Source: Lingula anatina (Eukaryota > Animalia > Brachiopoda). Taken from it: a stretch of DNA of 64,000 nucleotides. Where the stretch lies: NCBI GenBank assembly GCA_051362555.1, contig CM120641.1, forward strand, positions 1,736,001 to 1,800,000. Direction: 5' to 3'. Numbering within the stretch: position 1 is the first letter of the stretch; each line of letters begins with the position of its first letter. Shown piece by piece: positions 1 to 64,000 of this stretch. The position numbers were made by a program, and so were the translations under genes. The notes beneath the pieces were generated by a model. It was not told the origin of the DNA and did not search any database. It was given only the letters and a program-made list of their open reading frames with translations.

Positions 1-133
1 GGTTATTGTTTTCTTTACGACACCGCTGTTTTATTCAGAGAACATACGACAATGAAAATAAACTGAAATGACGCATATACAGTTTGTCATCTATTATAAA
101 ACTGCTGAAAGGAATGCTACGTCCTTCTGAAAT

Positions 134-2748
134 TCAACCCTGAAGGTACTCCTCCACCAGTACGTCGTTTTCAGTGGCCCCCGATCCTGTGTCCGTGGTC
201 TCTACAGTCTGAGGTGTCGTAGTCGTCTTCATCTGAGCCGTAGACGCCGGTTTGGGTGACGTCACACGGGTGGTATTCACTATGTGTCAAAAGGCACATC
301 GTCGGTAAAGAATAAATTACATCTTTTGGAATTTGGAAGGAACGTTTTCTACTACCAGATTGAAAACATAATCAAGTATACTCACGGTCTAAAATACACT
401 GAAAGGTGAAAGGCTAATTATCATCGACTTTGCAGAGTTAGATAATGCATGTTACGATAAATCAGGTTTAACACAAGCATTGCCGCGTTTGGCGAATATG
501 TGTTTTGATTCTTACTTTCACACTTGAAAGTTTTTCCTGACCATGCGCCATTAGTACACGTTCTGGTATCGTCACCCTCGGCCTTCGTGTAGCCCGTCTT
601 GCAACGATGGATGATTCGAGCACCATCTTTTAGTTTTCCGTCAGGGAAATGATCTATCAAGGTATCTGCATTTTCAGCATACGGCAACCCACTGCAGAAC
701 TCTGTAACATTAGGTTGAAATGTAAATGAAGTAAGACAATGAAACAAAATATACATGTACCACTGTCTTTTTTTCAATTCTTGGAAGCCAGGGGGTGAAT
801 TAAGGAATATGCATGCTGTGCAGTAAAGGTGTTTAAATGAACACATCAAGAAAAATAGACTGTAATACGCAAAAATTAAATTTTGACAAGGAATCTTGAT
901 ATATACCAGTATGTACCTGCCAACCAATAACAGTCTGACTTTTGGCATAAAACAGTTTTTTCTTAATTAACGAAAAAGTAAATTACATTTGGAAACACTT
1001 TAACTTATGTGCCTCATCGTCTGGAGTTGCCCATAGAAACGTAAGTTGTTTTTTTTTTGGCGTTTCCTTATCATATGACTAGGGCGTCATTGCTGTTTAT
1101 CAAAATGTTCAATTGATGGCGTTTTTACGTTGGCGGTTTATCATACCCAGTAACTAAGATACTACAATACCAAACTGCCATGCAGCTTTAAAACTGTGCA
1201 TTTGTCAAAATATATAGTTCTTCACCTGGGATATACATGGAGGTCTTTTAGAGAAAGGGTTTATCAGTTTATAAAATGATAAAAAAAAACTGGGAAATAT
1301 TACACGAACCAGACCTCCCAGATTGTGGAATCATTCCAATTTAATCGATTATTCAATTATTTTCCATTTGATTATTTACAAATCCCATTCCTGAATAGTT
1401 AGACAACACTTGTAAAACAAACAGCCTACTTTCACAGATGATATCAACTCCCGTCCAACTGCCTCCGATGCACGTTTTGATAGAGGAACCACCAGCTTGT
1501 ACAGAGTTTCCTTTACAAATGTAGTATGCACTGCTGCCCTCTACAATTGGGAACACCGGCATCACAACGTTGGTGTTCTGGACACTTGGTGGGGGTGCAC
1601 ATGAACCTGTAGAATGGTTTAATTTTCCTATGAAGTTCTGCAAAACTGAAACCATACTACATGTGTTGTGGGTATACGCGGTATAACCAAGACTTTATTC
1701 TTACAGGAGTAACTTTTAGACGTCCAAAGAACTAGGTCCAACCCAAAAGTGATTGAACAGAGACAACCGTTGGTTGTGATACATATATTTGTAGTATGGC
1801 TGACAGTTTTCACTGTCCAACTCATGAACTTGGTGATCTGATCCCTACAGTTGGGCTTATTGTAAGGTAATTCTAAAGAGTACCGGTATGTACCAGACGC
1901 ATAAAAAACTTTGCATAGGAATAGGGGGAATAGTGAATCTTATGAACTCAGCAATGAAAAGTTTATCTAAAAGACTTGATTTGATAATTAGAATGACAAC
2001 CATTCAAGGACGGAAAGCACTGACTGCACAGGCTGCATGTCATCTAATTTGCCATGGGTCAATATCTTTGTATTCTATCGAACGCCTTTAACCATTTTGC
2101 AATAAAAAGGGGAAGGGGTAGATTATGTTCAAGCTCGGGAGAAACGACATATAAGGTGCAAAAGAAATGCCATGTGTCTCAAGTTTTTTTGATAACAGGA
2201 AATTATTTACAAAATTAACATATAGCCACTTTTTCCAATTTCTTTTACATTGTTAACCTATCCGTGTACTGGTGTCGTTTATTTTGATCAATTTGAACTA
2301 CTTACTTTTGCATTGAATGCTACCCTGGGTCCATTTACCGTCCCGGCAGGTTTTAACGTGTGTCTGTTCAAAGCCAGTGGACACAAAACCAGAGGCACAG
2401 CTGTACGTGAACGCGTCTCCCTCTGTGGGAACGTTTTTTCTGATTTGGGGGCTTATTGTGGTATTAGGAATGGATGGCGGGGCGGGACACGCTCCTGAAA
2501 TATTGATTTACAGGCAAACGAGGCAGTAGCGTGCGCTTTTGTTATAAACTATGATGAATATTTATACTTGAGACGTCACAGAAGACACATTAGGAGTGTT
2601 GAACAGAGTACTCTGTTGAAGTACCCCCCCATCTTTTCTGCTGTAATTTATCTAATTTTTATGAAAACCACAAAATGATATCCTGTGTTTCAACTTGACT
2701 TAAAAAATAGCGCCGATTCAAATTCATTAGGGCCCTACACATATCAAG

Positions 2749-2785
<37 letters not shown>

Positions 2786-5700
2786 TTAATAATAATAATA
2801 TAAAGTTGCATCGATTAAAACAAGTACTTTTACAAGTTTTATTCGACAGGTTGACCCAGAAGCCGTTAGTACACATAACGTTGATAGGGTTGGAAGGTTC
2901 GTAGCCCTTCCAACACTTGTAGTTTACGGAGTCCCCGCTGCTGTAGATTGCCGATGCATTTTCAACCATTTCAGCGTGCTGGTAAAGAGGTGGCTGTGGG
3001 CAAATCTCTGAAACAAGCCACAATCTATTCAACAAACCCTCAAAATGTCACAACATACATTTTAATAGAGAAATATTACTAAAGATATGTCGATTTTAAT
3101 TCAATTAAATATGACAGAATAAAAAAGATAAGTTACTTTCTTTGGAAATGAGCTATTACATGGTGACAATTGAACAAGATATTTAAAAATTTAAAAATTA
3201 ATGAGTTTAAAAACAATGGGTTAACAACCAATTAGGGAATGGAAATTTTATCACACACTGAAAGCAATCGTAAAGGCACTTTGGGCTCCGAAGTGTCACC
3301 TATTTTACACAAACGTCATCAGGTTATTAATCAAAACATTTGTTTAGTTTGGTGATAACTTACTCGTGCACTTAATTTTTTTGCCGTGCCATTTTTCAGA
3401 AACACAGGTCAAGGTTCTTAAGCCGTCTTTGTTGATATACCCTTTATTACACACGTACACTGCTTGGTCGCCCTCTTTGTACGTTTTATTGTTCACTAAA
3501 GTGGCATGGCTGAAGGCAGGTGGTTCTGGGCATATTTCTGAAAGTCAACGATTATAATGTTATTTAAGACACAAATATTGTGAATTAATAGTACAAGAAT
3601 AAGAATAAGAGTAATTTTTCTTCAATCAACAGCTAATATTGACAGCTGATACTATCTTCAATATTTCTGAGAGACATCCAAATATTGGAGGTTATATGAA
3701 CTGTCAATGTTAGCTGCTGATTAAAGAAAAATTACTCAGTACTTATTACATAACATAACAAATGAAATTTTCTCTAACTTAAATACACGACATGTTTGTA
3801 CCTATCATTTAAACACAATTTCAACCACATCTTGCTATTAAAGGCCACATTAAAAACAACTGATTAACTAGTCTGCGGATCAAATATTGCAACCTGCTTA
3901 AAAGGGTATACCAGTAAAAGACACTGAATGCATTTCCTGCGGGGATTACGCAACAAACATTCAAGTGGGTCGGCCATATTTGATCCCCGGACTAGTAAGG
4001 TCGGCTGTTGTGAATGCGATTGAATTTCTTAAGACGGGATTTAGTGTGACTTTTGATAGTTCGTACCAGAACATTTGGTGCTGCTGTGCACCCACGCTCC
4101 GTCTGAACACAGTAACGTCGCAGTTGTCCCGGGTTGATATTCACACATGTATTTGACGGTGTCTCCTTCTTTGAAAAGTGTGGAATTTGTCAAGAATCTT
4201 AACTTGGAGAGCTTCCTAGGGTCGCTACATGTCTCTAAAATAGCAATATGGTGACCAGTCATATTTTAACCTATGTTAAGTTTCAAGAGAGAACATTCAC
4301 CGATGCACCACCTATAAAATACTGCCCCTACAAAATACTGCCAATGTGTTTAAAAACGTTATGTAACATTACGAAGGTTATTTGTTAAAGGATAAGCTTA
4401 TCTTTTAAGATGAAAAAGAGACATATAGCACTGTGTTATTACATTATTATGGTAGTAAAGAAGAGTTAACGAACTTAATAATGATAATGAAAGGTCAAAA
4501 CTTACGTAGACATACGATGTCCTTTCCCTTCCAAGCACCGTTCGTACAGGTCCTGACAGCAGATCCGCCATTTTGAGCATAGCCAGTTTTACAAGAATAA
4601 GTCACTGTGTCGTCTTGGAAGATACTAGCAGCGGTGAGAGGTGCTCCAGAAACAACGGCATTGGCTGGCGTAGGAGGTTTTTGACAAATCCCTGTGAAAT
4701 ACAGGGATGGATTTATGGAAATGTATACACTAAAGTACATTACCCAACTGATGATGATGGCTTTCAATTACTCTGTTGAATTTACATCTTTTAGTCATCA
4801 TTGAGTTGTATACACAATTAAGTATGTTGTTTACGAGATTTATAGAACCGTATTATGATGTCAATATGGTAGATAAAACAACACAGAAAAGAATTAACGA
4901 AATCATTTTATAATGATGAAAGGTTCAAACTTACGCTGACATAGTATGTCCTTTCCCGCCCAAGCACCGTTCGTACAGGTCCTGACAGCAGATCCGCCAT
5001 TTTGGGCATATCCAGTTTTACACGAATAAGTAACTGTGTCGTCTTGGAAGATATTAGAAGCGCTGAGAGGTGCTCCAGAAACAACGGCATTGGGTACCGT
5101 AGGAGGTTTTTGGCAAATTTCTGTGAAATACAGAAACAGATTAATGAAAATGTATATTGTAAAATACCTGAACCAAATGATGATGTTGGCTTTCAATTAC
5201 TTTGTTGTATTATAATCCTTTAGTAATCATTGGTTTGTATACGCAATTAAGTATGTTAAAAACTACATTTATACAACCATATTATGATGTCAGTATGATA
5301 GCTAAAACAACACAGAAAAGAATTAACGAAATCATTTTTATAATGATGAAAGGTTCAAACTTACGCTGACATACGATGTCCTTTCCCACCCAAGCACCGT
5401 TCGTACAGGTCCTGACAGCAGATCCGCCGTTTTGAACATATCCAGTTTTACACGAATAAGTCACTGTATCGTCTTGGAAGATATTAGCAGCGGTGAGAGG
5501 TGCTCCAGAAACAACGGCATTGGCTACCGTAGGAGGTTTTTGACAAATTTCTACAAAATCAAAATACAAAAAGTTTTCGAAATACATACGAATGAAGTGA
5601 AGAAGAACATGCAATAGTTTAATAACGGAATGAAAGACGCACAGTGGAACAAAATTGTGAAATGGTATGTACAGTGGTACAAAACGTGAAAGGACACAGT

Positions 5701-8700
5701 GGCACAGTGGTACATGTACGATACAATAAGGGACATGCAATAATGCAAATTTGCGACGTATGGTACAAACTGTAAATGATGGAAGGTGTGAAAAGGATAT
5801 CAGAAGACGCACAGGAAAGGCTATAATAGTTTCAGTCAAATGTCTACAATATTTAAGAATGGGGCTTCTCAGATGTTTTGTATGGTCTATTTTTTGGTAC
5901 GGCAGTGAGGCATAGACTCTCTCGACTGCAATAACTAAAAACAGTGGCTGCAGAGATGTGGTTTGACCTAATGCTGCGTATCTAACAGGGGCGGCTCGAG
6001 GATTATTTGAAGGGGGCCCGCGGATGCGAAGTCGACCCTTCCCGCCACACACTTGGCGTGAGGTTCGGGACCCCTGAAAGGCCCCGAAAATTTTTTGGTA
6101 ATTTAGAGGGCGAACGGTGCCATTGGGCACAGTTTAGAACTATGTTTCAGGTAGTCAAAATTCTAATTACAAGAGGGAACCAGAAATCGAAGGGGAGTCA
6201 GGACCCCTCTGACCCCCCTCTAAATCCGCCACCGTCTCATGTAATGCTCATGAAACTAACATTTCGGTCCTCAAGCGAGTTGGACATGACCGACAAACCC
6301 TTTAATAATTATGAAGGAAAGACAGATACAATTCACCGGTCATATCGACAGAAAAGGCCAATTCGGGGACCTCATCTTGGCTGGAAAGATTCCTAGGAAG
6401 AAAGCTAGAGGCAGGCAAAGGCTCCTGTTCCTAAACCAACTAAAGAAAAACAGGAATGAACACGCAAAGAAAAATATGAGATGCAGCAAGGAATCGGACG
6501 CTGAAACTGGCATCATAAAGTGGCGTAAGGGATATTTGATGGCGTCGGGCATCTTCTTAAACAATTAGTGCTGTGATAATTGATAATAATATGCTCTGTC
6601 AGAAGCCTCAGGTAGAGAGTGGTCAAATTACGCTTGCAGTTCAAGGTCCCGCCACTCCACTTTCCGTTCGTGCATGTTTTGACGACCACGGGCGCAGCCC
6701 CAGAGTTCATGTAGCCCAGAGAACAGCTGTAGACGGCGATGGCGCCCTCCACGTGGGTTTGGCTGGTATGCGGGAGGGTCAAAGTGGCATGAGGCAAAGT
6801 TGGTGGTGTCGGGCATACTCCTAAACAAAAGAAAAGACGAAAAAATATGTTCATCAATTAAAAACGATTAATTATATACAGGATATATAATGTAAACAGT
6901 AATACGCTTTTATCTTGCCTCCATTTTTTAGATAGTTTTGCGATTGGATTGATATTTGTAGGGAAGCCAAGGAGATTAGAATACATGTCCCCGGTATAAT
7001 TGGGAACTACAACCATTCAATTTCAAGAATGGAACACACTGACTGCACAAGCTGTATGTCGTCTAAATTGTCAAGGTTCAATATCTCTGCGTTCTATCGA
7101 GCACCTTTTAACCACTTTGCAAAAAAAGGGAGATAATGTTAAATCTCAGGAGGAAAGATGCTAGCCATCCATTGCAAAAGAATGTCAAATGACTCAACTC
7201 TTTTGGACAACACGGAATCAAATTTTCACAGAGTTAACGTATAGAAAATGACTATTTTCTCTAAATTCTTTTATATCTTAAACCTCTCCCTGTTCTAATA
7301 CCGTTTACTCAGATCAATTTTAACCACTTTTGCACTGAAACTGAATGCTACCCTGGGTCCATTCACCGTCGCGGCAGGCTTTAATGTGTGTCTGTTCAGA
7401 GCCAGTGGACACAAAACCAGAGGCACAGGTGTACGTAAACGCATCTCCCTCCGTGGGAACGCTTTTTCCGATTTCGGGGGTTACTGTGGTATCAGGAAGG
7501 GAAGGTGGCGCGGGACATGCTCCTCAAATGTTGGGTAAAAGAGGCAGAAGTGTGCGCTTTCGTTATGAACTACGATGAATATTTATACTTGAGACGTCCA
7601 AAATTGGTGTTCGTTAGCTAAAATTATCATTTGGCATAATCACAGAAGACAAATATCAAAACCACAAAATGATATCCTGTGTTTCAACTTGACTTTGAAA
7701 ATAGCGTAGATTCAAATTAATTCATTCATGACAGGGGGCCTATACGTTAGGTATAATAATATAAAATTGCATCGATTAAAACAAGTACTTTTACAAGTTT
7801 TATTCGACAGGTTGACCCAGAAGCCGTTAGTACACATAACGTTGATAGGGTTGGAAGGTTCGTAGCCCTTCCAACACTTGTAGTTTACGGAGTCCCCGCT
7901 GCTGTAGATTGCCGATGCATTTTCAACCATTTCAGCGTGCTGGTAAAGTGGTGGCTGGGGGCAAATCTCTGAAACAAGCCACAATCTATTCAACAAAACC
8001 TCAAAATGTCACAACATACATTTTAATAGAGAAATATTACTAAAGGTTGGTCGATTTTAATTCAATTAAATATGAGAGAATAACAAAAGATAAGTTACTT
8101 TCTTTGGAAATGAGCTATTACATAGTGACAATTTAACAAGATCTTTAAAAAACAACCAATTAGGGAATGGAAATTTAATCACACACTGAAAGCAATCGTA
8201 AAGATACTTTGGGCTCCAAACTGTCACCTATTTTACACAAACGTCATCAGGTTATTAATCAAAACATACATTTCATTAAGCAGGTGATAACTTACTCGTG
8301 CATTTAATGTCTTTGCCGTCCCATTTTTCAGAAACACATGTCAAGGTTCTTAAGCCATCTTTGTTGATATACCCTTTATTACACACGTACACTGCTTGGT
8401 CGCCCTCTTTGTACGTTTTGTTGTTTACTAAAGTGGCATGGCTGAAGGCAGGTGGTTCTGGGCATATTTCTGATGAAATTCAAAGAATAAAAGGTCATTT
8501 AAGAAAGAATATTGTGCTTTAATAGTGTCTTTGGGAGAGGCACTACAATACACTATATAAGAATAAGAGTAAATTTTCTTCAATCAACAGCAAATATTGA
8601 CAGCTGATACTATCTTCAATATTTTTGAGAGACATCCAAATAAATGAGCTGTCAATGATAGCTGCTGATTGAAGAAAATTGCTTAATTCTTATTACATAA

Positions 8701-11700
8701 CAAATGAAATTCTCTCTAACTTAAATACACGACATGTTTGTACCTATTATTTAAACACAATTTCAACCACATCTTGCCATTTAAGGCCCCATTCTAAACA
8801 ACGGACCGACTACATGTAGTCTGCGGATCAAATAATGCGACCTGCTTAAAAGCGTATACCATTAAATGGATCCCTGCGGGGATTATGCAATCCAAAGATT
8901 CAAGTGGGTCGGCCATATTTGATCCCCGGACTAGTAAGGTCGGCTGTTGTGAATGCGATTGAATTGCTTAAGACGGGATTTAGTGTGACTTTTGAGAGTT
9001 CGTACCGGAACATTTGGTGCTGCTGTGCACCCACGCTCCGCCTGAACACAATAACGTCGCAGTTGTCCCGTTCTGGTATTCACACATGTATTTGACGGTG
9101 TCTCCTTCTTTGAAAAGTATGGATTTTGTCAAGAATATTAACTTGGAGAGCTTCCTGGGGTCGCTACATGTCTCTAAAACAGCAATATGGTGACCAGTCA
9201 TATTTTAACCTAGGTTAACTTTCAACAAAGAACATTCACCGATGCACCACCTACAAAATACTACCAATGTGTTTAAAAACGTTATGTAAAATTACGAAGG
9301 TTATTTGTTAAAGGATAAGCTTATCTTTTAAGATGAAAACAAGACATATAGCACTGTGTTATTATATTATTATGGTAGTTAAGAAGAGCTCACGAACTTA
9401 ATAATGATAATGAAAGGTTAAAACTTACGTAGACATACGATGTCCTTTCCCTTCCAAGCACCGTTCGTACAGGTCCTGACAGCAGATCCGCCATTTTGGG
9501 CATATCCAGTTTTACAAGAATAAGTCACTGTGTCGTCTTGGAAGATATTGGCAGCGGTGAGAGGTGCTCCAGAAACAACGGCATTGGCTAGCGTAGGAGG
9601 TTTTTGACAAATCCCTGTGAAATACAGGGATGGATTTATGGAAATGTATACACTAATGTACATTACCCAACTGATGATGATGGCTTTCAATTACTCTGTT
9701 GAATTTACATCTTTTAGTCATCACTGAGTTGTATACACAATTAAGTATGTTGTTTACGAGATTTATAGCACCGCATTATGATGTCAACATCGTAGATAAA
9801 ACGACACAGAAAAGAATTAACGAAATCATTTTATAATGATGAAAGGTTCAAACTTACGCTGACATAGGATGTCCTTTCCCGCCCAAGCACCGTTCATACA
9901 GGTCCTGACAGCAGATCCGCCATTTTGGGCATATCCAGTTTTACACGAATAAGTCACTGTGTCGTCTTGGAAGATATTAGTAGCGGTGAGAGGTGCTCCC
10001 GAAACAACGGCATTGGCTAGCGTAGGAGGTTTTTGGCAAATTTCTGTGAAATACAGAAATAGATTAATGAAAATGTATATTGTTAAATACCTGAACCAAA
10101 TGATGATGTTGGCTTTCAATTACTTTGTTGTATTATAATCCTTTAGTAATCATTGATTTGTATACGCAATTAAGTATGTTGAAAACTACATTTATACAAC
10201 CGTATTATGATGTCAGTATGATAGCTAAAACAACACAGAAAAAAATTAACGAAATCATTTTTATAATGATGAAAGGTTCAAACTTACGCTGACATACGAT
10301 GTCCTTTCCCGCCCAAGCACCGTTCGTACAGGTCCTGACAGCAGATCCGCCATTTTGGGCATATCCAGTTTTACACGAATAAGTCACTGTGTCGTCTTGG
10401 AAGATATTAGCAGCGGTGAGAGGTGCTCCAGAAACAACGGCATTGGCTACCGTAGGAGGTTTTTGACAAATTTCTGCAAAATCAAAATACAAAAAGTTTT
10501 CGACATACATACGTATGAAGTGAAGAAGAACATGCAATAGTTTAATTACGGAATGAAAGACGCAAAGTGGAACAAAATTGTGAAATGGTATGTACAGTGG
10601 TACAAAACGTGAAAGGACAGTGGCACAGTGGTACGATATAAAAAGGGACATGCAGTAATGCAAATTTGCGACAAACTGTAAATGATAGAAGGTGTGGAAA
10701 GGATATCAGAAGACGCACAGGAAAGGCTATAATAGTTTCAGTCAAATGTCTACAATATTTAAGAATGGGGGACTTCTCAAATGTTTTGTATGGTCTATTC
10801 TTTTGTACGGTAGTAGAGGCATAGACTCTCGGCTGCAATAATTAAAAACAGAGGCTGAAGAGGTGCGGTTCGACCTAATGCTGCGTAACTCAAATAATGC
10901 TCATGAAACTAACATTTCGAACCTCAAGCGAGTTGGACAAGACCGACAAACCCTTAGGTTTCTGAAGGAAAGACATATAAAATTAATCGGTCATGTCACT
11001 AGAAAAGGCCAAATCGGGGACCTCATCCTGGCAGGAAAGATTCCAGGCAAAGGCTCCTGTTCCTAATCTAACTAAAGAAAAACAGGAATGGACACGTAAC
11101 GAAAAATATGGGACGCAGCAAGGAATCGGACGCTGAAACTGACAACAATAAGTGGCGTGAAGAAAAGTTGGTGGCGTCGGGCATCTTCTTAAAAAAAGGA
11201 ATAATATGTGAATTAGTGCTGTGATAATTGATAATCATGTGCTCTGTCAGAAACCTCAGGTAGAGAGTGATCAACTTACGCTTGCAGTTCAAGGTCCCGC
11301 CACTCCACTTTCCGTTCGTACATGTTTTGATCACCACTGGCGCAGTCCCAGAGTTCATGTAGCCAAGAGTACAACTGTACACGGCGATGGCGCCCTCCAC
11401 GTGGGCTGGGCTAGTATGCGGGAGGGTCAAAGTGGCATGAAGAAAAGTTGGTGGTGTAGGGCATGTTCCTAAACATAAGAAACGACGAAAACATACGTCA
11501 TCAATTTAAAAACGATTAAATTGTATACAGTTTATGCAATGAACACAGATAAGACCATCTATTTTCTAGATAGTTTTGCTTTTGAAATCATATTTGTAGG
11601 GCTGTAAGGAAGCCAAGGATTGAAATATGTGCCCCCCTCGGACCCTGCTTAATACAGATAATATATATAGTATACATACAATGGGAGCTGATAACACACA

Positions 11701-14700
11701 AGTTTCCTATAACATATTACACTGTACATGTACAAATTGTTCAAATTTTATAAAAGCAACAACTCGGAATACTCGTAAGAAACACTATACAAATAATCTA
11801 CGAAAATTTGCTTTCATACATATTAGATATGCCTCCAGCGTAAGCGAGCGTTCTTATATCGATACAGCAACCTTTAGAATAATTCCATTCTATAGTTATT
11901 ACTAACGTTTACAAGTTTTTACATCCAGATTGGTCCATTTTCCATCTTCACCACACAGCACACTGATGGGACCGTTTGATGTGTAACCTGGAACACACGT
12001 GTAATTTGCCTTGTCACCGCTGGTATAGACAGCATTTAAGTTCCCTAAACGTCGACCATTTTCTAGACGTGGCGGAGGTTGACAGATCTCTAAAATAAAT
12101 CGAGGTGTATTTAAGAAATACATAAAGACATGCAAAGAGCTTTAGACTTAGCAAAAAACATGGAGTTTCCTAGAAATTACAGCAAATTTCAATCATATGC
12201 CCGATCCCAAACCGTTGAGAACATACCGATCAATAAATCTGAGTGATAAGTTTCATTTTCGGGTTACTCTCTCATAATGGGAAGGAAAGTGATGAATTAT
12301 TAGCGTGATGCTGAAACTTTCAACACCGAAAACAGGTTGTTATTTGCTCAACAATTTTTGATAGGGTGCCTAAAGAAAAATGGTTGAAATTTCCACAAAA
12401 ATTGATTGTCGGATAACTGTCTGCCTTTAAATGTGCGTTGTGAATTGAAAGATATGTGTGCAAAATATTCAACATATCGCACTGTGGTATAAAACTTTTT
12501 GTAGAAAGAAATTTACGTAAACCATGACAGCAACTTGTTTACTTTTTATTTATTCATTTTATTTATTTATTTATTTATTTATTTTTGGGAGGGGGAGGGT
12601 ACATACTGCCGCATTTAATGTCTGTCCCTGTCCAAGTTCCAGATCTACATGACCTTATTGCGTCTCCATCGATTTGGGCAAACCCAGACTGACAGAGGTA
12701 GAAAAAGGCTGCTCCATCCATATAGAAGTGCGCGAATTGTCCGTGTGAGCTGGAAGTATTGGGGATAACAGGCGGAGCACTGCATGTACCTGAAGAAAAA
12801 ATGTTTGATTAAGATTTTTAACTTTTTTTCATTTCTTCAAAAGAATTACCGTTCAATACTCACTAAATTAACCATTGTGTACACACACTGGACAATATAA
12901 GTGTCACCCCTACTGATCCAATACTGTTGAATGATAGGGGAGACCGGGGCTAGTTGGACCCCGGGGTAAGTTGGCCCCCGTCAATTTATGACAAAGTAAC
13001 TACGAGTTAAAAAAATAGGCCATATACTCTTGTAAAGTGACCGTAGCCTACAATGCTAAGGAAGTGTCGGACGTTAAAAAGTTTTACTTAAGCGGTGATT
13101 CGAAATAAAGTATTTTTGCACCTAAAAGTAATTTTGTTAAAGAGATTTAAAAATCTATTTCATAGGCTTTTGATCGAATATAATATATGTATAGGGCATC
13201 AAACTGAAGCTCATTGTTTCAAGTTTCACAGAGACGTATCATCGTTGCTCATTCTAGCACCATAAATGGCTGCCATCCTTTAAAATAAAAAGTGTGCACC
13301 CGGGGCTAGTTGGCCCCCTTGACTCGGGGCAAGTTGGACCCTTATATTACCCACAAACCTTTGCGCGCAACACAGCTAGAGACCATTGTTGAAACAAACT
13401 CAATGGTTTAAAACTGAACATGTAACTTTCTTTTAAAACAAAAATTTATTATTCGTTTTCATTCATTAAAACCTGCTTTATACCATTATTAATAAATTCT
13501 TTATTAAAATGAAACAAATTTTATTGATAGATATTCTGCTTCTTGCAACTTATACCCCCCCTACAACATGACGTACGGAAACCTCAATAAATCTGTCTCA
13601 TTTGAACTATTTATTCATCAAAGACTCTCAAAAGTCAATTTAATAAATTAAAAATGTATAAAAATGTATTACAAGGCGTTTACGTGGGATATTTACTCCA
13701 TTTTTGTTTAGGGGCCAACTTGCCCCGTGGCGGGGCAAGTTGGCCCCCCCTGACGTCAACTGCGTTTTTTGTCAAATTTGAAAAATAATGACGTTGCATA
13801 CGTAGCTTAGTTCATGGGGCTTACTTTGAAACCGGTTTTGTTACTCTTACTCATTCCTAGTTGGCTCTACAAGGCCAAAAGTGTCTAACTAGGCCAACTA
13901 GCCCCGGTCTCCCCTATGCTCCTGGTATCATTTTATTAACATCAAATTTCCCCAAAAGGCCAACAATACAATTACATGGTACAGCGGTTTTATACTCATT
14001 ACTTTGATTACTCTTATTCAGGGGGTGACACTCCTATTGTCCAGTGTGTGTATAGTTTGTTACTTTTATTTATTCTCGTACCTGTAGTTAGTTAAAAATT
14101 TCGTACCAGACAATTTAAAGCTTACAATACGTATAAAATCCACAAGGAAATATCAGCTTACGTTTACACAGAATATCATCACCACTCCACTGTCCTGCAA
14201 TACATGTCCTTGTGGTATCTCCACCAACCTTACCATAGCCGACCAGGCAGTGGTACTTGACGGACATTCCTTCTGTGTAAACCGCCGGTGAACCGTCAGA
14301 GGTCTGGACTAAAGCGGCTCCAGATGGGTTTGATGGGGACGGGCACGCCCCTGTCAAGTACACAAAGACATTATATGTGTTCTCTCTAAGTCATTAGCTT
14401 CAACTTCTTCGATAGATTTCTTCTACTTTAATTTTCTCTTTCTGTCTTTAGAGAAGTTACAAATTGATGGATGGTCCTTTAAAATACAATCCATTTGATG
14501 AACCCTACGGTTTTTTTTTTTTTTTTTTGGAAGAGGCAAGTTGTTAAGAGGTATACTCTGTATAGAATTTCGAGTCAGTACATTTTAAAATAGCAGGAAA
14601 AACATACTTTCGCACAATATGCTTCCATTCTCAGGTTTCCACGTTCCTAGTTGACAAGTTCTCACGGCTTCCCCACCAGTTCTTGCATATCCAGCCCGGC

Positions 14701-17700
14701 AACTTTGTATGATTATTTCGCCGCTGTTGTAGACGGTCTTTATTGGGGAAAAGAAGAATGTGGTTTCAGTTGGTGGTGCTGCACATTTCTTCGCTGAAGA
14801 AATAAGAAATGTAACTGAACGGTTAAGTAATTCATTACATATTTACCTGAAATTCCCTGTCTGAAGTGCAATATAACAGTCAATTCTTGGCAGTATGAGA
14901 TATCTGTTACGAGAAATGGACACTGATCTTGAAAATGTGATTTTGATCAAAATTTTTAAGAAGTGGCTTTTTATTGCAATGGATTCATTTGGAATGTGTT
15001 TGAGAGAGAGAGAGAGGGAGAGAGAATGGGGTGGAAGGAAGGACGAGAGGAGGGTAGGAAAGAAAAAATGATGGAATCCACAAACAGGTCAAAAATTGTA
15101 ACCATTTCAAGTAGTTTTCTCAGCAAACATGATTGGTAAATTATTTGAAACCCACACAAGCAATTACTGACAGGACATGTGTGTGTGTGTGTGTGTGTGT
15201 GATTTGAAAAAGAAGTGACTTACACTGACAATCCAAAACACGGCCCCTCCAAGACCCCCGTAAACAGACCATTTGAACGCTCTCCACTGTCCCATGATAG
15301 GAAGGTTTTCATACATATATCACCCTGTAGGTGGGGTTGCACATCTATATGATTCTCTCAACATAACACCAATGAGATATCAGGATTTCACTTAGGGGGG
15401 TGTCCTTTGTGGGAGGGGAGGGGTCATAAAAACATGAGACTTTCTGCCTTGTTTTTCCCCCAGATCTGCATATGAAGCCCAACTTGTGACAATGTGAAAA
15501 CGCATAGGTAATGATGTACATTATTGACAGTTGGGCCAGTCTCTCTATCGTAATTTCTGCAATACCATGTCGCATCTATTTCTCTAGCGATTCTCGGGTT
15601 AAGGTGTGGCTATTCAACTTCGTTTGTGTCAAGTCCAAGAATATTCGAGGGCTGAAAATGTTTTTTGTTTGTTTGTTTTGTGACATGCATTCTACCCTTC
15701 AGTCTTTCTTTACTGCTACTGAACAGTTACAGTTAGTATTTCTTGAGGTGAAACACGAGAAAATAACTGACAGGCATGTTTTCAACATTTATAACAAAAA
15801 GCTGAACAAGCAGTTTTTAAATGTATTAATTCAAAATCAAAACATTTCAAAACAGAAACATGAGAACAGTACAACACTAATAAGGAAATGGAGAAAATAA
15901 AAATCCAGATAAAAAGAAGGATTGGATAAACGAGTATTTAAGCTGGTAGATAAACTGAATTTATGGAAAATGAGTTAACGCTTCTATTTATTCTATTTCA
16001 TTCTTAACATTATCAGATTATTTAAAATCATAACCCTAGGCCCATTTATTTTACTGAGACAACATCTAGAACAGACTTACGTATACATTTTATTTGCGGT
16101 TTGCTCCAGTAATATTTGGTGGCAAATGTGCACTGAGACACGGCATTTGTGCCAATTTGGGTCAAACCAGGCTTGCAGTGGTAAGTGACCTGGTACTGCT
16201 CCATCGGGATCCAGAAATTAGCATTCTGGATGCGTTCAATGCGGCCGTACCATGCACCTTCAACATCTGGAGGTTTTCCGCCCCAGCTACATCTATCTCT
16301 TGTTTCCCGTTTGTGGATGGATGGTTTGAACACACCTGCAGTTGGATCAGCGACTTGTTAAATATTTAATTAAAACAGAATGGTAATAAGACCAGGAGAG
16401 GAGGGGTTGCCTAAATTCAGCTATTGTAGTATCTACACTACGGATGATGCTACTGTATGTGGTGGCATATAGCATTACCTGACCCTCTGTAAATCTTTGC
16501 CAATCACAAAGCAGATTCTAAAGATAAGCGGTACATAAAACGCACTTGGAAAAGAATTGCACTAAAGGTTTTATTATCAAAATTTCTTAAATAATACATG
16601 CATTTGGAAATCTAGCAAAGCCCAGAGACCCAGTGGGATTGTTACTCGCTTTGCAGTTTCCAGATGTTAGAGGTTTGTCGCAATGAACAGTAAACCTAGA
16701 AACAGCGCACCTATGGAACTGCCACAGTAGAAGACGAAATGAGGTCAGAATATAAAAAATGACCACAAGTTCTAATTCCACTTAATGATAAGCCCATTTC
16801 ACATCAATTTTAGTGAAGACTGAACCTTCTGACATCTCTACATCCCTTGTTGAAATAGGGAAAGGTTCCCTCATTACTGCTGCATTAGCTTGATGCATAA
16901 CGATACACAGCCTTATGTCACTGTCCGACTCTGATGTGAAATGCGAGTATTTTCTCTTGGTTTGTATGACAAGTAATATGCTGCCACCTTCAACACTGAC
17001 GCTCGAGGCGTTCTGGCATATATATCTCGGGGTGACAGTACGTTATCTGCAATACTATACTGGGTTTGGTAATATCTGTATGAGGATAGCTGACCTTTGG
17101 GAAATCCATTACGCAGTTCGAATTAACTGACGCGTTCGATGTGGAATTGCGTTTAAAGCAGCGAGGATTTCTTGAACAAAAACTATGGCCCTTGCAATAT
17201 ACACGGATGGTTAAACACGTTCACATCTCTCAACGCTAAGAGCAACTAGCAAAAATGACAAGGCTACAGGGGGATGATAATTTGTCGGGAGTAGTACGTG
17301 AAACGCATGTTTTGAACTCTCCTGGGGTGAGAGATGATATTACTGTTCATTTGTATTTTTGAAGGCTGAATATGTCATCCTTATAAATGATAACATCTCC
17401 AGAAACCTGTTTGAGGTTTCATTTCCCATGCTGGTTTTACATATGTTAATTGTTTGATAGATTTTGCAAAAAAATCTTGTGAGTGGACTTTGAACAAACT
17501 GGAAGCTATAAACTCCGATAATAGCTGCAATTTGCTTGCCGTGCAAAGTTCGTCATAGACTTACGTGTGCACGTTATTTAGGGAGTGGTCCAGTAATAGC
17601 CTGTGTCCACCCTGCACTACGCTACTGCATTGGGGCCATTTTGAACATATCCCGGCCGACAATAATAGGTGGTTTGATACTGCGGTATCCAACGGTCAGC

Positions 17701-18070
17701 ATTTCTGATACGAATAACTCGGCTGTGCCATCCTCCTTCAAGTTCCACGGGTTGCCCGCCGTATACTCCGCATCTTTTTCTTGTGTGCCGTTTATAGACG
17801 GAGGATTTATTAAAACCTGCAGTGGGAGCAAATTTTACATCACGCGTGGCCTTCACCAATGTTACCCGCTAGTTCAATAGGTGACAATAGAGGGTAGCAG
17901 GTTCATTACATTCAGCTACGCTAGCATCTACGCTTGGTCGCCATAATGGTTACAACAGTGACTGAAAATACTACATGTAATATTTGACAACTTCAAACAG
18001 CAGAAAATTATTTATCCTAGAAATTTTAGGATTGTGCCTTGATCAGCTGGGCACACCTCATCCAAAACAG

Positions 18071-18125
<55 letters not shown>

Positions 18126-20619
18126 TCATACCACTTTGAGTAGATGACCAGACCAAAGTTAGACCATTACAACTTACCATTCATTTCGCCATTATTGCAC
18201 TGCGGTTTCTCATTTTGTCTTACTGTGAAAAGAACAATATGTTCAACGTTACAAAGATGGGAAACGATTTGCAATGAAAATATGGCCGTTGGCCAAAACG
18301 GGCCTTTGAAAATGCAGAATTTTGGACATTTATCTACCTGACTGTTAGGGTTGAAAAACTTGCAGTTCCTCTACATTTGGCAAATGATACACAGATAAAA
18401 GAGAACAGCATTTCTAAGAAAATGACCGACAAAGATGATGCTCAGCTAATACCTGATGCTAGATCATAACTGAGGGTACACGGAAAATGAGCTGCATCAC
18501 TGCGGGTGTGATAAATCATGTAATACTATTGATTTTTGTTATTCTTTCAATATTTATTTTACATATAAAATTTTGGAAACCACCTTGTACCGTATACATC
18601 ATGTTGACAATGTTGTCAGTGCATATGTCGCTGCTTCTTTTCTGGTTCATCAGGAACATTGGACGCTGTGCGTCACACCTTTGGTGTATATATTTTAATA
18701 TAGTCTGACATAAAAATCTTTTAAATTTGATTTTTTTAAAATTTTTTTTGTACAGTAAAAGACTCAACTTAGTTCCTGATAAAAGATATAGGTAATTTGA
18801 GAGAATCGCATAAATAAAAATCTTAGTAATGAGTCCCACTTAAAGTGACCTATTTTTTACCTAAAGAATCAGGCAAAATTTAAACTTTTTCTCTTTATTA
18901 TTGCATCATGGCCACTTCTCAAATAAATTTATGTGAATTTATTTCTTCAAGCTATCTCGTCAAAGAAAAAATAATTTGTATTTTGAAAGATTATGCAAAA
19001 GAGGAAAAACTTGGTAAAAAAAGAGGAATGTATATGTCCCGCCAGTTTTGAAAAAGGGTTATCTCGAACAATCAGTGATGGATCAACAGTTTCATCAACT
19101 TGGACTGTTAATATAAAAATTTGTGACTGTACCAAGTTTTACTACTCTGAAAATTAATGTATCGATATTTATCTCCGTAAACATGATCATATGACAAATA
19201 TCGTCCAGAATCGTTTTCATAACTAATTAGATGTTAATGGAATGTGAATCTATGAAATTTGTTAAGCACGGCACTCATCATGACAAAGCCTACCATGGAT
19301 CGCAAAAAATAGTTCCAATGCATCGAATAACTTAATCTATATGACGTTGTAGCGGCAATGCTGTTATCACCTAATAACTTGCAGGGCGAAACTCACCACA
19401 GCATTGGGTCCGTTTCTTGTCCATGCACAGTCTTGTATCAATGAGCTCGGTGCCAGCTTGTCTTGAACAGTCAGCCTCGCAACGACCGCCACAGAAGGTC
19501 TCACAAATGCTTTCCCTTTCTGAAGTAAAGACGCAATCACGTTTATCAGTCTTTGTAGGGCTTGTGCTTGGAAGACAAAAATAATTAAAATTGTTATTGA
19601 TTAAAAATTAAAATTAAAATTGTTATTGATATCTTGGTCTTTGTTATACCCTAGCTTATTACTTAGTTCAGAAAAAGAGTAAGATTTAATATGTAGTATA
19701 TTTGTACAGTGGTATTATATTATACATTATGCAACGTCAATAGTCAAGAGTAAGATTGTGTTTCGCGCATATGTCACTTAATTATGTAAATATGAATTAT
19801 TCAAACGTTATAAACTATCAAAATACATTTGTTTATGCGGCCGATTTTTCACCTTGTTTTCAAGGGTTCAAATATCTGGCGTATTTATACTCACTCCTCT
19901 TGACGCAGCAAGTATTAGGGCAACCACCAACCCCGTAGATTTCCACTTCATCTTTTTTACACCATGGTTTACATTTTCCTTCCAGTTGGAAGCACTGAAC
20001 CACACCCCATTTGCTTGGAAGTTTGAGTGACTGAAGAGTTTCCTTCGGTGATAGCGTCCCAGCGCTTGGCTCTGCACAGAAAATGAATCTCAAATGAGGA
20101 TCAAGTCCGTCGTTGAAATCAATTGTAAGGTGTTTTAAAAAGGAACGTGTTTGTAGGATATTCGTTTTATGTTCTGCTTACAGTTTTAAAAATTCTAGTT
20201 TTATGTGAATACTACGAAGGTTAGGACCTGTCCTTAAATTGTAGATAACCCCCGACACTGTCACCAAAAGCTAACAATATGACAATGAAATTAATTTATC
20301 TATTTCTTTTTTCCGAAAAAAGGTCCATTGCACTTTTTCCTATCAGGGTAAAAGGCGTTAACTCATTTATTTAATTTGTTATTCTGGAGCTAACTGAAGA
20401 TTTACAAAGATTCTGACAAAAGTTGTCCGATTTTGAACATATTCTTTCTCTCATTACTACTGACACAGCAATGGCGTTCATTTACATGGAAAATTACCCA
20501 ACATCAAACCATAAATCAAATTCGATCCACTTATTAAAAATAAATAATAAAGAGCATTTACCTGTAAACAAAACTAGAAGCAAGACAAATTTCAGATATC
20601 TCACTTGCTGAAGATCCAT
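134..20619 (-). CDS. Gene A: inverted paralogue of gene B with a signal peptide, 2 defensin-like modules, 23 open CCP/Sushi exons and a Thr-rich tail; ~1609 aa only if the broken exons are skipped, otherwise truncated at 200 aa or a pseudogene
   Basis: Exons in transcript order: 20562-20619 (MDLQQVRYLKFVLLLVLFT), 19895-20071, 19397-19519, 18178-18222, [17565-17816, two stops], 16081-16335, [15224-15327, remnant], 14608-14793, 14162-14350, 12607-12789, 11907-12089, 11280-11468, 10288-10473, 9858-10043, 9429-9614, 9006-9173, 8296-8469, 7789-7968, 7328-7522, 6632-6820, 5365-5550, 4935-5120, 4506-4691, 4067-4234, 3364-3537, 2828-3007, 2306-2494, 1430-1606, 516-701, 134-279 (TGA). An AATAAA lies on the minus strand at 30-35. 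Confidence 0.75.
3600..3748. mobile_element. Fold-back element (duplicate at ~8558-8695)
   Basis: ~45-bp imperfect inverted arms AATAAGAGTAATTTTTCTTCAATCAACAGCTAATATTGACAG / CTGTCAATGTTAGCTGCTGATTAAAGAAAAATTACTC. Confidence 0.55.
4480..5560. repeat. ~430 bp exon-plus-intron unit repeated three times (repeated again at 9400-10480)
   Basis: Three ICQKPPT.ANAVVSGAPL..NIFQDDTVTYSCKTGY.QNGGSAVRTCTNGAW.GKDI.C exons at ~430 bp spacing with similar introns. Confidence 0.9.
5986..6234. mobile_element. MITE with CAGGGGCGG/CCGCCACCG ends and a 5-bp TSD (hAT5-like)
   Basis: Flanks TCTAA/TCTCA. Absent from the duplicate block at ~10886. Confidence 0.6.
6240..6500 (+). mobile_element. 3' fragment of an RTE-clade LINE (second copy ~10895-11135)
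   Basis: KERQIQFTGHIDRKGQFGDLILAGKIPRKKARGRQRLLFLNQLK resembles the RTE RT C-terminus (GK..G.R.RGRQR). It is present in both tandem copies. Confidence 0.65.
12882..14050. mobile_element. Tc1/mariner-type MITE with TA TSD, carrying a nested MITE
   Basis: TIRs CACACACTGGACAATATAAGTGTCACCCC / GGGGTGACACTCCTATTGTCCAGTGTGTG flanked by TA. Empty site in gene B at ~33415. Confidence 0.8.
12937..13914. mobile_element. Nested MITE (Tc1/mariner/pogo-like, TA TSD)
   Basis: Perfect TIR GGGGAGACCGGGGCTAGTTGG / CCAACTAGCCCCGGTCTCCCC, with internal GGGGCAAGTTGG subterminal repeats. Confidence 0.85.
15224..15327 (-). pseudogene. 3' remnant of a CCP exon (counterpart of B 31513-31701) left by a ~1.18 kb deletion
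   Basis: Reads RVIYV*KPSYHGTVESVQMVCLRGSWRGRVLDCQ, with TGA replacing a Cys codon at 15309-15311. It is fused at a CAG to sequence matching B ~30390-30420. Confidence 0.8.
17565..17816 (-). pseudogene. Gene A exon 6 (divergent CCP) with two in-frame nonsense codons
   Basis: TAG at 17617-17619 (CAG Gln in B) and TAA at 17578-17580 (GAA Glu in B). Splice sites are intact. Confidence 0.85.
18075..18124. repeat. (TA)n microsatellite
   Basis: Pure AT dinucleotide run. Confidence 0.9.
19397..20071 (-). CDS. Gene A exons 3-4: tandem beta-defensin-like cysteine modules
   Basis: Exons encode CFQLEGKCKPWCKKDEVEIYGVGGCPNTCC and CETFCGGRCEADCSRQAGTELIDTRLCMDKKRTQCC. All Cys and splice sites are conserved with gene B. 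Confidence 0.7.
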
Positions 20620-20941
20620 TGTTTTACACTGGATCACATTTTGAAAAGAAAAAAAAAATACCAATATACATTTATGTGGCTAGAGGAGGCTTTCATTGAA
20701 AAGTATTGGCTTCTTTGGATTTTTTAATTATTTTTTTCGTAATACAATCTACTTCTGTCCAAAACAATACAACTTAGAAAAATAAACGAATCACAGATAG
20801 TTCAATTTGCTCGATTGGCTTAGTACCACATTGTAAGCATCAACGGCATATACAGTATATACAACAGAGTTACTACATGTAACTAGCGATTCACTTCTGT
20901 AAAGGTATATCCATGTGTGACTTTTTTCACAGGTGACTTAC

Positions 20942-21024
20942 CTTTCCGAGTGAAAGCCAGTCGTGTGAAACACAACCACAATATTTGTTCTTATGATCAT
21001 ATTCACGGTGTGTGTATATAAAAG
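20942..21024 (-). promoter_or_regulatory. Putative TATA-like element and non-coding exon 1 of gene A
   Basis: TTTTATATAC on the minus strand at ~21014-21023 and a donor AAG|GTAAGT at 20942/20941. This is the inverted copy of the gene B promoter. Confidence 0.5.
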
Positions 21025-24000
21025 ACAGTTCACGTTTGACCACCATATCTCACACCTATAGACTACCTCAGCAGGAAGCGATAATACTGTCTCACGATAA
21101 TTTTTTTAATTCAGAGATATACTACTGTTGATTTATTTACACCATGACCTATGCAAATACTGAAGTTTTACCAAAACAATGTGTTGTGTAGAATTACACG
21201 TGACATCCCAGTATCAAAACAACAGCGTGAGTGACATAAATGTTATTTGAAGTTGATTAGTTCCGCCAGGTGATCTGGGTTATCTGTAAGTTTCCCACAG
21301 TTTGGCACGCACTACCCCGCCAGTTGGTAAACTGTTACTAATTCATAACGAAAAGCAAACGACCTGTGAGGACTTGCCAGCGTACGGAGTTTACCTTCCA
21401 TAAGGATAACAACTGATAGCAACCGGTATGAATATTATAGAACGGGCATCCACACAAGTAGCCTTTGGCACAACTGTACCACTGTCACTTTGATTTCATG
21501 GGCTGCAGTTCTTATGACACGAAGTCGCAAAATGCTCTTATAACATGGGCATTTCATTCTCTGTTCGTTTCTCCAATATTTTTGCCAAAAAGTTTATCAT
21601 CCTACGTTTCGGCTGCAATCTTTTGTACAGTAAAGCAGATGCTCATGCCATCTTTAATCTTCCTCATTATCGTAAACCACTGCAAATCCATCGTTGACAG
21701 AACTTAATTGACGCAGATTTTAAAAATCTATTTTGTTCATTTTTTTCGACAGGCATGTATACAAGAACAGTAAAATATTGACCAAGATGGGGTAGCAAAT
21801 GTCTTTCTCCCTGTGAACTCGTCTGTTAATGACTGGACTACATAACGATATGACATATCTTTCCTGATATTAAACAGCAGAATGGGGCAAGTAATGAGAT
21901 AAAAAGCAATGTTAGTTGATAAGATGCCTTACTTTTGCCAGTTCATTTGGTAATAATAAAATATATATTTGTAGCAACTAGTACAATATAAAACTAATCG
22001 GGTTGTACGTAATAATTATTATATATTGTAATTATAAAACATTATATTGAAATTAATTGTGAAAAATACCAATTGTAAAATGTCCACCATTAAAGATAGA
22101 ACCCCTAATACGGATTGGGTCCAAGATTTAGTTCGACAGAATGCTTCAGAAGTTGAAAGTAACATTGATTTTTTAAATTTTTTATCGTAGCCGTACTACA
22201 ATTTAAATGTTCCCTAAATTTACTATTAACTGTAGTCCGTATTCCACACATAATTTTACCGTTGCTTATTTTCCTTTTGCATTATTTACAACTACTGGTT
22301 TCATCTAGGAAACGCTCAGTGACAGGTTATAACGCTTAAGCTGTTGACAGAAAAAATATTCCCCTTCTAAACGTTTGGAGCTGCTAAGTAGAGCAGCATT
22401 CTCGAATACTTAGTGTACTTCCTTGCTGTAACTTGTGACTATTTTTAAAAGGTACCATAATAATAATTGTAGAAAGATTTGAAGACCGTTTCTACAATAC
22501 TTTACGAAAACGTTATCTTGTGGAGTTTCATTAGCGTTTTTATAACATTCTGGTAAAACATTGTAAAGATATTTTGAAAACCTTTTTTATAAATAACCTC
22601 TGTTTGAGCTACATCTAGCACTAATTCCAAATTGTGCTCGGGGTTAGTCGGCGACGAGAGGGATGCGAATTGTAGAATCTTCGAACTATTTATACTGAAT
22701 AACCCACCATCATCCTGGTATTCTATTGTTCATTAATTAAATAAACATCAATACAGTAGCGAACTTTATCAAAATATGAAGAAGGTGCTTTAAAGTAAAA
22801 GTGATGGTTGTTTGGTGTCTATAGCGAACTAGTGAATTTCCCCCAACTTGATTTTCAGAAACCCATTCTAATAAACTTGCTCGCGAGTCGGCTAAAAATA
22901 TTCTGTTGCCTTGGTTCTGTCCATCTGTCTTTAATGGTGGAAATTTATCAATTGCTATTTTTCAAAAAGTTATCACAATTAATTTCAATATAATGAATTA
23001 TAATTAGAATATACTATAATTACAATAATTATTACGCACAACCCTATTAGTTTAATTATGTACTAGTTTTTACAAATATACGTTGTTATTTTTACCAAAT
23101 GAACTGGCAAAAGAAAGGTATCTTATCAACTAATATTACTTGCCTCCGGCTACTGTTAAATATCAGGAAAGATATGTCATATCGTTATGTAGTCCAGTCA
23201 TTCCCAGGTGAGTTCACAGGGAAAAGATAGGTTCGACCCCCTCAAGGTCAAAATGTTACTATTCTTGTGAACATACATGTACCCGTTAAATAAATGAACA
23301 AAATAGATGCGGCGTCAATTCAGTACGACGGCGAATTTGCAATGGTTAACGAAAAATGTCGAAACTGAAAGATGACATGAGCGTTTGTTTTACCATACAG
23401 AGGGTGAATTCGTCCCAATACTAACCCCAATACTCCAACTAACCCTAACCTGTACTAATCAAATGGGAGCCCGGACTTCCATTCCTTGGACTTCCATTCC
23501 GGTAGTTATCCACCGGTAGTTATCCTCATGGAAGGTAAACTCGGGACGCTGGCAAACTGCTGAAGTCCTCACAGGCCGTTTGCTTTTTGTTATGCATTAA
23601 AATGAGAATTTAAGAAATGTACAACTGCTCATAAGGAGGGATACCTACTTCTCCACCGTGAGAGGAGCCAGTACCTGATCCCCAATCATGCCTAAGAACC
23701 TAAGAACTATATGGAGAGGAGCTGCAGCGCGATAGCATCCCCTCCCCTTTTTCTGCCTTTCATTATTAACTTGTCATTAATTAATAAAATATAATTATCT
23801 ACCTTGATACTGGTGTTAAAAATTTCATTTTAATTTAAACGATCTGATTTAAAAAAAAAACATTAAGGAAATAGTCGCTCTCGAATCCATCCAGGATCGT
23901 GTGAACGCACTCTAGTTCAGCCGTCGTGTCACTGGGTAGTGCGTGCGAAACTGTGGGAAACTGACAGATAACCCAGATTACCTGGCGGAACTAATCAACT

Positions 24001-24055
24001 TCAAATAACACGTAGTCTATAGGTGTGAGATATGGTGGTCATACGTGAACTGGCC

Positions 24056-24136
24056 TTTATATACAAACACCGTGAATATGATCATAAGAACAAATATTGC
24101 GGTTGTGTTTCACACGGCTGGCTTTCACCCGGAAAG
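24056..24136 (+). promoter_or_regulatory. Putative TATA-like element and non-coding exon 1 of gene B
   Basis: TTTATATA at ~24056-24063, followed by a strong donor AAG|GTAAGT at 24136/24137. The arrangement is mirrored in gene A. Confidence 0.5.
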
Positions 24137-24442
24137 GTAAGTCGTCTGTGAAAAAATGACACCTGGATATAGATTTGGGGAAGTAAATTACTGGTTAGTA
24201 TTTCTGTTGTTAATATATACCGTGGATTCTTCCGATGCGCTACTAAGCCAATCGAGTATGTTGAAGTATCTGTAATACCTTTATTTTTTCCAAATTTTAT
24301 TGTTTCGGACAGAAGTAGATTGCATTACGAAAAAAAAAATTAAAAAAACCCCCAAAAATCCAATACTTTTCAATGAAAGCCCCCTTTAGCCACATAAATG
24401 TATATTGTTTTTTTTTTCCAGAATGTGATCCAGTGTTAAACA

Positions 24443-25352
24443 ATGTATCTTCAGCAAGTGAGATATCTGAAGTTTGTCTTACTTCTAGTTTTGCTTACAG
24501 GTAAATGCTCTTTATTATTTATTATTAATAGTAGATCGGATTCGATTTTTATAATTTTTATGTAAATGAACGCCAATGCCGTCAGTAGTAATGAAAGAAA
24601 TAATATTCAAAGTCGGGCCACTTTTGTCAGAGCCTTTGTAAATCCTGAGTTAGTTCCAGAATAAAAAATAATAAATACATAAAAAAGTTAATTTGTATTA
24701 CCCTGCTGGGAAATAGTGCAATGGCCTTTTTTCGGAAAATGAAATGAATTAATTGATTTTGTATAATCGAATTTCATTTTCATGGCAGTGTTGGGGCTTA
24801 TCTAGAACACAAAGACACATGTTATTAGAATCTTTGAAACTGTAAGCAGAAGAAAAAACGGGTATTTTACTTTACATACGCATTCCATTTTAAATTTGTT
24901 CCAACGACAGACTTGACCTTATTTGAGATACGTTTTCTGAGCAGAATCCAGTGGTGGAAAGCCCACACCGAAGAGTCTTCAGTCACTCAGACTTCCAAGC
25001 AAATGGAGTGTGGTTAAATGTTTCCAACTGGATGGAAAATGTAAACCATGGTGTAGAAAAGATGAAGTGGACATTTATGGGGTGGGTGGTTGCCGTAATA
25101 GTTGCTGCGTCAAGAGGAGTGAGTATAAAGTTTTTAACCTCTGATAACTAGGTGAAAAGTAGTTAACAATAAACTCGTGTATGTTAAAAATTCATAACGT
25201 TAGAATAATTCACATTAGAAAATAAATAAGTGGCATTTGTGCGAGGAAAAAACTTCTCTGACTACTGATGTTGCGTCTAATACGTATGCCACATACTGTA
25301 TAACATCCTACTCTTTCCTGAACTAAGTAATGACTAGGAGGTAACACAGACC

Positions 25353-25398
<46 letters not shown>

Positions 25399-28300
25399 GT
25401 TTGATTCCAAGCACACGCCTTACAACAACTGATAAACGAAATTACTTCTTTATTTCAGAAAGTGAAAGCATTTGTGAGAACTTCTGTGGCGGTCAGTGTG
25501 AGGCTGACTGTTCAAGACAAGCTGGCACCGAGCTCAATGGTACAAGATTATGCATGGACAAGAAAAAGACCCAATGTTGTGGTGAGTTACGTCCTGCTGC
25601 AAGTTATAAGGTTTTAAAAGCATTGCCGCTCCAATGTCACATATATATTAGTTTTTTAGCGATCCAATGTAGGCTTTGTCATGAAGAGTGCCGTGCTTTC
25701 CAAATTTCACCTCATAGATTCACATTCCATTAATATACAATTAGTTATGAAAGCAATTCTGGATGATACTGATTATATGGCAGGTATGATGGCAATAAAT
25801 ATCGATACATTTTCAATCAATTGAAACTACATGTAGGAGAAGTTATAGATTTTCATATTAACAGTAAAAGTTGATGAAAGTGTTGACCCTTCACTGATTG
25901 TTCGCGATGATCCTTTGCCAATACGTGCCTGGACATATACATGCCTCTTCTTTACCGAACAACTTCCCTTGTGTATTAATCTTTCATAACACAAATTATT
26001 CACATAAATTAATTCTGAGAAAGTGCACAAATAAAGAAAATAAAATACAATTCAGCATGACGTCTCAGGTAAATAGAGTACATGTACGCAACATTTAATG
26101 GGGCTCATAATCAAATTCTTTTGTACGGTTTCTCTCAAATTACTTGTAACGTTTTTCCCGTTATCATGAACATAGTTTGAAACCTTCACTGTACAAAAAT
26201 AAACGAGAAAATCACAATATTTATATAAATATGTCAGAAATTGGTGAAAACCAGAAAATAAAGGTTGTTACGCTCCGTATCCAAACTTCCTGTCGAACCA
26301 GAAGTGCACCAACGGTATACATGTAATTGTGACGGAATTGTTGACATGATGTAGATGGTACAAGGAAGTTGCCAAAAGTATTATTTATACGTAACGTATT
26401 AAAAGAATAACACAAATTCATAGTCTTACATGATTTATCACACCCGCGGTGATGCAAGCCATTTTATGTCATAGTGTATCCTCTGTTTTAAGGTAACATC
26501 AGATATAAGCCGGACATCTTCTTTATTCAGTCAATTTTTGCCTCTTTTATCTTTGTATCACTTGCAATGTGTGGGGGAATTGTAAGTTTTTCAACCAGTA
26601 ACAATCAGACAGATTATTATTGGTGTCCGAAATTTTGTATATTTTATATGCACGTTTTGGCAAGGGGGCATATTTTCATTGCAGTTTTTATCCCATATAA
26701 CATTTGACATATTTCACACATTGTTTTTAACAGTAAGACAAAATGAGAAACCACAGTGCAATAATGGCGAAACGAAAGGTAAGTTGTAATGTTGTTCACT
26801 ATGGTCTGGTCATTTATTCAAATTGGTGTATGCTACATTTGAACCAAATGGGTGCATCATGATTAAAAAGGCGCTGTAATGAACGTGTCAAAGCTTACAT
26901 CAACGTGACTATAATTACGAAAATATTAGTCACTTGTTAGAGTATATACATGAAGTTGCTTTAATGCTAAAGGCTTTCTGGAATATCTTCAATCAACTGT
27001 GTCTTTACTGCATGTCTACTATATATTTGCTTCTTAGTGCATGCATATTTGCTCTAGTTAATCGCACGTTTTTAAGTTAGTTATTATTGGCGCACTCGTA
27101 ATATTGTCTAAACTTAAGATTTTATGAAAATGTACGTTAAAGCCAATACTAGAATCCGTCAGATCAGATAACGTTACATCAACTACCCTTAGATACCGTA
27201 GACATAGTCACCTCTGATGTACCAGTAGACGCCAGCGTACCAATTCACTTATCTGGTTCTACATGTAGTTCTAAGCACATCTTCCCATCTTGTACGAGTA
27301 GACGTATGGTAGAATACCGAAATATACCTTGTACACACGCTTTGCTTTGCTAGTTTTTATACACACCTTTCAGTGCTAGTATGCCTTTTGCCGAAAACAT
27401 AGGCCTACACTCAAGCAACAGATATAGGGGAAGGTAGGCTACAAATTCATAAACGAGACACAACCGGAAGTTGTCTTTTTGGCGGTAAACCGCAGGATCC
27501 TGAAGGGGCACGGTATGGCCCTTTCATCCATATTGAGAATGTTCATCTGTGGATCCAGCGATACGGAACCGAATATCATGGAGATAGAGACTGTGGACGA
27601 TCAAATCAGAAACTAAGAAAACGGCTTAACAGATATTCTCAAATGAAAGATTTTTCAGTTGTATCCAGTTGATATAGGTACAATTCCTAAAATTTCCAGG
27701 AAAATAAATTTCTTCTGTATAAAGTAGCAACGGGAATTGTGTGCCTCTAAGCGTCACATATGACATGTAGTATTCCCAGTCACTGTAGTCACCAGTGTAG
27801 CGACCAAGTGTAGTTGCTAGAGTAGCTGAATGTAGATAAACCTGGTACCCTTTATAACCACCCTGTGAACTAGCAGGTAACATTGGTGAAGGCCACGCGT
27901 GATGTAAAATTTGCTCCCACTGCAGGTTTTAATAAATCATCTGTCTATAAACGAGACACAAGAAAACGATGCGGAGTATACGGCGGGCAACCCGTGGAAC
28001 TTGAAGGAGGATGGCATAGCCGAGTTATTCGTATCAGAAATGCTGACCGTTGGATACCGCAGTATCAAACCACCTATTATTGTCGACGGGGATATGTTCA
28101 AAATGGCACCAATGCAGTAGCTCAGTGCAGGGTGGACACTGGCTATTACTGGACCACTCCCGAAATAACGTGCACACGTAAGTCTATGGCGAAATTTGCA
28201 CGGCAAGCATATTGCAGCTATTATCCGAGCTTATAGCTGCCAGTTTGTTCAAAGCCCACTTACAAGTTTTTGTAATTTATCAAACAATTAACATATAAAA

Positions 28301-31300
28301 CCAGCATGTGAAATGAAACCCCAAACAGATTTCTGGAGATGTTATTCCTGACATATAAGAGACGACATTTTCATCTCTTACCCCAGAAGAGTTCAAAACG
28401 TGCATTTCACGTACTTTTTCCTACAAATTTTCATCCCCTGTAGTCCTGTCATTATTGCCGGTTGTTCTTAGCATTGAGAGATGCGAGTGTGGTAACCCAT
28501 ACATGTATATTGCAACGGCCATAGTTTTTGTTCAAGAACCTCTCGCTGCTTCCGATATTCTTGGTATGAATAAAACGTAATTCCACATCGAACGCGTCAG
28601 TTAATTCCAACTGGGTAATGCATTGACCAAAGTCCAGCTAACCCTCATACAGATATTATAAAACCCAGTAAAACATTGCAGGTGTGTGATAACATGCTGC
28701 CACACAGAGCGATGTATGCCAGAACTCCTCGAGCGTCAACGAAAGTGTTTAAGATGACAGTGTATTATTTGTCACACAAACCAAGAGAAAATACTCGCAT
28801 TTCACACCAGAGTCGGACAGTGACGTAATAGGCTGTGTTGTTATGCATCAAGCTACTGAAGCAGTAATGAGGGTCGTTTCCCAATTCCAACCATTGAACC
28901 ATGGAATATTCCAACCATATTCCAACCGTTTCTCTTTTCCAACCATTGTGCTTCAAGAGATATCAGACAGTTCAGTCTTCTGTAAAGTCGATGTGATATG
29001 GGCTAACCTTCAGGTAGCATTAGACCCCGTGGTCATTTTATATAAATTGACCTCATTTCGTCTTCTACTGGCAGTTCCATTGATGCACGGTTTCTAGGTT
29101 TACTGTTTCTTGTGTCCATCTGCGAACGTCCGGAAATTTCAACGCGAGTAATAATATCATTGGGTCTTTAGGCTTTGCTAGATTTCCAAATATTATTAAA
29201 GAAATTCTGATAGTGAAACCTTTTTTATGTACCACTTATCTTCATAATCTGCTCTGTGACTGGCAAAGATTTACAGAGAGTCACGAAATGCTATATACAA
29301 ACACATACAGCGTGAGTAGCATCTGTAGTGTAGATATTGCAATAGCTAAATTTAGGCAACCCCTCCTCTCCTGGTCCAATTGCCGTTTTGTTGTAATAAA
29401 ATGTTTAACAAATAGCTGATCCAACTGCAGGTATGTTCAAACCATCCGTCCATAAACGGGAAACAGATAAATGCATTTGGGGTGGAAAACCTCAAGATGT
29501 TGAAGGGGCGTGGTATGGCCATGTCGAACGCATCCAGAATGCTAATTTCTGGATCCCGATGGAGCAGTATCAGGTCACTTACCACTGCAAGGCTGGTTTG
29601 GCCCAAATTGGCACAAATCCCGTGTCTCAGTGCACATTTGCCACCAAATATTACTGGAGCAAACCAGATATTAAATGTATACGTAAGTTTGTTGTAGATG
29701 TTGTCTAAATGATAAAAATAGACAGCTATGATTCAAAAGTCTCATAAGATTAAGGATGGACTAGAAAAAAAAAAATAAAAGCTCTAACTTATTTTCCATG
29801 AATACAGTTTCTGTTATACATGTTTATCTACTCCATCTTTTTGTCTGGATTTTTTCTTTTTACACTTACTTATAGTTGTAACTAGTTTTTTTCTGTACTC
29901 ACGCCTTTAGTTTTTATTTTAATATATTTTTGAAATTTCTCTTGATAAATTTAAAAACGGCTTTGCGTGATAAATTTTAAAACCTGCCTGCCAGCTATTT
30001 TCTCGCTTTACACCTCAAGTAAATACTCACAGGTCAGAGCAGTAATACAAGACTGAGTAGTATAGTAGAACGCATATTTGACCAAAACGAATTTGAATTT
30101 GAACAGGCACATATGAACCCGAAAATCGTTTGAGACAGATGCAATATGCATGGTATTAATGGAATTAGACTACAGATGCTGGTTCGTCTATCAATAATGT
30201 ACATCATTAGTATGCGTTTTCACACTGTCACTATCACTGTCACTGTCACAAGTTGGCCTTCATATGCAACTCTGAGGAAGATACAAGGCAGAAAGTCTCT
30301 AGTGTCTTTTTTACCCCTTCCCTCCCACAAAGAACCCCCTCATAAGTGAAATTCTGGACGTTTCATTGGTCTTATATTGCGAGAATCTCATAGATGTTCA
30401 ATCCCCACCCACCCCTGCAGAACACGAACTGTATGGAGAGCCATCCATTTTGCCGTTTGAATGACTGGGTTTTTTGTCTTGGCTTTATGATATATACCTA
30501 AATTCTTTTATGGTTTATTTAAATCGACGAAAAAAAGGAGGCTACGTTTATTATAGGGCCTACTATCTTGTTTTTTATTATTTATTCAAAATCCGCGAAG
30601 AAGGCCTAGGGGCCGAGGGCTTGGATTACATATTACATCTTTATAGTAGATATTCATAGATTCATCAGTATTAGGGGCCTATAACTTACACCATTAGCAC
30701 GTCGCTTGCTGTTTCCGTTTAATTGGCATTTCTGTGAGTGTAGTGGTGCTGAACGGTGCCTCGCTTATTGAATTCCATTAGGATTGTCGTGCATTTTTAT
30801 AAAATAATACATAAGTTTTATCCCAAAATTTAGTTACCAGTCTATCATGTAAGATCCTTCGTTTTTGTATCAACTTGTGCATGGTTTTCTTTAGATTATT
30901 TCTATTTATCAGCAGTATCTTATTTTCCTTAAAATCTATACATGGCAATGATAATTCACCGTATCTGCATAACAGCTAAAAAATATTTTAAAATGGAATC
31001 GGTTTTCTCTTATTTCAGGAAAATGTCCAAAACCTCCTACTATAGCCAATGCAGTGGCGTCTGGGCCAGCGCTCACAGCGTCTAACATCGTTGAAGGGGA
31101 AAAAGTGCGGTACTCGTGTAAAGCTGGCTTTGCACAGACATCTGGGTCGCAAGTCAGGACGTGTTCAAACGGCGCTTGGAGCGGGAAAAACATCGTGTGT
31201 AAACGTAAGTATTTAAATGTATAACAAGCATGTCACATGTAGAGAGAACATATGCACTGAGCCATCTTGATTAGACCTCCCTGACGAAAAAGTCCTATAG

Positions 31301-34300
31301 GGTCTTAAAGGAAATTGGGCCAGTTTCCTATATATCCTATAGGATATTATAGGATCCTATAGGACTTTTCCGTACGGACTGATTTGATTTACCTTACTCT
31401 TCTTGCTTTTTTTGTATTATATGAATAATAAAAATGCTACGTATGGCATACAATGTCAATTATAAAATATGCCGAAATACTTACAAAGAGAGATCTGCTT
31501 TCTATGTTCAAGATACATGTCCAAAGCCACCTACCTATGCTACCTCAGTGGCTACTGGGGCACCTGTCACCGCGTCTCAGATAGTTGAAGGGGACAGGGT
31601 GACCTATGTGTGTAAACCTGGCTATTATGGGGCAGTGGATGATCACGTTCACATGACCTGCTTACGAGGCTCTTGGAGGGGCCGCGTTTTAGATTGTCAG
31701 CGTAAGTCATTTCTATTTAAAATTAAATTGTGTGTGTTTCAAATAATTTTCCAATCATGTTTGCGGAGAAAACTACTTGAAATAGTTACGATTTTTGACC
31801 TGTTTGGGGATTCTTACAGTATTTGTCATTTTTACCCTCTTCTTATCCTTCCTTCCATCCTACCCTCCCTCCTCTCTCTCTCCCTCTCTCTCTCTCTCAA
31901 ACACATTCCAAATGTATGCATTGCAATAAAAAGATACTCCTTTTAAAATTTTAGTCAGAAACACATTTTCAAAACCGGTGCCACTTTCTCGTATCAAAAA
32001 TCTCATAGTGGCAAATGTTTACTGTTACATTGCACTTCAAACAGGGAATTTCAGTGAATTAGGCAATGAACTACTTAACCATTCAGTTATATTTTTTCAT
32101 CTTCCTACCTGTTTATATGATTTTCCACAAGCACCAACAGTTTTTTGCGCAGTTTGATAGCAGTCTTCTTTCTTCAGCAAGGAAATGTAGAGCACCACCA
32201 ACTGAAACCACATTCTATTTCTCCCCAATAAAGACTGTCTACAACAGCGGCGAAAGAATCGTACAAAGTTGCCGAAGTGGATATGCAAGAACTGGCGGGG
32301 AAGCCGTGAGAACTTGTGAACTAGGAACGTGGAAACCTGAGAATGAAAGCATATCGTGCGAAAGTATGTTTTCCTGTTAATTTAAAATGTACTGACTCGA
32401 AATTCTATACAGAGTATACCTCTAAACACTTTGCCTCTTCCAAAAAACCTTAGGGTTCGTCAAATGGATTGCCTTTTAAAGGTTCATACATCATAACTTC
32501 TCCAAAGACAGGTAAAGAAAATTGTAGTAATAGAAATCTATCCAAAGGTTAAAGCTAATGACTTATATAATAAATATAAAGTCTTCATGTACTTGACAGG
32601 GGCGTGCCCGACCCCAGCAAAGCTATCTGGAACTGCGTTAGTCCAGACTACTAGGGGGAAACCTACAGAGTACACAGAAGGAATGTCCGTCAAGTACCAC
32701 TGCCTGGTCGGCTATGGTAAAGTTGGTGGGGATGACACAAGGACATGTACTGCAGGACGGTGGAGTGGTGATGACATTCTTTGTAAACGTAAGCTAATAT
32801 TTATTTATGAATTTTACAATTTACCTTTGTGAAATACACATTAAAAGTCAAAATTTGCCACAAAACCCAATAAAAGCCACCATATAGTTAATCCAAGCTG
32901 GCTTTATTTGTAATTCGAATAAAAAGGTGTTTAATCTTGGTAGACATGTAGGGAAATGTTAAGTTACTTTAACCGTTCAGTTTGTAATGTTTTTTTAATA
33001 TAGATATGTTCATTTCTTCACAGTCTAAGGAATATCTTGGGAATAGAAGTTTATCTAATAAGATGAAGCTGTTAGCTTAGAGAACAACCATCATGGCTTT
33101 ATGTTCTTGTACTTGACAGGGACGTGTCCGACCCCAGCAGACCTACCTGGAGCCGCGTTAGTCCCGAGTTCTGATGGCAAACCTACAGTTTACACAGAAG
33201 GAATGTCCGTCAACTACCACTGCCTGGTCGGCTATGGTAAGGTTGGTGGAGATACCACAAGGACATGTATTGCAGGACAGTGGAGTGGTGATGATATTCT
33301 GTGTAAACGTAAGCTGATATTTCCTTGCGGATTTTATACGCATTGTCAGCTTAAAATTGTCTGGTACTAGTATTTTAACTACAGTAACTAGGAGAATAGA
33401 TTAAAGTAACAAATTAGACAACGATCAATTTCACAGCTAGTATTTAATGGTAATTCTTTTGAAGAAAAAAAAGGAAAAGTAAAAAAATCTTAATGACATA
33501 TTTCTTCTCCAGGTACCTGCATTGCTCCGCCTGCTATCCCCAATACTTCCAGCTCACACGGACCATTTATGTACTTCTATATGGAGGGAGAAGCCATCGT
33601 CTACCTCTGTCAGCCCGGGTTTGCCCACATTGATGGAGACGCAATAAGAACATGTAGATCTGGAACGTGGACAGGGACAGACATTAAATGTGACAGTAAG
33701 TACCCCCACCCCGTATAAAAAGAAAATTAAAGAATAAAATGAATGAATAAAAAGTAAATACAAGTTGCTGTCATGGTTTACGTAAATTTCTTTCTACACA
33801 ACGTTTTATACCACAGCGTGATATGATAAATATTTTGCACACATATTGTTGTCCAGAAATCTGAAAACGCTTTTTTTCTGACAAACTGGACAATGTCTTT
33901 CAATTCACAACGCACACATTTAAAGGCAGACATTTATCCGACAATCAATATTTGTGGAAATTTCAACCATAGGCCTATTCTTTTAGACACCCTATCAGAA
34001 ATTGTTGAGCAAATAACAACCTCTTTTCGGTGTTGAAAGTGTCCAATTTCAGCTTCACGCTAATAACTCACCACTTTTATTCAGCATCATGAGAGAGTGG
34101 CTCTAAAGTGAAACTTGTAACTTAAAGCAATAATAACTACTCCTTTGAGATTCAAAATTCCGCAAGAAATACATTGTAAACAACGCCTGGAAATATATTC
34201 TATTTCATTTTCCCACCAAAACGACTGTTATTGTAGTAAAACTAAAATCTGTGCTTTTCACTTGGGCTTTCGATGCCTTTCTTCGCGGTCGACAATTGCA

Positions 34301-37300
34301 TCCGTTGCCAATGACGTTTAGGTGTCACGCGGATTGTCGCGTTCATTCGAGACCAAAATAACATTGGCGGGAAACCCTCAGACGTAAGTTGCGAGTTTTT
34401 GTACAGTGCGTCGGATAACGAAAAGCCCAGAATTGCACACATTGTAGATATAAATGCATTTTGAGCAAAAAGACGAATATATCTTATGAATCTTATAATA
34501 TCGTTATATAGTGTTGTTGCTGCTTTTCCCGCGGTTTTAAGTAGGTCAGCAGAAACTATCGCTCGATACGAGAGGGCTCCGTCAGTTAAAATCTCTTAAG
34601 AGATTTTAACAAAAAAAAACGTACGTTTAGGAAAAAAACCTGGATTAACTTTGAATGCAGGAATGGGGTCGTTGACCATTGGTAAGTACGGGAAAATTGC
34701 CGTTTTTTCCAGGAAAATCGTATTTTTGGCCAAAACGAAGAGTTATTATGACTTTAAGAATTATATTTATCGATTGCAATATTCTCAACGGTTTGGGATG
34801 GGGCATATGTTTGAAAGAAATTTGCTGTAATTTCTAGGAAACTCCAATATTTTGCTAAGTTTATAAAGCTCTTTACATGCTTCTATGTATTTCTTAAATA
34901 CTCCTCGATATATTTTAGAGATCTGTCAACCTCCGCCACGTTTGGAAAACGGTCGACTATTAGGGAACTTAACGGCTCTCTATACCAGGGGTGACAAGGC
35001 AAATTACACGTGCGCTCCAGGTTACACATCAAACGGTCCCATCAGTGTGCTGTGTGGTGAAGATGGAAAATGGACCAATCTGGATGCAAAAACTTGTAAA
35101 CGTTAGTAATAACTATAGAATGGAATTATTATAAAGGTTGCTGTATCGATTTAAGTACGCTCGATTACGTTGGAGGTAGTTCTGATATGTATGAAGGCAA
35201 ATTTTCGTAGATTGTTTGTACAGTGTTTCTTACTAAAATTCCGAGTTGTTGCTTTTATAAAATTTGAACAATTTGTACATGTACAGTGTATTATGTTATA
35301 GGTACTTGTGTGTTATCAGCTCCCATTGTATGTATACGTAATGTTCTAGGGTCTAGGAGGGGTCATCTATTCCAATCCCCATGGCTTCCCTACAATGATT
35401 TCAAACGCAAAACTATCTAGAAAATAGAGGCAATATAAAAACATATTAGGCCCTACTATCTCTTCATATTACATATACTGTATATAATTAACCGTTATTT
35501 AATTGATGAACATATTTTTGTCGCTTCTTTTGTTTAGGAACATGCCCGACACCACCAACATATCCTCACGCCACTTTGACCCTCCCGCATAGCAGCCAAA
35601 CCCACGTGGAGGGCGCCATCGCCGTCTACAGCTGTTCTCTGGGTTACATGAGCTCTGGGGCTGCTCCCGTGGTGGTCAAAACATGCACAAACGGAAAGTG
35701 GAGTGGCGGGACCTTGAACTGCAAGCGTAAGTTGACCACTCTCTACCTCAGGCCCCTGACGGAGCACAAAGTCCGAATTCACATATCCTCATTAAATAAC
35801 GTGTTTCTGCATACGCCGTTGGAACATGCATCTTGTCCCCACTGTTTTATCAGTTGCCCCCCCTCTTCATAATCATGCATGCACATACAACATTATACAT
35901 TAACGATACTACAAACTGGTAATAAATGAAGCTCTGTATAGTATCTTTTATCGCAAATAGAAAATTATATATACTGTTTCGCTTGATCTGAAAACAAATT
36001 CACCTTGGTAATGCCTATTCATATATTTATTCAGAAGACACATGCCCAACTCCCCCAAAGATACCCAATGCTGTAGCCGGCCAGACATCCACCAGTCACG
36101 GTAGTACAGTACAGTATACCTGCCTACCGGGACATACCAACCTCGGCAATGCCACTACCATGTCCTGTGTATACGGAGAGTGGAAGATGGCTGGGACGAT
36201 GACTTGCACTAGTAAGACGATATCCTACGTTTTTCAGTGTTTTACTGTCATTTTTATGAGTACTCTTGGAAAATCGTATGTTTATAATTTTTTTATAATA
36301 TTTTAAGAACATTTTTCTTTGTAAGTGCATATATTAGATGGCTTACTTTTGGACCATACACAGTGCAAGGGTATGCTAGCTTAACTTTAAGATAAGAGTA
36401 AGATAAGATAAGATAAGAGTTTATTCAGCCATTAATATATAAATATAAGATTCATATAAAACGGAAATTGGACTGCTATTCGGGTTACAAATTATAAATA
36501 AATAAATTATAAATTTCCATTTTTGTTGTTAAAATAAGACACAGCAGATGGGTAAAAACTCTTTAAAAACCTTTTAGATCCCTTAAAAGTTAAAAGCCTG
36601 CAGTTGCTCGGTAAAAATTTAAAAAGCCCATGTGCGGGGTGGGTATAGTCACACATGATTTTCTCTGTTTTTGTTACTGATCTATTAGTATAGATGGCAC
36701 CTAGAGAGGGGAGTTCCAGACCGATGATTTTGCCGCACGTTGATGTGACCATATCTAGACGCTTGCGTTCTTCTACAGTGGCCCGCCCATACCATACTAT
36801 GATTGCAAATGTTTATATACTTTCTATAACGCATTTGTAAAAGTTTGCTAAAATCATTTCATTTGAAGTAAAATCCTTCAACTTTCTTAAAAAATATACC
36901 CTTTGCCTCGCTTTTTTTAACTGTTTGTCTATGTGGTCCTTCCATGTAAGTGAGCTATTGAATTCTACCCCCAGCAGTCTAAAATTGGCTACTTGCTTTA
37001 CTGCAGTGCCACTGATATGAATGGGTTCTTTAACATTTCTATTCTTTCTGAAGTCAACAATCATTTCCTTAGTATTCCCTACATTCAGTAACAAATCGTT
37101 GTCTTTACACCATTGTACAACTGAGTTGACATCGTTTCTATACCAGGTCTCATCATTATCACTTATTAAGCCAATTAAAGTGGTGTCGTCTGCAAACTTC
37201 ACGATGCAATTACTCTCATGAGATGAAACACAATCCAAGAAGTTATAATTTTATAACTTCTTGCACAATCATACGTGAACAAGCTGTACAGACATGGTGA

Positions 37301-40300
37301 CAGAACACAACCCTGAGGCGCACCTGTATTTAAAACCACAATATCAGAAGTACTTGTACCCACTTTCACAGCTTGTCTCCTGTCTAATAAAAAATCTAAA
37401 ACCCAACTGCATAAAAATGAAGGAATTTTTAGTTCGTTTAAAAGCTTAGCATAAAGTTTTTGTGGAATAATGGTATTAAAAGCCGAGCTGTAGTCTATAA
37501 ATAATGGTGTCGTGCTGGTAATAAAGAAACCCAAGTATCCTTGCGTATGTGTTTTTCTTATCTGCGTGTTCTAAAATGTTGTGTATGCACATACTAAGAG
37601 CGTCATCTACGCTTCTATTGCGTCTATATGCAAACTGAAAGGGATCAAGTGTCTCTGGTACAATGGTTTTAATATACGACAGAACAAGTTTCTCTAGAAT
37701 TTTCATTGGAACTGGGGTCAACGCAACCGGACGGAGATCGTTTAGGCAAGAAACTGTTTTGGACTTCGGCACAGGAATGATAGTAGCTGTCTTCCATGCC
37801 CGCGGAACTCGTTGGGAAAGCAGCGATAGATTGTAAATATCCGTGAATACATGTGCCAGTTGTGGTGCACATGTCTTTAGAAGCCTTGGCGAAATACCAT
37901 CTGGTCCAGATGACTTGTGTGCGTCGAGGCCCATAAAATGACACTGAACCTGCCATTTCTGAACAGAAAAGGGCGGTGGGTCATGTGGATGTGCATTTAG
38001 TGGAGCCGATCTTAAGTCCGAGTTGTTGGCAATGTCAAACCTAGCGTAAAATTCATTCAGCTTGTCGGGAAGTGCTGTGTCGTCGTCACTCAGTACGTGT
38101 TTTGGACCTTTGTATTTAGTGAGTGATGACATGTTTGACCATAGCTGTCTTACGTTATTGGTCTCAAACTTTTCTTCGAATTTCTTTTTAAAGTCTCTCT
38201 TGGCGTTCTTGATGGCCCATCGCAGGGTTGCTTTTAACTTCCGATAGTTTTTGGGGTGTTGTTCTTTGTTACGGTAGGCTACATCTTTTTCCTTAATGAG
38301 CTTGCGGATCTTGTTGTTGCACCAGAGCTTGTTGTTAGTAAACTGCTTCACTTGCTTTCTCGGGACACACATTTCTTCACAGAATTGGATGTAACCAGTA
38401 ACGGCATCAGTGTAGTTGTTAACGTCCTCAGTATCTCTGAATACCTCCCACTCGGTGGCCTCGAGGCAATCATGGAGGGTATCTATGGCTGCTTGGTTGA
38501 AAACTTTTACTGTTTTTATGGTGGGCTTGTTTTCCTTGAATTGTTGCTTGTATGTTGGAATTAGCAAGATAATGCAGTGGTCGGAGTTTCCTAAAGAGGA
38601 TCGTTTGACTGGTTGGTACGCCCCTTTAATAGGACAATAGCAGTGGTCCAAAATGTTATTGCCCCTTGTCGGAAAATTGATGACATGGCGATAATTAGGT
38701 AGTGTCGTTTTCAAGTTGGCTTTGTTGAAATCACCAAGGACAATAGATAATGAATCAGGTTCCGAATTATCATGGGATGTGACGACTGATGTGAGGTTTT
38801 GTATTGCTAATTTTGTATCAGCCCGGGGGTGGATGTAGACGGCTGTAATTATGACACTAGTGAATTCACGTGGGAGATAGAATGGCCTGCACTTTAGAGT
38901 TATCAACTCAATGTCTGATGTACATATTTCATGTAATTTCTTAACTTCCGTGCACCATGCATTGTTAATGAGAAAACACACACCTCCGCCTTGCCTCTTA
39001 CCCGTGCTTATCCGCTCTGTCTTGCCTATATATCGAAAATCCCTCTGGTTGAAGGCACTGATCGGGAATGTTCTCAGTTAGCCATGTCTCTGTAAAGCAA
39101 TAGATAGTACAATTCTTGTAGTCTGCAAAGTTCGATATTCTGTAGTTTAGTTCGTCCATTTTGTTATAAAGACTTTGAACATTAGCCAGGATTATGCTTG
39201 GTACTGGTGACTTTAGTCTTCTTCTCCGTTGTCTTACTAGTTTGCCTCCCCTCCTGCCCCTTTTACGTATTCCGTATCGTCTAGCTGTGGGTAATATAAA
39301 ATGAGCAGACTGCAAGTTATGCATTCTGAACTTTGTTGCATCAGGGCGATTTCTGAACTAATATTAAAACTATGCAAAAAATACGTATTTTTCTAAATTT
39401 TTCCTCCTTAATATCTTTCGGGTTCTTCGTATTCCAGTAAAACTCAAATGAGTTTTACGAATCGATAGATAAAATACTTCTGACTGCCCCGTATCAAGGA
39501 TGAAAATCAATGCAATATGGCAATCTTTTATAGTGTAATGACAAAACCGCATGAAAATAGTGACGTAGCTGTAATAAGATTGACGTGTCAAACTGCTGCT
39601 GTTCTTGCACTCGTAGAAGCGTATCCAGACCCCCCTAAACTGAGTGTGGGGGGGGGGGGGTAATTCTGAATGTCCTGTAACAGTGAGGGTATATGGTAGT
39701 CTTATTTAGTGTTATGTCAACACTTCAATACGAAGTGACACCACTGCATGAAAGATTGTTGTATCATACAGATTCTGTTCTTGTAGAAGCGTGTCCAGAC
39801 CCCCCTAAGCTGACCGGTGCACATATAACGTCTGCAGCAAGGAAATTCTATGTGGAAGGCCACAATGTCACCTATCAGTGTGAGAGAGGGTACCAGAGCA
39901 CAACTTATCCAGAAACAGCACACACCAAGATGTGTACCAACAGTGTCTGGAAGGGAACAGACTTCACCTGCAAACGTCAGTACGATTAGAACTATTCAAA
40001 GAGCGTCTTTTAAAATTGTACGTGCTGTACGACCTTAACGAATTTTAAAAACCTACACAATCCTTCCAAAATTCAGGTTATTGGTTAGAAAAACTTGTAT
40101 TTGAGATATTTCCAAATGTTCAATGGTGGCTGTTCTTTCTTTTGGTATTATGATACAGCATACCACATCCTTATATCATGAGACCCTTTTTTCATTGACA
40201 GGGGTTTGTCAATCCCCTCCAGACGTTAAGAACGCCGTGGTAAAGCCTCCTCCACCCCCATTCTTTGAAGGAACAGCAGTGCAGTATACTTGTATCCCTG

Positions 40301-42419
40301 GGTTAGTGGCAGTAAATAGGACTGCTCTGAAAACCTGCGTTGGAGGCAACTGGACTGGCGATGACATCGACTGTCAAAGTATTTACTTAATTTCAGTTAT
40401 TTGGTGTTTTTTGTTAGACATATGAATGTAACATATATATATATATGAAATACCGATATAATATAATTTGGTTAGCTTTGCTCAAAAAACAGATCTCCAC
40501 GACTGGACTTGAAATTTTGAAACATGATTATGTCTTTTACCATCTTCTAAAAAATGTTCTCTTTTCAGAGGTATGTGCTCAGTTACCCTACGTTGAGAAC
40601 ACTAACGTCATAATGAACCACGTCCCCGGCGGGAGACTTATAGAGGGCGCTAGGGTTATCCACCGCTGCCAGACAGGCTACACTCAGGTCGGAGGCAATA
40701 GTCTCCGTGTGTGCCATGACAGCAGCTGGACAGGGAAGGACATTCAATGTGAAAGTGAGTAGTACCAGCGGGGTTGAAAACTCAGGCCGGGTGTACGTTG
40801 AGTAGAGAATCCTGATATTGTGTCCCTTTTACACATAGTACACCTAAAATAAAGCGTGCACGGAGTAACCATGAGTAACTCAAGATGCATTTTTTTGGGT
40901 TTCTTTGTCGCAATTGTGCCCATGATATATAACACAAGGGACTTACTTATGCTTCTGTTATTGTGTACGTCGAGCTGCTCATCAAAGTTATTTTCTATGA
41001 GGGTTTTTATCGCTTTGAAGGTGTCAATTGGGGGGAAATGTTGTCCTCCAGAATATATGTAGGCAGAAAATATATATTTAGGACATTTTCAAACGCGCAC
41101 GGTGTACCTTTAATTTTCAGAATCGTGCCAAGCGCCTCCAGCTATCCGTAACACCGAACTGGCCGACACCTCATCCACATATCGGCATGGTACCGAGGTC
41201 CGCTACCAGTGTGTGAATGGAACGCTTAAAGTTGGGGGATCAGAGACTAAACAGTGCGTATCAGGGAACTGGTCCACTCCGGATGATCTACACTGTGAAA
41301 GTAAGTAAACACAGGATAGCGCTACGTGATTAGGCCGATATATTAAATGTGACTCCGTAGCATTAATGTATTTATTTATTGTTAATGAACTAGGTTTGGG
41401 GCGATTTCAAGTTTTGATTTAATTTTTCTAATGACGTTGCCAAAACACATCCTATCACTATTGCCCCTTTACATTTTAACTTGATCAAGGAACAAATCTT
41501 TTGTGTGTTTTCATAAAAGGTGAATTCAGAAGGTCTAAAGGACCTGTGGTTTATCCCTACATCAAATTTTACTCAAGAGGCATAACTTTCCAACCAAAGT
41601 ACATTAAAAAAACAAACAAACAAACAAATATCCCATTTCAGAACCCTGCAGCCGCCCTCCTCACTTCCCGCTCAGTCGCCGTGTATTGCTGAAGGTAGGA
41701 CCATACGTGCCAGAACATTACGTCCAAGGAAACCAGGTGAAATACGAGTGCAGACCAGGTTATGAGAACATCAACACTGGGGACATCAAGACGTGCGAGG
41801 ATGGTCGCTGGGTTGGCGCAGACGTTAACTGTCAAAGTATGGTCTATGTAAAGATAATTATTTTTTGTTCTATAATGTTTCACTTCAAATAGGAAAACAA
41901 AACCTAATGGTTACGCTGAAACGTTTCGTTATAGTCCAGGGTATATACTTGAATCTCAATAATAATGCTACTGATAATTAAGTATTTGAGGTCGACTATA
42001 ATTTAAAATTTGAAAATGAATAAATTGGGAATGATAGATTAGTTTGTGACGGGAATAGAAAAATAGATATACACTAGATAAACTAATTGAATAGGTACGA
42101 TGTACTTAAGATCATCTGTATTACAAAAGAATTTTATCTAGCCTTCAAAAGGCCGATTTAAATAAAGTATATTTCTCAACAGACACAAAAAGGTCTTCAC
42201 AAAGGTACACACCATTTCTCCTTTACAGAATTGACAACCACCACGACCGTCACCACCGTGACCACGACTGAGAAACCAATCCCCACTACAGAGACCAAGG
42301 AGCCATTTGCAGGAGGCACGAAACCAACACCTACGCCAAAGATAATAGACCCCGTGGAGCCAGGGTCGGGGGATGCCGAGAAGGATGATAACTTGGGCCT
42401 GGTTGAAGAAATCCTCTAG
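24443..42419 (+). CDS. Gene B: predicted secreted protein of ~1230 aa with a signal peptide, 2 beta-defensin-like modules, 16 CCP/Sushi domains and a Thr/Pro-rich tail (multi-Sushi, factor H/CR1/SVEP-like by domain content)
   Basis: GT-AG exons read by hand: 24443-24500 (MYLQQVRYLKFVLLLVLLT, signal peptide), 24945-25118, 25459-25581, 26734-26778, then CCP exons 27926-28177, 29431-29682, 31019-31204, 31513-31701, 32178-32363, 32600-32788, 33120-33308, 33513-33695, 34919-35101, 35538-35726, 36035-36211, 39787-39975, 40202-40378, 40569-40754, 41121-41300, 41642-41836, and last exon 42229-42419 (TAG). All internal exons are phase 1-1 and open. CCP signature C-x2-PP...G...Y-x-C-x2-GY...C...W...C. 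Confidence 0.85.
24945..25581 (+). CDS. Gene B exons 3-4: tandem beta-defensin/big-defensin-like cysteine modules
   Basis: Exon 24945-25118 encodes CFQLDGKCKPWCRKDEVDIYGVGGCRNSCC (C-x6-C-x3-C-x12-C-x3-CC). Exon 25459-25581 encodes CENFCGGQCEADCSRQAGTELNGTRLCMDKKKTQCC. Both have GxC at the second core Cys and a terminal CC. Confidence 0.7.
25353..25398. repeat. (AAT)n microsatellite (another at 2749-2800)
   Basis: Pure AAT run. Confidence 0.9.
31279..31378. mobile_element. ~100-bp hairpin element
   Basis: Ends CCCTGACGAAAAAGTCCTATAGG / CCTATAGGACTTTTCCGTACGG with internal CCTATAGG repeats. Confidence 0.5.
34126..34753. mobile_element. TTAA-TSD MITE (Kolobok-like)
   Basis: TTAA at 34122-25 and 34754-57; ends AGCAATAATAACT / AGTTATTATGACT. 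Absent from the gene A counterpart (~12240). Its 3' part matches 63327-63494. Confidence 0.7.
36389..39595 (-). mobile_element. Decayed near-full-length non-LTR retrotransposon (APE endonuclease + RT, Rex1/Babar-like) in a gene B intron, antisense
   Basis: ORF pieces 38998-39324 (LANVQSL..CFTETWL), 37476-38981 (GDFN, LDHCY, SDH, GPDGI, RPVALT, QFAYR), 37199-37500 (FIDYSSAFNTI, GAPQGCVLSP) and 36813-37238 (FADD, KKARQRVYFLRKLK, FYKCVIES). There is a (TCTTA)n-type 3' tail at ~36389-36418, with frameshifts and a stop. The 5' boundary is approximate. Confidence 0.9.
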
Positions 42420-44192
42420 TCACTAACGGTTCCCGTTGTAAGAGGAACTTCAAGATGTCACTTAGTACTACTGCACTATGCGTCTTGACAATCAGAAGCA
42501 TATATATAAACTGTTTATTATACGCTCCACTAGTCTAGATGAAATTCAAATGCAAAATTTATCAGAGATATATGTATATAAATATTAAATTGACTTTTAA
42601 CAATTAAACAGTAAAAAGCATATATTAACAGCAAGTCTTAAAATTGGATGCTTGTTCAAATGAAGAGTGTGATTTACTTCAATGTGTTCTTAAAATCATA
42701 CATATGCATTTCCTGTTTAAATTGTTCAAATTTTAAATGTGCAGCTATACATTTTTTAAGACTAGAAGTAAGATTTTATGGAATGTGAAGACTGTTACAA
42801 GTCTCTTAATTTTTTATTTATGCTCATGAAATTCATGACTATAAAATACTGCTACAGCTTCCTTTGATTTTTTTCTTGATTTTTGAAAACAGCCTACGTT
42901 TTAACACAAACAGCATACATTTTAACACATCTTACTAAAATTCTTCAAAAATAATCAAATACCCTTTTCTATGAATTAAAACATTTATAATTTGTAAATA
43001 TGCCTTAATTTGTTAAGTCTCTCACTACAACTTTTACTTATCTTCCATACCTACCATAAGACAATACACACTTTCACATGCATTCTACAAAAACTATCAA
43101 AACTTCTCACAAAACTTGTCTTGATCTTATCGAGATATCCTACATACTGTATCTTTACTCTGAAATACTTAAAATTCACAACCTTCAAGTAGTGGGTTAA
43201 ACTATATACTAATTGGCAAAAACACAGTATGTTTCATTTTTCACAACCATCTCAACCCCACAGAAATCATGTTATAAGAATACAAATTCTATCTTGAATC
43301 AAAATCTATCAATCAATAAACAGAAAACTAACTGATAGAAAGTGAATTACCAACACAATAAAGTAGGTACTAGGTACTTTTTAATAATATTAATAATAAT
43401 ATAACATTTACCCCTTTTTGATAATATCTGAATTGCTATAGTATAATCTCTCTTAAATATAACACAACAAATAGGAATGCTGTAATTGTAATGCCACTAA
43501 GTCTAATTAAGCCTCAAATTAAGCATCTTCTAGACTTTCTGCACCAGTAAAAGTTCACTTTAAAGCTGCCCTACATTTTAAGAGAAGACTAGATTCAATT
43601 ATGCTACACCCCTGATGACACGATTGTCTTGCATATATATTTGAAACTTTGTATATTTGGATGGGAGACGGGGAAATCACATTTCTATCACTATCAAATA
43701 CAAGAGACTGGAAACAATATCATCAAAAAGACAACACATATACAGGGATGATAATGGCTGGTCCCTAGGCAAGACGTGGGATATGTGTTCCAAATATTGG
43801 TCCCTGTTTTTAACACTCTTTAAACTAATAAAATGTGATAATGAAAAACACCTTGTTCCAATGAACAGTGTTACAGCACATTTGTTCATGAAGACATTCT
43901 CCGTTGAAGAATCCTTTGATGTCATCAGATATTGGTCAAATATTAAGTAAGAGACTGAAGTAATATCAGGGCAAGTTTCAGCTGCTTGTCACAGATACTA
44001 AGCAGAATAAACTACAGGCAGGAATGTGATGTGAAAATCTGTTTATGATGTCAGAAGGTCACACCGTGTCCTTTCTAGTAAATGTCATCTGTTAACGTCA
44101 CATAAACTTAACTGAAATTTGTCTCCAGGTCAACAAGAGTTCTTTTTATATACATGATCTCCTAATAAGATCACAGCACTCACTGCTATACT

Positions 44193-44342
44193 TAGGCCAC
44201 ACAGTGTCCTTTGTGATACTGTAGACATGATCTCTTTAGGTCACACAGTGTCCTTTGTTATCCTGTAGACATGATCTCTTTAGGTCACACAGTGTCCTTT
44301 GTGATACTGTAGACATGATCTCTTTAGGTCACACAGTGTCCT
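44193..44342. repeat. 44-bp tandem repeat, ~3.4 copies, downstream of the calpain stop (probable 3' UTR)
   Basis: Unit GGTCACACAGTGTCCTTTGT[GT]AT[AC]CTGTAGACATGATCTCTTTA. Confidence 0.85.
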
Positions 44343-44616
44343 CATCTATCTCTATATTCAAGTCACACAAATCCCTCTGAGATATGTGTAATCCCTTAGG
44401 TCAGCAGCATTCTTTGTAATTTGCTTGTGGTCACAGTAAGCTCTAAATATCAAATATCATGATCAACATAAGCTCTAAATTTTAAAATAACAATGATCTG
44501 GGTTAAACAGATCAGACATTGTGGCACCTTGTAAAGTTGGTTTCACCTGGAGTATATTTTTACAACACTAATAACTTCGTGGTCAATCTCTCAGGTTACT
44601 TCAATAACTGTGATCT

Positions 44617-47600
44617 TCAAATCAGCAAACCCTGCTGTAACCACTGGAAAGAAAATATAACACATAAACAGTGTCTGGACGAATCACAAGTATTTAAAGC
44701 ACTTCCTCTAATTGGTTAGTTTTTAAATTTTTCTTTTTAAAGGCACCTTATCCAAATGTTTTACAGACTTTATCAAGAAGAACATAAAAAAGATGACTGA
44801 AAAAGACCCACCTCATCAACTGAAAACACAGCCTTTCCGTTCTGCTGATGGGCCTTGAATATCTCTAGAAAATGAAATGAATACATAAAAACAAATTTAA
44901 AGCAGCACAAATACAAAATTAAACTACTGATAGGGCAATATAAATATAATCAGATCTATAGTGTGCAAGGATAACTAGTGATAGCTTAGAAATAATTTTA
45001 TACATCAAAGATCAAAGCTGAATTTTAAATTATCCAGAAAACGCAATGTGTGCAGCTCTACGTGGGGGATCCTGGGACATAATAACAACACCAACAAAAA
45101 TCCAGATAAATCGGGATGACTTTCATCTCTGATTCTCTATAGTAATGTAGTGACATTGGCCCCATTCAGAATAGGGGACTAACTAGTCTAAGGGTCAAAT
45201 ATGGCGACCCAATACAAAGCTTGCAGTCTAATCCGCTAAAATACACTGAACTGATTCTCTGTGGAGAAGTATTCAAGTGCGTCAGCTATATATGACCCTG
45301 GGACTAGTTAGTCCCCTATTCTGAATGGGGCCATCAAAGTCGGAGTACTCACTGGTCAGCTGGGTAATCCTGGCCATACACATGATAAAGCTGTCTACAC
45401 TGATCTGGTACTGTTCATCTGAATACCTCAACACCAAGGCACTCAACACTTTACTGTTGAATTTAAAACCTGAAACCAAGAGGTATAAATGGAGATGGAT
45501 GGATTCCTGGTTCTTCACATCAGAATATGTATAAACTGAGACATATTGAGGGACCTTTGGATTAAGACAGATCTTCAACATTACCCCCCCCCCCTTTCTT
45601 CTCCTGGTCACATGACACTGGGTCATGTGACTGAAAACCTCAGGTGATAAGTAGAAGGCAAGGTCCCTCAATATGCTTTCAACTTTTATTTATAGAAATT
45701 AGAACCTGCCCTATTATTAAAGCAAGAAGTTACAATGAATATGTTCATGAAAATGTGCCTACTGCTGTCTTAAAGGAGAGATGATTTCAAGGTGATAATA
45801 TAAGCCCCAGTATATTTTATCAACAGGTAACTTTCACCAGATTATGTGAAGATTTGAGAAAACTAGAAAAATGATGCTGTTTGATCAGGCTTGCATGTTT
45901 CTTAAATGCTAGGGAAACATGGGATCATTATTGCTTACACTTGATTTTAGCCAAATACTAAAAAAAAAAAAAAATTATTGTACAAGTCAATATTTTGCAT
46001 CAAGACAAGGACCAATTAGTATTACTCAAAAATACTTCCCCGACCTAAGACCGATTTTAAGCATTTGGAGCAGATTTTATGTGCTAACAAGAGCCTTTGA
46101 ATAAAGTTATTGTTAAGGGTAGGATTTAAAATTTTTGTTACAAGGGTTACAATGGGTGTTGGTATTACTGACACAAGACCTCAAATCAAAATAGTTGTAT
46201 TTTCAAATGAAAAAATTAGCCCCACTATAGAGCAGGTTGATATGTGAATAATTCTTGCTGAAGGATATAGGTAAATATGTTATAATCTTTACATAAAAGT
46301 TAGCTAATTATATGATGCAAATATAAATGCATCCGATTCTAAAACTCTCTAACATCATTTTAAGCAGGTTTAATAAATCACATTTTGAACATGTCTTACT
46401 GTGGCAATACAACTTTAAGTTCCAGCAAAACCCAATGAGATCTACAGAACTAATGTGACAAGTGACAATTTTCTGCTTAGATATGATGTCAGAGTGCTTT
46501 CAAACAAAGGTGAATAAGTACACAAGTTCCCAGCATACCTAGCGGCTGTAGCACCGTTCTTAGTTGATAAGCGCTCAGTTTTAACTGTGTCCGCCCTGGT
46601 TCTGCATTGTTGTATGTGGTCTGCCAACAAAATAGATTAGTACGTCAAAGCAGAGAGAATTTACTTACTGGCCAACACCACTGTTAGGTTATGCTTTTGA
46701 ATCAATTAATAAATTCAGCAATAATGATTAATAATATATATACAATTAGGTGGTTGCCCCTCTTCCAATTCTGCATAAATAATGATGATGATGATGACAG
46801 CAGCAATATTTGTATAGAGAAAGCAGATGATGAAATACAGATGTATTGCACTTACAAAAAAATTTATAAAATTATAATATAACAAGGCAGCAAAGCTGTC
46901 AAATGTACAGACAAAAAGCAGGAAATAACTATGCACAAAATAGGCTACTGTCAATTCTGATGCAAAAGTACATTATGTTAAACTGCAAATTCAACATCAA
47001 ATTTTAATTATGCTCAATAGGTAATACCAATGTAAGTAAAATGTGTAACAAGCATAAGGCTTCAGGCCCATGGCAGTTCAAGTTCACACTTTTCCAGAAA
47101 AAGAAGCCAATTAGACTGCTTTTCCATCTCAGGCTGCATTTTAGTCCTGTATTTCTTTTCTGAACATTTGGCAATCATCAGTAACATGGTTTTCCCATAA
47201 TGGTCATCATGGCAGCAGCACCCAAAATTGTGTTTTCTTCTATTCTGATGCAATATTACATAGTGGTTAACAGCATAATGACCGTCAATTTTTCATAATA
47301 AAATATACGTATCATGGATTTTCAGAAAATGTGACTAGCATGAGTCTTCAAGCCCATGGAACTTCAAAGTCACACCTTGAAAATGCCAATATGTGAAAAA
47401 TTAAATTTTCACAAAAAAAAAAAAACTGTTTAACTAGCAGAAAGAATTACCAAACAGACTGCATTGCCTACTGAAGCTGTATTTTAGTCCCATGTTTCTT
47501 TCCTGTAAGTTTGAGAACAGTAAGTGACATGATTTTTCTTAAATGGACATCATGGGAGCAGTGCCCAAAATATTTTTTTTCCAAATTTTGATGCAATATT

Positions 47601-50600
47601 ACATAACATTTAACAGCATAATGACCATCAATTTTTAATAATAAAATATTAGTATTATGGATATTCAGAAAATGTGACTAGCAAAGGTCTTCAGGCCCAT
47701 GGAACTTCAAAGTTACAACTTGAAAATGCCAAAATGTAAACAAGACAGCACTGTTCTGAAATGTTTTTTTTTTCCATTTTTACACTTTTTTAACATTAAA
47801 CAAAATTAACAGTTTACTGCCACTTTTATAAGATCAACTAAGAAAATTGATGAGATGTGAAAAATATCAATAGAACAGTGTCAAATGTTCAATTTCCTCC
47901 ATTCTGAGTTTCTGAACATAGTGAATGATTGAATCTTACAAACTGCAATGATATGAGTTTATTTCCATTTTTGACACCTTATTACACAATACACGATTAC
48001 AAGTTTACCATCATTTTTACGTTATCAACTAACAATGTTGTAAAGATGCAGAAAATGTCAAACAAACACTTTTACATATCTTATTAATTAAATAATGAGA
48101 CTGTTAACATGCCTAAGAATTGAATCTGAGGAAATGTGAAAAAACAGCATAACTTATAAAATAATGGTCTGATTATGCTGATTTTCGAACTTGACCTGCG
48201 TTTTAGTAAGATTGATTACTCCTGTGAGTTTCATGACAACAGGCCTATGGGTTTTCCTTGAAATGTGTTAACAGTGTTGCATATATGCTGAAAAGTGAAA
48301 AAACAGCATAACTACTAAAATAGTGGCCCGATCATGCAGATTTTCGAACTTGACCTGCGTTTTAGTAAGATTGATTACTCCTGTAAGTTTCATGACAACA
48401 ACCCTATGGGTTTTCCTTGAAATGTGTTAACAGTGTTGCATATATGCTGAAAAGTGAAAAAACAGCATAACTACTAAACAGTGGCCCGATCATGCCAATT
48501 TTCGAACTTGATCTGAGTTTTAGTAAGATTGATTACTCCTGTGAGTTTCATGACAACAGGCCTATCAGTTTTCCTTGAGATGTGTTAACAGTGTTGCATA
48601 TATGCTGAAAAGTGAAAAAACAGCATAAATTCTACAATAATGGCCCGATCATGCTGATTTTCGAACTTGACCTGTGTTTTATGAATATTCATCAGCTCTG
48701 TAAATATAAAGCCAAAAAGTAAAACTGTCTTCCACTTATGGTGTTAACGCTGAAAGTGCACGGCGACGGCGACGGCGACATGATCGGCGACAGCGACGGC
48801 GACGGCGACGACAGACGCAGGTGATGGCAATATGTACAGACACATCTGTGTCTGTACATAAAAAGAAAGTACAAATATCAAGAGACAAAGCAGCATATTT
48901 TTATAAAAGGGGGGGGGGGGTCTTACCTGAGATATTTCACCACATTTACAAAATTCTAATCTCTTGTACACAGCAAATATAAAGTAATTTCTTCAAATGA
49001 TCTCATCTTAAAGATTCCATAACATAAGTATGAGTACCCCCAACCTCCATGAGGAAATGCTACTCTGAGAGAAATAATCTAACACATACCATCCACAGCT
49101 TTATCATATTCCACAGCTGTATAAACTCAAAGAAGCCCAGTTTGCCTGAACAATCCTCCTTTTGATAAGTCAAGGAAGATCTCATATGTCAAAAAAAAAA
49201 AAAAATCCAGAATAGAAATAAAATGGTGTCATATTACACAATTTTCTTCTCAAAAGAATGTTAAAATATATGCAATAACATATCTGAGAAAAATAACAAG
49301 GATACATCAAATATTGCTAGCAAGGCTTTACAGGCATCTATGCCAAGATCTTGATGATTTGGATCTGGAAGAAAAATAATAAGATGGACCTTCAAAAGTA
49401 TTAAAAAAATTATTCATCTATGGATACAAACTACTTTTAATACAATGTCTACACAGTTGTTATTAGATATTTACACAGAATAGGTGACGATTTGGAGAAA
49501 AAGATTTATTCTCGGATTCCATTAATTTCTTAGTATTTAGTGACTTAAGCATACATATTTCATACCTGATTTCAGAGCTGTGTTTATTAACCTTCTGAAT
49601 TCATAGCAGTCAATCATCATATCCTGGGAAACAAAACGAAAAAAAATAGATAAATAAATAAAAATAAAAATAAAAATAAAAGCCATTAACCACAATGATA
49701 CCATTCTCATACTTCTTAACACTGAGCAGATCAGAATTATCCATAATTCAGGGTCAGGCACATAGGCAAGGGGCAGGGGAGTTGACAGGTTTGGACGGAC
49801 TTCCCTTTTGGCTCAATATGGTCTGCTCTCAAAATTTGATCTAGATTCTGTGCCATTTCTTTCTGGCTAAGTCTTAAATAAGAGTTGGCTAAGGTTGTAA
49901 CAAGGCAGCAAAGCTGTCAAATGTACAGACAAAAAGCAGGAAATAACAAAATAGGCTACTGTCAATTCTGATGCAAAAGTTCATTATGTTAAACTGCAAA
50001 TTCAACCTCAAATTTAAATTATGCTCAACAGGTAATACCAATGTAAGTAAAATGTGAAACAAGTATAAGGCTTCAGGCCCATGGGAGTTCAAGTTCACAC
50101 TTTGAAAATGTAAAACTTCCAGAAAAAGAAGTCAATTAGACTGCTTTTCCAACTCAGGCTGCATTTTAGTCCTGTATTTCTTTTTTGAAAGTTTGGCAAT
50201 CATTAGTAACATGGTTTTCCCATAATGGTCATCATGGCAGCAGCACCCAAAATTGTGTTTTCTTCTATTCTGATGCAATATTACATAATGGTTAACAGCA
50301 TAATGACAATCAATTTTTAATAACAAAATATATGTATCATGGATTTTCAGAAAATGTGACTAGCCTGGGTCTTCAAGCCTGTGGAACTTCAAAGTCACAC
50401 CTTGAAAATGCCAATATGTGAAAAATTAAATTTTCACAAAAAAACTGTTTAACTGGCAGATTGCATTGCCTACTGAAGCTGTATTTTAGTTCCATGTTTC
50501 TTTCCTGTAAGCACAGTAAGTGACATGGTTTTTCTTAAAAGGTAATCATGGGAGCAGTGCCCAAAATAGGTTTTTTCAAATTTTGATGCAATATTACATT

Positions 50601-53600
50601 ATGTTTAACAGCATAATGACCATCAATTTTTAATAATAAAATATTAGTATCATGGATATTCAGAAAATGTGACTAGCAAAGGTCTTCAGCCCCATGGAAC
50701 TTCAAAGTCACAACTTGAAAATGCCAAAATGTAAACAAGACAGCACTGTTCTGAAATGTTTTTTTTCCCATTTTTAACAATTTTTAACATAAAACAAAAT
50801 TAACAGTTTACTGCCATTTTTATATGATCAACTAAGAAAATTGATGAGATGGGAAAAATATCAAAAGAGCAGTGTTAAATGTCCAATTTCTTCCATTCTG
50901 AGATTCTGAACATAGTGAATGATTGAATCTGACAAAGTGCAATGATATGAGTTTATTTCCATTTTTGAAACTTTATTACACAATACACGATAACATGTTT
51001 ACCATCATTTTTACAAAATCAACTAACAATGTTGTAAAGATGCAGGAAATGTCAAACAAACACTTTCACGTATCTTATTAGTTTAATAATGAGACTGTTA
51101 ACATGCCTAAAAACTGAATCTGAGGAAATGTGAAAAAACAGCATACCTTCAAAAATAATGGCCCGATTATGCTGATTTACGAACTCAACCTGCATTTTAG
51201 TAAAATTGACCACTCCTGTGACTTTCATGACAATTGGCCCATCTGTTTTTCTTATATTGTGTTTACAGTGTTGCATATATGCTGAAAAGTGTAAGAAACA
51301 GCATAACTAGTAAAATAGTGGCCCGATCATGCCGATTTTTGAACTTGACCTGCGTTTTAGTAAGATTGATTACTCCTGTGAGTTTCATGACAACAGGTCT
51401 ATCGGTTTTCCTTGAAATGTGTTAACAGTGTTGCATATATGCTGAAAAGTGAAAAAACAGCATAAATACTAAAATAGTGGCCCGATCATGCCGATTTTCG
51501 AACTTGATCTGCGTTTTAGTAAGACTAATTACTCCTGTGAGTTTCATGACAACAGGCCTATCGGTTTTCCTTGAAATGTGTTAACAGTGTTGCATATATG
51601 CTAAAAAGTGAAAAAACAGCATAAATTCTACAATAATGGCCCGATCATGCTGATTTTCGAACTTGACCTGCGTTTTATGAATATTACTCAGCTCTGTAAA
51701 TATAAAGCCAAAAAGTAAAACTGTCTTCCACTTATGGTGTTAACGCTGAAAGTGCACGGCGACGGCGACGGCGACATGATCGGCGACGGCGACGGCGACG
51801 ACAGACGCAGGTGATGGCAATATGTACAGACACATCTGTGTCTGTACATAAAAAGGTCTCCTTTTTCAGAAAAGTTCCCCCACTTTTGAACTTGCAGGTT
51901 ACATGCCTGAGCAGACTGTTTTACTTTGTTGAAGCTGACATCTACCTTTATAACCCACGGTAATAAGAATATAAAAGCTCCAATATTGTATAACGCTAAT
52001 TTAAAACAAGGCATGTGCACCATAGCACACGTATACACACTGTAACACAATACATGCACACTGTATTACACATAACCCACCTCCCCAGAGGACTCATAGA
52101 AAAATCTCTTGAATTTCTCTTCTCCCTCCTTGACAGTGGGGTCTATAGCGGGAGGCACAGGGCCTGTCAGTTCTGCGGCTTCATCTGTTGGCCTGATAAT
52201 ATAACAATAACGCAATCTTAAGTCCATAAGTAGATAACCATGAATGAGAAATATGCTATAGCTGGGTAAAAATATAGGTGAGTATTCTCCCAGCGTGACC
52301 TTTGAACCTTAAAGTTTGACTATTTTAGGACAAGTAAGTGGTAGATAACAGGTGTCTCATAAAAAATCCACTGTACATCATTGCATGGCAATTATTTGCA
52401 GGGACAAGAAAGGAAATTAGAGATTTTTACTTGCTATGCTTATAATCCCATCCAAATCAAACTGTCACAACCCTTTAATTTTCAATCTCATTTTACTCAC
52501 ACTGTGAAATTATCATTTTCAAAAAACACTCGCAGAAGGAAGTCTGCCTCCACGTGAGCTTCATATGTACATGGAATCACCACGTAATCTCCTGGTTCCA
52601 TAAGAAATCTCTTCACTATCTGCCGAGTGTTAGAGAAATAATCACACCTCTCCACAAAACCAAACAGATTGAAGTAAGCTCTTGGGAGAGGCATTGTGTA
52701 TTCTTTGGAATACTGAAAACGAATGATATAAGTTTAGTTGTTTAATTACTTACAAGATAAAATGTTCATGACTCAAAATCTGAGTTCAAGGCTGGAAGAT
52801 CTACTATTTTAATTTCATCTCCACTGAAGTTTCAGCACTTATCATTTCTAGTATTTTTTGAATATAATATTTTTCTTACCTCATGTTTCATTAATAAATA
52901 AATAAACAAATAATTCATGAAATAAAACAATGCAGTTTACACACACAAAAAATGAAAATTTCCATAGATGCCACTGCTGTACCTTATACACCAGAAACCC
53001 TATGTCCACATTCTTTGTTCCTCTGTGTTTGAGTTTCCGTCTGTCTTTCTGTATAAGTTCTACAATAAAACTGCACAAATTGTCCTCATCTTCATCTGTA
53101 TCCCTTAGAGTAACTTTATATTGTGGATTGGTCCAATGGGTCTCTGAGGAGAAAAGAAACACCGAGTTAAAAAGAGGAAAATACAGACCTTAAAGCTGCA
53201 GCTACTCAGGTTTGGGGTTCACTTTGATTATCAGTGATAAAATCCATACAACTGCATGTTAAGGCCCGTCTTTGAAGACAGCACTTTTGAACCAATTTTG
53301 CGTCAATAAAATGAAAACAACAAAACATGCCAGTTTAAGCAATCACAGTACATGCTTACAAGACATTAATGATGTTTCTGATCTCATTTCTGAGATAAAA
53401 TAGTTTGGTCTTATCATTGTCCAGTAAATGTAACAAAGCACTTGGACTTTGTTTTAAAGTGTCAGAGCTTATACAAACAAGAAAAACCTTACATATAATT
53501 TTCTCTGAGTAAGGTGTGAAGCAAGAGAGAGATACACATAAAATGTTGTAAAGCAAAATGATTTGTTACCACACCACTGCATACACTCTGTGAGAACCAA

Positions 53601-56600
53601 AAACACTTTCAAACAAACCAAAATAAGAATTGCCTTGGTAGCAATTTGCTTTTATTTCAATACACAAAATATCCCTAAGCAAAATTCCAAAACACCATGC
53701 TGATAAAACCTGCACACTGCTGCAAAAAATAAAGATAACTAGCTGAAGACCTAAATATTCATAAATTTGGCCCCATCAGACATGAAATGCATGGAACATT
53801 CAGAGGAAAGTATAAAAAGACGACACATTCTACGTAACTGCTCAGTGTAGAAATATAACTATTATGATCAAGATAAAAACTAAATTATTATAAAATTGTG
53901 CTGTCTATTACACACACCAGTTGATATATGGCCTAATGATGTGATAGACTAAAAGCAGCTAGCTATCATAGAAAAAAAGTGAAATCAAAAGAGTTAGTGG
54001 AACAATTACTCAATCCATGTTAAAATCAACAATTCCTAGAGAAGCAGCCGAGAGTTATGCTAACGCAGCATAGCTTTACCTGATATTACAAGTTTTCCAC
54101 TTTCATCTGTAATTACACATAATGAATATCAGTCAAACTTTCAATGGTTTATCTACGGCTTACATGAATGCTAGTATTACTGCTGAAGAGCAACTATATT
54201 TAGTTATTATAGACTAATTAAAAAGAGAAAAAACAAACATATTCCCTAACTTAAGTTTATTTGTGAATTCCAAATAACTGCCTTCATAAAATATTGACAG
54301 TTGTAAGAAAATAATAATTCCCAATAATATTATTTGGTTTGAATAAATTAATTAAATAATATTTCACCTCTCATAACGGGTCTTCCTCCAGAAGAAATCC
54401 CCTTTTGCCATCGTCCGTGAAACTGGGCCACCTTCCACCGTCTTGGGGTATCTAGGGGGGAATCTGGGGTGAGGTTGCAGATATCCAGGGTGTCAAAGTT
54501 TTCTAGGAAATCTCGGAAATCCATCCAGAACTCTCCGTCATCCCTGAACACTAGCCCCATGGCTTCTCTGTCCTCAGGCGGGATACTGTTCCATTCTGGT
54601 GATCTGGGCACAGAAACAAACAACATTGTGATTTTCACTTTGGACGACTTGGATGACAATTAATTTAACATGTTTTTTTAAATTTACAGCCTTTCAAATA
54701 TTTACACCTCTTTCAAATGTCATTTTAATATATTATGTTCACCATACTGACCTATCCCACAGTACCCAGTAATATGTCATTTTATTTATGATAACTGAGT
54801 AAACCAAAAAATTACTGACTTGGTTCACAGTGAGTTATATTTCAGACATTTTACAAAAGAATTCAAAGAAAAAAGAAGTATGTTTCCGCATAAACTTAAA
54901 ACAATAAAGAATGTATTACTTCTGCAATAAAGTGTAGCTGCTTGTGTGTGTGTGTGTGTGTTAGGTCTACCTATCTCCCCAGGGTCCATTCCACTCTACC
55001 CTGGTCCCCCAGGGATTTCTGATGCGTACCAGCGTGATGGGAATCTCTCCTCGGTCTGACACTAGTCGTATCTGAAACATAACACAAAATAATATGTTAA
55101 ATCTACATACACTCAATTTTAGCTGTGTCCAGCTCTGACATATATCTACATAACCTACACACATGAATACATTCATATATTCACAAATATAAATGTTTAA
55201 TATATTGAGGTAGCTATGGTAATTATGGGGGAACACAGCCAGACCCTCACCTCTCTCAGGTCTGTGATACTGTATGCATGGCCTGCTGCCAGACCTCCAG
55301 AAAGTATCCTGCCACTGGTGCCATCTATAGGCTGAATTCAAAATTAATCTCTAGTGAGAATCTTATCAATGCCACACATGGAGTGACAAAATGATTCACT
55401 ATTTTTTACATTATTTTATATATACAATGAATGTTTTTCAAAATTTAAAATCTGTTTATGAAACTGGCAAATTCTTAATATCTTTGAATTCTATGACCAT
55501 TAAGTGAGAAAGAAAAACAAAGTATTCATTTTATACAGTTGTTACAAAACCCCTGGTAACAGTGAATGTTATTTAAATCCTTAAATCTGTTTATGAAATT
55601 TGAAACATATAACAATATCATCAAACTTTCAGATGAAACAATTTACTGAGTCTATACTTACATCAATCCCACACCCTACCAAGGACTGTCTCTCTAGAGA
55701 CTTAAACAGAATATTGATGGCATTTCTGGGGAGGTCAGCAGTCTTTCCTCTCACCCTGTAGCTCTCTGTGAGACCCCCTGTAAAGTCTGTCAAGGCATCC
55801 CTCACTTGACCTGATTTTAATGCTTCATATGAACCATGGAGTCTGAATGGAAGCATTGAAAGTGGCTAATTTTCATTCTGGTACAATGAGAATTAATATT
55901 TGGTGGGGAGTGAAAAATCAGAGGCAATGAGATATTTCAAAATTAATGATCATGATACTTTAGAATAATAGTCAAGAAACTTCGAAATATAGCATTATAT
56001 TTTGTAATTTATTCAGAAATTGGAAATGCATGCACATTTAAGGTGTGAGCTAAGCATTGCCTGACAAAATACCTGCTATTATATTTTATGCATCTTATTT
56101 CCATACTTCATATACTAGATTTTATACTGACACAAACAGACATTGGTTTCACTACCATCATCTACGCTGATATCTGTATACTACAATATTATTCAAAACT
56201 TACAGTAATATAAGCAGCACCTACTTTGCATAAGCTTTTTCTACGAGGGCTGCCCAGAATTCATTGGGTCGTCCTGAATGTATAAACACCGGTTCTCCAT
56301 TCTTTGTGGGCAAGCGGTCATCAATTATGACCTCTGTCCACTTCCCATATTGCCAAAACTGGAACTTGAGTACGCCAGCATACCAGCCGTCATGGAAACC
56401 CTGTCCCCGGGGTACCAGACGGTACAAGAGTTCTGGATTCTCAGAGATGTTGGCTACGGCTGCCACTACCCAACAATCTCCTGGAATATAGCACACAGTG
56501 ACTGCCCATTAATCAGCTGGGTTCAGGGGGACCAGGGCCGTGGGGGCAGAAGAAACCCCCTTTTTGCTGGGAAAAGGTCCACTCTAGGTAAATTTGATCT

Positions 56601-57938
56601 AGGTTTACAAATCAAGGATTCTTGACAAAAAGCCTATGTTTTCAGAAAAAGACCCCCCGTTTTGCAACTGCATGGATGTAATCAGCCACCATGATAACAG
56701 TACATGGGGCTTTGAAGTTTATAACATTATTATTATTACTTGTAGTAGTAGCAGTTGTAGTAGTACAGAAGTTGCCATATTCCATATTCATAATTTACTA
56801 GATTTGTATCTCCATGTAGTTATGTCTGAACTTTTAGACCAAATCGCAAATTTTTGAAAAATTTAAATTTAAGTCAAAAAACTATCAACCATGAAAACAT
56901 TTCCCTCTCTACACAAAACTTACACTGTAAATGTACCTCACAAATTGTTTTGTCACACCGTGACTTTCCTCAGTGTCACTGTGTGTTACTATGACAATAA
57001 AATTAACCTGTAAACTTATCAACAGATTACATACTGAATTCCCATCAGCAAATTATATCCTTCATAATACCCATGCACTTACCTAACTATATCCTTCATA
57101 ATACCCATGCACTTACCTAACTATATCCTTCATAATACTAGTACCCATGCACTTACCTAACTCTCCCTGTCTGACATCAAATCTTACAGCTCCACTCACA
57201 AACAGTTGTGGTTTCAAGCCAAACTGACCAGCTATGTCCTACAGAATGAAAAACAGAATTATTTTCCTCATAATAAGTTAAATACATGGCTTGAATAAGT
57301 TTATCTCCAAAAAGGTCAGGTCACTCATATCAAAGATAATGGTATGAAAGTATTTCGGCTTGCCAAGCTAATTAACATTTTTGCTCACTCATATCAAAAT
57401 TCTAAAAAAATATTTCTTTCACTTAACTTGGTCATGACACTTCATGCAGTCATTATTTACCAAACAAATAAATATTTCAAACAGTTACAATAAAAACATT
57501 TTGATTTATAACAAATTAATATGAGCTCCTTACATGAGGTCTCATCCACTTGATACCATAAGGCGGAAGGCGGCTGAAGTAAAGTGACCTGTCATTGGCT
57601 GGAAAATCTGGGTCTTCGTACAGAACTCTGTTTTGCAAACACTCAATTCTAAGAGAGTCAAAGTCAGGCTGGGATGAATTGTTGGTGAGTGTTGCTGCAA
57701 CCAGCACATTTCTGTCGTTTTTTTCTTGCACATTGTTTTGAAAACCTAAGCCTCTCTCCTGCAAATTTCTCTCCTGGAAGTTTCTGTCTTGTAAGTTTCT
57801 GTCTTGGAAGCTTCTTTCTTGCAGATTTCTGTCTTGGAAACTTCTGTCTTGCAAATTCCTCTCTTGAAAGCTCCTTTCTTGTAAGTTTCTCTCCTGCAAG
57901 TTTTTATCTTGCAAATTTCGGTAAAATGGCTGCTGCAT
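44617..57938 (-). CDS. Classical calpain (CysPc + CBSW/domain III + penta-EF-hand), calpain-A/B/9-like, ~763 aa
   Basis: 17 coding exons: 57534-57938, 57157-57238, 56225-56480, 55662-55842, 55251-55331, 54971-55071, 54368-54603, 52983-53143, 52501-52712, 52081-52192, 49566-49623, 49306-49364, 49090-49158, 46539-46620, 45353-45469, 44812-44864, 44617-44643. Catalytic motifs QGELGDCW, GHAYS and RNPWG are present, with LYEDPDFP, DDRLP, EKAYAK, DDGEFWM, NPQY, PGDYVVIPCT and an EF-hand DEDCSGKLGFFEF. Exon phases are consistent. Confidence 0.93.
45158..45332. mobile_element. Small MITE (Harbinger-like GGCC ends)
   Basis: ~31-bp TIR GGCCCCATTCAGAATAGGGGACTAACTAGTC and its reverse complement. No clean TSD. 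Confidence 0.65.
46881..48864 (+). mobile_element. HINE/DINE-1-like (Helentron-associated) non-autonomous element with an internal ~159-bp satellite array
   Basis: Starts AACAAG with a subterminal ATGTACAGACA; 159-bp tandem repeats at 48136/48295/48454/48612; (GACGGC)n microsatellite; 3' hairpin ATGTACAGACAC-ATCT-GTGTCTGTACAT followed by an A-run. Confidence 0.75.
49159..49305 (-). other. U12-type (minor spliceosome) GT-AG intron in the calpain PEF region
   Basis: 5' site GTATCCTT; branch site TTCCTTGAC (49169-49177) ~10 nt from the AG; no polypyrimidine tract. Confidence 0.85.
49899..51854 (+). mobile_element. Second HINE/DINE-1-like copy in direct orientation
   Basis: Collinear with and highly similar to 46881-48864 over ~1.95 kb, with the same termini. 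Confidence 0.75.
57054..57162. repeat. 34-bp tandem repeat containing the donor of calpain coding exon 2
   Basis: TACCCATGCACTTACCTAACTATATCCTTCATAA repeated ~3 times. Confidence 0.85.
57755..57922 (-). repeat. Coding 15-bp tandem repeat, ~11 x [RK][NS][LF]Q[DE], in the calpain N-terminus
   Basis: RNLQD KNLQE RNLQE RSFQE RNLQD RSFQD RNLQE RSFQD RNLQD RNFQE RNLQE. Confidence 0.9.
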
Positions 57939-60900
57939 GCTTTACGGTTCCTCCCCTCACCTAAGTCAATAAAAAAATAAATGAAATCATTACAAATGCA
58001 CTCAGTAAAGTTCAGCTAAAAACAGATATCACTTCAACAACAGCAACAAAACACTTAAAACTAAAATTCTCACCCTTTCATTGACACCAAATATTGATCA
58101 AAATCAAGCAACACACCTGCAGACTTTCCACTTTAGCCTCTCACTAATTCCCTGAAGACAAAATAATCCACCTAACAGAAATGTAATTATCAATTAATCA
58201 TATTCAGCTGAAGACAATCTGGACTATTAAAATATTGCTCTTGGCTAACTTCTTAATAATGTCCATGTTAAATTGTGTTCACACAGGTATAATAATTAAT
58301 CAGTCATTTCTATTAGCTCCATTTCAGGGGAATGCCAGTGCTGGGAAGTACACATGCGACCTTGATTATACAAAAGCTGTCCAAGTGCATTAATCATATA
58401 AACTGAACTCTGTGTTTGAGCAGGATTATCTACACACAGGAAATGAATATTTCATATCTACAAATAAAGGATTATATACAGGGGGAGGAGTCAACTAACC
58501 TGCATATTTTATTCTGTCATTGGAAAGTACTTTGATTTGTTTACTTTACAAATGTTGTTTCACAAAACTTTTTTCCACATAATGTAAAATGTCTTTTGTT
58601 ATTCTCAAAACAATGATCTAAATAAAGAGGTCAATGCTCAATAGTAGGAGTAAAATTAGCTTTGTCAAATCTTTTGTCTATCCAACTTAAATTCTACACT
58701 GATCATTCAGCAATATTAGTGCAGCCTCTATATTTATAAAAATAACATCATAAAACCTAAGTAAGTGAATGGCAATGCCTATAACAAGTAAAATAAATTT
58801 CAAAATGAATACAATTTACCCATTGACCAACAAGAAAGAAACAAGAAAGCAAAAATTTAACAGATAACTCACCAAAATGACTTGTCACATGAGCAGTATA
58901 TTTTTATGAGACAGGACTCCCACAGGCAGATGTTAATATTAACAAATATGTGCAGCAGTTAAATGCATGTTACCTATGTAACAGATGACAAATATGTTCA
59001 TTTATGTTCACACCTGCAGGGAAGTTAATGCCTGTTTATACCTGGGTGTCTTTGCATTCGTTTAAGATCACACCTGTTCAGGTGGGTAGAGATAGACAAG
59101 CAAAAGTAAATACCCAAAGACAGACTAAAACAAATGTAAAGTGTAATATTAAAGTGATTGAAAACTTGATGAAGCAATAACCACAGCCTACTTCTTTTTA
59201 CTTAGATCTGATGATACTGTATACATGTGTATGTGATTAATGGTTAGAACACAGAGGTCATGAGGATTCACATAGCCAACCTAATTAGTTTCAACTTGAT
59301 ATCATTTAATTCATTAACCAGTGGCTACACAGTAAAACACTCTTACCACCTTCAAATATTTCTTTACAACTGACTTGATCATGAATTCCCCTCCCCCTTT
59401 TGTGTTCTAGGCCCTGTCTCTGATTATTGCAGGGATAACAAAAAGTAGGACTGAACAATGAAAAACTACCACCAAAGTCTAATAACTGCAGCTTCTCCAA
59501 AACCATGACTTCATTATTTCTACCCTGGTATCTAACTGGCCCTGAGGAACCCAACACTTCATCATTAAGATAAATGAATTCTGGTGGAGAATGACAACTA
59601 ATTTGTATATTACCAATTAGGCAAATCTTTGCAAAATCAATAAGTTACATCATAATAGCTCATCATCCCTAACCTCATTACTTCATGTAGATAAATATTA
59701 ATCTATATGGAATCACGTCTACTGAAGTTGATATTGTTATGGTAATATACAGTTTGTATTGAATCTTCCACTGAAGTATTTTCTCAGCTGTGTTATTCTC
59801 TGGGGTAAAGCCAGTAGTATTTCTTTTGACAACATTTATCTTGTGATAAATTATCTCTATTGAGGGGAAATTAGGACAAAAAGAGAACCAGAGAAATACT
59901 TTAACAGGGATATTTTTAGAAGAAAAAGAAGCCATTCTACTAGTCTTAGACTAAGTGCATGCCACTTATGCTTCTTCTTTATTTAAATGAAAGGTTTTAC
60001 AGTGTTATCATTTAATTTTCAATTCTAGTTTATAAATCAAAATGAAACAAAATAATGATGTGTCTAAACTTGCACTTTATGGGTCCAAGGCTTGATATTA
60101 AAGTAAATGCTACCATCAGTATATGTAAAATGAAAATCAAAGTAAACAATCACATCTTTATCAAACATAAAGCTGGTGCACATACTTAAGGCCCCAGGTA
60201 GCAGTAAATAGCAGTAAGTCAATCAATTTCTTTATCACTAATGTCAATCAAATTCAGTGATAAAATATGCTACATTCTACAGGTGTTGTATATATATATC
60301 CAATAGTCAAGTGCCCTGTTAATCTTCTGCTGTCATATTCAGCAATGTTTCAACTAGAAAACACACTAACCCTAGGAAGTAGAGAATTTATATTTATATC
60401 CAACACCTGAGTTTCATAGGAGAGCTCAATTTCTTTCCTAATTCCCATGCCTCCTCTCTCTGAGCTTTGTATTAGGTTAACATAGACTGTCAAGGGTAAC
60501 ATTAATATATAGCTTCTTTTTTTTTGGTCATAAAGTGTTTAAATAACAGATATGAGCCTGTTTAAAAAATCTCTGAAAATTCATCGAGGGAGCAGATACT
60601 TAATCTTGACAAACCATTATCTCAGGACCCATCAGAATTAAATTTAAACCTAGGTAGCCCATGTGGAAAAATCTTATGTTTGAAATAAATTGCTTAAAAT
60701 GACCCAAGATCCTAAACTGGCAAACAAATTTCAGTATTAAATAAAAACATACTCATAGCCTAGTTGAACCAATACTTATCTCTGACTTGAAAAGGCATGT
60801 TTTTTTAAACCTCCATTACACAAATGCATTGATAGAACTGAACTATGTACATTTCAGGAGTATTGCCAACTGCAACAGAGTTAATAAACAGAAAAAAATG

Positions 60901-62097
60901 TTTTTTTTTCTACACTAAACAGTACTGGGATAGTACTATTACAGTTGATGTGAATACAATAACATTGGAAATTCCACTGCATGATTTTGCATAAATATTT
61001 GGCTTTGTATGTCAACTAAGATAAGGCTCTTTCAACTTTAAGAGTAACTGACTACATAGGCCATGCACAATAATCAGTATTGTGCAAGAACCTGAACTTG
61101 TAATGTTGCATAATTATACTGCTTTTTTTAATAATACGGAGAACCTGTATCCTCACATCTTGAGAATTACTAAAGCTACAACTAAGAATATATATATTTA
61201 AACTGAAACTGGAATAAGTGGGAGAGGGCTTCTGAATCTATGCGGTACTGTCACTGCACCACTTGCGCTGCCATAAGCCACTAGTACTATATACTACTGA
61301 TCAGTAAACGTTCAAACTTCTAAGTTTTACAACTAACAGTTACCTAGCTGTACTTTGTACCTTTTGCTAAAGTAAAGTTCCCGATCTGATAACAAAACAA
61401 AGTTTAACCCCTTGTTGGACCTTAACTAGTTTAAGATTATCATCCCCTTTAGATCAACTTTCTCCTCTGTTTCATCTCTGTTTCTACTTAATTTCTTAAA
61501 GCATAATTACTCCGGGATGCACGGTAACTTACCTGCATAATCGTTTGCCTCTAACGTTAGATGGCAGCACTTCATTGGTTTTGAACTTTCACTTTGTGCA
61601 CAAAATTAAAAAAATACAATACAGTACAATACAATAGAGCACGAATAAATATGCACAAAATTGTTACGTTTCCATTAAAAGGTTTTTCTGTTTCAATCAG
61701 TGTTTCTTGGAATTTATGCAACAAATTATTTTTTTGCGCTTAACTGTAGCTCATCTTGCATGTGCACGCACCTGTGGTACCCGCCTCGCTTTCATTGAAC
61801 AAATTAACGTGATAATTGTCGACATCGAGGTAACTCTCCGCATTTCCTTCAGAGTGAGCAGTGTGTGCTTGGGGAAGAGACAGCTCCGTGCAGGGTGTGA
61901 GGCATTGACAACTGACAGTTATATACCAAGTATTTAGCATTTGAACTCGTAAGTACACTTTCTATTGGCTGTATAGTTGGAATGATTTCTTAAAGTCATT
62001 ATGCATATTTTGAGTGGAGCATTTGAAATCTTTTTCCTTAATTGCATCATTGTAATTCATTCAGTTTCAACTCCAGCAGTTTTTTTTTATGCAGTAA

Positions 62098-62319
62098 GGG
62101 CCCCTTTACACTGGACGGCGTCCTTTCTGCGTCCAGCAGTACGGCCCTATTTGAGAGTTAAAAAATTATAATACTTTACGTGCCGACACTGGCCGATCAT
62201 TGAGCATTCATTCTGATACAAAATCAATGCTCCTGCCTCCTAATTAAGACCACAGCGATGTCAAATTTCATGGTCGCAGAAAGGACGCAGAAAGGACGCC
62301 GTCCAGTGTAAAGGGGGTA
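62098..62319. mobile_element. PIF/Harbinger-type MITE with TAA TSD
   Basis: TIR CCCCTTTACACTGGACGGCGTCCTTTCTGCGTCC and its reverse complement; TAA at 62095-97 and 62320-22. Confidence 0.8.
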
Positions 62320-63157
62320 TAACTGCTCAATCGGTTTTTCAGACTCGAAGTGAATTATAAGTGATGTTGCTAAAATCTTAAAACTTCTTGAGAGTAACTT
62401 TCATTATCAGCAATTCTTTAATTTTCTAAAAAGTCTAGATATTATTTTATCTGTTCAAACTTTTCCATCAATTTTGAAAACATAAGTAAGAAATCATTTA
62501 TAGTGTAAACTTGCTGAAAAACATACTTATGTAGCTTGCTGAAAAACATACTTATGTAGCTTATGGACTTGTAAACATTTCCATCTATTGGAGAGATAAT
62601 TTGCAATATTGTTAAAGGTTTTCTCTGCACATGCCTGTGCTGCTAATTTGTGTTAGGGTAAAGTTGAGGATCAACCAAACAAGTGTTGCAAAAGTTTGTA
62701 CTTTTGGATTTGATTAATTTTGTCATCTCTTGAAGAAGTAAACATTTGAGTCATGTCAGTGGTATACATACCTCCCTGTCTACAAGTTCCCTGCTGCTAC
62801 AATGTTGGTAAATTGATACTACACTACTGGCCATTCCAATTTCAAAGTTAAAGAGTTCAACAGCACATCAGCTAAATGTAAAATTAATGTAATTTTATCT
62901 TTTTGTTTACATGACTGATATTGTTCTTTGTAACCCTGAACCTTTTTTTGTTACATTTGCTGAACTTTAAACAAGCAGAATCAATACAGCAAGTCAGAAT
63001 TTTGGAAATATTGTCCACAGTGACACTGCTGTGATTTAAATGTTTACTCTGTATGGAATGATGTAAAGTTTTTTTTTTTTTGAAAAGTTTGTGACAGTTT
63101 AAGCTCAAGGCCATGTGTTACATTTAGACTGAATGTAGCCTAAAGTGATTATTTTAA

Positions 63158-63494
63158 AGGGATAATAACTCTTCGTATGAGATCTATATTTCACAATAAA
63201 AACATTGTGAATAACTCATAGAAATATAATATATTCTGTTTTACCACAAAAACAGCAGTTATAGCTTTTATTCTGATATTTGAACTTGTCTTTAGACCAC
63301 GTGACCTCCATTGATGTCTATACTCTGTTAAAATCTCTTAAGAGATTTTAACAAAAAACCAAACTTTTTAGAAAAAAACCAGGGACTAACTTTGAATGTA
63401 AAAATGGATTCATTAACCATTGGTAAGTATGGGAAAATTGTTGTTTACTCCAGGAAAATTCATTTTTTGGCCGAAACGAAGAGTTATTATTGCT
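63158..63494. mobile_element. TTAA-TSD MITE, related to 34126-34753
   Basis: TTAA flanks; ends AGGGATAATAACTCTTCGT / ACGAAGAGTTATTATTGCT; shares the 26-bp palindrome GTTAAAATCTCTTAAGAGATTTTAAC. Confidence 0.75.
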
Positions 63495-63551
63495 TTAAAT
63501 GAGTGCATGGGGTGCTGCTTACAATAGTTTTCTCAGTTGTACGATGGCATG

Positions 63552-63720
63552 CAGGCCCGTAGCCAGCAAATTTAAAAGGGGGGTTCTTTTTTCTGAAAAA
63601 GTGGACCTTTTTCCATAAAAACTTCATGAAGCTAGATCAAATATTACCCAGAGTGGACCTTTTCCCAGCAAAAGGGGCGGTTCTTTCGAACCCCCCGAAC
63701 CCCCCCTGGTTACGGGCCTG
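63552..63720. mobile_element. MITE with a 5-bp TSD (hAT5-like)
   Basis: TIR CAGGCCCGTAGCCAG / CTGGTTACGGGCCTG; TSD GCATG on both sides. Confidence 0.8.
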
Positions 63721-64000
63721 GCATGTCTTCACCTTTTTTTTTTTGACCAGCCCACCCAGTAACACTGGTTCAGCTGATACCTTAATTATCCACTATCTCT
63801 TCTTTGATCTTTACTCCCCCCCCCCCCCTCCCCCCATGTTTACTGCCAAACAAGACCCTGGCATCATAAGATCTCCTTCTCTATCTCTGTAACTGACTTC
63901 TGCTCCTGGTTAATTGTACCACCAGCGTAGGCGCTGGCGGTACACATGGTTTTAGTCCCGACCCGTATGTTCCGCCGGCTCCTGCAGCTCCGCCGGCTCC

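What the first reader, a model, noticed from the sequence alone, without database searches (positions are those of the whole stretch)
24443..42419. Secreted defensin-CCP mosaic: two beta-defensin-like heads on a 16-23 Sushi-domain stalk
Seen in sequence: after a signal peptide come two exons with C-x6-C-x3-C-x12-C-x3-CC and C-x7-C-x3-C-x13-C-x7-CC patterns, then a long CCP array and a Thr-rich tail with no anchor; the same layout exists in paralogue A. Established: the horseshoe crab/mollusc big-defensin C-terminal domain has C-x6-C-x3-C-x13-C-x4-CC, tick carboxypeptidase inhibitor is a double beta-defensin fold, and all-CCP secreted proteins such as factor H regulate complement. Inference: a microbe-binding or protease-inhibiting defensin head joined to a complement-regulator-like scaffold would be an invertebrate innate-immune (or matrix) architecture I do not recognise from described families. 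Automated annotation would probably call it just 'Sushi domain-containing' and miss the head.
Basis: partly seen in the sequence, partly recalled or inferred. Interest (0 to 1): 0.85.

Follow-up and report, generated by a model that had tools for sequence, protein, structure and literature searches.

The report
Lamp-shell defensin-headed Sushi chain proteins
The brachiopod Lingula has a small gene family in which two cysteine-rich head modules, the first likely folded like a beta-defensin, sit on a chain of 14-24 Sushi domains; the proteins are predicted to be secreted and the heads likely bind or block other proteins rather than kill microbes.

Summary
Gene B is a 21-exon, 1,230-residue open frame: signal-like start, two Cys-rich exons, a Cys linker, 16 Sushi exons and a Thr-rich tail with no anchor. 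RefSeq models of Lingula anatina join the same head to the Sushi array and call it 'SVEP1-like', though Pfam finds only Sushi. A second Lingula gene carries a 38%-identical head with the same cysteines. Paralogue A is a chimera of these two genes. Head 1 is probably a beta-defensin fold: its only PDB sequence hit is helianthamide (E 0.009) and the five Foldseek rows under 4 A rmsd are all defensins, though none is significant. Head 2 has 7+1 cysteines and no hit. The heads are near-neutral and under purifying selection, unlike typical antimicrobial defensins, and lack the amylase-binding YIYH motif. Closest designs: LEV-9/Hasp (WAP head plus CCP array) and anemone mucins with a defensin-like domain. 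No homologue outside Lingula and no description were found in limited searches. Verdict: a new domain combination of a known design; function untested.

The parts
24443..24500 (+). Gene B coding exon with ATG and signal-peptide-like segment (an untranslated exon ends at 24137)
   Evidence: basic n-region plus hydrophobic run, highest hydropathy window of the protein; no signal-peptide predictor was run
24945..25118 (+). 24-residue basic spacer plus head 1, C-x6-C-x3-C-x12-C-x3-CC, ending in Lys-Arg
   Evidence: Pfam Defensin_beta_2 E 0.09, below cut-off; helianthamide E 0.009 by profile
25459..25581 (+). Head 2, seven cysteines C-x3-C-x3-C-x3-C-x13-C-x7-CC
   Evidence: all seven kept in the divergent Lingula gene P0011/P0020; no Pfam or PDB hit
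26734..26778 (+). 45-nt linker exon with the eighth cysteine of the head-2 module
   Evidence: cysteine kept in P0020; present in RefSeq models
27416..27672 (+). Decayed third long-Sushi exon copy (keeps the HKR motif, loses the Sushi cysteines, ends in a stop; AATAAA at 27703); relic or alternative last exon
   Evidence: about 62% identity to the two long exons; absent from paralogue A
27926..28177 (+). Long atypical Sushi exon 1, opening with KR and RKR dibasic sites
   Evidence: not in the three RefSeq B-type models
29431..29682 (+). Long atypical Sushi exon 2, opening with a KR site
   Evidence: in RefSeq isoform X1 (82 of 83 residues identical), absent from X2 and XP_013396888
31019..41836 (+). 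14 canonical Sushi/CCP exons, one domain per phase-1 exon
42229..42419 (+). Thr/Pro-rich, acidic tail and stop; no transmembrane or GPI-like segment
36816..39348 (-). LINE-like endonuclease/reverse-transcriptase element with broken frames inside a B intron
   Evidence: RVT_1 E 1.2e-05, Exo_endo_phos_2 E 0.022
11280..20619 (-). Paralogue A, 5' half: B-type signal, heads, linker, two long Sushi exons (17816-17565 has two stops) and five canonical Sushi exons
   Evidence: 74-94% identity to B, 17-45% to P0020; stops
134..10473 (-). Paralogue A, 3' half: 17 Sushi exons and tail; 16 Sushi exons and the tail are of the second Lingula gene type, one (6820-6632) is B-type inside a 5-kb tandem duplication
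   Evidence: 83-97% identity to P0020; duplicate pairs pN/pS 0.30

Best explanation
Gene B encodes two cysteine-rich head modules on a chain of 16 Sushi domains and a threonine-rich tail, and is likely a secreted Lingula coat or matrix protein whose stalk would hold a likely beta-defensin-fold head out to bind, and probably block, extracellular proteins such as foreign hydrolases. Shown: the exon structure, the open frame, the family in Lingula (two head types and a chimera), purifying selection on head and stalk. Inferred, in falling order of confidence: secretion (about 0.9); head 1 is a beta-defensin fold (about 0.75); head 2 is a defensin-like core with a fourth disulfide to the linker cysteine (about 0.5); the cationic stalk (net +36) binds anionic glycans or matrix (about 0.4); the head is a binding/inhibitor module and not a membrane-active antibiotic (about 0.55); the Lys-Arg sites at the start of the long Sushi exons let a convertase release the head when those exons are spliced in and leave it tethered when they are skipped (about 0.35).
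For: Open 1,230-aa frame with one module per phase-1 exon. RefSeq models join head and stalk and differ in the long KR-bearing exons: X1 has one, X2 none. All 14 head/linker cysteines are kept in a second gene at 38% identity. Only PDB sequence hit of the head is helianthamide, a beta-defensin-fold amylase inhibitor (E 0.17 single; E 0.0089 profile; 177,635 sequences). Pfam Defensin_beta_2 in 2 of 7 and Defensin_big in 1 of 7 alignment rows, sub-threshold. In Foldseek the five listed rows with rmsd under 4 A are helianthamide, HBD4, gallin, HBD6 and oyster big defensin. Head-1 spacing is one residue off ovodefensin A, Cx5Cx3Cx11Cx3CC (PMC9138766). Net charge of heads +2/0/+1 and -1, +1 and 0 in P0020. 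pN/pS 0.32 in heads, 0.35 in shared Sushi exons. Precedent for defensin-like inhibitor domains on secreted mucins (PMC10604346).
Against: No fold match is significant: model pLDDT 58, pTM 0.43; Foldseek 0 of 47 rows at E<=0.001; VIA-align 0 of 48,161 and 0 of 46 at Z>=2; single-sequence model failed (pLDDT 37). Helianthamide's YIYH amylase site is absent, so no target is identified. The KR after head 1 and the long KR exons are absent from the second gene, so processing is not family-wide. Expression was nearly nil in 4 of 4 RNA runs laid (12 reads in all, no joint listed), which does not suggest an abundant mucus protein in those samples. No accession of the family is in the 2026 shell-proteome supplement. 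In LEV-9 the small head is dispensable.
Confidence: 0.4

Rival explanations
1. Innate-immune hybrid: the heads recognise or kill microbes and the Sushi stalk recruits or regulates a C3-type complement system.
For: Defensin-like head; best PDB hits of the stalk are CR1, factor H and CR2; dibasic sites as in big-defensin precursors, and big defensins can be anionic (PMC7203481 passages); the locus is dynamic (chimera, duplication), as immune loci often are (recalled).
Against: Heads near-neutral and not fast-evolving relative to the stalk; the CR1/factor H hits follow array length and are expected of any Sushi chain (inference); no hydrophobic big-defensin N-terminal domain; no induction data.
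Confidence: 0.22
2. A LEV-9/Hasp-like extracellular scaffold: the Sushi array clusters receptors or organises a matrix (for example at synapses or muscle), and the head is an accessory module.
For: LEV-9 (WAP plus 8 CCP) and Hasp (WAP plus up to 17 CCP) are secreted, processed and of the same overall design (PMC9083331); low read depth fits a restricted site; many Sushi exon-skipping isoforms in RefSeq.
Against: The head is not WAP (no Pfam WAP hit); no LEV-9/Hasp-like protein surfaced in the searches; rapid exon gain, loss and chimerism are unexpected for a conserved synaptic organiser (inference).
Confidence: 0.18
3. A gamete- or egg-coat recognition protein with a homogenising repeat array.
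For: Near-identical tandem Sushi repeats (8-9 copies of one type in P0020), chimerism, restricted expression; double and ovo-defensins occur in bird egg coats (PMC9138766).
Against: pN/pS about 0.3 throughout, no sign of positive selection; no tissue data.
Confidence: 0.12
4. The heads are not defensins but an unrelated small disulfide fold (for example clip-like) with convergent spacing, so the protein is an ordinary lineage-specific Sushi array.
For: All defensin hits are below curated or significance cut-offs except the profile hit at E 0.009; head 2 has 7+1 Cys and no hit; Atlas gave no usable hit twice.
Against: Three independent weak signals (Pfam, PDB profile, Foldseek) all name beta-defensin folds and none names clip, WAP, EGF or TIL.
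Confidence: 0.08

Closest known systems
C. elegans LEV-9 and Drosophila Hasp (WAP domain plus 8 or up to 17 CCP domains; PMC9083331 passages)
   Same: Secreted, small disulfide-rich N-terminal module on a long CCP array, proteolytically processed.
   Different: Head here is two defensin-like modules, not WAP; Thr-rich tail; dibasic sites in skippable exons; no evidence of a synaptic role.
Helianthamide/magnificamide and sea-anemone mucins with a beta-defensin-like amylase-inhibitor domain (PDB 4x0n; PMC10604346 sections 3.3 and 4)
   Same: Best sequence and structure match of head 1; defensin-like domain carried on a larger secreted Pro/Thr/Ser-rich protein.
   Different: YIYH site absent; two heads; carrier is a 14-24-domain Sushi chain, not a short mucin.
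Avian AvBD11 and ovodefensins (PMC9138766 passages)
   Same: Two defensin-type modules on separate exons; head-1 spacing close to OvoDA, and the inner six cysteines of B head 2 start like OvoDB (Cx3Cx3).
   Different: Those are free peptides under 10 kDa; here fused to a 130-kDa chain, with an extra cysteine pair.
Big defensins (PMC7203481 passages)
   Same: Six-cysteine domain ending in CC, phase-1 intron upstream, dibasic sites.
   Different: No hydrophobic N-terminal domain; not a short peptide precursor.
Factor H / CR1 regulators of complement activation
   Same: Long one-exon-per-domain CCP array; top PDB hits.
   Different: Extra head and tail; no evidence of orthology or C3b binding.
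SVEP1 (RefSeq name of these proteins)
   Same: Many Sushi domains.
   Different: No VWA, EGF or pentraxin domain; the name is a best-hit label.

Membership tests
beta-defensin (trans-defensin) domain | Six cysteines ending in a vicinal CC, with spacing in the known range | tested here: met
   Head 1 Cx6Cx3Cx12Cx3CC, Cx6Cx3Cx12Cx4CC in P0020; ovodefensin A is Cx5Cx3Cx11Cx3CC. Head 2 ends in CC but has 7 Cys plus one in the linker.
beta-defensin (trans-defensin) domain | Three-stranded antiparallel sheet | tested here: inconclusive
   AF2 model pLDDT 58 with strands in both heads; Foldseek helianthamide prob 0.72, rmsd 1.8 A over 30 columns, E 1.4; VIA-align no match.
beta-defensin (trans-defensin) domain | Disulfides 1-5, 2-4, 3-6 | not testable with these tools
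   The folding tool returns no bond list or coordinates; model confidence is low.
beta-defensin (trans-defensin) domain | Score above the Pfam curated cut-off | tested here: not met
   Defensin_beta_2 13.6 bits against 22.2; best E 0.047 among 7 rows.
antimicrobial beta-defensin peptides | Small (<10 kDa), mostly cationic free peptide | tested here: not met
   Part of a 1,230-aa chain; head charges +2 to -1.
big defensin | Hydrophobic N-terminal domain before the six-cysteine domain | tested here: not met
   A 24-residue Ser/Pro/Lys spacer, net +4; Defensin_big only E 0.16 in 1 of 7 rows.
helianthamide-type amylase inhibitor | YIYH binding site | tested here: not met
   Absent at the aligned place in all heads; site as described in PMC10604346.
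tick carboxypeptidase inhibitor (double defensin) | Sequence or fold match (Pfam Inhibitor_I68, PDB) | tested here: inconclusive
   No hit; searches are weak for 40-residue domains. The family's features are recalled, not read.
LEV-9/Hasp | N-terminal WAP domain | tested here: not met
   No Pfam WAP hit.
LEV-9/Hasp | Secreted CCP array of 8-17 domains | tested here: met
   14-17 Sushi modules in the RefSeq models, 16 in B; secretion inferred.
SVEP1 | VWA, EGF and pentraxin domains | tested here: not met
   Sushi is the only real Pfam family in P0003 and P0020.
regulators of complement activation (factor H, CR1) | C3b/C4b binding with cofactor or decay activity | not testable with these tools
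   Only generic Sushi similarity.
arthropod clip domain | Pfam CLIP-type match (likeness recalled from memory) | tested here: inconclusive
   No CLIP family listed at E<=1 to 10; filters drop weak hits.

The most novel reading that the evidence does not exclude
Lingula has built a new class of host-defence protein by exon shuffling: a double trans-defensin head on a complement-regulator-like Sushi chain, in which alternative splicing of Lys-Arg-bearing exons switches the head between a released peptide and a tethered form, and recombination swaps heads and stalks between genes.
Probability: 0.2. Interest if true: 0.8.

Novelty: new variant of a known kind. Interest (0 to 1): 0.52.

Why it matters
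Beta-defensin folds are known mostly as free peptides. If the head is one, this family shows the fold used as a phase-1 shuffled exon module on a 130-kDa extracellular scaffold in a lophotrochozoan, hidden under a wrong 'SVEP1-like' label. It gives a small, easily made domain to test for new inhibitor or binding activity, suggests that trans-defensin domains are under-counted in large invertebrate proteins, and shows head-stalk swapping between genes in one genome. It does not yet open or settle a long-standing question, and it was found only in Lingula.

Tried and rejected
No whole genome was held, so the family could not be counted genome-wide. Single-sequence AlphaFold2 failed; the 7-row model is weak; VIA-align found nothing. 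ESM Atlas: no usable hit for either head type. Stand-alone relatives of 51-163 aa: no candidate; longer relatives: only Lingula, 1 of 4 and 3 of 1,889 candidates; these word-based searches are insensitive. The HMMER search of 1.84 billion representatives used the long Sushi exon, not the head; 9 hits, 8 of them generic repeat proteins and one the second Lingula gene. No RNA holder was listed by index; raw reads were laid on 25440-31230 only, 4 of 9 runs, so the head-1/head-2 junction was not covered. Head 1 and head 2 were not aligned to each other, so whether they arose by internal duplication is open. Shell-matrix role: none of the family's accession stems in the supplement of PMC13425148; the SVEP1 of the 2015 shell proteome is an 8,126-aa VWA/VWD protein. 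An RGD in one B Sushi exon is not kept in A or RefSeq and was set aside. A as a dead pseudogene: rejected as main reading because its internal duplicates show pN/pS 0.30 (p 2e-07) and the stop-bearing exon is skippable in frame. A as a misassembly: unlikely, since its B-type part differs from B at about 18-21% of synonymous sites. Earlier scan notes: none. Literature searches without a description of this architecture; the Lingula immune-gene survey (PMID 29278680) was not held and may mention it.
Full report
Observation. I rebuilt both genes from the window. Gene B (+) has 21 coding exons from 24443 to 42419, every intron GT-AG and phase 1, giving 1,230 residues with no internal stop. After a signal-like start come a 24-residue basic spacer, head 1 (C-x6-C-x3-C-x12-C-x3-CC), head 2 (seven cysteines, C-x3-C-x3-C-x3-C-x13-C-x7-CC), a 45-nt linker exon with one more cysteine, two long atypical Sushi exons, 14 canonical Sushi exons and a Thr/Pro-rich acidic tail. 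No hydrophobic stretch after residue 30 reaches the level of a membrane anchor (best 19-residue mean 1.18). A defensin-like cysteine pattern occurs 2 (strict) or 4 (loose) times in the window and never in 60 shuffles.

Organism and annotation. The head exon found one cluster among 4 candidates: Lingula anatina RefSeq XP_013405347/8 and XP_013396888, named 'SVEP1-like' (a brachiopod). These models join the same head to the same Sushi exons and tail; most exons are 85-100% identical to gene B, exon 3 is 45 of 57. Pfam finds only Sushi in the whole protein, so the SVEP1 name is a label, not membership. Isoform X1 includes the second long Sushi exon; X2 and XP_013396888 include neither. I could not see what evidence underlies the RefSeq models.

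A family, and a chimera. A search with the first long Sushi exon returned 9 proteins; one, XP_013405295, is a second Lingula gene on the same RefSeq scaffold with six listed isoform sequences. Its head is 38% identical to the B-type head and keeps all 14 head and linker cysteines, so the double head is an old, conserved unit of this family. It has no Lys-Arg after head 1 and no long Sushi exons. Paralogue A, head-to-head with B on the minus strand, matches B in its first 11 exons (74-94%) and the second gene in 17 of its last 18 (83-97%). The junction lies inside a 5-kb tandem duplication, so the chimera predates that duplication. A has two stops in the first long Sushi exon and an altered splice acceptor before the ATG exon, with another AG 12 bases on, yet its eight duplicated exon pairs show pN/pS 0.30 (38 synonymous, 39 non-synonymous differences; p 2e-07), so it was under selection after the chimera formed, probably by skipping the broken exon (inference).

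Is the head a defensin? Head 1 gives Pfam Defensin_beta_2 at E 0.09-0.12, below the cut-off; 2 of 7 alignment rows hit that family and 1 of 7 hits Defensin_big. Against 177,635 PDB sequences the only hit is helianthamide, E 0.17 for one sequence and 0.0089 for the profile. AlphaFold2 failed on one sequence (pLDDT 37) and was weak on seven rows (pLDDT 58, pTM 0.43). Foldseek gave 47 matches at E<=10 and none at E<=0.001; among the listed rows the five with rmsd under 4 A are all beta-defensin folds, led by helianthamide (prob 0.72, 1.8 A over 30 columns), while the rest, mostly TNF-receptor domains, have prob under 0.1. VIA-align found nothing. Head-1 spacing is close to ovodefensin A as given in PMC9138766 (passages). 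So three weak signals agree, and none is decisive. Head 2 has no hit; its inner six cysteines could form a defensin-like core with the first and the linker cysteine as a fourth bond (inference from the conserved pair). The disulfide pattern could not be tested.

How it likely works. The heads are near-neutral (+2 to -1) and evolve no faster than the stalk (pN/pS 0.32 against 0.35), which fits a module that binds a fixed partner better than a membrane-active antibiotic; big defensins can be anionic, however (PMC7203481 passages). The nearest relative by sequence and shape is an enzyme inhibitor, and anemones carry such domains on mucins, where the authors propose that they shield glycans from hydrolases (PMC10604346, sections 3.3 and 4 read); the YIYH amylase site is missing here, so the target would differ. 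The mature chain is cationic (net +36, pI 8.75) and has 13 N-glycan sequons, consistent with binding anionic matrix (inference). Each long Sushi exon, and a decayed third copy at about 27416-27672, begins with a Lys-Arg motif; including or skipping them would make the head cleavable or tethered (inference). I therefore favour a secreted coat or matrix protein that displays a binding or inhibitor head (0.4), over an immune/complement hybrid (0.22), a LEV-9/Hasp-like scaffold (0.18), a gamete-coat protein (0.12) or a non-defensin head (0.08).

Expression. No indexed RNA holder was listed; nine runs were offered by species label. Four were laid on 25440-31230 (6-30% of each run read): 4, 2, 1 and 5 reads, no joint listed. 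In run X1 the depth equals about 159, 45 and 29 bases in the bins of head 2, the 45-nt linker exon and the start of the first long Sushi exon, on the strand expected for a plus-strand transcript; this fits one spliced read across the three exons but is a single molecule at best. The reads in the other three runs lie in introns. The head-1/head-2 junction lay outside the stretch laid. The family is not in the 2026 Lingula shell-proteome supplement (0 hits for its accession stems; the three Sushi proteins listed are others; main text seen as passages), and the SVEP1 of the 2015 shell proteome is an 8,126-residue protein (PMC4595640, passages and supplement rows).

Comparison and novelty. The design 'small disulfide head plus long secreted CCP array' is known from LEV-9 and Hasp (PMC9083331 passages), double defensins from AvBD11, and defensin domains on large secreted proteins from anemone mucins. 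The combination of defensin-like heads with a Sushi array was not found outside Lingula (Atlas) or in print, but these searches are limited and the main Lingula immune survey was not available. It fails defining tests for SVEP1, big defensin, helianthamide-type inhibitor and LEV-9/Hasp membership, and meets the cysteine test but not the score or structure tests for a beta-defensin domain. I rate it a new variant of a known kind, interest 0.52: real, mis-annotated and testable, but lineage-restricted and without functional evidence.

Noticed in passing
window 27416-27672 (+): Decayed third long-Sushi exon that ends in a stop with AATAAA about 30 bases on; could be an alternative last exon giving a short head-only protein. 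AATAAA occurs 1.4 times per kb here, so the signal is weak.
   Followed up: partly
window 134-20619 (-): Paralogue A is a chimera of the two Lingula head-Sushi genes, with a 5-kb internal duplication spanning the junction.
   Followed up: yes
window 15144-15328 (-): Remnant of a Sushi exon in A; the exon matching B 31019-31204 and part of the next are deleted.
   Followed up: partly
window 36816-39348 (-): LINE-like endonuclease/reverse-transcriptase element with broken frames in a B intron.
   Followed up: partly
window about 45000-58000 (-): Calpain gene (Peptidase_C2 and Calpain_III) with an N-terminal five-residue QE/DRN-type repeat, and a 2-kb direct repeat at 46880-48865 / 49898-51855.
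   Followed up: partly
window 24945-25118 versus RefSeq P0001-P0003: The head-1 exon differs from RefSeq at 12 of 57 residues while many stalk exons are 95-100% identical, and the RefSeq head shares residues with both A and B; this hints at gene conversion or strong allelic variation.
   Followed up: no
P0020 and isoforms (RefSeq XP_013405290-5): Eight to nine near-identical Sushi repeats and several exon-skipping isoforms in the second gene.
   Followed up: partly
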